A stretch of DNA of 59,737 nucleotides from a virus (Duplodnaviria > Caudoviricetes): the IMG/VR virus record IMGVR_UViG_3300034147_000035, positions 1 through 59,737 of that record; one strand, written 5' to 3'. The translations under genes and the position numbers were made by a program. Shown here piece by piece: positions 1-59,737 of this stretch. The notes beneath the pieces were generated by a model. The model was not told the origin of the DNA and did not search any database. It saw only the letters and a list, made by a program, of their open reading frames with translations. Numbering within the stretch: position 1 is the stretch's first letter; each line of letters begins with the position of its first letter.

Positions 1-116
1 CGTCTTGTCGCTAAAGGGCAGCAGGACATGAGCTATCCGTGGCTCGTTGCAGTTACGCTCTTTGATCATGCGCAAGCGACCGACGAGCAGGTTCTAGTTT
101 ATAGAGGAGAAGTAGG

Positions 117-314
117 ATGAAGACTCGCATCACACTCTTTGATGAGACAGAAGGAAGACGCTCAGTGCTGGATATCACTGAGTTCTCGGATCATCTCTCG
201 GACATGAGGAAGACTCGTAATCACATCATGCGATATCTGGGTCAGCAGGTATCTGCGATGCTCCGTGACGGCCGGGAGGTGGAGGCATTTATTGTGGAGC
301 GCGAGCTAAAGTAG
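117..314 (+). CDS. Hypothetical early protein (65 aa)
   Basis: AGAGGAG RBS upstream of ATG. Confidence 0.6.
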   Translation: MKTRITLFDETEGRRSVLDITEFSDHLSDMRKTRNHIMRYLGQQVSAMLRDGREVEAFIVERELK

Positions 315-315
315 C

Positions 316-344
316 TTGTGTGCGGATTGGTTTGACCGTAAGCT
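316..344 (+). promoter_or_regulatory. Sigma70-type early promoter
   Basis: TTGTGT-N17-TAAGCT preceded by GAGCTAAAGTAGC. Confidence 0.5.
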
Positions 345-375
345 GGTTATACCAAGCAGCAAAGGACTCCACACT

Positions 376-828
376 ATGCAGTTAGTTTATATTGATGATC
401 TACCAGTCGCGCTGGCCCAATATATGGATCCAGACGCCGAGCTCGGTACGGATGGCAAGTACCAAGGCGTGTTCGGCGAGGAAATTGAGGTGTACATAAG
501 GTTGCTCACCGAGGAGCTCGCCAAGGTACCCCAAGTCACGCAAGTGTTGTTTTGGGATGATCAGGAGGGCGGGGATCCGGAGCTCAACTTGTACCCCGAT
601 CTGTACGAAAAGCGGGAGCTCGTGCCCACGCCGGGGCGCGACAAGGGCGTGTTTATGGGCACAGATCAGTGCGAGGGCGCTACCTTTAACGCCAAGGGCG
701 ACTCGTACTACGGGGCTACGTTCTATCAGCGTAAGTGGCATCCAGTCGGCCAATTCGTCATCTCGTTGTGGTTTGGTGGCAGTCCACTCAACAGCGCGGG
801 CGGGTTCTCCGTAATACCGGTCGCGTAG
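376..828 (+). CDS. Hypothetical early protein (150 aa)
   Basis: ATG 376 follows shared leader AGCAGCAAAGGA; start moved from ORF-track 316. Confidence 0.7.
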   Translation: MQLVYIDDLPVALAQYMDPDAELGTDGKYQGVFGEEIEVYIRLLTEELAKVPQVTQVLFWDDQEGGDPELNLYPDLYEKRELVPTPGRDKGVFMGTDQCEGATFNAKGDSYYGATFYQRKWHPVGQFVISLWFGGSPLNSAGGFSVIPVA

Positions 829-856
829 GGATTTGTCCGGCCGGAGCAAATAACGC

Positions 857-885
857 TTGCGGCCGGACAATTACCCGGCTAGAAC
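857..885 (+). promoter_or_regulatory. Sigma70-type early promoter
   Basis: TTGCGG-N17-TAGAAC (GCTAGAAC) with upstream GAGCAA. Confidence 0.6.
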
Positions 886-917
886 ATAAGGGCAACAACA
901 AGCAAGGAGATTACCAC

Positions 918-1175
918 ATGCCTCGTCCTATCGATATGCTCTGCCCACCCGATTGGAACCTTGAGTCCAAGGGTGCCACCACCACCGTCACGCGCCGCAG
1001 CGTGTTCACCCGGGAGCTCAACACCATGGAGATCCCCACCACCTACGAGCGGATTGAGGCTTGGCTGCACGGCGGCACGGTCATTCAAAACGCCCTGCCC
1101 GAGCTGAATGTGGACCAGCGCGAGTTCCTCATGTCGGGTGCCACGCCCGAAGAGTGGGAGGCGATGTTCGGATGA
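918..1175 (+). CDS. Hypothetical phage protein (85 aa)
   Basis: AAGGAG RBS; C-terminal IQNALPEL..DQREFLMSG.TPEEW pattern typical of small phage proteins. Confidence 0.75.
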   Translation: MPRPIDMLCPPDWNLESKGATTTVTRRSVFTRELNTMEIPTTYERIEAWLHGGTVIQNALPELNVDQREFLMSGATPEEWEAMFG

Positions 1176-1354
1176 TGGACTTCTGGAAGCTGGTGTGGGC
1201 CATTGTCGTGGCCCATTTCATCACTGCACTGATCTCAGTCGTGTTGTGGTTCTTTCTCTTCCAGATTGTCTTTGCTGACCACGAGACTGACTATGAAAGA
1301 AGGGTTCGGGAACTTCGGGAAATGGGAAGGTCTTCCCAGTTATACGGTCAGTAG
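1172..1354 (+). CDS. Small membrane protein (60 aa)
   Basis: ATGA overlap with previous stop; GGGAGG RBS; one hydrophobic segment. Confidence 0.65.
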   Translation: MMDFWKLVWAIVVAHFITALISVVLWFFLFQIVFADHETDYERRVRELREMGRSSQLYGQ

Positions 1355-1370
1355 CTGGAGCAATCTACCC

Positions 1371-1399
1371 TTGCAGCGCGACAGGTGCGACTGTACGCT
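1371..1399 (+). promoter_or_regulatory. Sigma70-type early promoter inside a 14-bp inverted repeat
   Basis: TTGCAG-N17-TACGCT with upstream GAGCAA. Confidence 0.6.
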
Positions 1400-1428
1400 G
1401 CAAGGGTAGCAAGCAAAGGAAATCTACC

Positions 1429-1758
1429 ATGCGTAATCTTAAGTGGCAGCCTCGTATGGATCGTGTCTACGCAAAGGGCCATCTGCGCCCTCGCCGCAAG
1501 GGTGAGCGCAAGCATCCCTACGAGCAGTTCCCCGACTTCCCCAATCAAAAGGGTAAAACGGGCGAGTTTGAGCTCAAGCCCAACAATATCGTCCGGGTCA
1601 AGTTTTTGGGCATGTTCCGTGGCTATTCGTCATGGGGCCAGCCTGTCTGGTATCGTGCCTTCCAGGTCATGCTGGTAGGTGGCAAGATCGTTGCGGGGTA
1701 CAGCAACAACGGGGACGGGTATGTACTCTGCCTCAATACGCAGTACGTCGCAGCATAG
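1429..1758 (+). CDS. Hypothetical early protein (109 aa, basic)
   Basis: Shared leader AAGGGTAGCAAGCAAAGGA. Confidence 0.7.
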   Translation: MRNLKWQPRMDRVYAKGHLRPRRKGERKHPYEQFPDFPNQKGKTGEFELKPNNIVRVKFLGMFRGYSSWGQPVWYRAFQVMLVGGKIVAGYSNNGDGYVLCLNTQYVAA

Positions 1759-1876
1759 GAAAGTCCCCGGCTGGGTGTGAGGTAGACACACTCGGCTGTG
1801 GGCCATTCGGGGGAGGTGTTCGTGGTAGTCCGCCTCCCCCGGATGTCTTTCATAATTTTCGCCAGAGGAGTTTAGA

Positions 1877-2086
1877 ATGGCAGAGATCCACGAATCAACC
1901 AAGGCTCTTATGGAACAGGGCTTTTGGCAGATGCGAGCATATCAGGCTCAGGGGGACAATGAGAAGGCTGTAAAGATAGAGACAGTCTTGCTCAAAGTCT
2001 TCAAGGATACGATCGACGATAATGCTCGGCTCATGGATATTCTTAAGGATACCGAGCAAAAACTGCTTGCGCTGCGAGAACAATAG
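1877..2086 (+). CDS. Hypothetical coiled-coil protein (69 aa)
   Basis: GAGGAG RBS. Confidence 0.7.
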   Translation: MAEIHESTKALMEQGFWQMRAYQAQGDNEKAVKIETVLLKVFKDTIDDNARLMDILKDTEQKLLALREQ

Positions 2087-2095
2087 GGGTATTCT
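2067..2095 (+). promoter_or_regulatory. Sigma70-type early promoter
   Basis: TTGCGC-N17-TATTCT with upstream GAGCAA. Confidence 0.6.
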
Positions 2096-2122
2096 TAAAG
2101 GGTAGCAGCAAAGGAGACTACC

Positions 2123-2461
2123 ATGCACCTCGTAGATCGGCCGGAAGTCGGTGAATCCAATGGCCTCGTCAATGGTCCGGCGTACCACGCGGATTATTCG
2201 TTCGCTCGCACTGTCGATTGGACCGAGCAGCATCTTCGCATCACGCGCTTGCGTCTGTTGAGCGATCGTGGGTTCCCAGCGTGGGATGTCTCGTACTGTC
2301 ACGGTGTCCTGTGCCATACGGGCGAGCTCGTTCGTGTTAGCCTTCCGTTCTCGCAGCTTCCAAAGCGTGGATTCAAGCGCGCCATTGTGGAGCACGCCAA
2401 GCGCGACGGTTTGTACGCTCACGGGCTGGGGGTGCTCAGTAACATAAGCACTCTGTGCTGA
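2123..2461 (+). CDS. Hypothetical early protein (112 aa)
   Basis: Shared leader with AAGGAG RBS. Confidence 0.75.
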   Translation: MHLVDRPEVGESNGLVNGPAYHADYSFARTVDWTEQHLRITRLRLLSDRGFPAWDVSYCHGVLCHTGELVRVSLPFSQLPKRGFKRAIVEHAKRDGLYAHGLGVLSNISTLC

Positions 2462-2472
2462 GCAATCCACTA

Positions 2473-2501
2473 TTGCGCGTAGACTCTGGCGACTGCATAC
2501 T
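2473..2501 (+). promoter_or_regulatory. Sigma70-type early promoter
   Basis: TTGCGC-N17-CATACT with upstream GAGCAATCCACTA. Confidence 0.65.
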
Positions 2502-2531
2502 GTAAGGGTAGGCAGCAAAAGGATTACCACA

Positions 2532-2720
2532 ATGGTCGGCCAAACCGTCTCGTTCTTTGAGTACACCCGCAACGGTCTCACGCTCCTGCGGGGCGTAGTC
2601 CAAAGCGAATTCCGCGAGCCTCCGTGCGAAGATCCGTACGAGCGGCTCAACTATGTTGTCCGTACCCCTACCGGGGAGGTCTTCACTCCGTACGCCGCCG
2701 ATTGTCGTCCGGTCAAGTAA
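2532..2720 (+). CDS. Hypothetical early protein (62 aa)
   Basis: Shared leader AAGGATTACCACAATG. Confidence 0.7.
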   Translation: MVGQTVSFFEYTRNGLTLLRGVVQSEFREPPCEDPYERLNYVVRTPTGEVFTPYAADCRPVK

Positions 2721-2731
2721 GGATTACCACA

Positions 2732-2908
2732 ATGTTCCATGGTGCAAAGATCATCCGCCCTACCGAATCCGGTACCTACCTGTACAAGGATAAGGACCAT
2801 CAGCAGGAGTGTATCCGTCGCGTGGCCCGTCAGGAGCCCGAGACCAAGATTATTGCGTTCTCGTCTCCGGTCGCTCCGGCCGGTGCAGTCAAGTGCTTCA
2901 TCGCATAG
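2732..2908 (+). CDS. Hypothetical early protein (58 aa)
   Basis: Same AAGGATTACCACAATG leader; start moved from 2624. Confidence 0.65.
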   Translation: MFHGAKIIRPTESGTYLYKDKDHQQECIRRVARQEPETKIIAFSSPVAPAGAVKCFIA

Positions 2909-2947
2909 GGAGTAATCCATTCCATCCATCCGTGGAGCAATCCACTA

Positions 2948-2976
2948 TTGCCAAGTGATTCAGGCGACCCTATACT
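2948..2976 (+). promoter_or_regulatory. Sigma70-type early promoter
   Basis: TTGCCA-N17-TATACT with upstream GAGCAATCCACTA. Confidence 0.7.
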
Positions 2977-3006
2977 GTAAGGGTAGCAAGCAAAAAGGAT
3001 TACCAC

Positions 3007-3207
3007 ATGCGCTCTGTTCTCATTAACCTGTCTGTGTTCTTTGGTGCCGTAGCCCTCGCTCTCGGGTGGGCTGGGCTGATCTGTCTTAACAGTGGCGAAC
3101 CGGACTTCACCGAGCAGTTTTGGTTCTTTGGGCTAGTGGCCCTGCTCGCGTCCCATGCGTTCGTCATTGGTTACGCGGTTATCTACAAGGAGGATTCACA
3201 TGCGTAA
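3007..3207 (+). CDS. Small two-TM membrane protein (66 aa)
   Basis: Shared leader; two hydrophobic segments. Confidence 0.7.
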   Translation: MRSVLINLSVFFGAVALALGWAGLICLNSGEPDFTEQFWFFGLVALLASHAFVIGYAVIYKEDSHA

Positions 3208-3457
3208 TGGTCTTGCCGCTTTTTCTATCGTTGCCGCCGCTGCTCTCTCGTTCGGGCTAGGGAGTGAGTATGGTATAGACCTTACGCCTGTGGGACAGGA
3301 GCGCAGCCTAGACGTCACAAAGATGCACGTCATAGGACAGGGCTGTGGTGAGACCCCAGAGCAGAAGAAGCGCATCTATGTCGCTCTGGAGGAGGATGAT
3401 CTCCCAGGACCTCTGTGCGATATCGTGTTCGAGCTCGCAGAAAGGGACTATAAATAG
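3200..3457 (+). CDS. Hypothetical exported or membrane-anchored protein (85 aa)
   Basis: AAGGAGG RBS; N-terminal hydrophobic segment. Confidence 0.7.
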   Translation: MRNGLAAFSIVAAAALSFGLGSEYGIDLTPVGQERSLDVTKMHVIGQGCGETPEQKKRIYVALEEDDLPGPLCDIVFELAERDYK

Positions 3458-3458
3458 C

Positions 3459-3487
3459 TTGCGCCGCGATTAGCATGGTAGTATCTT
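3459..3487 (+). promoter_or_regulatory. Sigma70-type early promoter
   Basis: TTGCGC-N17-TATCTT. Confidence 0.6.
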
Positions 3488-3513
3488 AAGAATGTAGCAA
3501 GCAGGAGACTACC

Positions 3514-3759
3514 ATGCTTATTTGGAAGGAAGAGTTGCAGAGTCATATGGAGTTTAGGCTCCTCTCGTATTCTGCCGAGGCGAGCGAACTGGGCATTCGT
3601 CCTGGGGAGCAGTGGCCTATGGAGGTGCAGGTGCCGGGTCTCGGGAACGGTCATAAGTTTATTGCCCGACGGGACATTGTTACGCCTTCCGGCGATTTTG
3701 GCGGTCGTGTGTTCACGCAGAGCCTCGGTTGCTTGACTCTTACCATATTTAACGACTAA
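3514..3759 (+). CDS. Hypothetical early protein (81 aa)
   Basis: Shared leader AGCAAGCAGGAGACTACCATG. Confidence 0.7.
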   Translation: MLIWKEELQSHMEFRLLSYSAEASELGIRPGEQWPMEVQVPGLGNGHKFIARRDIVTPSGDFGGRVFTQSLGCLTLTIFND

Positions 3760-3849
3760 ATGGTCGCTTGACCGGCTCGTCTCGCCAGATGACTTGATGC
3801 GATCGTGTAGCTCTAGATCTGCGCTCTTCTCTCTCAAGACGAGCCGACT

Positions 3850-3896
3850 ACGGACGTAAACGCCAAGATTTGAGCAGCGACCACGGACGTAAACGC
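3850..3896. repeat. Direct repeat ACGGACGTAAACGC x2, 33-bp period
   Basis: Copies at 3850-3863 and 3883-3896. Confidence 0.85.
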
Positions 3897-4146
3897 AGAG
3901 TAGAGCTGGTGGCTTTTGCGGACTCGGCCCACCGCAAACGAGTGTACTACCTGCCTAACACACCGCCAACCCGCCAACCGCCGCTGTGTTACTTAGCTAA
4001 GGCACCACCAGGGGCACGCGCCAACCCGCCCGCGCCGCCAAAATTGCCGCCCGCCAACCCGCCACGGCAACCGCCAGGGGTTAGCGCCAATTTTGCCGCC
4101 CTATATATACGCCGCAATTTATTTTGCGCCTAACCGCATTATTTTG

Positions 4147-4175
4147 TTGCAATGGCAAAAACCCGCGCCTAATAA
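4147..4175 (+). promoter_or_regulatory. Sigma70-type promoter of island genes
   Basis: TTGCAA-N17-TAATAA with A/T tracts upstream. Confidence 0.65.
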
Positions 4176-4231
4176 GGTGCCACGGCAACGGCACTACCGC
4201 CAACCGCCGCAACACAAGGGTTTGTTTATTT

Positions 4232-4744
4232 ATGGCTACCACCAAAAAAACCGCCGCCGCCACCGCCGCCAAGGTTGCTAACATTGCCCGCGCCGCTAGC
4301 GCCATTAACCGCCACGGCCTAACCGCCGCCGCCCGCCTTAGCGCCGCTACTGGCGTTAGCGCCGCCAGCGCCAACCGCTACGCCAAGGGCGCGGTTAACG
4401 TACCCGCCACGGTTAACGCCCTTAGCGCCACGTTTGCCGCTACCACGTTTAGCCTAACCGCCTTGGGCAAGGCGGCGGTTAGCGCCAACGGTTGCATAGG
4501 CAACAAGGGTCAGCCTACTGTTATGGGCTTAACCGCTTGCGGCCTTGCTAATGCGGGCGGCACCGCCACGGGCGCACAAGTGGCCGCCGCTATACTTGGC
4601 AACCCTGCCCTAGTTACCGCCATGCTAGGCACAAAGGCGGGCGGGCACCATGTTATTGCCACCGCCGCCCTAGCCGCCCGTTGGGTACAAGGGTACGTTA
4701 ACGGGCTTTGCCGCCCGCAACATGGGCTAGCAACCCGCGCCTAA
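4232..4744 (+). CDS. Ala-rich basic protein with no Asp/Glu (170 aa), possibly DNA-binding
   Basis: Promoter upstream, AAGGG RBS, TAA stop, hairpin downstream. Confidence 0.7.
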   Translation: MATTKKTAAATAAKVANIARAASAINRHGLTAAARLSAATGVSAASANRYAKGAVNVPATVNALSATFAATTFSLTALGKAAVSANGCIGNKGQPTVMGLTACGLANAGGTATGAQVAAAILGNPALVTAMLGTKAGGHHVIATAALAARWVQGYVNGLCRPQHGLATRA

Positions 4745-4749
4745 CGGCA

Positions 4750-4776
4750 AGGGGCTAGGCTAACCGCCTAGCCCCT
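4750..4776 (+). terminator. GC-rich hairpin after island ORF1
   Basis: AGGGGCTAGGC-taacc-GCCTAGCCCCT; no U-tract. Confidence 0.45.
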
Positions 4777-4810
4777 ACTACCCGCCACTGTATTATAAAG
4801 GTAACACACC

Positions 4811-5044
4811 ATGTACGCGCCTACCACCTGCCAACCCGCCGCCATGCCGCGCCGCGCCGCCTACCTAACCGCCGCCCTTTACCACTATGCGCCCGCGCCC
4901 TATGCGCCGCGCCGCTATGGCAAGGCGGTTAGCATGGCCGCGCAACTGGCAAACTATAGCCCCAAATTGCGCGCCGCCTACCTTGCCCGCCAATGGGCGC
5001 GCATTGCCAACGGGCAAAAGCCAAACTGGCCAAAGCGCCCATAG
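4811..5044 (+). CDS. Small basic protein with no Asp/Glu (77 aa)
   Basis: AAAGGT RBS, ATG start, TAG stop, hairpin downstream. Confidence 0.6.
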   Translation: MYAPTTCQPAAMPRRAAYLTAALYHYAPAPYAPRRYGKAVSMAAQLANYSPKLRAAYLARQWARIANGQKPNWPKRP

Positions 5045-5066
5045 CCGCCCGCCAGGGCCAGCCGCC

Positions 5067-5103
5067 AAGCGGGCGCTACCCAAGTACCGGGTAGCGCCCG
5101 CTT
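5067..5103. repeat. Perfect 15-bp inverted repeat (terminator or cruciform)
   Basis: AAGCGGGCGCTACCC-N7-GGGTAGCGCCCGCTT. Confidence 0.8.
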
Positions 5104-5235
5104 TGCGCTGTAGGGTGCCCCTATGGCCGCCTAAATGCCATGCCGCCTATGGTACCGCCCTATAGGGTACCACCCGCCCCCACCCGGCGCCTCAGTGACT
5201 GCAACACAAAATTCTTCGAAAATTCTCAGATTTAC

Positions 5236-5264
5236 TTGTCAATCCTCTCATCTCATGCTACACT
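5236..5264 (+). promoter_or_regulatory. Sigma70-type promoter, probably giving a leaderless mRNA
   Basis: TTGTCA-N17-TACACT, 6 nt before ATG 5271; no SD. Confidence 0.65.
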
Positions 5265-5270
5265 CACCCC

Positions 5271-5858
5271 ATGCGAATCCTCATATCTTGTGAGTTCTCC
5301 GGCATAGTACGCGACGCCTTCATCCGCCGCTCTGAGACGAACAACCTTAACCACGAAATAATCTCCTGCGACCTCCTACCCTCAGAATCCTCATTCGGCC
5401 CACATCTCCAGACCGACGTCCTAGGACTACTCGACAACGGCTGGGACCTCATGATCGCCTTCCCACCATGCACCTACCTCGCGAGATCAGGTATCCACCG
5501 AAACCGTGACTTCCCATCCCGAGAGCAAAAGACCAGAGACGCAGCCACCTTCTTTAAGCGACTCTGGAACGCCCCCATCCCGAGAATCTGTATAGAGAAC
5601 CCACCGGGAGTCATTCACAAGCTCACAGGAGTCCCGGTGCATCAAACAGTGCATCCTTGGCAGTTCGGCGACCCAATCTCTAAAACTGTCTGCCTACGGC
5701 TCAAAGGCCTCAAGCCGCTACGTCACCGCAAGTATGTCCCGCCTCCCTACACTTCCGCCAATGATCATCCAGCTAGCTATGATCGAGCACAGAACCGCAG
5801 TCGCTTCTTCCCCGGCATCGCAGCGGCTATGGCCGAGCAATGGGGCTCGTACGACTAA
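5271..5858 (+). CDS. Phage-type DNA (cytosine-5) methyltransferase
   Basis: N-terminal ISCEFSG, SCDLLP, catalytic FPPC, ENP, WQFG and C-terminal RS.FFPGIA.AMAEQW motifs. Confidence 0.8.
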   Translation: MRILISCEFSGIVRDAFIRRSETNNLNHEIISCDLLPSESSFGPHLQTDVLGLLDNGWDLMIAFPPCTYLARSGIHRNRDFPSREQKTRDAATFFKRLWNAPIPRICIENPPGVIHKLTGVPVHQTVHPWQFGDPISKTVCLRLKGLKPLRHRKYVPPPYTSANDHPASYDRAQNRSRFFPGIAAAMAEQWGSYD

Positions 5859-5865
5859 ACGCCAC

Positions 5866-5894
5866 TTGCCTCATGAGCTAGTTCCTGCTACACT
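5866..5894 (+). promoter_or_regulatory. Sigma70-type promoter for portal operon
   Basis: TTGCCT-N17-TACACT. Confidence 0.6.
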
Positions 5895-5962
5895 CAGTTT
5901 ACGATGAGGACCACGGCTGAATCGTCCCATGACGATTCACGCCCGAAGAAGGACACCCTCTC

Positions 5963-7627
5963 TTGGCCGATCCCACTGCCGCCGCCTATGCAAGGATCAA
6001 CTCCGGAACCTCAAGGAGTCACACTCCCTACACGATCTTAGCCCCCGGCCTGAACGACATCGTCCCCAACCCATCCTACTCACAACGGTTTGATGCTTGG
6101 GCAACTCTCAGGGATTGTTACGACGGCGAGAAGGTGATCAAGGAGGCTGGTGAGCAATACCTTCCAAAATTATCTGCTCACAGCCCCGACGAGTACAAGA
6201 CGTATAAGCATCGGGCTTATTTCTACAACGCCGTCAGGCGCACACATCGCGGCCTTCACGGATCCTTATTCCGCAAGCCTGTGGAGTTCAGCATCCCGGC
6301 AGGGATGGGAGCTAAGCTGAACATCTGCAATATCACGCAGGACGGGCAGTCCTTTCAAGCGTTTATGCGGATCCTTGGGCATGAGCTGTTGCTCACAGGT
6401 CGATTCGGCATCCTGGCCGACTTCAAGGCCGATCAGGCGAATAGCCCCTACTTAGCCGGATATCTCGCGGAAAACATCTACGCTTGGCGGCTCAAGACGT
6501 TTGAGGACCGGGAAATCGTCGATCGTGTAGTACTCCTTGAGTCCGAGGTGGTTCCCACCGAGTATGGTGCTACGACACAGTTACTCATACGTGTCCTCCG
6601 GCTGGACCCATCCTCCAATGGCTCAGGCAAGATGGTCTACAGCCAGACCATCATTCGGCCGAACCCCACCGATCCTAAGAGTACGCCCACGCGTCAGAAC
6701 ATCGCGGTCAACATTCGCGGCAGGACTCTGGACTATATCCCGTTCGTGTTCTTCAATGCGATGGATCTGCGGGCAGAGTGTGGGCCACCGCCTCTCGAGG
6801 ACATCGCAAGCATAAACGTCAGCCACTTCCAGTCCACCGCTCACTTGGAGCATGGTCGCTTCTATGCGGGGATGCCCACCTATGTCACGGCGGGATCTGG
6901 AGCGAACAAGCTGCCCGGACTTCCCGAGGGGCTCACCAATACGAATCCGCTAACGGTCGGGCCATCTTTTGTTTGGGAGCTAGAGGAAAATGCTAAAGCG
7001 TGGCTGCTTGAGTTCACTGGTCACGGGCTTACCTTCCTTGAGAATGCGGTCGATTCCAAACAGTTACAGATGCAGTCCCTCGGAGGTCGACTCATCAGTT
7101 CAACCCGTCGTGCAGCCGCTATGTCCGACGAAGCGTGGCAACTCCTAGAGACTGGTGACGAAGCCACCCTGATGGATGTCGCTCAGGTATGTGACGAGGG
7201 CGTTACGAAGGCGCTTGCATATCTGGGCGACATCCTAGGGGAGATTCCTGCTGACAGTGTCCATGTCCCGAGCAAGCACAAGATCCTTGTAGAGTTCAAC
7301 AAGGAGTTTGTCCGTTCGGAACTCACCGCTCGCGAGCTAAGAGCTCTCCAGGCTCTGGCCGAGCGTGGTCATATCCCGAACGACGTTATGTACTACGCGC
7401 TTCGTGAGGTTGGCGTCATACCGATTGAGTACAGCTTGGATGACTTCACAGCTCTGCTCAAGAAGGACGAGCAGAAATGGAAGCCACCTCCGCTGCCGGG
7501 AACGCCGGGAGGGCCAGAGCTGCCGCCTACGACGAATCCTCCTAGCGGTACTACAGGAAATCCTGGTCCGGGAGTCCGACCACAGACCGCACCACGACCA
7601 GTTCTATCAGTTCCGCCGAAAGAGTAA
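5963..7627 (+). CDS. Portal protein (DUF4055-like)
   Basis: Y..Y..RA.FYN, G.LFRK, YIPFVF, PPL.DIA..N..H motifs; size and position. Confidence 0.85.
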   Translation: MADPTAAAYARINSGTSRSHTPYTILAPGLNDIVPNPSYSQRFDAWATLRDCYDGEKVIKEAGEQYLPKLSAHSPDEYKTYKHRAYFYNAVRRTHRGLHGSLFRKPVEFSIPAGMGAKLNICNITQDGQSFQAFMRILGHELLLTGRFGILADFKADQANSPYLAGYLAENIYAWRLKTFEDREIVDRVVLLESEVVPTEYGATTQLLIRVLRLDPSSNGSGKMVYSQTIIRPNPTDPKSTPTRQNIAVNIRGRTLDYIPFVFFNAMDLRAECGPPPLEDIASINVSHFQSTAHLEHGRFYAGMPTYVTAGSGANKLPGLPEGLTNTNPLTVGPSFVWELEENAKAWLLEFTGHGLTFLENAVDSKQLQMQSLGGRLISSTRRAAAMSDEAWQLLETGDEATLMDVAQVCDEGVTKALAYLGDILGEIPADSVHVPSKHKILVEFNKEFVRSELTARELRALQALAERGHIPNDVMYYALREVGVIPIEYSLDDFTALLKKDEQKWKPPPLPGTPGGPELPPTTNPPSGTTGNPGPGVRPQTAPRPVLSVPPKE

Positions 7628-7671
7628 CTTCCTACGGCCTATACTCTCATATCAACCCAAAGGAAGTAGAA

Positions 7672-8232
7672 ATGGCAAAGAAAGCCCTACCCAAGTCAGC
7701 TTCTGAAGCTGCTCCGCCGGAAGATGTCAAGACCGACCCGAATACCCCGATGTCAGAGGTTGCTACTCCTGTCGGCACACCGCTGGATCCTGCATTCTTT
7801 GAAGCAGGTGCTCCCCCGGTTCCAACTCAGCTTTGCGCGTATGAATATACGCATACGGTCTGTGGGACTGAGGGTGCTATGGATAATCGTACCTACTATC
7901 TCTGGTATTGTTATCCATGGCTGGTGACCGGTCTGTTCTGCACGAAGTGCAACGCGGCCATCAGAATCGGTGAAGACGGTGAGATGGAATGGTCAGACGG
8001 CTCGGGCAAGTGCATCCTGCCGGATGACGTTCCTATGACGTCGGTTCCTGTGCCTGATTCGATCGGGTTCTTCAATCAGCTGAATCCGCTATGGCCGAGT
8101 CCTGGCGAACATCCTCCTGAAGGAGAGCCAGTAGTTGCTCCAGCAGGAGCTACGACGCAGACCAAGGTGGAAGATCCGGCCAAAGCTCAGGCTCAGGATG
8201 AACTCGCCAAGGCAGAAGCCGACAAGAAGTAG
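7672..8232 (+). CDS. Hypothetical protein with HxxCG...CxxC Zn-ribbon-like domain
   Basis: AAGGAAG RBS; motif shared with next ORF. Confidence 0.7.
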   Translation: MAKKALPKSASEAAPPEDVKTDPNTPMSEVATPVGTPLDPAFFEAGAPPVPTQLCAYEYTHTVCGTEGAMDNRTYYLWYCYPWLVTGLFCTKCNAAIRIGEDGEMEWSDGSGKCILPDDVPMTSVPVPDSIGFFNQLNPLWPSPGEHPPEGEPVVAPAGATTQTKVEDPAKAQAQDELAKAEADKK

Positions 8233-8260
8233 GCCCACTCAAGCAATAAGGAAGTAGACA

Positions 8261-9094
8261 ATGTACAGGACGAAAATTAAGCACAAGACCTGTGGTAGCG
8301 AACTGCGTATGGACCAGGACTTGGAGAACAGGTTCTACTCGCGGCCTCACGTGGTCACGGTCATCTATTGCCCAGTCTGCGATCTCGCGGTTCGGGTTGG
8401 CCCGAACAGCCTTATCATCTGGGCCGATTCTGGTGCGCCTGTGGAGCCGGGTCATCCCGACAACACGCTGCCCGAGAACGAGGTTCCTCCCGGTGAGGTG
8501 GACAACACCTTGCCTGAGGCCGGAGTTCCCGATCAGGGTCTGCCAATTGAAGGAGGCGGTGAAGTGGACAACTCGCTCCCAGACGTTCAGCCTGGAGTAG
8601 ACAACGAGCTTCCAGGCGAGCAGCCTGAGGTAGACAACGAGCTTCCAGGCGAGCAGCCTGAGGTAGACAACGAGCTGCCAGAAGGAGGCGGAGATGCCAG
8701 CACCAAGCCAATCGACCCAGATGCTCCGGCACCGGACAATACTCTCCCCGAGGGCGAAACTCCAGTTGATCCGGGATATGGCGTTGAAGGAGGCTCTGGA
8801 AACAAGCCGGATAACAGCCTCCCTGGAACGCCGACTACGAAGCCGATCGACCCAGACGCTCCAAAACCTGACAATGAACTTCCTGGAGGAGGTGAACCGT
8901 CTGAACCTGACTCTGGAGGCGGCTCTGGTGGATCTCCAGACCAGAGCCTCCCAGGCCAAGGACCTCGTCCAGACAACAGTCTCCCAGGTCAAGGCGGCAA
9001 GCCCGGAGAACGGGACGTAGATCTTGATGTCCATATTGATCGGGATGGTGAAGGCAGTGGCGACAAGCCGAAGCCGAAGCCAAAGCGCCGCTAA
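8261..9094 (+). CDS. Zn-ribbon-like domain plus acidic Pro-rich D(N/Q)xLP repeat tail
   Basis: AAGGAAG RBS; HKTCG...CPVC; 12 repeats. Confidence 0.75.
8588..8681 (+). repeat. 33-bp tandem repeat, about 2.8 copies ([11 protein letters not shown])
   Basis: CAGCCTG(GA/AG)GTAGACAACGAGCT(T/G)CCAG repeated. Confidence 0.9.
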
Positions 9095-9109
9095 TCGGTG
9101 TTACTCAAC

Positions 9110-9140
9110 GGGGGCGGGGAGTCACAAGCTCCTCGCCCTT
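9110..9140 (+). terminator. Putative hairpin terminator
   Basis: GGGGGCGGGGAG...CTCCTCGCCCTT. Confidence 0.45.
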
Positions 9141-9152
9141 GGAGTTAGTACG

Positions 9153-9296
9153 ATGCCCCTGAAGAAAGGTAGTTCAAAGAAGGCTATAAGTGCGAATATC
9201 CGCACTCTTCGGCATGAGGGTAAGCCCCAGAAGCAAGCGATCGCAATCGCTATGTCTAAGGCCGGGAAATCCCGTAAACGCGGGAGAAAGAAATGA
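9153..9296 (+). CDS. Small basic phage protein (MPLKKGSS...QAIAIA type, 47 aa)
   Basis: GGAG RBS; recognisable small head-region protein. Confidence 0.8.
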
Positions 9297-9388
9297 AGTA
9301 CATGACCCAGCGCAACGCGACGAAGCTAGTGTACGCCATTGGTCTCACGATCGTTGGCTTGGTTCTCATCTATTTAGTTACTCAGTAG
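9293..9388 (+). CDS. 31-aa single-TM peptide
   Basis: ATGA overlap, GGGAG RBS; [31 protein letters not shown]. Confidence 0.5.
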
Positions 9389-9401
9389 TGTAAATAGGCA
9401 C

Positions 9402-9430
9402 TTGTCAGGCTTTAGCCAGCGTGTTACTCT
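9402..9430 (+). promoter_or_regulatory. Sigma70-type promoter for scaffold gene
   Basis: TTGTCA-N17-TACTCT. Confidence 0.55.
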
Positions 9431-9492
9431 CTCCTTGTCCATGGAGGGTCTGTGGATCTTGACCGGCGGGGTCGGTCACGCTGGAGACTGAT

Positions 9493-10284
9493 ATGCCTGA
9501 ATTGATCTTTGATGCTCAGGACGCTGTTCCTGAACCAATCCGCTCCATCGCAGTTGAGAAAGAAGGCAAGTGGGTCGCGAATGTCGTGCCCAAGGCCGAG
9601 CTGGACGACTTCCGCAATCGGAACGTTGAGCTCTCTCGCGAGCGCGATGCAGCCACCGGAATTTTCGGTCGGCTAACCCCTCTCGGTTTTGATCCTGCGA
9701 AGGTGGACGAGTTCGTCACTGGTTACAGTGAGCTTCGGGACATCAAGCAGCAGGTGGACGACGGGAAGCTCGTCGCTGACACTTCTCTCGCTGAAGCCAT
9801 TGAGGCCAAGACCGGCGAGATGAAGAAGGGTTACGAAACTCAGATCGGCGGCTTGCAGAATGAGGTCGCAACCTACAAGGGTGAGAACGAGAAGCTGACC
9901 AATCGGCTGAATCGTTCCATCATTGATCAACAGGTGATGCAAGCCATCAACGATCCGAAGAGCGGTGCATTGCCGGAAGCCACTCGTCAGATTCTGCGCG
10001 AAGCGCATGACACCTTCCAGATCGGTGAGAACGAAGCTCTTATCCCGATGGACAATAACGGCCATGTGATTTATGGTGGCGACGGTGCTACACCGATGAC
10101 TCCAGTGGAATGGCTGAAGAAGCTGGCTGAAACGAGCCCGTTCTTCTTCAAGGGTTCGCAGGGTGGTGGAGCTGGCGGTGGTCAGGGTCCGGGAAGCGGG
10201 CCACTCACTGCGGCGCAGATTGCGGCTATGTCGCCTGAAGAGAGGATGACCTATGGACGTGAACACGGGATGACAGGAAGTTAG
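9493..10284 (+). CDS. Capsid scaffolding protein
   Basis: Coiled coil, Gly-rich linker and short C-terminal helix; upstream of MCP. Confidence 0.75.
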   Translation: MPELIFDAQDAVPEPIRSIAVEKEGKWVANVVPKAELDDFRNRNVELSRERDAATGIFGRLTPLGFDPAKVDEFVTGYSELRDIKQQVDDGKLVADTSLAEAIEAKTGEMKKGYETQIGGLQNEVATYKGENEKLTNRLNRSIIDQQVMQAINDPKSGALPEATRQILREAHDTFQIGENEALIPMDNNGHVIYGGDGATPMTPVEWLKKLAETSPFFFKGSQGGGAGGGQGPGSGPLTAAQIAAMSPEERMTYGREHGMTGS

Positions 10285-10345
10285 ACTGAGGATGGGGTCG
10301 TAGATCCTCGTCCTGCGGCCCCAACTTCATAGAAGGCGGTAGCCA

Positions 10346-10579
10346 GTGTCGGCGGAAAATTTCGTCGTCGGTAATCCTAAGGGCAACAACGTAGATCTCG
10401 TGATCACGTTCGTTGCCCGAGATGGTACTCGCAAGAAGTTTAAGACTCTTAGGCCGGGAGAGGCGTGTCGCTGTGACAAAAGAGAAGTCTTAGTTACTGA
10501 AGCGCCGCGCCCTCCTCGCCTCACAATGCAAAGTGATGGTAGTTTTGTCGCAGACCGGTCGAAAGGACCGAGGCGTTAG
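10346..10579 (+). CDS. Hypothetical protein (77 aa)
   Basis: GTG start with AAGGCGG RBS. Confidence 0.5.
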   Translation: MSAENFVVGNPKGNNVDLVITFVARDGTRKKFKTLRPGEACRCDKREVLVTEAPRPPRLTMQSDGSFVADRSKGPRR

Positions 10580-10590
10580 GGCAATGAGTG

Positions 10591-10701
10591 ATGAGGAACG
10601 AGCGGCGGGCGTGCATTGGGATCGCGACTATTATCCTGGTAGTTTTCTTTCTGGCCCTATACGGCCTCACTATGGGGTCTCAGGATGTTATGGCACCCTA
10701 G
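10591..10701 (+). CDS. 36-aa single-TM peptide
   Basis: MRNERRACIGIATIILVVFFLALYGLTMGSQDVMAP; below ORF-track cutoff. Confidence 0.4.
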   Translation: MRNERRACIGIATIILVVFFLALYGLTMGSQDVMAP

Positions 10702-10832
10702 TACCCACGCGGGCGCGCGAGAGGTCTCATGAACGTTACAGGCGTTCTAGGAAAGCTGTGAAGGCTAGCAGGTACCCGCCACGGCCAAGGCCAGAGATCT
10801 GTTCCCAGTCTCCAATTATTTTGCCACGTCAC

Positions 10833-10861
10833 TTGTCAAACTTCAGAGGCGGGTGTATGGA
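10833..10861 (+). promoter_or_regulatory. Sigma70-type promoter for capsid operon
   Basis: TTGTCA-N17-TATGGA with upstream A/T tract. Confidence 0.5.
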
Positions 10862-10928
10862 GGGAGGGTGGGCCTCTTCATGGAGGTTTGCTTCCGCGGC
10901 TCGGCCGTGACAGACGAGGAATTTAGCC

Positions 10929-11855
10929 ATGCCGATGACTCTGGTAGAAGCCGCCAAGCTTGAGACTCGCAATCTCGTACGCAGCGGTGTCATTGAACAA
11001 TTTGCTCGCACCTCGGAAATTCTGCGGGTTCTCCCGTTCCAGGATATCCAGGGCAACGCGCTCGCCTATAACCGCGAAGAAGTCCTTCCGGGCGTCGCCT
11101 TCCGTGGCGTCAATGAGGGATATCCGGAAAGCGTGGGTGTCATCAACCCCGCGACCGAGACCCTGTACATCGCGGGCGGTGATCTGGACGTCGATCGGTT
11201 CATCATTCAGACGATGGGAGCCGGTGTTCGTTCAACCCACGAAAATATGAAGATCAAGGCACTCGCCCAAGCATGGACTACCAAGTTCATTAAGGGCGAT
11301 ACTACGATTCAGCCACGCGAGTTCGACGGCCTCCAGGCCCGACTCACTGGCTACAACCTCATCCCGGCGGGCAGCACGTCCGGCGGCGACCCTCTCAAGC
11401 TTGAGATTCTCGACGAGGCCATTGATCGGGTGACTAACCCGACCCATATCCTCATGAGTCGCGCCCTACGTCGCAAGTTCAAAGGTGCGCGGAACAATCC
11501 AGCAGTCGCCGGCTCTATCACTCTCGACAAGGACGATTTCGGTCGGCCGGTTGACGTGTACAACGGGCTTCCACTTCTCACCACTTACGGTGATGCCGTA
11601 TCGCCCGATCCGCTCGGTTTCAATGAAGCCGGTCCTGGTGGCGGAAGCACTTCCACTTCGCTCTATGTTCTCAGCATGGGAACGGATGCAGTCTCCGGCA
11701 TCCAAAATGGCGGGATGGATGTTCGCGATCTCGGGGAGCTGGACACGATGCCTCTATGGAGGACTCGCGTCGAGTGGTACTCGGGTCTCGGCATCTTCAA
11801 CGGTGCCGCTGCCGTTCGTGTCTGGGGCATCTCCAATGCTCCGATCGTAGCTTAA
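10929..11855 (+). CDS. Major capsid protein
   Basis: TL.EAAKL, LPF..I.GNAL.YNRE..LPG.AFR.VNE, GGDLDVD, EFDGL, RTRVEWY motifs. Confidence 0.9.
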   Translation: MPMTLVEAAKLETRNLVRSGVIEQFARTSEILRVLPFQDIQGNALAYNREEVLPGVAFRGVNEGYPESVGVINPATETLYIAGGDLDVDRFIIQTMGAGVRSTHENMKIKALAQAWTTKFIKGDTTIQPREFDGLQARLTGYNLIPAGSTSGGDPLKLEILDEAIDRVTNPTHILMSRALRRKFKGARNNPAVAGSITLDKDDFGRPVDVYNGLPLLTTYGDAVSPDPLGFNEAGPGGGSTSTSLYVLSMGTDAVSGIQNGGMDVRDLGELDTMPLWRTRVEWYSGLGIFNGAAAVRVWGISNAPIVA

Positions 11856-11881
11856 TCGGAGAGCCCGAGAGGAGATTTGAT

Positions 11882-12325
11882 ATGTCCGTAAAGCGCAATC
11901 AACTAGATGCCACTATGGATGCGGCCACTCAGCTGAAAGATGCGGGTGCGGCGATTGCTAGTGGCGCAGGAACGGTCGGTGGTGCTGCTCGCGTTGTCAA
12001 CGTCGGGCCAGCCATTCTCAGTGCCGTGTTCACGGTGGATATCATCGCGCAGACGATCGATGCTACGGCGGCGTACGACATTCGCCTCCAGGCTTCGTCG
12101 GATCCGTCGTTCGCCACGGACGTGACCATCGTCGCCAATGTTCAGTCGGTTCTCGTCGCTACGGGCGGTGAAGATCGTCCGGGTATTGGTCGTCGGTCGG
12201 TCCCGTTCAACAACATCGGCGAAGATGGTGCCCCGAAGGCTTATCTTCGGGTGTATCACCAGATTGCTGGTACCACGCCATCGATCAACTACGCGGCTAT
12301 GATCACGCAGAACCCGCTGCCATAA
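11882..12325 (+). CDS. Putative capsid decoration or minor head protein
   Basis: AGGAG RBS; beta-rich; directly after MCP. Confidence 0.6.
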   Translation: MSVKRNQLDATMDAATQLKDAGAAIASGAGTVGGAARVVNVGPAILSAVFTVDIIAQTIDATAAYDIRLQASSDPSFATDVTIVANVQSVLVATGGEDRPGIGRRSVPFNNIGEDGAPKAYLRVYHQIAGTTPSINYAAMITQNPLP

Positions 12326-12350
12326 GTCGGCTGGGATAAGGAGTAATAAT

Positions 12351-12899
12351 ATGAGCACTGTCCAAGAAACGCTCATTCCTGCCTCGATGGTTCCCGGCTT
12401 GGTGACGATTGAGGATGGGGAGGGCAATCGCAAGAACGTCTATCCCATTGATGCCAAGGAGCTCCTTGCATCCGGCGAGTTCACGCTCGTTGAAAATGGC
12501 GCGATCGAGGCTTCCCGCATGGCGGCGACGCCACTGCGCTCTGGCTATGCTTCGGGTATTCCGAGCGAGCAGATTATCGCCGAAATCTCCGGTGTTGAAG
12601 GTCGCATCCTAGCGGCTGCCGATGAAGATGCCGCTGCCGAGGTCAAGGAAGCTGGTGACAGTCCCGATGCCAATCGCGAGCCGAGTGCCGTTCCAGCGGT
12701 CGGCTACACGGCGATGCAGGATGCTTCCGGTGCCGCGAATATGCCTCCGGCCGAAGAGGGCGATAAGGTTGAGCACAAGGGCGCGGCTGCTCGTGCTCGC
12801 GGTGACGACCGTGGCGGCAAGCCGACCCAGATGCCGGCTCAGCGCACTCCTGCTTCCAGTGGAATCGGTGGTGACAAGAAGGACGACGACAAAAGGTAA
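12351..12899 (+). CDS. Hypothetical virion-associated protein
   Basis: AAGGAG RBS; position in head operon. Confidence 0.7.
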   Translation: MSTVQETLIPASMVPGLVTIEDGEGNRKNVYPIDAKELLASGEFTLVENGAIEASRMAATPLRSGYASGIPSEQIIAEISGVEGRILAAADEDAAAEVKEAGDSPDANREPSAVPAVGYTAMQDASGAANMPPAEEGDKVEHKGAAARARGDDRGGKPTQMPAQRTPASSGIGGDKKDDDKR

Positions 12900-12924
12900 G
12901 TTTTCCGCCAGCCTGCGGAGCTTG

Positions 12925-12961
12925 ACGTCCGTCGCAGTTCCGCGCTGCGGCGGACGTTTTC
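12925..12961 (+). terminator. Rho-independent terminator
   Basis: ACGTCCGTCGCAG...CTGCGGCGGACGT followed by T-run. Confidence 0.7.
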
Positions 12962-12981
12962 TCAAGAAGGAGCTAGACGGA

Positions 12982-13311
12982 ATGCCCACCATCCCCGGCC
13001 CTGTGGATGATGCTGGCAACATCACTGTTCCCGCTGAAGGCGGGGCGACAATCCCCATTAAGGAAATGTCTACTGATGAACCCTCTGAACAAATAGATAT
13101 CTCATCGCTGCCGCTTAACTTCTATGTCGCTGGTCGCTTTGAAATAGTTCCGGGGCCAAATCCTAATGATGTTTTCGGTCGTCTTTTGGTTATCACTGAA
13201 GCGAATGCCGACATACTTTCCACTAAAGGTCATCCGTTTCAACTCCTGGATCTTACAGATCCTGACGTCCCTATCCCTCTTTGGAGTGGGACAATTCGGA
13301 GAGGTGAATGA
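12982..13311 (+). CDS. Hypothetical protein (109 aa), possible fibre adaptor
   Basis: AAGGAG RBS; ATGA-coupled to giant fibre gene. Confidence 0.7.
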   Translation: MPTIPGPVDDAGNITVPAEGGATIPIKEMSTDEPSEQIDISSLPLNFYVAGRFEIVPGPNPNDVFGRLLVITEANADILSTKGHPFQLLDLTDPDVPIPLWSGTIRRGE

Positions 13312-16300
13312 GCGAAGTACTAGTTCTTCGCAAGCAAAGCGAAGTTACGATTATTCGCTCGGAGAAACTCACTACTAGCCATACTACAGAAGTGATCTCC
13401 GAGGTTACGTTTATTCGTACGGAGCCGGTCTCTTGCGTCTTCACCACAGTTCCTCTTACTGAGGTAGTTATTAAGAACTACCCTGTTTCTGAAGTCGTCA
13501 TCATAAGAGGAAGCTTAGGCGGCGGAGTCACGAACGGGGATAAGGGTGATGTCATTGTCACCAACGCTGGTTCTCCTGAGGAGAATTGGGAGGTTCCTGA
13601 ATTAGATTTTAAGGCCGACAAGACATATGTCGATTCAGAGCTCGCGGAAAAAGCAGACATCACCTATGTTGATGCAAGTCTAGCGGTCAAGGCCGACAAG
13701 ACATATGTCGATTCAGAGCTCTCGGAAAAGGCAGACATCACCTACGTTGATGCTGGCCTAGCCACGAAGGTAGATACTGACGACGCTAATGCAGCGCTCG
13801 CACTCAAAGCCGATATCACCTATGTTGATGCTGAGAATGCTGAGCAGGATGCTGCTATCGCTCTCAAAGCTGATCAAGTCTACGTTGATGATGAGCTGGC
13901 TCTCAAGGCTAATCTCGTTGGGGATGACTTCACTGGCCCAGTCACTGTTCCGGATGAACCCTACGGCTCATCTTGGAATGATTCAACTCAGGTCCCAACC
14001 AAGAACGCCGTTTATGATCAACTTGAATCGTTGAAACTCGGTGGGTCTTCTGTTGATACTTTTGATTTTGACTTTAGCACTAATACGGAGGAGCCTCCGA
14101 ATTCTAAGCAAATTCGTCTTGATGTCACAAATGCGAGTGACGCCACTAAGATTTGGGTCTATCACCTGACTAACAATAATTTTGATCCGGCATTGATGCT
14201 AGCCTCAATTAAAGTTGGCAGTGATATTCTTTTACAGGATCAGGCTGACAGCTCTATCAACCATCGTTATAATGTCATTGATTCAGTAGAAAATAAGGGA
14301 ACTTATTCCGAGATTCCGGTAGAGTGGCTGGAAGGAAGTAATTCATTTGTCAATAATCGCGACACTCTCCTAGCGATTATTCGTATTGCTGAACCGGCGA
14401 TGCCCCTTACTGGAGGGGAATTCACTGGCGATATCGCTGTCCCTGATGATCCCTACGGTCCAACGTGGGATGGAAACACCGACGTCCCAACTAAGAATGC
14501 TCTCTATGATAAGATTGAAACCCTTGGAACTGGGCAAGGAACTGGTGTCACCGATGGTGATAAAGGCGACGTTGTCGTAAGTGGCGAAGGTGAAGTCTGG
14601 GAAGTCCCTGAGCTGGACAATAAGGCTGACACCACTTATGTTGATGCAGGTCTCGCTACGAAAGCTGATTATGATGATACTGTTTCGGCATTAGCGACTA
14701 AAGCGAGTATCTCGTATGTAGATATCGGTCTTGCCACGAAGGCTGATGAAGCTCAGGTAGAAGCAGATCTAGCTGAAAAAGCAGATATCACCTATGTTGA
14801 TGCAAGTCTAGCGGTTAAGGCTGATAAGAATTATGTAGATTCTGAACTAGCCGAAAAAGCCGACCTCACCTATGTTGATGCTAGTTTAGCTTCTAAAGCT
14901 GATATTGCTTATGTTGATGCTGGTTTGGCGACGAAGGCTGATCAGGAAGATTTAGACGCTAAGGCTGATGCAGCAGATCTTGATAATTATATGCCGAAGA
15001 CCGGTGGTCAATTCACTGGTGATATTTACGTTCCCGATGAAGCCTATGGCCCTGCTTGGAATGAGAATTTTGACGTCCCGACTAAGAATGCTCTTTACGA
15101 CAAGATTGAAACCATTGAATCTGGTGTTGGTGGTATTGTCGGTATCACTGATGGTGATAAGGGTGATGTTGTTGTTTCCGGAAATGGAGAAGTCTGGGAG
15201 GTTCCTGAGCTAGATACAAAAGCCAATGTCGAGGATCTAGATGCTAAAGCTGATAAATCATATGTGGCGACGCAATTAGCTGAAAAGGCTGATCTTGCTT
15301 ATGTTGACTCGGAGCTAGCTGAGAAAGCTGACACCACTTATGTAGATACTGAACTCGCCGGAAAAGCTGATATCACATATGTTGACTCGGAGCTAGCTGA
15401 GAAAGCGGATATCACATATGTTGACTCAGAGCTAGCTGAGAAAGCTTCTACTGCGGACTTGACACTTAAGGCAGACATTACTTATGTAGATACTGAACTA
15501 GCTGAGAAAGCTGACATCATCTATGTTGATTCAGAGCTAGCTGAGAAAGCTGACACCACTTATGTAGATACCGAACTCGCCGGAAAGGCCGATCTAGCAG
15601 CTCTAGATGAAAAGGCTGATCTTGCTTATGTTGATGCTAGTTTGGCATCTAAGGCAGATGTCTCCTATGTTGATGCGGAATTAGCAACAAAAGCTGACCT
15701 AGATGATCTTGCCGATTATGCTGCTACTGGCGATGTTAATGCAGCTCTTGCTCTCAAAGCCGACACTATCTATGTTGATACTGAGCTGACTAAGAAAGCT
15801 GATCTTATTTATACGAACGAGCAGCTAGCCCAGAAAGCTAACACGGCTTATGTCGATTCAAAGTTAGTGCTCAAGGCAGATATATCGTATGTTGAATCTG
15901 AACTAGCGACAAAAGCTGAGACAGCAGACGTCAATGCGGCTTTGGATCTCAAGGCTGATGAAGCGACTGTTAATGCCGAGTTGGCTGGTAAAGCCAATAC
16001 GAGTGATGTTAATGCTGCTCTCGCACTAAAAGCAGATGTAGATGATCTTGACGATAAAGCCAATATCACCGGAGATGACTTCCTCGGTCCTGTCACTGTT
16101 CCTGATGAACCTTATGGCCCGAGCTGGGACGATTCTACTCAGATACCGACCAAGGGTGCTCTCTATGATAAACTCCAAGCGATTGAAGCTGGGAGTCATA
16201 TCCCTGATGGTGACAAGGGTGATGTCGTCGTATCGGATGGCGGCACAGTCTGGCTAGTTCCTGATCTCGCACTCAAGGCAGATGCTGCTCAGGTTCAGGC

Positions 16301-19300
16301 TGCGTTGGATCTCAAGGCTGATGAGGCAGACCTTGCTCTTAAAGCCGATATCACTTATGTTGACGTTGGACTTTCAGCTAAGGCAGATCAAACTTATGTA
16401 GATAATGAGCTAGTACTCAAAGCAGATCAGATCTATGTTGATGATCAGCTAGCTGATAAAGCTAACATCACTGATGTGCAAACTGCTCTCGCAGGGAAAG
16501 CAGATGCTACTGATCTCAGTGCAGGATTAAACCTCAAAGCTAACCTCGCTGGAGGCAATGTCTTCACAGGTATCCAGCAGTTTCAAGATCAGGCAGCAGT
16601 CCCGTATGAAATTTTCGGACCGACTTGGGATGGTGTGAATACCCTACCGACTAAAGCTGCTCTTTATACTAAATTCCTTTCTGTAGAACAAGCTATTCTC
16701 GGAGCACTTGTTTATCAAACGGTATGGGATGCTTCTACCAATACTCCGCCAATCCCAGATGCCGAGCCAGAGAATAAAGGCTGGTATTATAAAGTCAGTG
16801 TCGCTGGCTCTACCGATATAGATGGTATCACCGATTGGCAAGTTGGTGATTGGATTGTTAGTAACGGTGCGACTTGGGACAAGATTGATAACGCGGAAAC
16901 TGTTTCTAGTGTTAATGGTAAGATTGGTGCAGTTGTCATTTCCAAGGATGACGTTGGCTTAGGGAATGCTGATAATACTTCTGATTCTGCGAAACCAATT
17001 AGTGTTGATACTCAGGCGGCGCTGGATCTTAAAGCCCCGCTTGTTCACACTCATGTTATTGCTGATACTGTAGGGTTACAGACTTCTCTTGATGCAAAGG
17101 CTCCAGTTTCTCACACCCATGGAATAAGTCAAGTCGTAGGCTTGCAGACAGAACTAGACGGTAAGGCTCCGCTAGTTCACACTCACGTTATTGCCGATAC
17201 TACAGGACTTCAAGCTGCGTTGGACGGTAAGGCTTTACTTGTTCACACCCATAATATGTCTGACGTCATTGGTCTTGAGGATCAGCTCGCAGACATTCGC
17301 GCGGATATGGGTGGGTATCAACCCGCAGGATCTTATGCCCCACTAGTTCATACTCATGCTCTTGCAGATGTGAATGGTCTTGAGGATGAGCTTGATAATA
17401 AAGCTCCGCTGGTTCACACTCACGTTATCGCTGATACCACAGGACTTCAAATTGCTCTAGATGGTAAGCAGCCACTAGGTTCTTATGCTCCGCTAGTTCA
17501 CACTCATGTTATTTCAGATGTGTCTGGCTTAGATGATATACTTAACAATAAGGCTCCATTAGTTCACGTCCACCCAATTAGTGACATCACTAATCTGCAG
17601 ACTACCCTTGATGGAAAACAGCCTGTTGGAAATTATTCGCTAGTCGGGCACGTTCACCCCATCACAGAAATTACTGGACTTCAGGCTGCGCTTGATAGTA
17701 AGCAACCCGCAGGATCCTATGCGCCTCTGGTTCATACTCATGTGATTGCCGATGTAACGAATTTACAAACTTCGTTGGATTCAAAGCTGGACGATAGTCA
17801 GGCTGGGACATTTGGCTTGGCTCTTCTCGGGTCGGCTAATATGGCAGCAGCGAAGACCACTTTGTCATATACCAAGGCGGATATTGGTTTAATCAATGTA
17901 GATAATACGAGTGATCTTAATAAGCCTGTTTCAATTGCGACTCAGCTTGAATTGGATGGCAAGGCTAGTGTAACTCACTCTCATGTCGCGGACGATGTGG
18001 AAGGTCTGGTAGATGCTCTCATTGCAAAGCTGGATGATAGCCAGCTAGGTCAACCATATGGAGTTGCTTCTCTTGGTCCAGATGGAAAGGTACCAACGGA
18101 ACAGCTTCCGGCTCCGTCAGTAGCAGGAGTCACTAGCTTTAATTCTCGTATAGGTGCCGTATCTCTTCTCAGTGGAGATGTGATTACTGCGCTAGCTTAT
18201 ACTCCAGCGAGTGATGCACTCTTTAACAACACAGTCAAAGGTCTTACTCCTCCCAGTGGTGGCGGAACTACTGCATTCCTTCGTGCTGATGGAAACTGGG
18301 CTGTCCCTCCAGGTGGAACTGGCGGCGGCGGCGATGCTATCTGGGGTTCTATCACTGGTACTCTTACCGATCAAGCGGATCTTGTTAATGCCTTGAATGC
18401 CAAGCTAGATCTCACTGGCGGAACTTTGACTGGTGACCTCACCATCAGTAAAGCTCTGCCGAATATCATTATTAATCCGACTTCAGGGAATGCTTTCTTC
18501 AATCTTCGTGCGACCAATGGTGGTAATGATGGATTGAATCTTGTGGCTTCTGCGGCATCAGGAGTCTTCTTCCGATCAGATAGTACCACGTTCTCCAACA
18601 GGGCGAATAGCACACAGTATATGACTCTGGGTGCGGCTGGTTTGAATGTGGTCACTGGCAATCTTTCAGTCGCTGGGGTAAATGTCTCACTCGTCGGTCA
18701 TACTCATGTGATCGCAGATGTGACCGGTCTCCAGACTGCACTTGACGGGAAGCAGGCTGCGGGGAGTTATGCTCCTCTGGTTCATACTCACATAATTGCA
18801 GATGTGACCGGTCTCCAAAGCGGACTGAATTCCAAAGCTAATCTCGCTGGAGGTAATACCTTCACAGGCGACCAGACTGTTCGTACGTCTGACCCAGCCA
18901 TTAATCTATGGGGCGATGGCTTCACTACTAACCTTAATTTCCGCAACACTTATTCCAGTGTCGATTATCTTGTCGGCACCATCACCAGCTATCTCGGAAC
19001 AGGCTTGCAGGTGAACGGTTATTCGACCGTTCAGTTTCGGGCGAACAACGAGATTATTTCAATCATCAGTCCGGCCGGAATGCAAATGCAACCGGGCAAG
19101 ACTTTACTTGTCAATGACGAAGCCTATGGTGCGAGTTGGGATGGTAGCCTTGATGTCCCAGCAAAGAATGCGGTTTATGACAAGATTGAATTGATATCTA
19201 CCGCTCTTGCTGGTAAAGCATCACTAGTCCACACTCACGTGATTGCAGATGTCACAGGACTCCAGACTGCTTTGGATGGGAAGCAAGCAGCGGGAAGTTA

Positions 19301-22300
19301 TGCACCTCTGACTCATACTCATGTGATTGCGGATGTTACTAATCTACAGACTCAACTAGATGGAAAGCAGCCGGTCGGTTCGTATGCGCCTTTGGTTCAT
19401 ACTCATAGCATTTCAAATATCACTGGCCTTCAAACTGCATTGGATTCTAAGCAACCTGCTGGATCTTATCAGCCAGCCGGAGACTATGCTGCATCAACTC
19501 ACACGCATGTAATTGATGATGTTACTGATCTTCAACCAGCACTTGATTTAAAGGCTGATACCACAGATCTTAATGCTTATTATCTCACGACCGGTGGAAC
19601 GCTAACTGGTAATGTCTCCATCTCTTCGGCTAATCCGGCTGTCACTCTTAATCCTACTTCTGGAACGAGTGTTATTGATCTTCGTGGTACAGCTAGCACG
19701 AATGATGGAATGCGTCTACAGGGAGGTGTCGGGGCATTCGGGTTCATTCGTAGCGATACATTGACTTTTACTAATCGTGCTAATAGCACTACGTTCGCTA
19801 CTCTGGCTTCTAGTGGATTTAATCTTGTCGCTGGTACATTATCACAGGGTGGAGTCGCTGTCAGCCTAGTCGGTCACACTCACCCGAACTTTACTAGTTC
19901 TGTAGCTGGCTTCGCTCCTGCTAGCGGTGGGAATGCGTCCCATTTCTTAAGTGCTGATGGGACTTGGAAAGCTCCTACAGTTCCAGCGGGTACAGTCGCT
20001 TGGGGAGCGGTCACAGGTACACTATCCGATCAAGCGGATCTTACTGCTGCTTTGAATGCTAAGGCAAATCTGGAGGGCGGTAATCTCTTCACTGGTGACC
20101 AGACTATCAACGCTGATTACACAGTAATTCAGAGTGCTGATGCAAGTACTCTGTATGGTATGTTCAGCGCTGATGGCTTTGAAACCCCGTTTATCTCAGC
20201 CAATGATATTTATGCCGATCGGATGGCCATCTCAGGTACTCTTGATCCAAACTACAAACTGTATATCTCTACTAACAAAGCGATTCGTTTTGGTTCTACT
20301 AGTGCGGCTTGGTCTGCCCCTCTCATCTGGGGTGAACAGGCTCCGATATCATGGGCTATCACACCGGATCTTTCTACTCTAGCTTTGGGAACCTCTAGTA
20401 ACCATAACGTGAGCTTCCGTCGTGGGGGGACGGAACGACTTCTGCTTACTGATACCGGAGCGAATGTCGCTGGTACGTTGACTGTCAATGGCTCACCTGT
20501 AAGTCTTCTCAGCGATCTTGCTAATTACGTTCCTCTAACTCAGAAGGGTGCGATTGATGGCGTTGCTCCGCTGGACGGTACTGGAAAGGTCGCGTCAGCT
20601 TATCTACCGAGCTATGTTGATGATGTCATTGAAGTAGCGAATTACGCTGCTCTTCCTGTGACTGGTGAAGCAGGTAAAATCTATGTTACCCTGGACAACA
20701 ACTATCAGTATCGTTGGTCTGGTTCTACTTATGTTCAACTCGGCGCTGCGGGAGGAGCAGCGGTGTGGGGTGCGATCACTGGTACGCTTTCGGCTCAGAC
20801 TGATTTGAATACTGCGTTGAATTCTAAGTTTGACAAATCCGGGGGCACAGTTTCCGGCCACTTGACTCTGTCTACAACTAACCCGACATTGACCTTGCAG
20901 GGCGACGCGTCAAGTTACTATGGCGGTATCTATATCAACGGCGCAGCGTGGCAATCTAGCATCACTCCCTATGGGGGTCTTAACTTTGACACGACTGGCC
21001 TTCTCAATTTCCTGACTGATGGCGTGTCGCGGATGCATATTGCGGACACCTATATCTCTTCTCAGGTGCCTGATGTGTATGTCGGTGCGAGCAACATCGC
21101 CGGACAGACGGCTAATTTCCACCTTCGCAGCACTACTGCTGTAGCTAACCTTTACTTCAAGTCCTACAATGCTGATGGCAGCGGCGAGGCTGTTGATGGG
21201 GTCCTGTCTAGCTATCGTGGTTCAGGTCTCCAGCTTAATGGTAATTCAACAGTTGAGTTGAGAGCTAACGGTGGAACTGTTGCCACGGTTGCTCCAACGG
21301 CAATCGTCATGGCGGCAGGCAAGACTCTTCTTGTTAATGATGAAGCCTATGGGGCGAGCTGGGATGGTTCAAATGATGTTCCGACTAAGAACGCACTCTA
21401 CGATAAAATCCAGACGCTAGGCGCTGGAGGTGGCGGTTCTACTTCGGATACTGCTTACGGTCCTAGTTGGGATGGGGCAACTACTGTTTCTCCTTCGCAG
21501 AACGCAGTCTATGATAAGATTGAATCTGTCATAGCTACGATCCCGGCGGCGACCTCAAGTATCGTTGGGATCACCGGGACTTTAGCCCAATTTAACACCG
21601 CGCTGACCGATGGTGATTTCGCGGTGCTCGCGGCTAACACCTTCGTAGGCGACCAGACTATCAATGCTGCGCTCACCGTCGCGTCTGGTGCCAGCACCAT
21701 CGGTATTTCGCCGTCGTCAGGCACACTCAATCTCGGTAACAGCAGCGGCACTGGCCCGATTGTCGTCGGCGCGGTCAGCGGCACTGGCCTGATCACGGTT
21801 GGCCGCTCTACTCTTACACAGTCTCTTCGCTTATCCGCAGGTGCAACCTCCTCCGGCAACACCAAGACCATTGACCTCGGCACAGGTGGGTTGGCTGGCT
21901 CGACTACTGTTATCAACATCGGCTCGGCAACCAGCACGACCACGGTTACGGTTGGCGGATCACTAGTCAACATAAAGGCGCAAGGAACATCGCTGACTGC
22001 TACTGATCAAATACAGCTGAGGGAACCCGGCCTCTCCTCTGGCTATATGTTCAATATGGGTTATCTCAATGCTGTTGGAGGAAATGGCTGGCAGGGTGCT
22101 CTTGATGTGCTTCAGGGAGGCGTTGGGGGTTTCCTGACTCTTAATCCGTCTGGTGGGACGGTTGTCTCTGGAGGGCCTTTCCGTGTTCCGGATGAAGCTT
22201 ATGCGGCGGCGTGGGATGGAAAGCTGGAAGTCCCTACCAAAAATGCGGTCTATGATAAAATTGAATCTGTCATCGCGACAATTCCTGCTGCACCTTCAAC

Positions 22301-24806
22301 AGTCATTTCTAATACTATCTATGGAGCTGGCTGGAATGGCGTCACAACCATCGCTCCATCACAAAACGCCGTCTATGATGAAATGGAGCTTAGGTATCTT
22401 AAGACAGGTGGTACTCTCACTGGTAACGTAACAGTCAGTCTCGCTAATGCGGCGCTGACACTTAATCCAGTCACCGGTTCTACTGTCCTTGATCTTCGCG
22501 GAACAGCTAGCACGAATGATGGTCTGCGTTTACAGGGAATAGGAGCTGAGTGCTACTTCCAGTGTGATACGACTTCATTCAAGAACCGGGCTGGCTCAGC
22601 CAATTTCATGGTTCTCAATTCTACTAATCTGGCGATGACTGTTCCTATCACTGTGCCAGATGCAGCTTATGGTCTCGGTTGGAACGGTTCTACACAAGTG
22701 CCGACCAAGAATGCTGTCTATGACCAGATGGAGATTTTGAATACTGCGGTTGTCGCCAAAGCGAATACTACTGATCTTGCGAACTACGTTCCTAAGACAT
22801 TCGCTGGTACGAATACAATTCAGGCGACAGGTGCTTCGGGTAATGTAGTTGTAGAACAGACTGTGGGTACTTATGGCGGAACTCGCCTAACTGTTCAGTC
22901 AGTCACTGGCTGTCACGGTGCCCAATTTGAAAGTATCAGTGGTCTTGATCTCGTTGACTTCGCCTTTAAGATTCCTACTGGGGTGGTAAAGCTAGTTCGG
23001 CTTGAGGCTCGTGCTGTACAACTCACTTCTCCGAACACTTGGGAATTCCAGATTGGGTCGGGTCCTGCTCCTGAACTTAAGATTGGTGATGGTGCGGTAA
23101 TCGTTAAATCGGGTCTTCAATTTAAGGTCGGCACCGCAGATGTCATCACTTCTCTCGGTGGTACCCTCACTGGAGATCTTGTTGTTCCTGATGAAGCCTA
23201 TGGCGCTGGCTGGAACGGCTCAATGGAAGCACCGACTAAGAATGCAGTCTACGATAAAATTGAAACGCTAGGGTCTGGTGGCGGTGGTCTCACCGACGGC
23301 GACAAGGGTGATGTGCTTGTAGCTTCGTCTGGTGCATCGCTGACTGTCCAGAGCGCGGCTGGTAACTTCAACTGTGTTGGTCAGCTTCAGCTTGATAGTG
23401 GCGGTGGCAATCAGATACGAATCAAGGCCGCTGGTACCGTACCGACAGTTCTTCATCGTGTAGATAGTGCCAACTACTACACTCTGTTGACCGACGCTGG
23501 TGCTGCGGCGAGTGATACATGGAATACCTTGCGCCCGCTCTACATTAACTTGACTTCTGGCCTTCTGGCCTCGGCTAATGGTCAAAGTTTCGGTGGCGGG
23601 ACAACTGTCACCAGCACACTAGCTGTCAGCGGAGCAGCTACATTCAGCACGACTGTCGGTATCGCCAGCAACCTGAGCTTGTCCAGTGCAACCCCGGTAA
23701 TTCTATTCGGGCCGGGACCACATGCACGAATCAGTTCTACTACCACCATGTTGAATTTCCGTGGCTATGCTCATCACTGGGAGCGGGAGAGTGATGGCGC
23801 GACCTTAATGGACTTATCCAACGGTGGCAGTCTGTCATTCCCCGGTACTCTGGTAGTCGGTAGTACGATCAGTAGCGGAGGGAACATCTCTGGGCAGAGT
23901 GCAACATTTATCAACAGTGCAGGAACTTTTGCGGGTTCGAATGTTTCCTCCACTATTGAGGCACGAGCAGTAGATGGTGCTTCATGTGCTTCAATCGCAT
24001 TACATCGTCCAGGTCAGGTGGCGATGCATCTTGCGCTTGATGGAGATGGCCTGTTTAAGATTGGCGGTTGGAGCTGGTCGTTCAGTAACCCTCCGTTGAC
24101 ACTGAGCAGCGGTGGTAATCTATCTCTTGCAGGCAACGTCAATGCTGTCGGCACTGTAACAGCGGCGGTGTTCACAACCGGAGGGGCAAGCGCCTGTCTC
24201 AATTTAACTGACCGAGACGGTAGTGGTACTGCCATTCTCTATAACCAAGCCGACACCTTCCGGGTCTATTTCAGCGGTGACCAATTCGCTGTCACTAGCG
24301 CGGGTAATGGATCATTTGCAGGAACATCTCTTACCGTCGGCGGGGTAGAGGTTGTAAAGGCCGGTCTAGCTACAGCCTCCGGTTTGACAATGGCTGCGAC
24401 GAACCGATTCCTAGGCCGTGACACGGCAGCGGCTGGTCCGGTCGAGGAACTCACCGCTGCTGCCGCAATGACTATACTCGGTGCGGCACCGGATACTCCT
24501 CGCGTCGGTACTTCGACTTCAGCTGCAACTCTAGTCCCTGTCGCTACCAATGACATGACCACCCGCACGACGCAGACGGTTACGCTGGCAGTCTCAGCAC
24601 CGACAGGCACAGCGGTCAATGGATTCGGCCATGTCGTCAGGATCAAGGCAACTGCCGCCATTGCGGTATCGTGGAACGCAGCCTATCGGGCAGTAGGTAT
24701 CACACTTCCGACTTCAATTGCTCTTAACAAGACGATCTACGTTGGTATGATCTATAATAGTGCTGACTCTGTGTGGGATTGTGTCTCTTTGTCGGTGATG
24801 GCATAA
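13308..24806 (+). CDS. Giant repeat-rich fibre protein (3832 aa)
   Basis: Dozens of 13-aa KADxxYVDxxLAx repeats; about 18 HxH fibre repeats; 12 PDExYGxxWxxxxxxPTKNAxYD units; 5 GDKGDV units. Confidence 0.85.
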   Translation: MSEVLVLRKQSEVTIIRSEKLTTSHTTEVISEVTFIRTEPVSCVFTTVPLTEVVIKNYPVSEVVIIRGSLGGGVTNGDKGDVIVTNAGSPEENWEVPELDFKADKTYVDSELAEKADITYVDASLAVKADKTYVDSELSEKADITYVDAGLATKVDTDDANAALALKADITYVDAENAEQDAAIALKADQVYVDDELALKANLVGDDFTGPVTVPDEPYGSSWNDSTQVPTKNAVYDQLESLKLGGSSVDTFDFDFSTNTEEPPNSKQIRLDVTNASDATKIWVYHLTNNNFDPALMLASIKVGSDILLQDQADSSINHRYNVIDSVENKGTYSEIPVEWLEGSNSFVNNRDTLLAIIRIAEPAMPLTGGEFTGDIAVPDDPYGPTWDGNTDVPTKNALYDKIETLGTGQGTGVTDGDKGDVVVSGEGEVWEVPELDNKADTTYVDAGLATKADYDDTVSALATKASISYVDIGLATKADEAQVEADLAEKADITYVDASLAVKADKNYVDSELAEKADLTYVDASLASKADIAYVDAGLATKADQEDLDAKADAADLDNYMPKTGGQFTGDIYVPDEAYGPAWNENFDVPTKNALYDKIETIESGVGGIVGITDGDKGDVVVSGNGEVWEVPELDTKANVEDLDAKADKSYVATQLAEKADLAYVDSELAEKADTTYVDTELAGKADITYVDSELAEKADITYVDSELAEKASTADLTLKADITYVDTELAEKADIIYVDSELAEKADTTYVDTELAGKADLAALDEKADLAYVDASLASKADVSYVDAELATKADLDDLADYAATGDVNAALALKADTIYVDTELTKKADLIYTNEQLAQKANTAYVDSKLVLKADISYVESELATKAETADVNAALDLKADEATVNAELAGKANTSDVNAALALKADVDDLDDKANITGDDFLGPVTVPDEPYGPSWDDSTQIPTKGALYDKLQAIEAGSHIPDGDKGDVVVSDGGTVWLVPDLALKADAAQVQAALDLKADEADLALKADITYVDVGLSAKADQTYVDNELVLKADQIYVDDQLADKANITDVQTALAGKADATDLSAGLNLKANLAGGNVFTGIQQFQDQAAVPYEIFGPTWDGVNTLPTKAALYTKFLSVEQAILGALVYQTVWDASTNTPPIPDAEPENKGWYYKVSVAGSTDIDGITDWQVGDWIVSNGATWDKIDNAETVSSVNGKIGAVVISKDDVGLGNADNTSDSAKPISVDTQAALDLKAPLVHTHVIADTVGLQTSLDAKAPVSHTHGISQVVGLQTELDGKAPLVHTHVIADTTGLQAALDGKALLVHTHNMSDVIGLEDQLADIRADMGGYQPAGSYAPLVHTHALADVNGLEDELDNKAPLVHTHVIADTTGLQIALDGKQPLGSYAPLVHTHVISDVSGLDDILNNKAPLVHVHPISDITNLQTTLDGKQPVGNYSLVGHVHPITEITGLQAALDSKQPAGSYAPLVHTHVIADVTNLQTSLDSKLDDSQAGTFGLALLGSANMAAAKTTLSYTKADIGLINVDNTSDLNKPVSIATQLELDGKASVTHSHVADDVEGLVDALIAKLDDSQLGQPYGVASLGPDGKVPTEQLPAPSVAGVTSFNSRIGAVSLLSGDVITALAYTPASDALFNNTVKGLTPPSGGGTTAFLRADGNWAVPPGGTGGGGDAIWGSITGTLTDQADLVNALNAKLDLTGGTLTGDLTISKALPNIIINPTSGNAFFNLRATNGGNDGLNLVASAASGVFFRSDSTTFSNRANSTQYMTLGAAGLNVVTGNLSVAGVNVSLVGHTHVIADVTGLQTALDGKQAAGSYAPLVHTHIIADVTGLQSGLNSKANLAGGNTFTGDQTVRTSDPAINLWGDGFTTNLNFRNTYSSVDYLVGTITSYLGTGLQVNGYSTVQFRANNEIISIISPAGMQMQPGKTLLVNDEAYGASWDGSLDVPAKNAVYDKIELISTALAGKASLVHTHVIADVTGLQTALDGKQAAGSYAPLTHTHVIADVTNLQTQLDGKQPVGSYAPLVHTHSISNITGLQTALDSKQPAGSYQPAGDYAASTHTHVIDDVTDLQPALDLKADTTDLNAYYLTTGGTLTGNVSISSANPAVTLNPTSGTSVIDLRGTASTNDGMRLQGGVGAFGFIRSDTLTFTNRANSTTFATLASSGFNLVAGTLSQGGVAVSLVGHTHPNFTSSVAGFAPASGGNASHFLSADGTWKAPTVPAGTVAWGAVTGTLSDQADLTAALNAKANLEGGNLFTGDQTINADYTVIQSADASTLYGMFSADGFETPFISANDIYADRMAISGTLDPNYKLYISTNKAIRFGSTSAAWSAPLIWGEQAPISWAITPDLSTLALGTSSNHNVSFRRGGTERLLLTDTGANVAGTLTVNGSPVSLLSDLANYVPLTQKGAIDGVAPLDGTGKVASAYLPSYVDDVIEVANYAALPVTGEAGKIYVTLDNNYQYRWSGSTYVQLGAAGGAAVWGAITGTLSAQTDLNTALNSKFDKSGGTVSGHLTLSTTNPTLTLQGDASSYYGGIYINGAAWQSSITPYGGLNFDTTGLLNFLTDGVSRMHIADTYISSQVPDVYVGASNIAGQTANFHLRSTTAVANLYFKSYNADGSGEAVDGVLSSYRGSGLQLNGNSTVELRANGGTVATVAPTAIVMAAGKTLLVNDEAYGASWDGSNDVPTKNALYDKIQTLGAGGGGSTSDTAYGPSWDGATTVSPSQNAVYDKIESVIATIPAATSSIVGITGTLAQFNTALTDGDFAVLAANTFVGDQTINAALTVASGASTIGISPSSGTLNLGNSSGTGPIVVGAVSGTGLITVGRSTLTQSLRLSAGATSSGNTKTIDLGTGGLAGSTTVINIGSATSTTTVTVGGSLVNIKAQGTSLTATDQIQLREPGLSSGYMFNMGYLNAVGGNGWQGALDVLQGGVGGFLTLNPSGGTVVSGGPFRVPDEAYAAAWDGKLEVPTKNAVYDKIESVIATIPAAPSTVISNTIYGAGWNGVTTIAPSQNAVYDEMELRYLKTGGTLTGNVTVSLANAALTLNPVTGSTVLDLRGTASTNDGLRLQGIGAECYFQCDTTSFKNRAGSANFMVLNSTNLAMTVPITVPDAAYGLGWNGSTQVPTKNAVYDQMEILNTAVVAKANTTDLANYVPKTFAGTNTIQATGASGNVVVEQTVGTYGGTRLTVQSVTGCHGAQFESISGLDLVDFAFKIPTGVVKLVRLEARAVQLTSPNTWEFQIGSGPAPELKIGDGAVIVKSGLQFKVGTADVITSLGGTLTGDLVVPDEAYGAGWNGSMEAPTKNAVYDKIETLGSGGGGLTDGDKGDVLVASSGASLTVQSAAGNFNCVGQLQLDSGGGNQIRIKAAGTVPTVLHRVDSANYYTLLTDAGAAASDTWNTLRPLYINLTSGLLASANGQSFGGGTTVTSTLAVSGAATFSTTVGIASNLSLSSATPVILFGPGPHARISSTTTMLNFRGYAHHWERESDGATLMDLSNGGSLSFPGTLVVGSTISSGGNISGQSATFINSAGTFAGSNVSSTIEARAVDGASCASIALHRPGQVAMHLALDGDGLFKIGGWSWSFSNPPLTLSSGGNLSLAGNVNAVGTVTAAVFTTGGASACLNLTDRDGSGTAILYNQADTFRVYFSGDQFAVTSAGNGSFAGTSLTVGGVEVVKAGLATASGLTMAATNRFLGRDTAAAGPVEELTAAAAMTILGAAPDTPRVGTSTSAATLVPVATNDMTTRTTQTVTLAVSAPTGTAVNGFGHVVRIKATAAIAVSWNAAYRAVGITLPTSIALNKTIYVGMIYNSADSVWDCVSLSVMA

Positions 24807-25504
24807 TGAAAGCGATCGCCGCCATGTGGAATCGAGGCATTCCTCCTGGGCCTCCCCCGGCTCCAGTTGTCTCGATCTACGGTGACAGCACTTGGAATAC
24901 CGACGCGACCTCTAAAAATGTCACCTTCACTCCGGCGGTCGGCGACCTAGTAGTGGCGATTGTCGGCAAGGCCGGAGCAGCGGATGCTGGAACGATCTCC
25001 GATGATCAGGGTGGAACCTATACCAGAGCTGTAACTTTGACTCGCTCTGGTGGTTCGGACGCCATCGGAATTTTTGTCCGCGATAGTAAGATTACCTCGG
25101 CGGTCAGCACCACTGTCACCGTTCCTTCTGCGACTCACACAGGTGGAGGCATGGTCTGCTACAAAGTCACTAACATGACTAAGGTAGGAGCAGCTGCTGT
25201 TCGTAGTACAGGTGTCACCAGCAACTCACTGGCGTCAGGCACCGCTGCCAACATCTCCATGGGAGTGACTATGCTCGCCACGAGCATGGTATTCACCACC
25301 GATGCTTGTCAGTCGGCATCCAGTGCCCAGACTGGGCCGGCTGGATCAATCGGTGCTAGCGGTGGCAGTTTCAGCACCCCAGTCTTCGGCCAGAAATGCT
25401 ATGCCTATAATCCTGGTGTCCTTTCAGGAACCAATGTGACGTGGCAGTCTGGGACAAGTTCTGGGGTCCACTATGCCTGTGCTATGGAATTGGATGGATC
25501 ATGA
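24806..25504 (+). CDS. Beta-rich protein coupled to fibre gene (tip or accessory)
   Basis: TAATG overlap; Thr/Ser/Gly-rich. Confidence 0.65.
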   Translation: MKAIAAMWNRGIPPGPPPAPVVSIYGDSTWNTDATSKNVTFTPAVGDLVVAIVGKAGAADAGTISDDQGGTYTRAVTLTRSGGSDAIGIFVRDSKITSAVSTTVTVPSATHTGGGMVCYKVTNMTKVGAAAVRSTGVTSNSLASGTAANISMGVTMLATSMVFTTDACQSASSAQTGPAGSIGASGGSFSTPVFGQKCYAYNPGVLSGTNVTWQSGTSSGVHYACAMELDGS

Positions 25505-25569
25505 CTAGATTAGTAAAATGGCTGGTCAAGTAGAGCTGTCCATGCTATACTCGCCTTGAGGAGAGTGCG

Positions 25570-26100
25570 ATGTTCGAATTCACAGTAGAAACTGGGGCTG
25601 GACTTCCCAATTCGAACTCTTATGCCTCTCTGGAAGAAGCAAATGACTACTTCTCTACTCACCCTTATTATTCTGACAACTGGGATAATCTCGGCATACC
25701 CGACCGAGAACGATTTCTCATGTCTTCAACCTTCCAGCTTGATGTATTGATTACATGGGAGGGGGATATTGTCTCTGCTACACAAGCTCTTGGCTGGCCT
25801 CGTACTGGAGTCACTGATCAAGAAGGTCGAGTAATACCTTCTAATGTCGTACCGAAACAAGTGAAGATCGCTACTTTTGAGATGGCTGTCTTCAGCTCCA
25901 AGGGTGATCCCTATGCCCCATCTAGCACTGCTGGACTCGATCGCCTCAAGATAGATGTCATCGAGTTGGAATTTAATAACGATGGCAATAATGAAGGGTC
26001 GGGGAGCTTCACCGCCCTACCACCCCGCGCACTACTGCCATTGATGGGCATCGGAGAGTTTGCATACGGGGCAAATGTAAGGAAGGTCATAGTCGGTTGA
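25570..26100 (+). CDS. Head-tail adaptor (DnaT-like family)
   Basis: VETG.G..NSNSY.S.EEA..YF, QAL.WPR and P..VK.A..E.A motifs. Confidence 0.8.
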   Translation: MFEFTVETGAGLPNSNSYASLEEANDYFSTHPYYSDNWDNLGIPDRERFLMSSTFQLDVLITWEGDIVSATQALGWPRTGVTDQEGRVIPSNVVPKQVKIATFEMAVFSSKGDPYAPSSTAGLDRLKIDVIELEFNNDGNNEGSGSFTALPPRALLPLMGIGEFAYGANVRKVIVG

Positions 26101-26474
26101 GCGACAGTCTTCTCCAAGCAACCTTTGATGGTGTTGAAACGGCATTCGCTGTATGCCATGAATGGGTAAGGATCGGCACGTATAGAAAGCTAACTGGCAA
26201 TGCTGTTTACGATCCTATCACCGACACTACTTCAGACCCTGGAGCGGTCATTAGTGGCGTACGATATATACAAACCGCAGCTTCGCTTGAAGAGCGGGAA
26301 GCTTCTCCCGTTGCCATTAACGACGCCAAGTTCATTGTCCCTTCAGTAGATCTCCCAGGTGTAGAACCGGGAGAAAATGACGTCATCACTTTGGATGGTG
26401 TTGATTGGAATGTATTAGTAGATAAGTACGTTCCTGGACGACCCATTCATATCTTGTTCGCGAGGAAAGCATGA
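26097..26474 (+). CDS. Head closure protein
   Basis: YDP.T motif; size and synteny. Confidence 0.65.
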   Translation: MSDSLLQATFDGVETAFAVCHEWVRIGTYRKLTGNAVYDPITDTTSDPGAVISGVRYIQTAASLEEREASPVAINDAKFIVPSVDLPGVEPGENDVITLDGVDWNVLVDKYVPGRPIHILFARKA

Positions 26475-26992
26475 CGGCTCAAGCAATGATGCGCGTCAAG
26501 TACACGCGACCAAAGAACTTCACGCAACAAGCGACGCGTGAGGTGAATAAATTCAAACAGGATTATACGCGCCTGTTGGTCATGGGTCTGACGGATATGC
26601 AAAAATCAATTTTGCTTACTCCTGTCTATACAGGCCGCACCCTCGTCAATTTCCAGTGGAGTTTAGGAGCGCCAGTTGAGTCATCCAGAGCAGCAGTACG
26701 TGATCCGCCGAGGCCGGGAACAACAAGTGCTATGGCAATCGGTTCAGAGCCTCGCCGTCCAGCGAATGCGGCGGTCGTGGAAGCGGAGTTTGCTTCGCTC
26801 ATTGCTGCAATACGAATCAACCCGTTCCAAGATATCTACTTGGTAAATAATCTCGCACACTTCAGTGAGGTGGAGTTCGGTTCTTATTCTACTCAAGGAA
26901 GAAAGTCCCGCACTCCTCCGGGTGGCATGACTCGTCGAGGTGAGACTCTCTTTGAATACGATTTGATGGGATTCTTGAAACGTGTCTCGTGA
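26471..26992 (+). CDS. Neck or tail-completion protein (HK97 gp10-like)
   Basis: TPV.TGR...N, IYL.NN...E.G.S and P.GM motifs. Confidence 0.75.
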   Translation: MTAQAMMRVKYTRPKNFTQQATREVNKFKQDYTRLLVMGLTDMQKSILLTPVYTGRTLVNFQWSLGAPVESSRAAVRDPPRPGTTSAMAIGSEPRRPANAAVVEAEFASLIAAIRINPFQDIYLVNNLAHFSEVEFGSYSTQGRKSRTPPGGMTRRGETLFEYDLMGFLKRVS

Positions 26993-27425
26993 GCTAGAAA
27001 GACAAACGATATCTGATCATTTCTTATCCGCGTGGGATCCTGCGGATGGAGTTATCGCTTGGCCGAATAAACCTTTTGAAACTCCAAAGAAAGCACAGTT
27101 CGCCGTCTTCAATATAGTGGATCGTGGGACTGTTCGCAAGAGTTTAGGAGTGGATTATTTCAAGCGTTATTTCGGCACGATGCAGATAGATATTTATGTT
27201 CCTCAAGACTTAGGAACAAAGCCGTCCAGAGATATTGCGGACAAGCTTGAGCCTATATATGATTCGCTGGATCTGCTCATGAGCAATGGGCAGCTTCTTG
27301 TATTTGGGACACCTACAGCTCGTACTTTGGCCCTGAATGAACAGAGGGCGGCAAATCTTGAAGATAATTGGGACCGACTTATTTTCGAGGCACCTTACTA
27401 TAGAGATCAGCATGTTGAAAAATAA
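26982..27425 (+). CDS. Tail terminator
   Basis: IAWPN..F and G..QIDIYVP...G motifs; synteny. Confidence 0.7.
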   Translation: MSRELERQTISDHFLSAWDPADGVIAWPNKPFETPKKAQFAVFNIVDRGTVRKSLGVDYFKRYFGTMQIDIYVPQDLGTKPSRDIADKLEPIYDSLDLLMSNGQLLVFGTPTARTLALNEQRAANLEDNWDRLIFEAPYYRDQHVEK

Positions 27426-27482
27426 TGCTTGTATCTCTCCCCATAGTGAGGTATGGCATAGCTAGGTCAGGAGGCTTTTCTG

Positions 27483-28985
27483 ATGGACTCTAATCGCACC
27501 GCACTTCGCGTCGCCAAGGAACCCTCCTTCGGCGTAGCCCCGACCAATCCTCTGTATCAAGAGATTCGTCGGACCTCGGATGGGCTGGCTTTCACGCCCA
27601 CTAACGAGGTGACTCAGGAAATTGAGTCAACTCGTCAGGTTACTGATCTCATCAACACAGGACGTGATGCCGCTGGCGACATGGCCTTTGAACTTTCCAT
27701 TGAGAACATGGACTCCTTTATGGAGGGAATGTTCTGCAATCCTTGGCTTCGTACGCCAGAAGTGAAGAATGGTCCGGCGTGGGAGTATGGTGCGTCAGCT
27801 ACTCGCATCACGGCTTGCACCCCGACGACTGTCACGCTAGCGGCCACTTCAGTTCTTTCTGGTAGCCAGATTAACGCGACCGGTACTTCGTTCCTCGCCA
27901 ATATGCTTGTGAGTCTCTCTGGGTTTGCGAACCTGAATGGATTGTACAAGGTCTCCGGTTCTGCTGCTACGTCAATCACAATCGCTGGTGGTCCGACTGA
28001 CGCTGCTCCGGGTACGAATGCCCGCGTGAAGGTAGTCGGCGTGGAAGGAGCTGCGGCTGATATCACCGCAGTTATTTCCGGTGGGCCAGCTCTCGTCACG
28101 ACTGCGCTCAATTGGACGACTCTTGGGTTGATCGTCGGCCAGTGGGTCAAGATCTCCAATGAGGGCGGTGCCTACTCTTTCGCAACGGTGGCAAACAATG
28201 GATACGCTCGCATCAGCGCAATCACTGCCACCCGTCTCAGTTTCGATGCGACACAGGGTATCTTCGCTGCTGATACTGGAGCTGGCAAAACGATCCGAGT
28301 GTATTTCGGTGATACTATTCGTAACGGTATCACTCAGTACACTTATCGTGTTGAGAAAGAGTACACGCTTGCTGCTGGCGTTCGTTACTCATACTTCTCA
28401 GGTCACCAACCCTCAGCTCTCACGCTGACTGCTGAAACTCGTGGCGTTGTCACGGGTACTCAGTCTTGGATGGGTGCAGATGCTACTCCCCCATCGGCCA
28501 CTCGTGATGTTGGCGCTGCGACTTTGCCGATCTCGAACAAAACCGTGCTTGATGCCTCCAATTCCGTCCCAATGATTATGGAGGCTGGTGTTGTCCTCGG
28601 CGCCCCGAATTATGTAAGCGGGTTCACATTCACGTTTGACAATGGTCTTCGTGCTCGTAACGCAATCGGATCGCCGGGGGCAATCGGTCTGGGTATGGGC
28701 CGTGTGAACATTACGGGTACTCTCACTACTTATTTCGGTGATGAGGTCTTGCTCAATAAGCTGCGCGCTGCTCAGGCATCGGGAACGACTATTGCTTTCC
28801 GTGATGCAGCTAATCTGATGGGCGAGATCTGGGATATGCCACGTCTGAAATATAGTTCAGGTTTCCCGGAGGTTCCTGGCATTGATACCGATCTCACGAC
28901 TGCTCTAGGTTTCCAGGCGTTGCGGGATCTCGCGGCCAATCGTGACTATACGATTATGCTTTGCCGATTTGACTATTTGCAGTAA
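27483..28985 (+). CDS. Major tail tube protein
   Basis: SNR..L....E..FG..P N-terminus; G...ITG.LT.YF near C-terminus. Confidence 0.8.
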   Translation: MDSNRTALRVAKEPSFGVAPTNPLYQEIRRTSDGLAFTPTNEVTQEIESTRQVTDLINTGRDAAGDMAFELSIENMDSFMEGMFCNPWLRTPEVKNGPAWEYGASATRITACTPTTVTLAATSVLSGSQINATGTSFLANMLVSLSGFANLNGLYKVSGSAATSITIAGGPTDAAPGTNARVKVVGVEGAAADITAVISGGPALVTTALNWTTLGLIVGQWVKISNEGGAYSFATVANNGYARISAITATRLSFDATQGIFAADTGAGKTIRVYFGDTIRNGITQYTYRVEKEYTLAAGVRYSYFSGHQPSALTLTAETRGVVTGTQSWMGADATPPSATRDVGAATLPISNKTVLDASNSVPMIMEAGVVLGAPNYVSGFTFTFDNGLRARNAIGSPGAIGLGMGRVNITGTLTTYFGDEVLLNKLRAAQASGTTIAFRDAANLMGEIWDMPRLKYSSGFPEVPGIDTDLTTALGFQALRDLAANRDYTIMLCRFDYLQ

Positions 28986-29011
28986 GATCGGCGGATAAGA
29001 CTAAGAAGTAC

Positions 29012-29042
29012 GGCTGGTCCTCATCGCTATGGGGGCCAGCCC
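29012..29042 (+). terminator. Hairpin after tail tube gene
   Basis: GGCTGGTCCTCAT...ATGGGGGCCAGCC. Confidence 0.45.
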
Positions 29043-29069
29043 ATAGACTGATCTAGAAGGAGCAAGACA

Positions 29070-29501
29070 ATGGCTGGTTTTCTTGACCGTTACAATACCG
29101 ACCGAAACGCCGAAGAAGATGGCGTGTGGGTTGATTATGGTGATGGCGTTAAAGTCCAAGTTCGCAGGCTGAGTTCCAGATTCTCTCGTGATGTGCGTCG
29201 TAAATTGGAGAAGCCTTATTCTTCTCAGTTCCGCAATCGCGACATGCCAGATTCTCTCCAGGAAGAATTGCTGAACAAGCAGATCGCTAAGGCGATCGTC
29301 GTCAACTGGGAAGGTGTACCTGATCCAGATAAACCTGATGTCATGCTTCCCTATAATGAGGACAATGTCCTCAGGATGATGACTCAGTTTCCAGACTTCC
29401 GGGACGACATTCTTACGGCATCAATGGAACGCTCTACCTTCGAGAAAGAACAGAGGAAGGAAGCGGAAAAAAACTTGAAACCTGCCTCAAGTGGCAGCTA
29501 A
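29070..29501 (+). CDS. Tail assembly chaperone (G)
   Basis: E.DGVWV and VNWEGV motifs; between tube and tape measure. Confidence 0.85.
   Translation: MAGFLDRYNTDRNAEEDGVWVDYGDGVKVQVRRLSSRFSRDVRRKLEKPYSSQFRNRDMPDSLQEELLNKQIAKAIVVNWEGVPDPDKPDVMLPYNEDNVLRMMTQFPDFRDDILTASMERSTFEKEQRKEAEKNLKPASSGS
29468..29474 (+). other. -1 ribosomal frameshift site A AAA AAC (G-T fusion)
   Basis: The -1 frame is open from the site into ORF 29519..29869. Confidence 0.8.
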
Positions 29502-29518
29502 AGCCCAAGCCTCACGAC

Positions 29519-29869
29519 TTGGAGAAAATGCGGGAAGACATACTGGCTCGAGGTGAGGATCCTGCCGATTTCCCAATTCTAAATGATCAACCGGAACTCT
29601 TTCCGGACTTGCTTTGGATTTGGGAGGGCTTCATGCTTCTCACTTCGTCTCGTCAATATGGGATGTCAAGTCCTCAGCCTATTCAGATGGGCGAGATTCT
29701 CGCATACTGTGAGCTTACCAGAATGGATGATCCTGATGAGCGTGATGATTTCCTTCATCATGTACAGGCAATGGATCGTGTATTCCTAGCAGATTTCCGT
29801 GCTCGTAATCCTTCTAAGGGTACGCCTAGCCGTGGCGGTGTTCCTCCTCACATGGGGAGTCGTAGATAA
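29519..29869 (+). CDS. Tail assembly chaperone T (frameshift extension)
   Basis: PEL.....WIWEGF..L..SRQ.GM...PI and AMD motifs. Confidence 0.8.
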   Translation: MEKMREDILARGEDPADFPILNDQPELFPDLLWIWEGFMLLTSSRQYGMSSPQPIQMGEILAYCELTRMDDPDERDDFLHHVQAMDRVFLADFRARNPSKGTPSRGGVPPHMGSRR

Positions 29870-32800
29870 TGGCTACCTACAAACTAGAAATTGATGGCTC
29901 TGGTGCGGAATCTGGCTCGCAGAGAATTGTCAAATCTTTTGATGCTATCAAGGCTGCTGCTGAGAAGATGGAAGGTGGCGTCACTGCCGCTGCTAAGAAG
30001 GCTTCTGCTGCTTTCGCCCAGATGGCTTCTGCCAAGCCGGTAAGTCAATCCGCTATCAATTCGTTGCGAGAACTCTCTGCTGTTTTTAAGAATTTCAAAG
30101 GTCCTAGTGAGGCTGCTACTCGTAACACTATCGCATTTCTACAAGGTATAGCCGCAGTCGGTAGACTAAAGATCGGGGGAACTGCCAGTCTATCAAATCT
30201 CCTAACAGCCATCGCTGGTTTCAAGGGTCCGACTCCACTGGCGGGTAAGAATACGGAAAGTCTTCTTAAAGCATTACAAAGAGCTAGTGGAATCTCAGTT
30301 TCTAGAGGATTGGGTAGTACGCTTAATGCTCTGTCAACTTTTAAGGGACCGAGTGCCTATGCTGCGAAGAATATCACAGCGATGCTTAATTCATTGGCAG
30401 CATTCAAAGCACCTACCGGACTTCGTGCTGCCACGAATGCTTTGAATGCTCTCACTGCTGCGGCGAATGCCGCGAATGGATCTATGCAGCGCCTGAGAGT
30501 GACTACCAATTCTAAGATGTCAGTGAACATTCGCACGGGAGAAGCGCATAAGAATATTAGTTCATTGATACGTCAACAAAATCTCATGCAGATGGCGCTG
30601 CTTCGCACACAAACCCTTTGGAATTCTCTCGGCGGTATTCTCGCTGGACGAGCGATTGTCAATGCCTCTAACGATATCATTAAGATTCGCGCTCAGCTAG
30701 AAGCAGCGACTGGTACTGCCGCTCAGGCTAGAATTCAATTCCAATTCCTTCAAGAACAGAGTCAAAGGTTAGGATTAGACTTCCGCGAAACAGCTAAGTC
30801 TTATGGCTTCTTCCTCGGCGCGATTAAAGGCACTGGAATGACCTTTAAGGAGACTCAGGATATTTTCCGTGGGTTCTCCACTGCTGCTCGTGCCCTTCAA
30901 CTCAGCACATCAGATGTTGATGGTATTTTCCGTGCTCTTGGCCAGATCATGTCCAAGGGTAAGTTGCAAGCTGAAGAGCTTCGCCAACAACTAGGTGATC
31001 GTCTCCCGGGTGCTTTCGTAAGATTCGCCAAAGCGTTGGATATGACCAAGCCAGGAGAATTGGATGCAGCTCTTAAGAAAGGAGCTATCAGCGGAGACAA
31101 ACTTAAGAAAGCACTTATTGAAGTCGCTGCGGTTATGGAAGTAGAATTTGCAGATTCAGCAGAAAAGATGTCTAAGACTGTTGATGCAGCATTTAATCGC
31201 CTGAAGAATTCTTTCGTGAATGCTGCTGCTGGTCTCGGTTCTAGTGGTATGAATGAAGCTCTTATAGCTTTAGCAGATACCATGCGTGCATTCTTAGAAT
31301 CTGAAGGTCTTAGTGATGCTCTTTGGGTTCTCGGCAAAACTATGAAAGTTGTAGCTGAGAATATTAATCTCGTTGTTTATGCAATGGGAACCCTTGCTCT
31401 TTCTGCTACTCTCAAATGGGTAGCTGCTCTAGGACTTTTGCAGAAAGCATTTCTCGGATTAGTCACTACTGTAAAACTCACGGCTTATGCGATGGCTGGT
31501 CTCAGAGGAACAGCTCTCATGATGGCGGCGGGCATGGGGAGTGTCACTGCCGCGACTACTGTTACGACTAGAGCTTGGATGGCTCTGAATGCTGTAATGA
31601 AAGCCAACATATTTCTTATAATTGCAGCAGTTATTGTCGCGGTAGTCGCCGCTTATATGAATTGGAACAGAGAATTACATAAAAATGAAGATGCTCTAAG
31701 GGCCTCTGGCAGAGCAAGTGCAGTCGCGGAGAATGCAGTTGAACAGTTTACTTTAGAAATAATGGAGAATACTAATCAACTAGATAGAGGAAATCAAAGT
31801 TTACGAGAAAGAATTCGTCTTCAGGTTGCTACTGCTCAAGGTACATGGAGAGAAGCTGTCCAAGGAATAACTGGAGGAGTTGATAAACCTTCTACAAGTC
31901 TCTTTGGACGCCTAGGCGGAACTCGCATCGCTGCCAAGCCTGGAGAACACGGAGCGACAGGCTACATGATGTTTATGGGAGAGAGAATTACTAACCCTGA
32001 ACTTATGAAAGCCGTCGCTGAAGCTGCAAGAGCGACAAGTCCCAAAGAGTACCAGAGAGCAGCGGGTAGACTGGGGATGCTTGCAGGGGTGCAGGGAGAA
32101 CTCGGAGCTCTGTCTGGGCCTGAGCGAGCCATAGCCCAGAAGGGTTATGAGATGGTGGGTGGAAGACTTGAACAGTTCAATCCATCCACGTATAAGATGA
32201 TGGGTCTTTCGTATGAGAGTGAACAGCATAGGAAAGAAGCCGAAGAAATTTTCGCTGGTCCGGCAGCAGAAGGAGGAGGCATCACTGGTGAACCCATAGA
32301 GAAAGCTGCAAAGACCGGAGGTAAGACTCCAGCTGAAGAATGGGCTGATAAACTTAAGACTTCTATTCGTTCTGCCCAAGAAGCATTATCTGATCTCACC
32401 TTAGAAACTGAAGGTGCGGCAAAAGCTTCTGAAAATCTTCTTGCTGGTATGGATCCTTTTGCAGCGGCGGCTGAACAAGCAGCTAACACTCAATTAAAAG
32501 CATTCAAGGATACCTTCAAGACTACCGAGGAAGAAGCTAAAGGTATTGTTGCTCTCGCTGAAGATATGCAGAAAAATAATCAGATCGCTGCGGGTGTTGA
32601 TATTTCTACTGCCGCTGCTGCTGAACAAGCTATCCTTGATGTTTACTCTGCTCGGCAAAAGCAAAATGCAGAAGCACAAAAGCATCTGGAGATATCGCAG
32701 ACTCTGGCGGGAATGCAACAGGAGAATAAGATTCAAGAGCAAGCCAACGCTCTTCTTGCAGCCGGAGGAACTCAGGAAGATTACAACAAGCTCTTGTATG

Positions 32801-35457
32801 TTGAACAGCAACTCTTAGGAGCGTCCCAGGCTTATCGTGATGCGAATATAGATAAAATTGAACAAGAATATGATGCCAAGGTAAAACTTGCTCGCCAGAC
32901 TGAACTCTTAAATGCCCAGCGTGAACTTGAGGTTGCTAAGACAGTTAATACACAGATGGCCGGAGTTTATGCCCAAGGAGGAACTCCAGAGCAGGTTGCT
33001 AATCTAAAGGAGATAGTCGAACTTCGCGCCAAGATGGCGAGTGATGGGGCAACAGAAAAAGAAATTGCCGATCGTGTTAAAGTTGTTCAGGGTATGCAAG
33101 AACAAATTCGCGTCATGAAGAAGATGGAGGATGCGTACGAGAAACTTGTTCAGCTTGCTACTGATATGGCTGACGCGATTGTTAACGGTTTCAAGGAGGG
33201 GATAGAGAGTGGACAGGGCTTCCTGAAAACATTGAAGGGTATCTTCAAAGACCTCAAGAATATCATCATGGATGCCTATGTCTACAATCCCCTGAAACAA
33301 TTCCTTAGGGATTCTCTCTTAGGAGTCATGGGAGGTATTGCTCCAGGAGCAGCAGGAGGGACTACCACAAGCTCTACCGGAGGCGGCTCTATTGGCTCGG
33401 CTGGAGGCGGATTCAATTTGGGTTCACTATTCAATTTCATGAGTGGTAGTGATACAGGAAGTACTTCTACTGCTTCGGCACAGACTAAGGTAGCTGCGAG
33501 TGAGATCGGCAAAGAAGTCGGCGAAGTCATGATGGACATCAATGGTAATCTAGTTCAGGGTGGTCCCGGAACTAGTTATCAGGCTATTCAAACCCTTCAA
33601 ACTATAACTTCTCCATCGGGAGGTTTCACTAAGGCTATTTCTGGTCTTAAGAAATTATTTGATCCTAAGTCTGCTAAGGCTGCTGGCGACGCAATGAAGA
33701 AGAGTTTTCAGACTGGTAAAGGTATCGGTGGATCTATCTCTGGAGTTGTTGGAGTCGCTGCAGAAGCGTATGGTATGTGGAAGATGGGGAACGCAGTCGG
33801 TAAAGGAGTAGCTAAGGCTCTCGGCGGCGGGTTCCGGACTCAGGCTGTTGTCGGCGGTGTTGTCGGTGGAGCAGCAGCGGGTTACAAATTGGGAAGCATG
33901 TTCGGTCCAATGGGTGGTGCGATCGGTGCGGGGGTCGGTGCGGTTGTCGGCGGTATTCTTGGATTCTTAAAGAAAAAGCCAAAGATTCCTTCTTCCTATG
34001 GTTCAATTGTCGTAGGTGAGGATGGTATCGCTGTCGTTGGTGAGGCTGGAAAGTACGGGAAGGGTTCCAAGAAAATTGGTAAGCAGATGGCTGACGCTGC
34101 TGCCAAGATGTTTAATGATTTCGCAGAAAACCTAGACGCTACTCTTACAGCGGGTTCGTATGGATCATTTGGTCAGCGAGTGTTTAGTAAGAAAAAGGGA
34201 GCAACGGCAGAATCTTTCTATTCTTTGCTAGGCACATCAAGTAAAGGTAAGCCTCTCGGTCGTGAAGGTGTTGACTGGATCAAGGGTACTGATACTGAAG
34301 TTCAGGCTTTTGCTCTCATCCAGCAAGTACGGAAAGGAATGATCACTGGCCTTAGTAATGTCATGCAGCAAGTCTTTGCTAATACGAAGGCTACCACTAT
34401 GGAGCAGCTCCAGGAAGACATTGGGGTCGGTAAAGCCTATGAGGAATTCATCAAGGGTTCTTTCCACATGGCAGATCTTGCCAAACAGGCTAAGGATCTT
34501 AATGATGCGTGGAAGAAACTGAGTCGCCAAGCTGCTGAGCTGGGATTAAACACCGAGGCTCTTGCTGCTGCTCGTGATCGTATGATGGCACAAATGAAGA
34601 AGGACTTTAACTACCAGATCTCCCAGGGAATTCTAGGTTATGAAAATCCCGCGCTTGCTGCTTTCAATGATCTTGAGAGGGAATATAGAGAGACGGTCGA
34701 GAATGCTATGGCCGTGGGCGGTGATCTCGTAGCGGTTGAGAAATACTACGGCTTGAGGCGCACGGAACTCGTAAAGCAGATGGCTGAGGAAGCCAACAAT
34801 GGCATCAAGAAGATCGCCAAAGATCTCCTTACAAGCCTGACTGCCTCCAGTGCTTCCCCGTTGTCAGCACAGTCAATCTTTGGTAATGCTCAACAGATGT
34901 TCCGTGGACTAGTGTCACAGATATCCTCTGGGGACTACACGAATGTTGATCAACTCAACACTTATGCGACTAATTATCTAGACGCTGCGCGCTCGATAGG
35001 AGCCTCCAGTGTTGAGTACTTTGATATCTTCCAAGAGGTGACCGATTTCCTGAAGGAAGTTTCTAGTGCTACGGGAGGAGCGGGCGGAGGCACAGGTCTC
35101 ACTGATCTCCCGGCTCTACCGGATATTGATACTATTGTAGCAGAGATCAATGCTAGAAATGCCGAGATGGTTGCTGCCACTGAGCAGGTCGGTGAGGCTG
35201 TAGTTGAGAGTGGTACCCAAGTAGTTGACACCCTGAACTATGGATTTGGTGGTATCTTAGGTGCCCTCCTAGGTCAGATTACGGGGACTAATGGTTATCC
35301 GGCTGGTTATATTCCACCAACTGGAACTGGAGTTGCTAGCACTGGTGGAACAGGAGGTTCTTATGGAACAAGTGCTACCACAGGTGGAGGCGGCAGTTAT
35401 GGTGGAGGTTCTGGTGGTGGTGGCGGAATATATGGTTCAGATGTTAATCTCGTATAG
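29869..35457 (+). CDS. Tape measure protein (1862 aa)
   Basis: ALGQIMSKGKLQAEELRQQLGDRLPGA tape-measure motif; long helical protein. Confidence 0.92.
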   Translation: MATYKLEIDGSGAESGSQRIVKSFDAIKAAAEKMEGGVTAAAKKASAAFAQMASAKPVSQSAINSLRELSAVFKNFKGPSEAATRNTIAFLQGIAAVGRLKIGGTASLSNLLTAIAGFKGPTPLAGKNTESLLKALQRASGISVSRGLGSTLNALSTFKGPSAYAAKNITAMLNSLAAFKAPTGLRAATNALNALTAAANAANGSMQRLRVTTNSKMSVNIRTGEAHKNISSLIRQQNLMQMALLRTQTLWNSLGGILAGRAIVNASNDIIKIRAQLEAATGTAAQARIQFQFLQEQSQRLGLDFRETAKSYGFFLGAIKGTGMTFKETQDIFRGFSTAARALQLSTSDVDGIFRALGQIMSKGKLQAEELRQQLGDRLPGAFVRFAKALDMTKPGELDAALKKGAISGDKLKKALIEVAAVMEVEFADSAEKMSKTVDAAFNRLKNSFVNAAAGLGSSGMNEALIALADTMRAFLESEGLSDALWVLGKTMKVVAENINLVVYAMGTLALSATLKWVAALGLLQKAFLGLVTTVKLTAYAMAGLRGTALMMAAGMGSVTAATTVTTRAWMALNAVMKANIFLIIAAVIVAVVAAYMNWNRELHKNEDALRASGRASAVAENAVEQFTLEIMENTNQLDRGNQSLRERIRLQVATAQGTWREAVQGITGGVDKPSTSLFGRLGGTRIAAKPGEHGATGYMMFMGERITNPELMKAVAEAARATSPKEYQRAAGRLGMLAGVQGELGALSGPERAIAQKGYEMVGGRLEQFNPSTYKMMGLSYESEQHRKEAEEIFAGPAAEGGGITGEPIEKAAKTGGKTPAEEWADKLKTSIRSAQEALSDLTLETEGAAKASENLLAGMDPFAAAAEQAANTQLKAFKDTFKTTEEEAKGIVALAEDMQKNNQIAAGVDISTAAAAEQAILDVYSARQKQNAEAQKHLEISQTLAGMQQENKIQEQANALLAAGGTQEDYNKLLYVEQQLLGASQAYRDANIDKIEQEYDAKVKLARQTELLNAQRELEVAKTVNTQMAGVYAQGGTPEQVANLKEIVELRAKMASDGATEKEIADRVKVVQGMQEQIRVMKKMEDAYEKLVQLATDMADAIVNGFKEGIESGQGFLKTLKGIFKDLKNIIMDAYVYNPLKQFLRDSLLGVMGGIAPGAAGGTTTSSTGGGSIGSAGGGFNLGSLFNFMSGSDTGSTSTASAQTKVAASEIGKEVGEVMMDINGNLVQGGPGTSYQAIQTLQTITSPSGGFTKAISGLKKLFDPKSAKAAGDAMKKSFQTGKGIGGSISGVVGVAAEAYGMWKMGNAVGKGVAKALGGGFRTQAVVGGVVGGAAAGYKLGSMFGPMGGAIGAGVGAVVGGILGFLKKKPKIPSSYGSIVVGEDGIAVVGEAGKYGKGSKKIGKQMADAAAKMFNDFAENLDATLTAGSYGSFGQRVFSKKKGATAESFYSLLGTSSKGKPLGREGVDWIKGTDTEVQAFALIQQVRKGMITGLSNVMQQVFANTKATTMEQLQEDIGVGKAYEEFIKGSFHMADLAKQAKDLNDAWKKLSRQAAELGLNTEALAAARDRMMAQMKKDFNYQISQGILGYENPALAAFNDLEREYRETVENAMAVGGDLVAVEKYYGLRRTELVKQMAEEANNGIKKIAKDLLTSLTASSASPLSAQSIFGNAQQMFRGLVSQISSGDYTNVDQLNTYATNYLDAARSIGASSVEYFDIFQEVTDFLKEVSSATGGAGGGTGLTDLPALPDIDTIVAEINARNAEMVAATEQVGEAVVESGTQVVDTLNYGFGGILGALLGQITGTNGYPAGYIPPTGTGVASTGGTGGSYGTSATTGGGGSYGGGSGGGGGIYGSDVNLV

Positions 35458-35469
35458 TGAGTAGGAATT

Positions 35470-38400
35470 TTGGCTGATAGAGTTTATCTGCTTGAGTGCA
35501 AGCCCCTTGATCCAGCTTCTGGAACTATAAAGAATGCGTACTTTTCAGCGGGCCTTACCACTGAAGCAGATCTCGGTACAGCTGATCCTTATCCTGTAAG
35601 ACTGCAGAGATCCTTCTCACATGAGACTTCTGTTTTTGAAGATAATATGCCGGGGCAGACTAATACTTCCGTCGGTTCAGCAGTTATTCTAAATACGGAT
35701 GGTCGGTTTGATTATCTTCTCAATTACAACTGGGATAATCGTGCAGTCACTATTAAAAGTGGTGAGGAAGGAGCAGCCTACGCGACTTATGTTACTGAGT
35801 TTGTAGGAGTCACTCTTGAACTTACTACTGATCTCAGCAGTCTTGTTCTTACCCTGAAAGATAATAGCTACAAGTTAATTGAACAGATGCAGAAGACTAA
35901 GTTCCTCGGCTCCGGGGCGCAGGAAGGCGGAGTTGAACTTAGAGATCGCCGGAAACCCTTGCTATTCGGAAAGACTCGTAATCTTTCTCCGGTACTGATT
36001 GACATAGCTCTTCTCACTTCACAGATTCACGATGGTACTCTGGCTTCTGTGGATGCAGTTTATGATCGTGGTGTACCTTTAACATTTTCTGCGAACTATG
36101 CCACCTATGCTCTGCTCGCAGCAGCCACGATCGCCCCAGGATATTATGCAACTTGTCTGGCACAGGGCTATCTTCGTTTAGGAGCTCCTCCTTACGGTAT
36201 CGTTACAGTGGATGCCGTTGGTCAGTTCAACACTGCTACAAATATCCCTGAGATGGTGAAGCAATTTCTACTCAGTACACGAGTAGGTCTTGTCACAGCA
36301 GATATAGATGTTGCTTCTTTCACTGAAGCTTCCGGGGAATGTCCTTATAATTTTGAGGGTGCTTATTTAGCAGAACCAGACTTTCAGGTCGATCAATTCG
36401 TGGAGACTATGGCTTCTTCCATGAATGCTTTCTGGTATGTAAGTCGTACTGGATTAATCACTTTCCGTCAATTTAGGTTCCGTCCTTCATCTGCTTCTAT
36501 ACGCGCTGAAGATCTTATGAATCTTGGCAAGGCAGCATCTCCTCAACCTCTACATAAGGTTCGTGTGAAATACGCCAAGAATGCTACAGTCATGTCACAG
36601 GGGGATTTCACTATCCCTGTACAAGCATTCAATGGTTATCTCACGAAACGCTATCATTATGTAGATATCTCTTCTGGTGAAATTCCTGCGAATTATGCTA
36701 ATGCCGGTGAGTATAAAGTCTTCTTAAATGATGTTCAGGTGAACGATCTTTCGGACGTTCAGTTTAGGATTCCCAATAATGAACCGTGGATCACCATTGA
36801 TAACTTAGGTGTCATCACGGTAACGAATTCAGGGGTTGCTTCTGCGAGTGCTGTCGTACGCGCTAGCATTGGGGAGTTCTCAGTAGAAGAAGTCTTTACT
36901 ATGGTGCGGGATTCTTCTGCACCACTACAGTCAATGTCGTTGACGCTATCTAGTAATCGCTTCTTCTTTGATGATCTTAATAAACCGGATCCTCCCGCGC
37001 AGACTATCACTATAACTGCGACAGGAAGTAATACTACTGCGCCGATTACTGTCACGGCGAAAGACAATCTTAACCAGAATGTCGTAGTGACAGGCGGCAC
37101 TATCCCGATAGCGAATGTATCTGTATCTCCTTTGGTATTCTATATTGAAGTGACTGCTGTCTCTGTTGATATGGTTTATCAGAAGCAGCGCATCATGGTT
37201 CAGCATGGAACGGATGCCGCTATTGCTGCGACTCTAGCCGCACTAGCAGCGTCTAATGATGCGATTACTTTCTATTATCAAGCTAATGCCCCGACTGTTG
37301 AGACAGATGGTGTTCAGGTAGATGATGTTTGGATTGATACTAATGACGGGAATAAGCAATATCGTTGGACCGGAATTAGTTGGTCCTCTATAACCGATAC
37401 TAGAGTCACAGATGCACTAGCGGCTGCGGCGGGTGCTCAAGCAACGGCTGATGGCAAGATCACTACTTACTTTAGTGATGTGTCACCGACAGCCCCAACC
37501 GGAGGTTTTGTTCAGGGAGATCTCTGGTACCAAGATACTACGAAAACTCTGTATCGCTGGAGCGGTTCTGCTTGGAGCCAGTCTGTCGGCACTTTTGGAG
37601 CCGAGTACTATGAGACAGTTTATGGCAAGCCGCTGAGTGAAGTTCTTATTGATGAGATGGAGTATAAGAACTCTACCAAATTCGCGAAGCGTTGGCTGGT
37701 TCGTGAAGGCGAAGGCATTATCAATTATGATCAAAAAGATAAAGGTGTACAGGGTGGAGCATATCTAAGAATAACTAGTCCCACTGTTCCAGTGGAATTA
37801 GTTACTAACGGAACTTTTCCGACGGCTACTACAGGATGGACTGCTGGTCCTAATACGACATTATCTATCGGTGCTCAGGCATTACGAGTTACAACTACTT
37901 CTACTGTGAGTGCCTATGCCTATCAAGCGATTACTTGTGTCGTAGGTAAGACATATTCTGTCTCCTATGAAAATAATGAGCGGATTGCCACTAGTGTTAT
38001 CTTTCAAATTGCAAATGATTCGGCAGGAACTTCAACGGTATATAGCGATACCACTGAAAGAAGTAGTGTATATACTTCTACTTTCGTAGCGACACAAACC
38101 ACCCATTATATTCGCTGTGTTGCTGTCGCTACCATCTCTGGTCGTTATGCTGACTTTGACAATATCTCTATAATGCAGACTGCTCCCGGGGATATCTGGT
38201 TGAGCTATGTCGGCGAGCCTGTTCCTTTTGATCCAGCAGCTTCTTACGAAGTTGAGATCGCTATTCGCCGTCCGTCGGGAGATGGTAAGGTCAATCTCGG
38301 GTTAGAGGGTCTTGCTGATGACAAGGTGACTCTTGTAAGCCGAACAGGTACTAATTCATATACGACCCCTCACTGGATATGCGCGGCTGCGGCGACTCCT

Positions 38401-39498
38401 AATACAGGATGGACTTATTACAAAGGTTATTTCAAAGGGAGGTCGGGTACAGGTTCTGCTACTGCGGGGACTATCGATGTCCCCGGTGTGATGCACACGA
38501 ATGTTGTTTATATACGACCTGTGATGCAGCTCAACTACCAAGCCACTTCAGGTGTGATGGATGTCGGTTATGTCCGTGTTCGTAAGACCCAAATGATAGA
38601 TCAACTACCTGATGGTACACACGGAAAGATCTATAAATCACAGCTGACAAACTATGCTCATAAGCTAACTGTGGTTGCTTCCGGGATGCAGATTGCAGAT
38701 CAGCGTAACTTGCCCCCGGTCAAGGCTCTTAATCTCGGGTTCAAGTATGGTGGGACGGTCACCTACTCGACGACTACCACACTCTGCACGATAAATATCA
38801 CGGCCAGCTCTTTTACGATTGGTAATATCACCGTCGCTTATAATGCGATGAGTACCACTATCAGTGGGACGGCTGGTACAGGTCCGTTTACTTATTATCT
38901 CTACTTTGACGATGCTGGCTATGTCGGCGGTGCAAAGACTTTGCTGAAGACTACAAACTCATTGCTTATCTACCAGTCGGATGATCGTGTCTTTATGGGT
39001 ACGGTTGTTTTCTCATTCCCATCGGCAGGAACCGGAGGGGGTGACGGTGATGTGGGTGGCGGCGGTTGTGTTGATGCTGAGGCATGGGTTGACACTCGTG
39101 ACAAAGGTTTCATACAGGCTAAGGAAATTGTGGAGGGAGACTATATCAGGGTACTCTCTGCAGACCGAAAGTTTACTGAATGGGCTCCCGTCTTAGGAAA
39201 CGAGATAAAGATGGAGGAGTCTTTCCAGTTAGTGAGTCGTACTAGTGGAAGTACTCTTCGCTGTTCTGCATCAACTCCTCTAACTCTTTCTGATGGTTCA
39301 TCCGTCTACCCCGGTGATCTTAAAGGACAAGAACTTCCAGTTTATGTGACAGAACTGGCGTGGGAAAAGCATGACGCTATTTGGATTGGACCTAGACCTG
39401 TAGCCTTTATTCACTTAGGTGGATTATGCTATGCTGCGGGAGATATCCCAGGACGTTCTATCTTCACACATAACCCGATAGAGAATCCAAAGCCCTAG
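35470..39498 (+). CDS. Tail tip/hub protein with carbohydrate-binding-like inserts and C-terminal Hint domain
   Basis: KPLLFG...N..PV and AVYDRG motifs; GGGG-CV...THN terminal domain. Confidence 0.75.
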   Translation: MADRVYLLECKPLDPASGTIKNAYFSAGLTTEADLGTADPYPVRLQRSFSHETSVFEDNMPGQTNTSVGSAVILNTDGRFDYLLNYNWDNRAVTIKSGEEGAAYATYVTEFVGVTLELTTDLSSLVLTLKDNSYKLIEQMQKTKFLGSGAQEGGVELRDRRKPLLFGKTRNLSPVLIDIALLTSQIHDGTLASVDAVYDRGVPLTFSANYATYALLAAATIAPGYYATCLAQGYLRLGAPPYGIVTVDAVGQFNTATNIPEMVKQFLLSTRVGLVTADIDVASFTEASGECPYNFEGAYLAEPDFQVDQFVETMASSMNAFWYVSRTGLITFRQFRFRPSSASIRAEDLMNLGKAASPQPLHKVRVKYAKNATVMSQGDFTIPVQAFNGYLTKRYHYVDISSGEIPANYANAGEYKVFLNDVQVNDLSDVQFRIPNNEPWITIDNLGVITVTNSGVASASAVVRASIGEFSVEEVFTMVRDSSAPLQSMSLTLSSNRFFFDDLNKPDPPAQTITITATGSNTTAPITVTAKDNLNQNVVVTGGTIPIANVSVSPLVFYIEVTAVSVDMVYQKQRIMVQHGTDAAIAATLAALAASNDAITFYYQANAPTVETDGVQVDDVWIDTNDGNKQYRWTGISWSSITDTRVTDALAAAAGAQATADGKITTYFSDVSPTAPTGGFVQGDLWYQDTTKTLYRWSGSAWSQSVGTFGAEYYETVYGKPLSEVLIDEMEYKNSTKFAKRWLVREGEGIINYDQKDKGVQGGAYLRITSPTVPVELVTNGTFPTATTGWTAGPNTTLSIGAQALRVTTTSTVSAYAYQAITCVVGKTYSVSYENNERIATSVIFQIANDSAGTSTVYSDTTERSSVYTSTFVATQTTHYIRCVAVATISGRYADFDNISIMQTAPGDIWLSYVGEPVPFDPAASYEVEIAIRRPSGDGKVNLGLEGLADDKVTLVSRTGTNSYTTPHWICAAAATPNTGWTYYKGYFKGRSGTGSATAGTIDVPGVMHTNVVYIRPVMQLNYQATSGVMDVGYVRVRKTQMIDQLPDGTHGKIYKSQLTNYAHKLTVVASGMQIADQRNLPPVKALNLGFKYGGTVTYSTTTTLCTINITASSFTIGNITVAYNAMSTTISGTAGTGPFTYYLYFDDAGYVGGAKTLLKTTNSLLIYQSDDRVFMGTVVFSFPSAGTGGGDGDVGGGGCVDAEAWVDTRDKGFIQAKEIVEGDYIRVLSADRKFTEWAPVLGNEIKMEESFQLVSRTSGSTLRCSASTPLTLSDGSSVYPGDLKGQELPVYVTELAWEKHDAIWIGPRPVAFIHLGGLCYAAGDIPGRSIFTHNPIENPKP

Positions 39499-39507
39499 GA
39501 ACAGACA

Positions 39508-40050
39508 ATGCCAAGATACTCCAAAGTTAATCGGAAGATCCCTGCTCGGGATGAGCTCCTATTGACTAAAACAACAAGAGATAATGAGAATGGATTAATT
39601 CTCGGAAACCATGATTCTGTGGCACCAGGACTTTATCCTGGTGAGGAAACCTTTGAGCTAGATGATGGAAATCTCATAGCATTACGAGTGGAGACTCACT
39701 GGTTATCGAATGGTGAAGGTGTCAGCTTTCATGCTTTTGCCAGATTGATTGAAGACGATGGCTCCTCCAAACTCTCTGCTCGAAACCAGCACATTGGATC
39801 TGCCTTTACCTATTCTGTTCCTGCTTTATTCGCAATTGAGCATGGAGTTGATGCTATTGCTACAGATGTGGCGAGGATTATCCTTGGGGAGGAACCCTAT
39901 CTAAAGGTAATGGTTCCTATGGGGGAAGGGGAAGAACCTCAGGAACAGCCGCTTCTCAATATTTCTGATATGGTCAAAGCGAATGCTAATATAAGAGATC
40001 AGATCAAACTTGCGGAACAGGTACGAGAGTATCCTAAAATCTCTTTGTAA
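39508..40050 (+). CDS. Hypothetical tail-region protein
   Basis: AGGA RBS; synteny. Confidence 0.7.
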   Translation: MPRYSKVNRKIPARDELLLTKTTRDNENGLILGNHDSVAPGLYPGEETFELDDGNLIALRVETHWLSNGEGVSFHAFARLIEDDGSSKLSARNQHIGSAFTYSVPALFAIEHGVDAIATDVARIILGEEPYLKVMVPMGEGEEPQEQPLLNISDMVKANANIRDQIKLAEQVREYPKISL

Positions 40051-40120
40051 GAATAAAGTAACTTGTCTCAGGATTAATTCTGGCCTAAACTGTGGTAAAT
40101 CGTTTTGCGGAGAAAAGGTA

Positions 40121-40621
40121 ATGGCGATCCAGTTTATCGCAAATCCAAAGGATGCCGCGGACTTGATTTATCATTATCTAATGGACAACCCGCTTGCCTT
40201 CACTCCAGATGTTCGCGAGTGGGTAATAGGATTTCTGGCCCCTCAAATGTCGCTCACCTACGGAGTTGCGGAGACTGCTGAAGTTATCTATGCGCGTATG
40301 AGTGAACTCACTCAAGAAGATTTAGAGCTCGGTGCTTCAGTTGCTTCCTGTGCTTCCTACCAGAAGCTCAACAATTTCGCGGATGACGACGGTGTCAGAG
40401 GTGAGGGTATCTACCAAGCACTCATGCGTGAAGCAGGAGCTGCTCCGCCAGAAGGGGGAAGCTGGCCGCTGCCTGAGGAGGATCCTATGCCGAAGGATGT
40501 TTATTTACCGCCGCCCCCATTAGACTTCAAGGACGTCGGGAAGACTGCACCGTTTATCCCGCCACCAGAACCATCGCCTGATCAGGTGGGTGATGTTCCT
40601 GTAGAGCCTGAGGTAGAATAG
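40121..40621 (+). CDS. Hypothetical protein with Pro-rich acidic C-terminus
   Basis: GGAG RBS; start moved from 40010. Confidence 0.7.
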   Translation: MAIQFIANPKDAADLIYHYLMDNPLAFTPDVREWVIGFLAPQMSLTYGVAETAEVIYARMSELTQEDLELGASVASCASYQKLNNFADDDGVRGEGIYQALMREAGAAPPEGGSWPLPEEDPMPKDVYLPPPPLDFKDVGKTAPFIPPPEPSPDQVGDVPVEPEVE

Positions 40622-42207
40622 TGGCTGGAGCCGACATCAATCGCATTTCTTTCGCTATGAAAGAGTACAGGACGACTGCTCCTATTGAAGATACGCAGGT
40701 GCTTGCTCGCCATCCTCTTGCGGTTGAGCTTGACTATCTCACTATGTTTCGTGATGAAGCAGACGCGACCGCATTTGGCGGACAGGTTCTAGCTCTCCGA
40801 AAATTTGATCGCTGGTCATGGGCTTGTTTGATCACTCGCGGAAACTACCCCACTCTTGAAGTAGGCCAGACTATAACGCTATTCTATCCCCGCTACGGAT
40901 TTAATTCTGGTGCAGACTTCATTATCAAGAAACGTCGCAGAGATGCTGGCCTCTTGTTTGATGAACTGGTTCTATTCGGCCCGAAGGGTCTGGCTTTCGA
41001 CCAGCATATTTTCGCTTTGGACTTCGTCAACCAAGAATACTGGAAGGCTGGTGCAGTCACTGGTACGATCAGTTCTCTTTCTGGATACTTATTCACTCGC
41101 ACGAATGAGCAGGGTGCTAGAGATCGTGATGGAGGGGTAGATTATTTCGCTGCTAATATCCCAGCGATTAATGGCTTGGGTTATCATCCGTACAGTGCTC
41201 TGACGAATTCATTACTCTATAGTCAAGCGATAGGCACGTCTCCGTGGAATACCTACACTTCTGGGCCTTCTATCACTATAACTGCTGATCAAGCGGTAGC
41301 TCCCGACGGGACTACAACTGCTGATAAGATTGTAATGGGTGCTACAAGTGTCGGCCAGCATTGTTTCTTCGCTCAGTCTCCCGGTACTCTTACTGCGGTT
41401 CCTTATACTTATTCTATCTGGTTGCGAGGTGAAGTTGGTGGAGAAAAAGTCTATGTTCTAGATCAGGAGAACGCAGGTACGGTAGTTAATACTGGGGTAT
41501 TTGTCACTCTCACTACAGAGTGGCAGAGATTCACTAAAGTTATTACTGGTTCAACTTTCGCTTGGTGGTTCGGGGTCGGTAATCACAGCAATATCGCAGG
41601 TCAACAAGCTTCTTCGGCTCAAACAATCTACGCATGGCAGGGTCAGCTTCTTAATGGTAATTATCCTGATGGTGGTCCAGTCATCCGCACTACCTCAGCA
41701 GCGATCACGTTGAGTACGAGTACTATGCACATGGATGTGAAGGCCGCAGCAGCAAATCTCACTGAGGACTTTTATGTTGAGGGTCTGATCCAGAATTCAG
41801 GGAACCTTACCGATCGTAGGTTTGCCCATCTCATAAGCACTGCGCTTTCTACTCAGCAGTTCTATGTTCAGATACTCAACACTACTAATCAGATCCGTGT
41901 GATAGGTGCTAGTGGTGGTCAAGCAATCGGTTATCTTCCTGGGATAACCATCAATTCAATGGACAAATTCTCGTTCATTTACTCTTATGTTCAAGCCACG
42001 AAGACACTTCAGTTCGGTGTCCGATGCAATGGGATGACTGTCCTTAGCGCACCGACAGCAAATATTCAAACTGATGTCACAGGTCTCAACAGAATGAGAG
42101 TTGATGTGGCAATCGGGAACGTTATCATAAAGTTTCTGGGAGTGAAGGCTGGAACGCTTACTGATCAGCAGATGAGCGACCGCCTGTACGCTCTTCTAGG
42201 AGGATAA
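40621..42207 (+). CDS. Minor tail protein with carbohydrate-binding-like domain
   Basis: LEVGQTITL.YPRYG, TNSLLYS, APDGTTTADK and LTTEWQRF motifs. Confidence 0.7.
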   Translation: MAGADINRISFAMKEYRTTAPIEDTQVLARHPLAVELDYLTMFRDEADATAFGGQVLALRKFDRWSWACLITRGNYPTLEVGQTITLFYPRYGFNSGADFIIKKRRRDAGLLFDELVLFGPKGLAFDQHIFALDFVNQEYWKAGAVTGTISSLSGYLFTRTNEQGARDRDGGVDYFAANIPAINGLGYHPYSALTNSLLYSQAIGTSPWNTYTSGPSITITADQAVAPDGTTTADKIVMGATSVGQHCFFAQSPGTLTAVPYTYSIWLRGEVGGEKVYVLDQENAGTVVNTGVFVTLTTEWQRFTKVITGSTFAWWFGVGNHSNIAGQQASSAQTIYAWQGQLLNGNYPDGGPVIRTTSAAITLSTSTMHMDVKAAAANLTEDFYVEGLIQNSGNLTDRRFAHLISTALSTQQFYVQILNTTNQIRVIGASGGQAIGYLPGITINSMDKFSFIYSYVQATKTLQFGVRCNGMTVLSAPTANIQTDVTGLNRMRVDVAIGNVIIKFLGVKAGTLTDQQMSDRLYALLGG

Positions 42208-42210
42208 GAC

Positions 42211-43035
42211 GTGAGCATTTTCTTCGTCGCCCCAATAGAACAGCACCCTGACTATGACAAGGTGACCACTGTACCTGCGAGCGCACACGCAAACGCATCA
42301 TACCCTGCGAGTAATCTTCTCACTTACGATCCTACGCAGGTGATGCTAGCTACTCAGGTTGCCCCGGTAATCACGTGGGACTTAGGTGCTGCGAAGAGCT
42401 GGGATGTGATCTCATTGATCCATACGAATCTAGCGCATGACGCCACAATACTCGTGGAAGGCAGCACGAATAATTCTGTTTGGGTAACTCTCCAGGCGGC
42501 TGGAACTCTGGCTTTAGCTCATACAGTCGCTGGACAGACAGTCCAAAACCAGAAGCATATGCTCAGGCGTAATCTGACGCTGTTCGTTTCCCCTACAGTA
42601 TTGACCTATCGCTATATTCGTATTACTCCAACGAACACAGGTGGTGTCCTTCCATTCTTTGGGCGGTTGTTTGTCGGTCTTAAATGGAAGCCGACCTACG
42701 GCTGGCAGTATGGATCGCAAGTTAACTTCTTAGATCTTTCGCGCCATGAGCGCACCGATCGTGGGACGTTAGTGCTAGATTATATTCCGCCTATCCCCGG
42801 TGCCTCGGTGCAGATGGATTTCTTAAGTAAAGCTGAGATGATGGACTTTGCTTGGGAATTCAATTATTGGCGGGGTGCCGGGAAAGAATTTCTTGCTTGT
42901 CTTGATGTTGAGGATACGAAATACCTACAGAAAATGACATTTTATTGTACGATCACTGAAGGGAGAACAATTTCTTTTGACTCTTATAATACTCACAGCC
43001 AGACATGGACTCTTGAGAACATAGCTGCCGCTTAG
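42211..43035 (+). CDS. Minor tail protein (distal-tail-like)
   Basis: P.SNL, HTNL, YRYIRI and GRLFVG..W.P motifs. Confidence 0.65.
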   Translation: MSIFFVAPIEQHPDYDKVTTVPASAHANASYPASNLLTYDPTQVMLATQVAPVITWDLGAAKSWDVISLIHTNLAHDATILVEGSTNNSVWVTLQAAGTLALAHTVAGQTVQNQKHMLRRNLTLFVSPTVLTYRYIRITPTNTGGVLPFFGRLFVGLKWKPTYGWQYGSQVNFLDLSRHERTDRGTLVLDYIPPIPGASVQMDFLSKAEMMDFAWEFNYWRGAGKEFLACLDVEDTKYLQKMTFYCTITEGRTISFDSYNTHSQTWTLENIAAA

Positions 43036-43047
43036 AAAGACTTAACC

Positions 43048-44811
43048 GTGAATATACAAATCACGATAGACTCCGACGATAAGAAGGCGTGGATTAATGA
43101 CCGCATACCTCCGCACGTCTTTAACGTTCTTGCAGAGCTCCCGGGCCGCAAGCGGTATGTACAGGGCAAACCCTTCATAGAGCTCTCGAGGAGCAACCTA
43201 GAGTATCTAGACATACGTTTGGAGGGCATCACTTGGCGCGGGCCAGCGGCCAACCTAGTGGAGCAATTCCGGGCGATGCGTCTCGCCGAGAAGAACACTA
43301 GGGATGCTCGTTGGCTTGAGCCAGAAAGTGTTGAATTCCCTTTCAGGACTGTTCCATACCAGCATCAGCTTAAAGCATTTTCACTCGCCAGAGGTAAAGT
43401 CGCCTTCGGTTACTTCATGGAGCAGGGAACTGGAAAGACCAAAACTCTACTTGATGATGCTGCGGATATCTATCTCAACGGCGGTGAGGCAGGACGGATA
43501 GACACTCTCATTATTGTAGCGCCGAACGGAGTACACGCTCAGTGGATTAATGAGCAGGTGCCCGAGCACTTTCTTGAGTCTATCCCTTACGCGGGCGGGT
43601 ACACAGTAGCGTCACCAACTCTAGATGAGGCTAGGCAGTTTCGTAAGGCTAAGGAATTCAAGGATGGTCTTAGGATCATCGCTATTCATATTGACATGAT
43701 GAGTCATACGAGCGGTAAGAAACTCTTACAGGAACTTCTGCTCAGTTGCAACGCGATGCTCGTGGTAGATGAGAGTAGCCGAATTAAAGATCCTAATTCT
43801 AAGCGCACTAAGACTCTGTGCGAGCTGGGTAAGTTAGCGAAATATCGGCGCATTCTGACGGGCACCCCGATCTCACAGGGAGTGGAAGATATCTATTCTC
43901 AGTTCTACTTCTTGGATAAGCATATCCTCGGCTACAATAGCTTCTATGCTTTCCGGAATCATTTCTGCCAGCTTACCTTGATTGAAGTAGGTTCTGGGAA
44001 GAATAGGAAGAAATTTAACAAGATCACCGGCTACATCAACGAAGACGAACTCAAGCGTAAGATTGATTCCTACACCTACCGCGTGCTGAAAGAGGATTGC
44101 TTGGATTTGCCTGAGCGAAATTATATTAGGCAGGAAGTCTTGCTCACCCAAGAGCAGAAAGATATGTATGCCAAGATGAAGAAGGACTTCTTCCTTGACT
44201 TGGAAGCTGGAATCCTCACAGCTCGTATGGCAATCACTCGCTTGATACGTTTCCAACAGCTAATCGGCGGATTCATTTGGAAGCGCCCAAAGAAGGATCC
44301 AGATACTGGGAAAATTGTTGAGCCCGAAATCTACCAAGAATTTGATAACAACCGTGTGGAACGTACCTTAGATATTATCCGTGAATCCCAGAGTAAGGTC
44401 ATCGTCTACATCAAATTCGAAGGTGATTGGAATCTTCTCACAAGGGCGCTCACCGCAGCGAAGATTGGATGGGTGGATTATGTCGGCCGAACTAAGGATA
44501 AGGCTGAAAGCATCAGGCGCTTCCGGGACGACCCAGACGTTAAGGTCTTCATCGGTTCAAAGGCTGCTTTCTTCGGTCTCAATCTTACTGTCGCTTCCGA
44601 GGTCATCTGGTATGCGAGAGACTTCTCCCTAGAGAATGAACTCCAGGCTAATGACCGAGTCCATCGCATCGGGCAGCATAAGGTTGTGAACTACCATTAT
44701 CTTATCGCACCTAAGACTGTGGATGACCGAATAGATAAGGTACTCAAAGATAAGAAGGCTATCGCTGAGAACCTAATAGACATAAGGGATCTTTTTGCTG
44801 ATGACGAATAA
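43048..44811 (+). CDS. SNF2-family (SF2) helicase
   Basis: MEQGTGKT, DESS, LTGTP, GLNL and QANDRVHRIGQ motifs. Confidence 0.92.
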   Translation: MNIQITIDSDDKKAWINDRIPPHVFNVLAELPGRKRYVQGKPFIELSRSNLEYLDIRLEGITWRGPAANLVEQFRAMRLAEKNTRDARWLEPESVEFPFRTVPYQHQLKAFSLARGKVAFGYFMEQGTGKTKTLLDDAADIYLNGGEAGRIDTLIIVAPNGVHAQWINEQVPEHFLESIPYAGGYTVASPTLDEARQFRKAKEFKDGLRIIAIHIDMMSHTSGKKLLQELLLSCNAMLVVDESSRIKDPNSKRTKTLCELGKLAKYRRILTGTPISQGVEDIYSQFYFLDKHILGYNSFYAFRNHFCQLTLIEVGSGKNRKKFNKITGYINEDELKRKIDSYTYRVLKEDCLDLPERNYIRQEVLLTQEQKDMYAKMKKDFFLDLEAGILTARMAITRLIRFQQLIGGFIWKRPKKDPDTGKIVEPEIYQEFDNNRVERTLDIIRESQSKVIVYIKFEGDWNLLTRALTAAKIGWVDYVGRTKDKAESIRRFRDDPDVKVFIGSKAAFFGLNLTVASEVIWYARDFSLENELQANDRVHRIGQHKVVNYHYLIAPKTVDDRIDKVLKDKKAIAENLIDIRDLFADDE

Positions 44812-45166
44812 AGTCTTTGTCCTGCAAGCCACCCGCTTCCAGGCCGACGTCAGCGCGGCGGGCGTGTATGGCGAGATCTGCTTTGTCCTCTCAGCAGGTG
44901 ATCGCACTTGCGCGAATCCCGAGCTGTCTTTTGAGAAACTGCGTCGTGCGCTCAAAGACTTCCGGCCTAACGAAGACTTCATAGTCTGGGCTGGAGGGGA
45001 TCCTCTATCAGCGATCATCACTGGAATGGTGCTCATTGATCTAGGCATAAACAAGTTTCGGTTTTTGCGTTTTGAGAAAAATCGTAATATAAGGCATGGG
45101 CAACCTGTTACCGGGTTCTATTCTCCTGTTGAAGTTTGTTTAGAAAAGGAAGCAGATTATGGCTGA
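44801..45166 (+). CDS. Hypothetical protein
   Basis: Overlaps helicase stop; GGDP motif. Confidence 0.7.
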   Translation: MTNKVFVLQATRFQADVSAAGVYGEICFVLSAGDRTCANPELSFEKLRRALKDFRPNEDFIVWAGGDPLSAIITGMVLIDLGINKFRFLRFEKNRNIRHGQPVTGFYSPVEVCLEKEADYG

Positions 45167-45707
45167 CGACGACGTAGACTTCTTTGAACAGGAAGACACT
45201 TCTCAGGGTGCCGACAAATTCAAAGGTGCGATCACTAACCTAGCCCGCGAGGTTAGGAACATTGACAACACCATTGAAGATCTCCAAACCCAGATGAAGG
45301 AGCTCGGTCGCCGCAAGATTGATATTGAGACCAAGCAGCTCCCGGAGCTGTTGCATCAGGCTGGTGTCAAAGAAATCACAACGCTGGAAGGGCTGAAGGT
45401 CAGCGTTAAGTTTGTTGTCGGTTCTATCCCGGCGGAGTCCAAGGAATCTGCCTACGAATGGCTGGACGACAATGGTCACGCCGATATCATCAAGCGGAAC
45501 CTTGCTCTTCAATTCCAGAAGGGTGATACTTCTCAAGCCGAACAGGCTGCGGCGGCGCTTCGCGAAATGGGATTCAGCCCCACTATCAAGTTAGACATTC
45601 ACCCTCAGACCTTTATGGCGTTTGCGCGCGAGCAGATTCAAAACGGCAAGATACTCCCTCTTGCTCAATGGGGTGTCTACTTCGGAGATCGGGCGGTAAT
45701 AAAGTAG
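45159..45707 (+). CDS. Conserved replication-region phage protein
   Basis: Coiled coil, WL..NGH.DIIK and HPQT..AF.RE motifs. Confidence 0.75.
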   Translation: MADDDVDFFEQEDTSQGADKFKGAITNLAREVRNIDNTIEDLQTQMKELGRRKIDIETKQLPELLHQAGVKEITTLEGLKVSVKFVVGSIPAESKESAYEWLDDNGHADIIKRNLALQFQKGDTSQAEQAAAALREMGFSPTIKLDIHPQTFMAFAREQIQNGKILPLAQWGVYFGDRAVIK

Positions 45708-45724
45708 TCCGAGCAAAATATCAC

Positions 45725-45752
45725 TTGCGTTGTGAGCAAACTAGCTTATAGT
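45725..45752 (+). promoter_or_regulatory. Sigma70-type promoter
   Basis: GAGCAA upstream; TTGCGT-N16-TATAGT. Confidence 0.55.
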
Positions 45753-45792
45753 GATATGTCTGGTGGTAAACCAGTTGATAGAGGAGAGTCTA

Positions 45793-46659
45793 ATGGCGGA
45801 AAAGAAAACGGAAGCTGAGAAACCGGTAGATCCCAAGCCCGAGGCTGGCGGCACAGATCTAGCGACAAAACCTCAGGAATCCACAGATCTCGCAGAAACG
45901 GAAGAGGAAGACTTTTTCGCTGATGCGGGTGAGGGCTTGCAGGATTTTTCGCAAACCGATTATCTCATCCCATATGTTCGCATTATCCAGGCGCTCTCAA
46001 AGGAGCTCCAGAAAAATCATGCGAAATTCCTCAAGGGTGCCGAGCAGGGCATGTTCGTCAACTCGGCGACCAGGAAGCTCATCAATGGTGAGGCTGGTTT
46101 CCTCGCTGTTCCTGTGAGCTTCAATCATCGTTACATGGCGTGGCTGCCGAATAATGCCGGTCCAGCCTACGACATGGGCGACGACCCCTCCAAGTTCAAT
46201 GCGACTCAACCAGTCGCTGAGGGCAAGGACAAGGGCAAGCGGTTTGATGATGAGGGCAACCAACTCACGGACGCCCTTCAGTTCTTCATCATGCTGGTCA
46301 ATAAGGAAACCTTTGAATTCGAGGTTGCGGTTCTCAACTTCGCAGCTTCCCAAGCCCGCAAGGGTCGCGGATGGGTTTCCACTATTGGCAATCGTATGGA
46401 GCGGAAGGACGGTCAGCTAATTCGCCCCGCCATTTACTTCTACTCCTACGAAATTACCACGGTACCTGAGTCTAACGACCAAGGTTCGTGGTACGGTTTC
46501 CTTATCAACGAGGGACCGAAGGTGATGGATCTCGAGAACGGCCGAGAGATCTTTCGTACCGCCAAGCAACTGCGCGAGCGGATCAAGGCGGGTGAAGTGA
46601 AGGCAGCGGTTGAAGAGCCGGATGCCGACGCTGAGGCCGGAGAAGAGAAAGCGTTCTAA
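45793..46659 (+). CDS. Putative ssDNA-binding or annealing protein
   Basis: D..IP...I.Q.LS and N..GSWY motifs; acidic tail ending in Phe. Confidence 0.65.
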   Translation: MAEKKTEAEKPVDPKPEAGGTDLATKPQESTDLAETEEEDFFADAGEGLQDFSQTDYLIPYVRIIQALSKELQKNHAKFLKGAEQGMFVNSATRKLINGEAGFLAVPVSFNHRYMAWLPNNAGPAYDMGDDPSKFNATQPVAEGKDKGKRFDDEGNQLTDALQFFIMLVNKETFEFEVAVLNFAASQARKGRGWVSTIGNRMERKDGQLIRPAIYFYSYEITTVPESNDQGSWYGFLINEGPKVMDLENGREIFRTAKQLRERIKAGEVKAAVEEPDADAEAGEEKAF

Positions 46660-46683
46660 TACAGGCGCTAGAAGGAGTTTAGA

Positions 46684-47319
46684 ATGGCAACGAAACTTGA
46701 CACCGAAAAGCCCCTGTTCATGGGGCCGACAGCGGTTCGTGAAGGAACCGTGGTGGATGCAATCCGTCAGGCTGTGCGCGATCTTGACAAAGGCGAGGGC
46801 GTCTCGTACCAGGACTTGGAAAAGCACCTGCTCGAGAATTTCCAGCCCAAGAAGTCGCAGGGCTACGGTGCATCGTACATCAAGGCATATGTCCGCGATG
46901 CGGTCAATCGCTACGGCCATCTCGCCAACGAGAATGGCGGTCACGAATACGCCTCGATCGCGGCACCGGAACCGAAGCCCAAGGCGCCGAAGAAGTTGAC
47001 CAAGGCCCAACAGGCTGAGATCGACGCGCTCAACTTCATTCGCACTCGCGGTGAGGTCCAGGATGCCGGCGATCTGGATAACAGCCAGATCACGGTCCAG
47101 GACTTCGTCACGGAGACGGGCAAGAAGACCAAGACCATTGAGAAGCAGCTTGCTTCTCTGGAGAAGGAAGGGCTCGTTCGTACCGAGTCTGTTCCGGGCA
47201 ACGAGGAAGGCGAGTCTTCGGTCTACGTCTATCTCACCAACGCTGGTCTCGCGAAACTCAACGAAGCGGAAGCGGCTGCTGCTGCGGCTGCTGAGTCCGA
47301 GGAAGCGCCCGAGGCCTAA
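46684..47319 (+). CDS. Putative tandem winged-helix DNA-binding protein
   Basis: C-terminal L..LEKEGLV...VYLT.AG (MarR-like wing); N-terminal helical domain. Confidence 0.6.
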   Translation: MATKLDTEKPLFMGPTAVREGTVVDAIRQAVRDLDKGEGVSYQDLEKHLLENFQPKKSQGYGASYIKAYVRDAVNRYGHLANENGGHEYASIAAPEPKPKAPKKLTKAQQAEIDALNFIRTRGEVQDAGDLDNSQITVQDFVTETGKKTKTIEKQLASLEKEGLVRTESVPGNEEGESSVYVYLTNAGLAKLNEAEAAAAAAAESEEAPEA

Positions 47320-47341
47320 TACACCTTCCGTGGGTGGGACT

Positions 47342-47375
47342 GGGAGGCGGGTGTCTTTGGCACTCGCCTCTCTTT
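47342..47375 (+). terminator. Rho-independent terminator
   Basis: GGGAGGCGGGTGTC-TTT-GGCACTCGCCTCTC then TTT. Confidence 0.6.
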
Positions 47376-47390
47376 CGTTGGAGACTCGCT

Positions 47391-48278
47391 GTGAACCAAG
47401 AGAATTTTGAGACTTTCGTATTCTACCTTAATGAACGCGAGAAAATTCGCCAGATGCGCGAGGAAGGATCTCCAGGTCCCTGGACACTTGACCCAATCTT
47501 AGGTCGCTACAAGTTCACAAACATACGACGTTCCGATGATCGCACTACCCGCTGGCTGAAGAAGAATTGGTACGATCCTAACCGCGATGCTGATCTGGAA
47601 ATGCTCGTTATTAACTGCGCTCTCGCCAGATACTTTGGCAGCATTGAATTCTGTTCTGCTGTCGGTTTTCAGCAGAGTTGGAATCCCGAGTTTCTTTTGC
47701 AGACAGCGAATGATAGACTCAGCCGGGGTGAGAAGGTATTCACTGGAGCCTACATTATTACGAATGCTGGAAGCACCGACCCCAAGCAAAATGTCGTAGT
47801 TTGTCAGTTCCTCACACCACTTAGGTTTCGCGCCGCCCGCGTGGTAGAGCTCTGTCAGCGTAATCGCTGGCAAGATGTCGCAGAGTTTCTTCAGCAGCAG
47901 CCGGGGATCGGCCCGTTCATGTCCAAGGAGATTGCGCTGGATATGATGTTGACTCCTCTCCTGGAAAATGCAACCGATAAGCTAACATGGAGTCCCGCAG
48001 GTCCTGGGGCGATTCGTGGCTTGAACCGTCTGCATGATCGCCCGTTGCAAGCGCCTTTGTCTCAACCGAAGGCTGTAGCTGAGATGATAGACCTTCTCGG
48101 GCTGCTCAGCACAGGAGGTCACCTCCGACCATACATGCCGACTCCAGGCGTTGATTACGGCGTTACAGATGTTCAGTTCAGCCTTTGTGAACTAGACAAA
48201 TATCTCCGAGTCAAGAATGGTGAAGGACGTCCACGCTCTGGTTACGATTGGCGAAAGGCAAAACCGTACACGGTCTGA
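47391..48278 (+). CDS. aGPT-Pplase clade 1 / 5-hmdU DNA kinase helical-domain-like protein
   Basis: ERE.IR..R..G..PWT.DPIL..YKFTNIRR.DDRTT, GPGA.RGL and LCE.DKY.R motifs. Confidence 0.8.
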   Translation: MNQENFETFVFYLNEREKIRQMREEGSPGPWTLDPILGRYKFTNIRRSDDRTTRWLKKNWYDPNRDADLEMLVINCALARYFGSIEFCSAVGFQQSWNPEFLLQTANDRLSRGEKVFTGAYIITNAGSTDPKQNVVVCQFLTPLRFRAARVVELCQRNRWQDVAEFLQQQPGIGPFMSKEIALDMMLTPLLENATDKLTWSPAGPGAIRGLNRLHDRPLQAPLSQPKAVAEMIDLLGLLSTGGHLRPYMPTPGVDYGVTDVQFSLCELDKYLRVKNGEGRPRSGYDWRKAKPYTV

Positions 48279-48363
48279 GTTATTTTGAATTAGCGTTTTG
48301 AGAAATTACCTGCTAGGGTTATAAGACTGGGGTTCCTCAGTAAAACCATAGAAAGGGTAAGTC

Positions 48364-48525
48364 ATGCAAGAAGAAAATGAGGTCGTTGACGCTCCGGTTG
48401 AACCCGTAGCCGAAGAGCCGCAGCCCGAGGAGCAGCCCGCTGAAGAGCAGCCGCCCGAGGATGAGCCTCCGGTGGAGCCGAACAACGAAGTCGCTGAAGA
48501 GCCCAACGAAGATCCGGAAGAATAA
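48364..48525 (+). CDS. 53-aa hyperacidic Glu/Pro peptide
   Basis: AAAGGG RBS; 22 of 53 residues D/E, no K/R/H; below ORF-track cutoff. Confidence 0.65.
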   Translation: MQEENEVVDAPVEPVAEEPQPEEQPAEEQPPEDEPPVEPNNEVAEEPNEDPEE

Positions 48526-48549
48526 ACTTTAACTGGGAGAGATTGTTCC

Positions 48550-49362
48550 ATGCAAATATTCATTCCTACTCGTGACAGGGTAAATGCTCAATTTACATGG
48601 GACAATCTCACTCCTAGGCTGCAAGCGGCTACCCGCTTAGTGGTACCGGCGGATGAGGTCTCGAGCCATCTCGAGCGTTCTCGAAACGTGGTAGCCCGCC
48701 CCGCTGGCCCCCTTAGCGGGGTACGCCAATGGATAGTCGATGAGCTTGCTACGCCGGGTCAGCCCGTGATTATGCTTGACGATGATCTAGCATTCTTTGT
48801 TAGGAAAGACCCTCGAGCCCATAATCTCCGTCCGGCGGGAGCCGACGTTGAACGAATTATGGACTGGCTAGATGAGATGGTTCAGCCGAATTTCTCCAAC
48901 ATGAGTTATGTCCACGCTGGACTCTCACCACGACAAGGAAATAACTGGTGCTACCCCGACAAGCATCAGACTATCCAGCGAATGAACGCTGTTCATTGCG
49001 TGAACCCTGAAGCACTCCGTCACTATGGTATTCGCTATGATGCCGTTGACATGATGGAAGACTACCACGTTGTCCTCAGTCTCTTTGAAGTTGGGGAGAA
49101 GAACATTGTTCTTACGGACGCGGCTTGGGATCAGTGTAAGGGGAGTGGCGCTCCCGGAGGTTTTACTCATTACCGTACAAAAGAGACTCAGGCCGCCGCG
49201 TCGCATCGCCTCGCGGAACTACATCCTCTTTCGGTTAAGGTTGTTGAGAAGGAGCCAAAGACGGGAAGTGGTGGGTTCGCTGGTAAAAGAACTGATGTCC
49301 GTGTCCAGTGGAAGCAAGCCTACCAGAGAGGCACGCGGAATCCCACCTACAATATGAGGTGA
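48550..49362 (+). CDS. GT-A fold DNA glycosyltransferase (TAGT/GREB1/JGT-like)
   Basis: IFIPTR.R, RQWI, MLDDDL (DxD), EDYH and GG...R motifs. Confidence 0.7.
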   Translation: MQIFIPTRDRVNAQFTWDNLTPRLQAATRLVVPADEVSSHLERSRNVVARPAGPLSGVRQWIVDELATPGQPVIMLDDDLAFFVRKDPRAHNLRPAGADVERIMDWLDEMVQPNFSNMSYVHAGLSPRQGNNWCYPDKHQTIQRMNAVHCVNPEALRHYGIRYDAVDMMEDYHVVLSLFEVGEKNIVLTDAAWDQCKGSGAPGGFTHYRTKETQAAASHRLAELHPLSVKVVEKEPKTGSGGFAGKRTDVRVQWKQAYQRGTRNPTYNMR

Positions 49363-49365
49363 TTC

Positions 49366-50439
49366 ATGTACGAATTCGACATTGATTGCCCGAATGAGGG
49401 ACTCGGCCGTGTGATGCGAGTGCTGAGAGAAAATGGCATCACGACTACCAGTAGGAACGGCCCGGTCATTCGCTTCCCTGAGCCAGTAGCTCTTCAATAC
49501 TCAAACCCTCGGCGCCGAATCCTGGACAATCCTATTCGGGACGCTAATCCTTTCTTTCATATGTTTGAGACTCTGTGGATGCTGGCAGGTTTGAATACTG
49601 TCGCACCACTAGAGCTCTATAATTCTGGGATGAAGCAGTACTCCGATGATGGAGTGACATTCGCAGCACCTTACGGATATCGTTGGCGAAAGCGATGGGG
49701 CGACCAGATTCTCAAGGTTGTAGAGAAACTGAAGAAGAATCCTGAAGATCGTCGCATTGTCTTACAGATGTGGGATCCCAAGGAATTATTCAAGGATGAA
49801 GGTCTAGATTTCGCTTGTAATCAACAGGTCTTGTTTGATACACGACCTACGACGATTCATCCCAGTGGCTACTACCTTGACATGACAGTCACCAACCGTA
49901 GCAATGATCTTATCTATGGTGCGATGGGTAGCAATCTCTACCATTTCTCTTTCCTGCATGAATTTATCGCGCTTCATACAGGGCTAGGACTTGGGACCTA
50001 CTATCAGATCTCCAAGAATATGCACTTGTATCTTGAGAATCCCGCTTCCAAGCACTGCTGGGAACATATGCTGGAGATTGAAAAGGGGCCGAAATCTCCA
50101 GAGGAAGATCTTAGTCTGAGCGAGTTCGGAATCCCTCTTGAAATAGAACCGTATAGGAATTTCGTCAACTACAACAAGATCACAGATGATGTCCTTGCTG
50201 ACCCAAGTTGGCTGACTACGGTTGCGAAACCGATATGTGAAGCGTATCGAGTCTATAAGTATAAGATGCTTACTGGTCTTGATATTGAGTTTGAGCTGAG
50301 GATTGAGTTTGCTTTAGCGGCTCTAGAACATTGCAGATCTGATGCTCTAGGACTAAATTGCGAAGCATGGTTTCAGCGAAGACTTGAGAATTATAGCCGG
50401 AATAAGATTACCATAGTAGAAGCGGAGAGACCAGATTGA
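49366..50439 (+). CDS. Thymidylate-synthase-family protein, probable dUMP hydroxymethylase
   Basis: SRNG, NPFFH..E, YGYRWR, RRIVLQMWD, catalytic Cys (FACN), RSNDLIYGAMGSN (dUMP-type Asn) and H.Y motifs. Confidence 0.85.
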   Translation: MYEFDIDCPNEGLGRVMRVLRENGITTTSRNGPVIRFPEPVALQYSNPRRRILDNPIRDANPFFHMFETLWMLAGLNTVAPLELYNSGMKQYSDDGVTFAAPYGYRWRKRWGDQILKVVEKLKKNPEDRRIVLQMWDPKELFKDEGLDFACNQQVLFDTRPTTIHPSGYYLDMTVTNRSNDLIYGAMGSNLYHFSFLHEFIALHTGLGLGTYYQISKNMHLYLENPASKHCWEHMLEIEKGPKSPEEDLSLSEFGIPLEIEPYRNFVNYNKITDDVLADPSWLTTVAKPICEAYRVYKYKMLTGLDIEFELRIEFALAALEHCRSDALGLNCEAWFQRRLENYSRNKITIVEAERPD

Positions 50440-51002
50440 GCTACATTGAAGCATGGCGAAATGGACAGGTTGTTCGCAAGCACACGATGGAGAACATCCG
50501 TGCGGAGAATGATGCTGAGCATACATGGGGTCTGACCATGCTCCTCATCTGTGCTTGGCCTAATGTCCCAGAGCATATTATCAAGATGGCTATTATCCAC
50601 GACTGTGGAGAGCGAGCCACTGGTGATATGCCGGGGCCGACTAAGTGGGCCAATCCCGTCCTTGGGGATGAGATGGATAGGCTTGAGAAGCAGCATATCA
50701 TGGACACGCTGCCTGAGCATTTATGCGATGACTATAAGACGACCACTGAAAGTGAATGGGCAGTCATTGAATTCTTTGATCGCGCTGAATTCTGTATCAG
50801 CATGGCGCGTGAACGACGCCTCGGAAACACCTATGCCATGATCTACATGGAACGCTCATACAATAAAATGACGCAGACGTTTGATAATCATAAGGTTGCC
50901 TTTACGAAAATGGACACTGAGCTGCTCATGGGTATGATGGATCTTCGTGCAGAGATTCGTACCGAGATGGATAAGCTCGAGCGGGGAGATTTCAAGTGGT
51001 GA
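50436..51002 (+). CDS. HD-domain nucleotide phosphohydrolase
   Basis: AEH.W, HD..E...GD.P.P.K and D motifs (YfbR-like). Confidence 0.85.
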   Translation: MSYIEAWRNGQVVRKHTMENIRAENDAEHTWGLTMLLICAWPNVPEHIIKMAIIHDCGERATGDMPGPTKWANPVLGDEMDRLEKQHIMDTLPEHLCDDYKTTTESEWAVIEFFDRAEFCISMARERRLGNTYAMIYMERSYNKMTQTFDNHKVAFTKMDTELLMGMMDLRAEIRTEMDKLERGDFKW

Positions 51003-51397
51003 AAGCTAATGACATCCAGCACGGTGGAACTCACTATAAGAAAGCGAAGTATCAGCACTGGGACTTGATTGCCGAAAACCGTATCGGCTATCTTGAGGGC
51101 TGTGGTTCTAAGTATGTTTCTCGCTGGCGGGATAAGAACGGTGTGGAGGATCTTCAGAAGGGGATGCACTACACTGACAAGTTGATTGAGTGCTACTATC
51201 AATATGACTATCGCGCAACTGGTCATACCCCACAGTCCTGTCTTAATCTCTTCTTTGAAGAAAACCAGATCACAAACGTCAATGAGATAGAGGCTATCAC
51301 TATCCTTTGCACTTGGCGAACTGTAGCTGAACTGGAGCAAGCTAAGCATCATATTAAGCTGCTCATTCTGGCAGCAGGAAGTCTCACTGTAGGGTAA
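50996..51397 (+). CDS. DUF3310 protein (T7 gp1.7-like nucleotide kinase)
   Basis: GG.HY, KY..RW..KNG.EDL.K..HY motifs. Confidence 0.85.
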   Translation: MVKANDIQHGGTHYKKAKYQHWDLIAENRIGYLEGCGSKYVSRWRDKNGVEDLQKGMHYTDKLIECYYQYDYRATGHTPQSCLNLFFEENQITNVNEIEAITILCTWRTVAELEQAKHHIKLLILAAGSLTVG

Positions 51398-51402
51398 AGC
51401 CC

Positions 51403-53490
51403 TTGTCCAATGAGAACCAGCTTGTTATACAGGCGTTACTGGACAGCCCCGTTAAACCTCGGGGTAGTCGCAGCAAGCGAAAGAATACTACCATGCTGGA
51501 TATGTTCTCGGACTTACCCGAGTTACATGGACCTATTACTCTAGATACTGAAAATCACGATCCGCTTCTTAAGACTCGCGGTTCAGGATGGGCCTACGGT
51601 CGCGACGGGCAGAACGGTGGTAAGATCATAGGCATTGCGGTAAACGCCGACAACTTCCACGAATATCTACCAATCAGTCATACCGAAGGAAACCTTGATC
51701 CTGCAAAGGTGAAAGGATGGCTCAAGCAGCAGCTCACTAAAGATGAGCTCCAGCCCAAGATCTTCTTCCACGCACAGTATGACGTTGGCTGGCTCCAGGT
51801 GGAGGGTATCCCAATCCGTGGACCAATCCATGACGTCTCATTCCAAGCACCACTCCTTGACGAGCATCGTCCAAACTACATGCTGGATCGCTTAGGCAAA
51901 GACTACTTAGGCCGAGGCAAGGACGAAAAGTTACTGGCGAAAGCTGCCGCAGACCTAGGCATCAAGAATACGAAGAGCGATAACATTAAGATGCATCTCA
52001 TGCGGGTGCATCCAGACATCGTTGGAGTCTATGCCCGGGAGGACGTGGCGCTTACCAGAGAGCTCTGGGATCTATACAATCCCATGATTGAGGAAGAGAA
52101 CCTAGGCGAAGTCTACCAACTTGAGTGTGATCTTATTCCCATGTTGATAGACATGCGGCTCAGAGGAGTAAGGGTCGATGTTGCCCAATGCGAAAAAGAA
52201 CAGGCGGGTCTAGTTCTAGAAGAGAGCAAGGCCCGCTTATTCATTAAGGATAAGACAGGTATCACTGTTGGTAGCTGGGACAATGCTGCCGAGCTTTCCA
52301 AGGTCTTTGACAAGCTAGGAATTAAGTATGGACTCACGGAGAAAACAGAACAACCGTCCATCACTGCTGATTGGCTTCGTGGTCTTGGGCATCCTGTCGC
52401 TGATGCTATTCTTCGTGGACGTAAAACAAATAATATTCGCAGTACATTCCTTGAGAACGCCCTCCTTAATCTCCAAGAGAACGGTCGTATCTATCCGAAC
52501 TTCAACCCTCTCAAGCGTGACGATGAAGGCGGCGCAGGCGGCGTCCTAGGAAAGGAACTCAAGGCTGGTGTTCGTGGTGCGTTGTCTGGCAGGTTTAGTT
52601 CCAGCCAGCCGAACTTTCAGCAGATGCCTTCACCGGAGAAGGATCCCGAACTAGGTTACATGGTTCGCCAGTTGATTCTACCTGAAGAGGGTGAAGCCTT
52701 TCATGTGATGGACTATTCGTCCCAGGAACCTCGCCTGACAGTTCATTTCGCAGAGGTCACAGGCTGCTGGAAAGCTGCCCAGATGGCTGAACGGTTCAGG
52801 GAAGATCCTAACACCGACTTACATGACGAAACTCGCAAGATGGTGGCGCAGAAACTAGAAGAGTGGAAAGATCCTAAGAAGCGTAAGTCAGCGAAGACTA
52901 TTAACCTCGGCGTTGCTTACGGGATGGGAGGCGGTAAGCTAGCCCTATCCTTAGGACTTCCATACACCCAAGCATCCTTCAAGAAGATTGTGAACGGTGA
53001 GGACTTTGAGTTTAAGTATCTCAAAGCAGGGCCAGAAGCCCAAGAGCTTATGGACATTTTTGATGAAGCTGCACCGTTCATCCGCCAGCTTGCGAAGAAG
53101 GCCCAGAATGCTGTAAAGCAGAAGGGTCATATTAGGACACCAATGGGTAGGCGATTCAGATTCCACAAGGAAGAAGATGGGCGGGGCTGGAAATTCCTGA
53201 ACAAATCATTGAACCGTCTTATCCAAGGTAGCGCCGCTGATATGACCAAGCTAGCTATGCGCGATATGTATAGGGCTGGAATTCTACCACACGGAACAGT
53301 TCACGATGAGATTGATATCAGTGCAGGTGACCCGAAGATTGTAGCTGAAGTGAAGCACATCATGGAACATGCGATGGAACTCACTATTCCTGTTGTAGTT
53401 GATGTGGGCAGCGGACATAATTGGGGACAGGCTTCCATGGAGAAGCTAGGCGCAGAAAATTACCAGAAATTCTTGGAAGGGAAGTTGTGA
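51403..53490 (+). CDS. Family A DNA polymerase with 3'-5' exonuclease
   Basis: LDTE, HAQYD, YA.ED; motif A DYSSQEPR, motif B KTINLG..YG, motif C VHDE. Confidence 0.95.
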   Translation: MSNENQLVIQALLDSPVKPRGSRSKRKNTTMLDMFSDLPELHGPITLDTENHDPLLKTRGSGWAYGRDGQNGGKIIGIAVNADNFHEYLPISHTEGNLDPAKVKGWLKQQLTKDELQPKIFFHAQYDVGWLQVEGIPIRGPIHDVSFQAPLLDEHRPNYMLDRLGKDYLGRGKDEKLLAKAAADLGIKNTKSDNIKMHLMRVHPDIVGVYAREDVALTRELWDLYNPMIEEENLGEVYQLECDLIPMLIDMRLRGVRVDVAQCEKEQAGLVLEESKARLFIKDKTGITVGSWDNAAELSKVFDKLGIKYGLTEKTEQPSITADWLRGLGHPVADAILRGRKTNNIRSTFLENALLNLQENGRIYPNFNPLKRDDEGGAGGVLGKELKAGVRGALSGRFSSSQPNFQQMPSPEKDPELGYMVRQLILPEEGEAFHVMDYSSQEPRLTVHFAEVTGCWKAAQMAERFREDPNTDLHDETRKMVAQKLEEWKDPKKRKSAKTINLGVAYGMGGGKLALSLGLPYTQASFKKIVNGEDFEFKYLKAGPEAQELMDIFDEAAPFIRQLAKKAQNAVKQKGHIRTPMGRRFRFHKEEDGRGWKFLNKSLNRLIQGSAADMTKLAMRDMYRAGILPHGTVHDEIDISAGDPKIVAEVKHIMEHAMELTIPVVVDVGSGHNWGQASMEKLGAENYQKFLEGKL

Positions 53491-54035
53491 TGCCAGAAGA
53501 ACCTGAGAAGCCGACCGATTTCATCAACGACCCAGATCTGAGTGTTACGGGTACTTTCACTTATGAAGATACTACACTTAGGATGCCTTCCCCTGAAGAG
53601 ATGATGCCTTGTGCTAACTTAAAGATTAAGCTTCTGCATCCAGCAGCGATCGTCCCCAAGCAAGGTTCACCTCACTCGGCTGGTTATGATCTCTTCTGCG
53701 TTGAGGATTTTGTAATCGGTCGCCAACAGACCTTACTGATTCCTCTTGGTTTCGCTACTGAGATGCCCATACAGATTCATGGGCGTATTGAGTCTCGATC
53801 AGGCTTTGCAACTAATGGTCTTGTCGTTCTTACCGGGGTGATTGATCCTGACTATCGTGGTGAGTGGAAGGTTATTCTACGCAATGTCTCTCCTTATGCA
53901 GAGCAGCGTATTCTCAAGGGAACCAAGATCGCACAGGTAGTCTTTCGGCCGACCTATAGGGCTAGCTGGACAGAATCTGCCGAGCTTGAAGATAGTGATC
54001 GTGGCACTGGTGGATTCGGGAGTACAGGACAATGA
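53490..54035 (+). CDS. dut: Trimeric dUTPase
   Basis: AGYDL, RSG, GVIDPDYRGE, IAQ and RGTGGFGSTG motifs. Confidence 0.95.
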   Translation: MPEEPEKPTDFINDPDLSVTGTFTYEDTTLRMPSPEEMMPCANLKIKLLHPAAIVPKQGSPHSAGYDLFCVEDFVIGRQQTLLIPLGFATEMPIQIHGRIESRSGFATNGLVVLTGVIDPDYRGEWKVILRNVSPYAEQRILKGTKIAQVVFRPTYRASWTESAELEDSDRGTGGFGSTGQ

Positions 54036-54895
54036 GCCGCCCAGCAATGATCGTAGATGGCATGTCTGTCTTCCATACTGTCGCAGGGCCAGCCGCGATG
54101 CTGACCAATGGTTACACCTACAGCTTCGTGGTTCAGCTCACGTCTGCTGTCAAGAAGTTCAAGCCGAAAGGTATCTTTGTCTGCTGGGACATGGGCTATG
54201 ACAAGCGCCTAGCGATTCATCCCGGTTACAAAGCTGATCGCCCTCACAAGATGAATGATACTCTACGCAAGTATCATGCTGATGTCTGTACGTTCCTCCA
54301 CTTCGCTGGTATTGACCAACTCAAGGCTCCGGGCTATGAAGCTGATGACATCGGGGCTATGCTCGCTAACACGCTGGAGTCTGCCGTCTTAGTCAGCAAT
54401 GACAAAGACTGGATTCAACTTGTGCGTCCAGGAATCTCACTGTACCAGAAGGTTCGGCTTGAGGGTCGGAAGGCTGAGAAGAAAGAGATCAAGGCTGAAA
54501 ACTTTGCTGAACTCACCGGATATGGCAATCCTGAAGAGTTTGTCAAAGCTCTCTGCGCGATGGGCGATGGGGTAGATCGGATTGATGGTATTGACGGCAT
54601 CGGTCCAGGGACACTGAAGGCTTATCTCATGGGAGTACGAATCAGTCCGAATAAGCAGAAAATCTTAGACGATTTCTTTGCAGGTGACCCACTCTATCTT
54701 CGCAATCGCCAGCTTATAGATCTTCGTGACATAAGATCTATTGACGGGTTGGACATTCACTTCGGCAACTTTGACGAGTGGAGGGTAAAGAGTTTGCTAG
54801 AAGAGTTTGGCTTTGCTAGTATGCTTAAGAATTTCCCGTTGTGGGTTTCACCATACAAGGAGGCTTCCCCCGATGTCGAGGCAGACCCGGCATAA
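54032..54895 (+). CDS. 5'-3' exonuclease / flap endonuclease
   Basis: IVDG, YKADR, EADD, SNDKD and GD..D.I.GI.GIG motifs. Confidence 0.92.
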   Translation: MSRPAMIVDGMSVFHTVAGPAAMLTNGYTYSFVVQLTSAVKKFKPKGIFVCWDMGYDKRLAIHPGYKADRPHKMNDTLRKYHADVCTFLHFAGIDQLKAPGYEADDIGAMLANTLESAVLVSNDKDWIQLVRPGISLYQKVRLEGRKAEKKEIKAENFAELTGYGNPEEFVKALCAMGDGVDRIDGIDGIGPGTLKAYLMGVRISPNKQKILDDFFAGDPLYLRNRQLIDLRDIRSIDGLDIHFGNFDEWRVKSLLEEFGFASMLKNFPLWVSPYKEASPDVEADPA

Positions 54896-55127
54896 AATTA
54901 TCAGGGCAGTAGTTGAATGTAGCGTCCCTCAACACGTTACTGAAAAAGATTTGGTGTGGCATTTGAAGGGTGTTCTCAAGTGGCCGCTTCAGCTAGGGGT
55001 TAAGGGAGATCATACTACGCTAGTGAAGCCGCAACTAAAAGAGTTCGGCCGTGTTGTCACAGCACAACGTAGGCAGGAAGAAAACTTCTGGTCGCGTAGA
55101 AGAATGGGGATGGACCTTGACGATTGA
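54873..55127 (+). CDS. Hypothetical protein (84 aa)
   Basis: AAGGAGG RBS. Confidence 0.7.
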   Translation: MSRQTRHKIIRAVVECSVPQHVTEKDLVWHLKGVLKWPLQLGVKGDHTTLVKPQLKEFGRVVTAQRRQEENFWSRRRMGMDLDD

Positions 55128-56529
55128 ACTCACTTATGAAGACCTGAATGACCAACAGAAAGCTGCGGTGGATGACATCGTACGTTGGTTCTTATCAGGC
55201 GACCACTCCAAGCCGTACATCCTTCAGGGCTATGCCGGAACAGGTAAGACTACCCTCATTCGCATTCTACTTAACCGACTTCGCGTGGCTCTCTCGCGCG
55301 TAGCATTAGCAGCCCCTACTAATCGTGCTGCTAAGGTTCTCGCAAACAAGACGGGTCTGTTCACGCAAACAGTTCACAAGTTAATCTACCTCACACTGTC
55401 GGAAGAAATCAATTTCCAGCGTGAACGACTTCGCATGTGGGATGAGGCTGTCAGTTTTAACGAGCTCAGTGAGGCTCTTATCACTCAGTCAGGGCAGGAT
55501 CTCCAAATGGAGTACCGTGCTCTACTAGCAGAAGATGGTCTCGCTTTTGACGAAGCCGAATTCAAGGAATTCTGTGCTCAACGTGGTGAGACTATCCTCA
55601 AGTTTGAAGGTTTGGAATTGCCTACCGATCCCAATGCTAGGCAGGAGATCTTCGTCACCATCCGCAAGGAAAAGATCGCACTGCACAAGCAAGCTATCAT
55701 TGATCTTATGTCTGAGGATCTTCCAGTGCGTAAGAAAGAGCCGCTGGAAGTCATCGCCAAGTACAGCCTCTTTATGATAGACGAGTCTTCCATGGTCAAT
55801 GAGACTCATGGTAAGGACATTATCTCCTTCGGTATCCCGACGATTCTAGTTGGGGACCCATTTCAGCTACCACCCGTCAAGGCGAAGCCCTATTGGCATA
55901 ACCTGTCGCCTCAATCGGTGCTGACCAAGATTGAACGCCAGAAAGGTATTGGTGCCGGAATTCCTCTTGCAGGTGAAAGGCTACGCAATGGAGAAGAAAT
56001 TTCCGCAAATGAAAGCGTCAGCATTCACCACCGCAATTCACTCCCTGACGCAGCTTGGACAAGCACAGATCAAATTATCTGTGGAACTCACAAAACTCGC
56101 GAGCGCCTTTGCCGCTTTGTCCGAGCGAAAATGGGACATACCACCGCCCACCCTCAGCCGGGTGAAAAAGTCGTTTCTGTCTATAACGACAAGAAGCGAG
56201 GAATAATGAATGGTGAGATCTATACTGTTCGTAGTAGTGAGGTGATTCGTAATGGTACTGTTGCACGACTCTCCATCATTGATCCGTACGGTCGGGTTAT
56301 TGAGCCGGTTGATGTATGGATCAAAGGCCTCGGGGGTAGAAGTTTCACCGATTTCCTCGACGATCAATTCGGAAAATTCTGGTGGGGATACGCCATTACC
56401 TGTCATCAATCCCAGGGATCCGAATGGCCCCGAACAATCGTGTGCGACGACTGGCCGGGAGACGGACACGACCGATGGCTCTATACAGGATTGACCCGCG
56501 CCCAACAGCACTGTGATCTTGTCAGATGA
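55117..56529 (+). CDS. RecD/Dda-like SF1B helicase
   Basis: GYAGTGKTT, APTNRAA, DESSM, GDPFQLPPV, T.H.SQGSEW and YTGLTRA motifs. Confidence 0.92.
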   Translation: MTIELTYEDLNDQQKAAVDDIVRWFLSGDHSKPYILQGYAGTGKTTLIRILLNRLRVALSRVALAAPTNRAAKVLANKTGLFTQTVHKLIYLTLSEEINFQRERLRMWDEAVSFNELSEALITQSGQDLQMEYRALLAEDGLAFDEAEFKEFCAQRGETILKFEGLELPTDPNARQEIFVTIRKEKIALHKQAIIDLMSEDLPVRKKEPLEVIAKYSLFMIDESSMVNETHGKDIISFGIPTILVGDPFQLPPVKAKPYWHNLSPQSVLTKIERQKGIGAGIPLAGERLRNGEEISANESVSIHHRNSLPDAAWTSTDQIICGTHKTRERLCRFVRAKMGHTTAHPQPGEKVVSVYNDKKRGIMNGEIYTVRSSEVIRNGTVARLSIIDPYGRVIEPVDVWIKGLGGRSFTDFLDDQFGKFWWGYAITCHQSQGSEWPRTIVCDDWPGDGHDRWLYTGLTRAQQHCDLVR

Positions 56530-57095
56530 GTCCTCGTCCCCCATATCCTATTCAGCCATTTCCCAAGGTCAAGGACTATGTCGCTTACGCTGGCATCGGT
56601 TCAAAGGAGACTCCCGACAATATCTGTCACTTGATGCGGGGGATTGCTCGTATGCTGTACGACCGGGGCTATGTTCTCCGATCAGGTGGCGCACCGGGAG
56701 CTGACGAAGCATTCGAACAGGGGACTCCAGTGATGGCGACCATGGAGATCTTTCTCCCGTGGAATCGCTTCAACGGCAAGCCCGATCTTCTTCATCTCAC
56801 CCCGACGGAACTTGGCGTAGCCAGAAGCATCGCTGAGAAATATCATCCGAATTGGTTGGCTTGTTCCGAAGGTGCGAAAAAGCTGCACACTCGTAACACA
56901 ATGCAGATTCTAGGGCGTGATTGTGCAACCCCTTCTAAATTCGTAGTCTGCTGGACTAGCAATGGTAAAGCGATTGGTGGTACAGGTCAAGCTCTCCGCA
57001 TCGCTGAAGACAAGAAAATTAAGATCTACAACCTACATGATCCTGGAACACGAATACTATTCTACCAAGAGTTAGGCTGGGAACATGACTTATAA
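56526..57095 (+). CDS. SLOG/DprA-like nucleotide-binding protein
   Basis: YAGIGS..TP, LRSGGA.GAD.AFE, RN..QILG and GGTGQA.RIA motifs. Confidence 0.85.
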   Translation: MSPRPPYPIQPFPKVKDYVAYAGIGSKETPDNICHLMRGIARMLYDRGYVLRSGGAPGADEAFEQGTPVMATMEIFLPWNRFNGKPDLLHLTPTELGVARSIAEKYHPNWLACSEGAKKLHTRNTMQILGRDCATPSKFVVCWTSNGKAIGGTGQALRIAEDKKIKIYNLHDPGTRILFYQELGWEHDL

Positions 57096-57101
57096 TGGGG
57101 C

Positions 57102-57130
57102 TTGCATTATGAACAGTCCTGCGGTACAGT
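57102..57130 (+). promoter_or_regulatory. Sigma70-type promoter for leader, gene and tRNA unit
   Basis: TTGCAT-N17-TACAGT. Confidence 0.6.
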
Positions 57131-57153
57131 TGACGCTTAAGGATAAGACCCTT

Positions 57154-57235
57154 AAGGAGAAGGCCAATGACCTAGCAGATTCGCGCTCCGCCAGAGCTCC
57201 CAGACAAAAGCCAATTCTAGTCTGGGAGCAAACCA
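57154..57235 (+). promoter_or_regulatory. Amber-interrupted leader uORF (MT*QIRAPPELPDKSQF*) with SD-sequestering hairpin
   Basis: SD AAGGAG 57154-59, ATG 57167, TAG 57173 and 57218; 10-bp stem 57196-205/57220-229 hides GGGAG. Confidence 0.7.
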
Positions 57236-57763
57236 ATGACCGCTATTAATCGTCCTTATCTAACCAGTTTTAACTTTGAGTCCGTGCAGTACTCGGACAC
57301 TCAGCTGGAACAATTCCACAAACTTACTCGCAACTATATCGCCAGCCTTGATCTCGGCTGCCCGAGTGCGAAACACGTTGAAGTTGTTGGTCATACTGAG
57401 CATGACCAGCTCAAAGGAATGGATGGTCGCCAGAAATATCTCGCTTGGGTCAAGGGATGGAAAGAGATCTATCGCCACCTGAGCATGATCATCCGCCACC
57501 ATAAGAAATATCGTAAGACCACAACCTTCCCGCGCCTGAACGCGAGGCAGGAAGAGCTCTGGTTCAAGCTCAATCCTGGGAATAATCAAACCGCTTGTGA
57601 GCATCTAGGTGCTCTTTCCAAGAAGCATCTTGAGCGACTCCAGGAGACTGCTCAGGCTATGCTTAATGCTCGGTGGAATGCCAAACTCGCTGCTGCTGAA
57701 CGGCGACGTCGGGCTATTGGTCTTCGTATCGTACCGGCCGATCCAGTTCGTTTGGAGGCCTAA
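57236..57763 (+). CDS. Hypothetical basic helical protein (175 aa)
   Basis: GGGAG SD 7 nt upstream; YLAWVKGWKEIY..LS..IR segment and basic C-terminal helix. Confidence 0.8.
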   Translation: MTAINRPYLTSFNFESVQYSDTQLEQFHKLTRNYIASLDLGCPSAKHVEVVGHTEHDQLKGMDGRQKYLAWVKGWKEIYRHLSMIIRHHKKYRKTTTFPRLNARQEELWFKLNPGNNQTACEHLGALSKKHLERLQETAQAMLNARWNAKLAAAERRRRAIGLRIVPADPVRLEA

Positions 57764-57772
57764 CTCGTGGCT

Positions 57773-57847
57773 GGCCTTGTCAGCATAATGGTAATGCTCC
57801 GGTCTCTAAAACCGATGATCTCAGTTCGATTCTGAGCTTGGCCGCCA
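57773..57847 (+). tRNA. tRNA with CUA anticodon (amber-suppressor-like, tRNA-Trp-like body)
   Basis: D arm GCAT-AATGGTA-ATGC, anticodon arm CGGT-CTCTAAA-ACCG, T arm CTCAG-TTCGATT-CTGAG, G73, encoded CCA; two U-U mismatches in acceptor stem. Confidence 0.75.
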
Positions 57848-57881
57848 TGAGTAATTATTTTGCTTTTGAACAAAATAACGC

Positions 57882-57910
57882 TTGCGCTATGAGCAAACGC
57901 CAGCTACACC
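57882..57910 (+). promoter_or_regulatory. Sigma70-type promoter
   Basis: TTGCGC-N17-TACACC (GCTACAC) with upstream A/T tract. Confidence 0.6.
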
Positions 57911-57914
57911 TATA

Positions 57915-58154
57915 GGTAGGAAGGGTCAAGGCAACGGGTCAACCCCCAGCCCTCGGGCTAGCGGTTTTCCTCTTCCGATCCTGGGTACTTCGGTACTCTT
58001 GGTGAACGAAGTAGCTTTCGACGAACAATGTGCGTGACGCGGTGAGCGACTGTTTCTAACTGTCTTCGGACGACCGGACTCAATCGATCACTCAATAGTT
58101 CCAAGGACCTCGGGTTTACCCTTGATTCTTGATAAGTCACCCGACCCCTCCGCC
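57915..58154 (+). ncRNA. Candidate structured ncRNA or long leader
   Basis: Ends can pair; several internal hairpins, two with C-UUCG-G loops; no ORF in the supplied track on +. Confidence 0.4.
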
Positions 58155-58173
58155 TTATTCTGGGGGAATTGCC

Positions 58174-58305
58174 ATGAAGAAAATTGCAGGGTTCGTTCTA
58201 GCGACCGCTTTTCTCGCCTCCAGTGCTTCAGCAGCGAAACCGAGTGAAGCTTGGTTCTTCTGCAAGCAATTCCTTGGGCCGCAGGTCTGCGGATTCCTCA
58301 AGTAA
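58174..58305 (+). CDS. 43-aa secreted peptide with a Cys pair
   Basis: GGGGGA RBS; MKKIAGFVLATAFLASSASA signal-like sequence; terminator follows. Confidence 0.65.
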   Translation: MKKIAGFVLATAFLASSASAAKPSEAWFFCKQFLGPQVCGFLK

Positions 58306-58325
58306 GTGATCCTCCCCAGGACCAC

Positions 58326-58360
58326 AAAGGGGTCGTACTTCGGTACGGCCCCTTTCCTCT
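58326..58360 (+). terminator. Rho-independent terminator
   Basis: AAAGGGGTCGTAC-TTCG-GTACGGCCCCTTT. Confidence 0.75.
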
Positions 58361-58510
58361 TTGTGCGGTCGCAGAGAGTGGCGTAAGACGGTTTGTCGGG
58401 TCAGCGATACCCCGGCGCAGGAGGTGACCACTCCTCTGGCTGGCGTTCAAATCGTCGTTACGCCCCTGAAATCATCCCTATCCGCGATTAATATCTGATA
58501 AAATTAGTGC

Positions 58511-58539
58511 TTGCGCTTTGAACTGTTGCAGCCTACAAA
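58511..58539 (+). promoter_or_regulatory. Sigma70-type promoter
   Basis: TTGCGC-N17-TACAAA; followed by the same leader as 57882. Confidence 0.5.
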
Positions 58540-58637
58540 CAAAGGTAGGCAGGGTCAGGGCAAGGGTAGACCCCTCTCAGGACTGCTAACCTATTGATCG
58601 GCAGCATCCTGCTGTCGTGTATGGAGGGGGTTTCAGC

Positions 58638-59555
58638 ATGAAAAGAACTATGCTCGTCGCACTTCTGCTTTGCGGTGCGACGCCCGTTTACGCACAGGAT
58701 ACTCTCACGAGTACGTCCGGTTCGGGAGCGGAAGCGAATTCGGGTTCAGTCTCGGGCGCGCAGTCCAATAACGATAACGTCAACGCACAGGTTGGCAATA
58801 TCGGCGTCAGCGAAAACACCAATACGAGCAACAGCTCGTCAGGTGCGATCTCCGGCTCCAACAGCGAAAGCATTTCAGGCTCAAATTCTGACCAGCAACA
58901 GGGTCAGTCAATGGGCCAGGATCAGGGCCAGGATCAGGGCCAGTCGCAGAATCAGGGCCAGTCGCAGGATCAGGCGCTTGACAGTAGCCAAGCCAATCAG
59001 CAGGGTGTGACGGTCAACCAGACCTGGAACACCAAGAACCGAAAAACCACAGAAATTCGCACGAATAATGCGGTGCCTCTCACGAGCTCCAGCAGCTTCT
59101 CCAGCGACTACTGCGGCGGTTCAGTCAGCGGCGGCGTAAGCGCGGCTCCGTTGGGCATCTCCGTCGGCGGCGCTGGCACGAAGTTCGACAAGAGCTGCCA
59201 GTCACTGCGTCGCGCCGAGAAATTCGGCATGGCGGCAGTCAACGCGGCGAACATGGGCCAGTTGGAACTGTCCGGCAAACTCATGAGCATGATGATCTGG
59301 TCGATTTGCACGAGCGATTCCAGCGGACCCGACGTTGAGAAATCAACGGCCGACGCTTGCAATCAGCTTCTGCTATTGGGCTCGGTTCAGAACCGAGTAG
59401 CGCAGCCCGCTCCAGGCGAAACCCCGAATCCGCGTATTGCGCGTAACGGCAAGATCACGCCGGAAGCCGCGCATCGGGCATTGGCGCAGAATAACGCCAC
59501 CGCCCAGAACGCGGTTCAAGCAGAACAGGTTGCTGCCTCTAAACCTCCGAGGTAA
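58638..59555 (+). CDS. Secreted Ser/Gln-rich low-complexity protein with Cys-containing C-terminal domain
   Basis: GGAGGGG RBS; signal peptide ending VYA; QGQ(D/S) repeats. Confidence 0.8.
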   Translation: MKRTMLVALLLCGATPVYAQDTLTSTSGSGAEANSGSVSGAQSNNDNVNAQVGNIGVSENTNTSNSSSGAISGSNSESISGSNSDQQQGQSMGQDQGQDQGQSQNQGQSQDQALDSSQANQQGVTVNQTWNTKNRKTTEIRTNNAVPLTSSSSFSSDYCGGSVSGGVSAAPLGISVGGAGTKFDKSCQSLRRAEKFGMAAVNAANMGQLELSGKLMSMMIWSICTSDSSGPDVEKSTADACNQLLLLGSVQNRVAQPAPGETPNPRIARNGKITPEAAHRALAQNNATAQNAVQAEQVAASKPPR

Positions 59556-59737
59556 GTAACCTTCTGATGCGAGTCACGGCTCCTCTGGTCAGCCCGTCCA
59601 CAACTCGCATCACGGAGCGCGGTATCGCTCGCCCCCCGGCAGAAATACCGCGCTCCAAAGTTTCAAAGATAGGGGGACCCCGGAAACCCTATTGCTAGCA
59701 ACTTCCGGGGAAATGAATGGGAGTATGAATATGAAGA

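What the first reader, a model, noticed from the sequence alone, without database searches (positions are those of the whole stretch)
57102..57847. Amber-readthrough sensor: MT-UAG-QI-RAPP leader, RBS-hiding hairpin, gene, CUA tRNA
Seen: a promoter (57102-30), then a perfect SD (TAAGGAG) and ATG ACC TAG at 57167. Past the amber the frame reads Q-I-R-A-P-P-E-L-P-D-K-S-Q-F-amber-S-G-S-K-P and joins ATG 57236 in frame. A perfect 10-bp stem (57196-205/57220-229) buries that gene's SD, and the PP codons (57188-93) end 2 nt before the 5' arm. An amber-anticodon tRNA starts 9 nt after the gene's stop. Established: RAPP/RAGP motifs (ApdA, ApdP, SecM) stall ribosomes, and stalling opens RBS hairpins as in secM-secA. 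Inference: normal termination at codon 3 keeps the gene off, while UAG readthrough (suppressor charged or RF1 impaired) stalls a ribosome on RAPP, melts the stem and turns the gene on. This would be a stop-codon-fidelity switch, with the 175-aa basic protein possibly acting on termination, the ribosome or the tRNA. I know of no described equivalent.
Basis: partly seen in the sequence, partly recalled or inferred. Interest (0 to 1): 0.92.

Follow-up and report, generated by a model that had tools for sequence, protein, structure and literature searches.

The report
Suppressor-tRNA-gated stalling leader in phage
An environmental phage carries a small self-contained unit in which a tiny leader reaches a ribosome-stalling Arg-Ala-Pro-Pro motif only if its UAG stop codon is read through, most likely by the UAG-reading tRNA encoded just downstream, and the stall should uncover the start signal of the one gene in between.

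Summary
Its own refutation test, whether the leader is conserved upstream of homologs, came out in its favour.

- **Leader conservation.** All 5 loci where DNA upstream of a homolog could be read have the same layout. A ribosome-binding site and ATG are followed by 1-2 codons, then TAG, then 2-5 codons, then R-A-P-P (3 loci), R-D-P-P or K-D-P-P. A hairpin starts at or just after the Pro codons and covers the gene's start region.
- **tRNA match.** All 3 loci with readable downstream DNA carry a CUA-type tRNA right after the gene.
- **Four-base variant.** In one relative the motif is reached only by reading TAGA as one step, and that locus's tRNA has one extra anticodon-arm base.
- **Genetic code.** The phage is not recoded: TAG ends 16 of 56 ORFs.
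- **Controlled protein.** It is a 175-aa basic helical protein with no known fold or family. Its C-terminal domain recurs next to PTH2 hydrolase genes, CUA tRNAs or a tmRNA in unrelated large phages.

Nothing is tested experimentally, and the protein's role is open. Earlier agents of this scan reported the same class on other phage DNA. My six paper searches found no description of it.

The parts
57100..57130 (+). Promoter-like motif. It has an extended -35-like GCTTGC, then 17 nt after TTGCAT a -10-like TACAGT. It is one of four + strand copies in the genome.
   Evidence: Searches show the recurrence. The generic sigma-70 scan did not call it. The copy at 57880 is followed by RNA contigs that begin at 57925-57930, which fits a working promoter of this type. 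Function here is inferred.
57136..57156 (+). Small 7-bp hairpin at the likely 5' end of the transcript. It overlaps 4 of the 7 bases of the leader's own ribosome-binding site.
   Evidence: Centroid fold. Its role is unknown. L002 has an 8-bp hairpin in the same place, seen by eye.
57153..57159 (+). Ribosome-binding site of the leader (TAAGGAG), 7 nt before ATG 57167.
57167..57175 (+). Gate: ATG ACC TAG. This is a two-codon ORF if UAG is read as stop.
   Evidence: TAG is at codon 3 in the window, L002, L005 and L006, and at codon 4 (as TAGA) in L004.
57176..57220 (+). Read-through part of the leader: Q I R A P P E L P D K S Q F, then a second TAG at 57218-57220. The RAPP codons are 57182-57193.
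   Evidence: RAPP occurs only here in all six frames of the genome. QIRAPP recurs in L006 and Q-N-P-RAPP in L002.
57196..57205 (+). 5' arm of the masking hairpin. It starts 2 nt after the second Pro codon, inside the mRNA stretch that a ribosome stalled with Pro codons in its P and A sites would cover.
   Evidence: The ribosome footprint length (about +15 nt from the P-site codon) is recalled, not from a call.
57220..57229 (+). 3' arm of the masking hairpin. It contains the gene's ribosome-binding site GGGAG (57224-57228).
   Evidence: In the duplex test against 2000 shuffles, p is about 0.0005.
57236..57763 (+). Controlled gene: a 175-aa basic (pI 9.96) four-helix protein of unknown function. 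ATG 57236 is the true start.
   Evidence: In the alignment, 18 of 20 family members begin 3-8 residues before the invariant N-R-P motif. The other two (P0004, P0005) were called with about 35-residue N-terminal extensions. AF2 gave mean pLDDT 81.2. There is no Pfam hit, no PDB fold hit and no BFVD fold hit. The C-terminal domain is homologous to a widespread small phage protein family, hhalign 99.6%.
57773..57847 (+). tRNA with a CUA anticodon in a 7-nt loop (CUCUAAA), an encoded CCA end, and two U-U mismatches in the acceptor stem. It is the presumed key for the leader's UAG.
   Evidence: Which amino acid it carries is not determined.

Best explanation
This is a self-contained phage transcription unit of promoter, leader, gene and tRNA. 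It makes translation of its one protein depend on decoding of a stop codon by its own tRNA.

If UAG at leader codon 3 is read as stop, the ribosome leaves after two codons, well short of the hairpin. The hairpin keeps the gene's ribosome-binding site paired, so the gene is off.

If the CUA tRNA has been made, processed and charged, and wins against release factor 1, the ribosome reads on for five codons into Arg-Ala-Pro-Pro. It stalls with the two Pro codons in its P and A sites. In that position it covers the 5' arm of the hairpin, which starts 2 nt downstream. This frees the 3' arm with the ribosome-binding site, so other ribosomes can start the 175-aa protein.

The unit therefore reports 'UAG is being read through now' and converts that into synthesis of one protein.

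- Shown by comparison: the parts, their order and their co-variation.
- Inferred: the read-through, the stall, the unmasking and the direction (on rather than off).
- My best guess for the protein: it acts on translation, either limiting or exploiting stop-codon read-through, for example by handling ribosomes or tRNAs after read-through. That part is weakly supported.
For: 1. **Conserved leader.** All 5 of 5 loci with readable upstream DNA fit the pattern.
   - Window: M T UAG Q I R A P P.
   - L002: M R UAG Q N P R A P P.
   - L006: M R UAG Q I R A P P.
   - L005: M L UAG H R N K D P P.
   - L004: M K Y UAGA F T R N R D P P.
   - The proteins behind them are only 32-59% identical to the window's.
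   - The R, A, P and P codons differ at third positions between loci (read), as expected for a translated stretch lying after a stop codon.
2. **tRNA linkage.** All 3 of 3 loci with readable downstream DNA have a CUA-type tRNA 8-68 nt after the gene. As background, 0 of 79 other phage loci fetched by a loose pattern carry one.
3. **Lock and key change together.** In L004 the zero frame after TAG gives I H S stop. Reading TAGA as one step gives ...R D P P and runs on. That locus's tRNA has an 8-nt anticodon loop, ACUCUAAG. ARAGORN could not name its anticodon, and the Rfam tRNA model needs one inserted base in the anticodon arm (fold).
4. **Hairpin position.** In every locus the 5' arm lies at or within 3 nt after the Pro codons (in L002 on the R-A-P codons), and the 3' arm covers the gene's ribosome-binding site or start codon, although the sequences are unrelated. 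Pairing between these two segments beats 2000 shuffles with p = 0.0005 (window), 0.0005 (L004), 0.003 (L005) and 0.027 (L002). L006 gives 0.11.
5. **Flanks differ.** A DprA-like gene lies upstream in the window, and other genes in L002 and L004. Leader, gene and tRNA therefore travel as one unit.
6. **Published properties of RAPP.**
   - RAPP and RGPP give robust arrest that EF-P does not relieve, with the third and fourth codons in the P and A sites.
   - Arg is irreplaceable, and Asp in place of Ala is partly permissive (PMC12992588, abstract and sections 7, 8, 10).
   - A minimal RxPP motif is reported as sufficient for arrest (PMC10951233, discussion passage).
Against: - No experiment exists.
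- RAPP arrest was studied on long nascent chains whose upstream residues modulate it (PMC10951233 passage). Here the chain would be only 8-10 residues.
- L005 has Lys where Arg is called irreplaceable.
- Fold energies of whole leader segments are unremarkable (z = -1.9, -1.0, -2.6, -1.0 and +0.4). The L006 pairing is not significant (p = 0.11).
- In L002 and L005 the leader's stop lies 5 and 2 nt before the gene's start. That would also fit plain translational coupling without any stall.
- In the window and L004 the leader frame runs into the gene (in the window through a second TAG).
- Only 3 loci show both leader and tRNA.
- Two exact-spelling scans of IMG/VR found no further member: 0 stretches, and only the known L002 contig among 80 loci.
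- The tRNA's amino-acid identity and charging are unknown, and its acceptor stem has two U-U mismatches.
- RNA contigs of two metatranscriptomes cover the neighbouring small RNA but not the cassette. This is no evidence either way.
- TAG also ends 16 of 56 ORFs of the phage, so an efficient suppressor would have side effects.
Confidence: 0.68

Rival explanations
1. The gate is read-through, but no stall is needed. After the tRNA decodes UAG, the ribosome translates the whole leader and melts the hairpin in passing. The gene is then started by termination-reinitiation (coupling), or made as an N-terminally extended fusion.
For: The leader stop lies 5 nt (L002) and 2 nt (L005) before the gene's start codon. 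In L004 the +1 frame runs without a stop into the gene. In the window it does so through a second TAG.
Against: This does not explain why an xPP arrest-type motif is kept in 5 of 5 leaders, always immediately before the 5' arm. RAPP occurs nowhere else in six frames of the genome. In L006 the leader ends 30 nt before the start. A fusion is impossible in 3 of 5 loci, because the frame differs or a TAA/TGA stop intervenes. In the family alignment, 18 of 20 proteins begin a few residues before the invariant N-R-P motif.
Confidence: 0.15
2. The parts are the same but the logic is inverted or different. The stalled ribosome, or collisions behind it, lowers expression. This could act by mRNA cleavage or rescue pathways, or through an effect on transcription or processing of the downstream tRNA. 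The unit would then be a negative feedback on the tRNA rather than an on-switch for the protein.
For: The tRNA lies in the same apparent transcription unit. A phage that ends 16 of 56 ORFs with TAG would benefit from limiting suppression.
Against: The hairpin masks the ribosome-binding site or start codon of the gene in every locus. That is the classical arrangement for stall-induced activation (SecM-secA, recalled). No terminator-like U run follows the hairpin.
Confidence: 0.08
3. There is no read-through. ATG-x-TAG is a two-codon minigene, as in the lambda bar regions (recalled), or is meaningless. The RAPP frame and the neighbouring tRNA are coincidences, and the hairpin is just an mRNA structure.
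For: Each single feature is short. The tRNA's function is untested. A loose pattern for this leader spelling matches 82 stretches in IMG/VR, almost all by chance.
Against: 5 of 5 relatives keep the xPP motif in the frame that follows the stop, with synonymous differences. The frame and the tRNA loop size change together in L004. A CUA tRNA is present in 3 of 3 family loci against 0 of 79 background loci.
Confidence: 0.04
4. The phage uses an alternative genetic code (TAG as a sense codon). The 'leader' is then simply the N-terminus of a 198-aa protein.
For: The frame 57167..57763 is open if TAG is read as a residue.
Against: TAG ends 16 of 56 ORFs. Coding density is the same under every recoding (0.922-0.933). 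In the family alignment, 18 of 20 proteins start just before the invariant N-R-P motif. In 3 of 5 relatives the leader cannot be joined to the gene.
Confidence: 0.03

Closest known systems
RAPP/RGPP-type regulatory arrest peptides (ApdA, ApdP, ApcA; SecM with RAGP). Sources: PMC12992588 (abstract and sections 7, 8, 10 read), PMC10951233 (passages read), PMC7897499 and PMC10987492 (search listing only).
   Same: A short ORF upstream of the regulated gene carries an Arg-Ala-Pro-Pro core. In the described peptides the stall has Pro codons in the P and A sites. A downstream ribosome-binding site is held in a stem that a stalled ribosome would open (the SecM-secA arrangement is recalled).
   Different: There is no signal peptide or membrane segment, and no Sec/YidC gene downstream. 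The nascent chain at the stall would be 8-10 residues. The motif lies behind a stop codon, so it is reached only after read-through. The unit is in a phage and includes the matching tRNA gene. Two relatives use R-D-P-P or K-D-P-P.
prfB (release factor 2) autoregulation by a +1 frameshift at an early in-frame UGA (recalled, no call).
   Same: An in-frame stop codon near the start of an ORF works as a sensor of the competition between termination and an alternative decoding event.
   Different: prfB senses RF2 supply and shifts frame on a slippery site without a special tRNA. Here the alternative event is decoding by a dedicated tRNA, and the output goes through an arrest motif and a hairpin to a separate gene.
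Leader-peptide attenuation (trpL, hisL) that senses charged tRNA supply (recalled; the his leader appears only in the listing for PMC4046918).
   Same: Translation of a tiny leader reports the activity of a particular tRNA species and sets expression of downstream genes through alternative RNA pairing.
   Different: Those leaders use sense codons and control transcription termination, and stalling signals a lack of the tRNA. Here a stop codon is used, control is translational, and stalling signals that the tRNA is present.
Phage-encoded suppressor tRNAs in stop-codon-recoded phages (bioRxiv 10.1101/2021.08.26.457843 and PMC10607447, search listing and abstract starts only).
   Same: A phage-encoded tRNA that reads UAG.
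   Different: This genome is not recoded. The tRNA is tied to one leader and one gene. No such leader was mentioned in what I saw of those papers, and I did not read their full texts.
Laboratory frameshift-suppressor and evolved UAGN-decoding tRNAs with 8-nt anticodon loops (PMC4764823, passages read; sufD and sufJ recalled).
   Same: The relative L004 has an 8-nt loop containing UCUA, and a UAGA site that must be read as one step. PMC4764823 reports that an extended loop was required for detectable UAGN decoding and that UAGA was decoded best.
   Different: The L004 case is natural and paired with a leader. The extra base sits on the 5' side of the loop (ACUCUAAG) rather than as U33.5. The window's own tRNA has a normal 7-nt loop.
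Earlier reports of this scan on other phage DNA (e1-5652102, e1-5754727, e1-5837765, e1-5874904, e1-6043642 and others). These are AI notes, not publications.
   Same: The design is the same: UAG, UGA or a four-base word gates an RxPP leader; a hairpin covers the next gene's start; a matching phage tRNA is nearby; an 'unknown protein' is often among the controlled genes.
   Different: Many of those cassettes include a PTH2-like hydrolase and sit in large phages. This one is a minimal three-part unit in a roughly 60-kb phage with no PTH2. Its single controlled gene shares a domain with the small proteins I found next to PTH2 genes.

Membership tests
RAPP-type regulatory arrest peptides (ApdA/ApdP/ApcA/SecM class) | An R-A/G-P-P (or RAGP/RAPG) core in a small ORF upstream of the regulated gene | tested here: met
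   RAPP is present in the window, L002 and L006. L004 has RDPP and L005 has KDPP. It is the only RAPP in six frames of the genome.
RAPP-type regulatory arrest peptides (ApdA/ApdP/ApcA/SecM class) | Ribosome arrest with the third and fourth motif codons in the P and A sites | not testable with these tools
   This needs toeprinting or in vitro translation. The property itself is taken from PMC12992588, section 7.
RAPP-type regulatory arrest peptides (ApdA/ApdP/ApcA/SecM class) | A monitoring substrate: an N-terminal signal or membrane segment, with a protein-localisation gene (Sec/YidC) downstream | tested here: not met
   Only 5-7 residues precede the motif. The downstream gene has no Pfam family. 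The element works like this class but is not a member of the monitoring-substrate group.
RAPP-type regulatory arrest peptides (ApdA/ApdP/ApcA/SecM class) | The downstream ribosome-binding site is sequestered in a stem that the stalled ribosome would disrupt | tested here: met
   In the duplex test, p is at most 0.027 in 4 of 5 loci and 0.11 in L006.
Amber suppressor tRNA | A cloverleaf tRNA with a CUA anticodon in a 7-nt loop | tested here: met
   ARAGORN, Rfam at 51.4 bits and the fold.
Amber suppressor tRNA | The tRNA is aminoacylated and decodes UAG in vivo | not testable with these tools
   The only indirect support is the conserved coding stretch after the leader's UAG. BLAST gave no clear isotype.
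Stop-codon-recoded phage (TAG as a sense codon) | Many essential genes interrupted by in-frame TAG, and TAG rare as a terminator | tested here: not met
   TAG ends 16 of 56 ORFs. Recoding brings no gain in coding density.
Four-base (quadruplet) decoding tRNA with a matched site (relative L004 only) | An anticodon loop enlarged by one base, plus a site whose downstream frame needs a +1 step | tested here: met
   The 8-nt loop ACUCUAAG is shown. TAGA read as one step gives RDPP, while the zero frame stops after 3 codons. Decoding itself is untested.
PTH2-linked suppressor-tRNA modules of large phages (class reported by this scan) | A PTH2-family hydrolase gene inside the gated unit | tested here: not met
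   PF01981 has no match in the window at E up to 1.
PTH2-linked suppressor-tRNA modules of large phages (class reported by this scan) | A small helical protein carrying the Y-L-x-W-V-x-x-W-K domain | tested here: met
   hhalign gives 99.6% probability over 72 columns. Relatives of that protein sit directly after PTH2 genes in L009 and L010. A CUA tRNA or a tmRNA lies within 1 kb in L009, L010 and L012, but not in L011.
Intrinsic-terminator attenuator | A G+C-rich hairpin followed by a run of U | tested here: not met
   The stem is followed by AAACCAATG. The terminator scan reports nothing there.

The most novel reading that the evidence does not exclude
Leader, gene and tRNA form a portable 'key, lock and cargo' cassette. 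The tRNA's main job is to act as a private key for its own leader. Key and lock co-evolve freely between a three-base word (UAG) and a four-base word (UAGA), which would make this a natural use of four-base decoding for gene control. The cargo, a member of a widespread phage protein family that otherwise travels with PTH2 hydrolases, CUA tRNAs and tmRNA, would then reshape what happens at stop codons. It could oppose release factor 1 or deal with ribosomes and peptidyl-tRNAs left by read-through. The cassette would thus be a feedback controller of stop-codon reading during infection.
Probability: 0.3. Interest if true: 0.92.

Novelty: new variant of a known kind. Interest (0 to 1): 0.8.

Why it matters
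Arrest-peptide switches are known as sensors of protein export or of small molecules. Leader peptides are known as sensors of ordinary charged tRNAs. A natural switch whose input is 'a stop codon (or a four-base word) is being decoded by my own tRNA' would be a new input class.

It would also give phage suppressor tRNAs in non-recoded genomes a regulatory role. Until now their role in such genomes has been unclear.

Because the unit is tiny (about 750 nt) and self-contained, it is directly testable in a laboratory strain. It could serve as a natural orthogonal translational gate.

It also points to a large family of uncharacterised phage proteins (335 cluster representatives at E up to 0.001) as candidates for factors acting on termination, read-through or ribosome rescue.

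Tried and rejected
**Searches that did not extend the set of loci**
Only 5 loci with upstream DNA and 3 with downstream DNA could be read.
- GTDB genome scans with both family alignments found no relative.
- IMG/VR with alignment A2 found none.
- GenBank phages by tblastn found none for the window protein or for two distant relatives.
- The cassette DNA has no blastn match in GenBank phages.
- Exact-spelling scans of IMG/VR: the M-x-TAG-Q-x-RAPP pattern gave 0 stretches. The looser M-x-TAG-x-x-x-RAPP pattern gave 82 stretches and 80 loci. Only the already known contig (L090, the contig of L002) has a CUA tRNA, and 6 of 80 have any tRNA. That pattern is therefore mostly chance.

**Function of the protein**
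- No Pfam family. The best hit was RecJ_C at E 0.033, below its cut-off.
- phrog_37012, of unknown function, matched at E 0.0015.
- No Foldseek match at E up to 0.001 in PDB or BFVD. Weak rows such as UvsY were not pursued.
- The Atlas structure rows were all below TM 0.4.
- No longer or fused forms were found. No Pfam domain was found in 10 longer members.
- The pdb_via_wide library was not available.
- Complex prediction was not used. I had no partner with a prior good enough to justify it.

**tRNA identity**
- No match in E. coli genomes.
- Only weak, mixed matches (Thr, His, Trp) in phages.

**Readings rejected**
- Alternative genetic code.
- The 54-aa ORF 57085..57249 in another frame. 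It is not conserved, because L002 and L004 have other genes upstream.
- An intrinsic terminator.

**Other leads that went nowhere**
- Read-through fusions of TAG-ended genes: 4 of 16 TAG-ended ORFs run in frame into the next gene, against 3 of 40 ORFs ended by TAA or TGA. The numbers are too small, and PHROG names do not settle it.
- RNA evidence: no RNA contig lies on the leader, gene or tRNA, and a gap in contigs proves nothing. The DNA contigs laid there show no variants, so no population data on the leader were gained.
- The bioRxiv paper 10.64898/2026.09.22.753630 was opened (passages only) and is unrelated.
- Supplementary files of papers were not opened. They could hold lists of RAPP-containing small ORFs that bear on novelty.
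Full report
**What the window is.** The window is one whole IMG/VR virus record. It is 59,737 bases long, linear, and estimated 82% complete. In my ORF set (ORFs sought on the + strand only), the long ORFs are tightly packed on that strand. Upstream of the finding lie a 5'-3' exonuclease, a Dda-like helicase and a DprA-like gene. Near-identical DNA of the 56500-58600 stretch is held by 18 groundwater or sediment metagenome runs that carry at least half of its sampled words.

**The observation.**
  - TAAGGAG lies at 57153-57159, ATG at 57167, then ACC, then TAG at 57173.
  - With TAG shown as X, the frame reads M T X Q I R A P P E L P D K S Q F X S G S K P M T A I N. It therefore joins ATG 57236 in frame through a second TAG.
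- The perfect 10-bp stem 57196-57205 / 57220-57229 appears in the minimum-energy and centroid folds.
  - It contains the gene's GGGAG.
  - It is one of six distinct perfect stems of that size in the genome, where Markov simulations give about one 10-mer hit.
- The tRNA at 57773-57847 starts 9 nt after the gene's TAA.
  - It has CUA in a normal 7-nt loop and scores 51.4 bits on the Rfam tRNA model.
  - Its acceptor stem has two U-U mismatches.
- RAPP occurs exactly once in all six frames of the 59.7 kb, in this leader.
- The promoter is the weakest element.
  - The generic sigma-70 scan did not call it.
  - It is, however, one copy of a motif that recurs on the + strand at 57100, 57880, 58509 and 45723.
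  - RNA contigs from two metatranscriptome studies begin 14-19 nt after the -10-like hexamer of the 57880 copy. Promoters of this type are therefore probably active.

**Is the gene's start right, and is the phage recoded?**
- The 175-aa protein has 19 relatives in the first search (20 proteins including itself, among 164 candidates).
- In the alignment, 18 of 20 begin three to eight residues before an invariant N-R-P motif. P0004 and P0005 were called with about 35-residue N-terminal extensions. ATG 57236 is therefore the start, and the leader is not the protein's N-terminus.
- TAG ends 16 of 56 ORFs in my crude + strand ORF set.
- Reading TAG, TGA or TAA as a residue does not raise coding density: 0.927, 0.933 and 0.922 against 0.929.
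- The phage therefore uses the standard code and still carries a UAG-reading tRNA.

**The comparative test.**
- These gave one IMG/VR relative, L002, 53% identical. They also gave three further metagenome loci: L004 at 32%, and L005 and L006, which end inside the gene.
- All five loci, the window included, show the same anatomy. It consists of a ribosome-binding site, a start codon, one or two codons, TAG, two to five codons, then R-A-P-P (window, L002, L006), R-D-P-P (L004) or K-D-P-P (L005).
- Between loci, the codons for R, A, P and P differ at third positions while the residues stay. That is the signature of a translated stretch, here located after a stop codon.
- Directly at or after the Pro codons begins the 5' arm of a hairpin. 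Its 3' arm covers the ribosome-binding site or start codon of the gene.
- The hairpin sequences are unrelated between loci.
- A targeted test of pairing between the Pro segment and positions -20 to +3 of the gene start, against 2000 shuffles each, gave these values:

| Locus | p |
|---|---|
| window | 0.0005 |
| L004 | 0.0005 |
| L005 | 0.003 |
| L002 | 0.027 |
| L006 | 0.11 |

- Whole-segment fold energies are not remarkable (z from -2.6 to +0.4). It is the position of the stem that is conserved, not exceptional stability.

**The tRNA and the four-base variant.**
- Downstream DNA is readable in three loci, and all three have a CUA-type tRNA right after the gene.
- Two further relatives, P0002 and P0003, have called protein ends that look like a translated tRNA. 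The last residues of P0003 match the translation of the window's own tRNA around the anticodon arm. This is an inference from protein sequence only.
- As background, 80 phage loci fetched by a loose leader pattern contain any tRNA in 6 cases. Only one has a CUA tRNA, and that one is the contig of L002 again.
- The most telling locus is L004.
  - After M K Y TAG, the zero frame gives three residues and TAA.
  - If TAGA is taken as one step, the frame reads F T R N R D P P and continues. This parallels H R N K D P P of L005.
  - The tRNA of exactly this locus has one extra base in its anticodon arm. The fold shows an 8-nt loop, ACUCUAAG. ARAGORN could not name an anticodon. The Rfam model needs an insertion there.
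- Published selections found that an enlarged loop was required for detectable UAGN decoding and that UAGA was read best (PMC4764823, passages).
- Lock and key thus change together, though I could see this in one locus only.

**Mechanism.**
- A ribosome that terminates at codon 3 should reach only about 15 nt past its P-site codon. That footprint figure is recalled, not from a call. In all five loci this is short of the 5' arm, narrowly so in L002.
- A ribosome stalled with the two Pro codons in its P and A sites would cover most or all of the 5' arm.
- Published work supports the stall.
  - RAPP and RGPP arrest robustly and are refractory to EF-P.
  - The arrest has the third and fourth motif codons in the P and A sites.
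  - Arg is irreplaceable, and Asp instead of Ala is partly permissive (PMC12992588, abstract and sections 7, 8, 10).
  - A minimal RxPP motif is reported as sufficient (PMC10951233, discussion passage).
Read-through of UAG by the cassette's own tRNA leads to a stall at RAPP. The stall frees the gene's ribosome-binding site.
- Arguments against:
  - No experiment exists.
  - The nascent chain would be very short.
  - L005 has Lys in place of Arg.
  - The L006 stem is weak.
  - The leader stops 5 nt (L002) and 2 nt (L005) before the gene's start, which would also allow plain translational coupling without a stall.
- I give stall-mediated gating 0.68, coupling or fusion without a stall 0.15, and the other readings the rest.

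**The controlled protein.**
- It is basic (pI 9.96) and is predicted with mean pLDDT 81 as four helices, the last two forming a long hairpin.
- It has no Pfam family, no fold match in PDB or BFVD at E up to 0.001, and no longer or fused forms.
- A profile of 38 family members found 335 cluster representatives at E up to 0.001. About 18 of these are full length. The rest are proteins of 80-190 residues sharing the C-terminal two-helix domain. The profile-profile probability is 99.6%.
- Four such distant relatives could be fetched with context.
  - In L009 and L010 the relative lies directly after a PTH2-family peptidyl-tRNA hydrolase gene (E 3.6e-13 and 3.6e-15).
  - L010 and L012 have a CUA tRNA within 1 kb, and L009 has a tmRNA.
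  - L011 has none of these within 1.5 kb.
- The window itself has no PTH2.
- This association suggests that the protein acts on translation, but it does not say how.

**Comparison and novelty.**
- The unit works like a SecM/ApdA-type arrest switch but fails the defining 'monitoring substrate' features, having no export signal and no Sec/YidC target.
- It shares the idea of an early in-frame stop as a sensor with prfB, and the idea of a leader that reports on one tRNA with trp and his attenuation. Both comparisons are recalled.
- My six paper searches found no paper describing a natural leader gated by a suppressor tRNA. The library lacks most subscription journals, and I opened no supplements.
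- Earlier agents of this scan reported the same class on other phage DNA, often with PTH2 genes and four-base variants. Those are unchecked AI notes. I used them as leads (the PTH2 check) and not as support.
- What this window adds:
  - a minimal three-part form in a phage of about 60 kb;
  - a second, independent family of controlled genes whose domain links it to the PTH2 modules;
  - one more case of the leader's frame and the tRNA's loop size changing together.

**Verdict.** The role of the protein is open. I rate it a new variant of a known kind, namely an arrest-leader switch with a new kind of input, and give it an interest of 0.8.

Noticed in passing
window 57925-58151 (and 58509-58570): RNA contigs from two metatranscriptome studies cover only 57925-58151 (depth 13) and 57930-58142 (depth 184, with adapter letters directly before 57930). 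They lie just after the promoter-like motif at 57880. This points to a stable RNA of about 220 nt with no Rfam family. The first 30 nt or so recur after the motif copy at 58509. L002 has a similar promoter-like motif after its tRNA but only loose similarity beyond it.
   Followed up: partly
window 57100, 57880, 58509, 45723 (+ strand): A recurring promoter-like motif: an A-rich stretch, GCTTGCNNTATGANCA, then a TACA- or TATAGT-type hexamer 17 nt after TTGC. There are 6 matches on both strands at up to 2 mismatches, and 0 of 100 shuffles reach 6.
   Followed up: partly
window 1061-1678, 12409-13311, 35470-40050, 42211-44811: Four of 16 TAG-ended ORFs run in frame and without another stop into the next gene. 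The same holds for 3 of 40 ORFs ended by TAA or TGA. One pair is an unknown 274-aa protein followed by a 587-aa helicase-like protein. These could be read-through fusions made by the tRNA, or chance.
   Followed up: partly
window 27453-27485: ATG GCA TAG with GAGGT directly before it lies 30 nt upstream of, and in frame with, the start of the 500-aa minor-tail-like gene. No xPP motif follows. Its meaning is unknown.
   Followed up: no
L009 1028-1416 and L012 748-1143: In two large-phage loci the PTH2-like gene appears to start upstream of its called start and to carry an in-frame TAG at codon 8. That would be direct gating by read-through, without an arrest motif. The L012 gene also seems to change frame midway. 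L009 has a tRNA-like stretch around 905-990, not called by ARAGORN, whose loop contains UCUA.
   Followed up: no
protein P0053 (family member, no DNA seen): The end of its called protein looks like a translated tRNA, including a G-S-N-P T-loop signature. The stretch at the anticodon position would spell UUA or UCA, meaning a suppressor of another stop codon. This is an inference from protein letters only.
   Followed up: no
L002 about 4978-5054 (G001:C1:15904-15980): A second, weak tRNA-like match (28.1 bits, just under the 29-bit threshold) lies 360 nt after the CUA tRNA of the L002 contig.
   Followed up: no
L004 3334-3894 and 5490-5564: The gene just upstream of the L004 leader ends with its stop abutting the leader's ATG. 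By eye it resembles GcrA-type regulators of Alphaproteobacteria; that name is recalled, not tested. A normal tRNA-Gln (UUG) lies 1 kb downstream.
   Followed up: no
window, L002, L005, L006 leaders: In all four three-base leaders the base after TAG is C (TAG-CAG three times, TAG-CAT once). In the four-base leader it is A. This may tune the competition between the tRNA and release factor 1.
   Followed up: no
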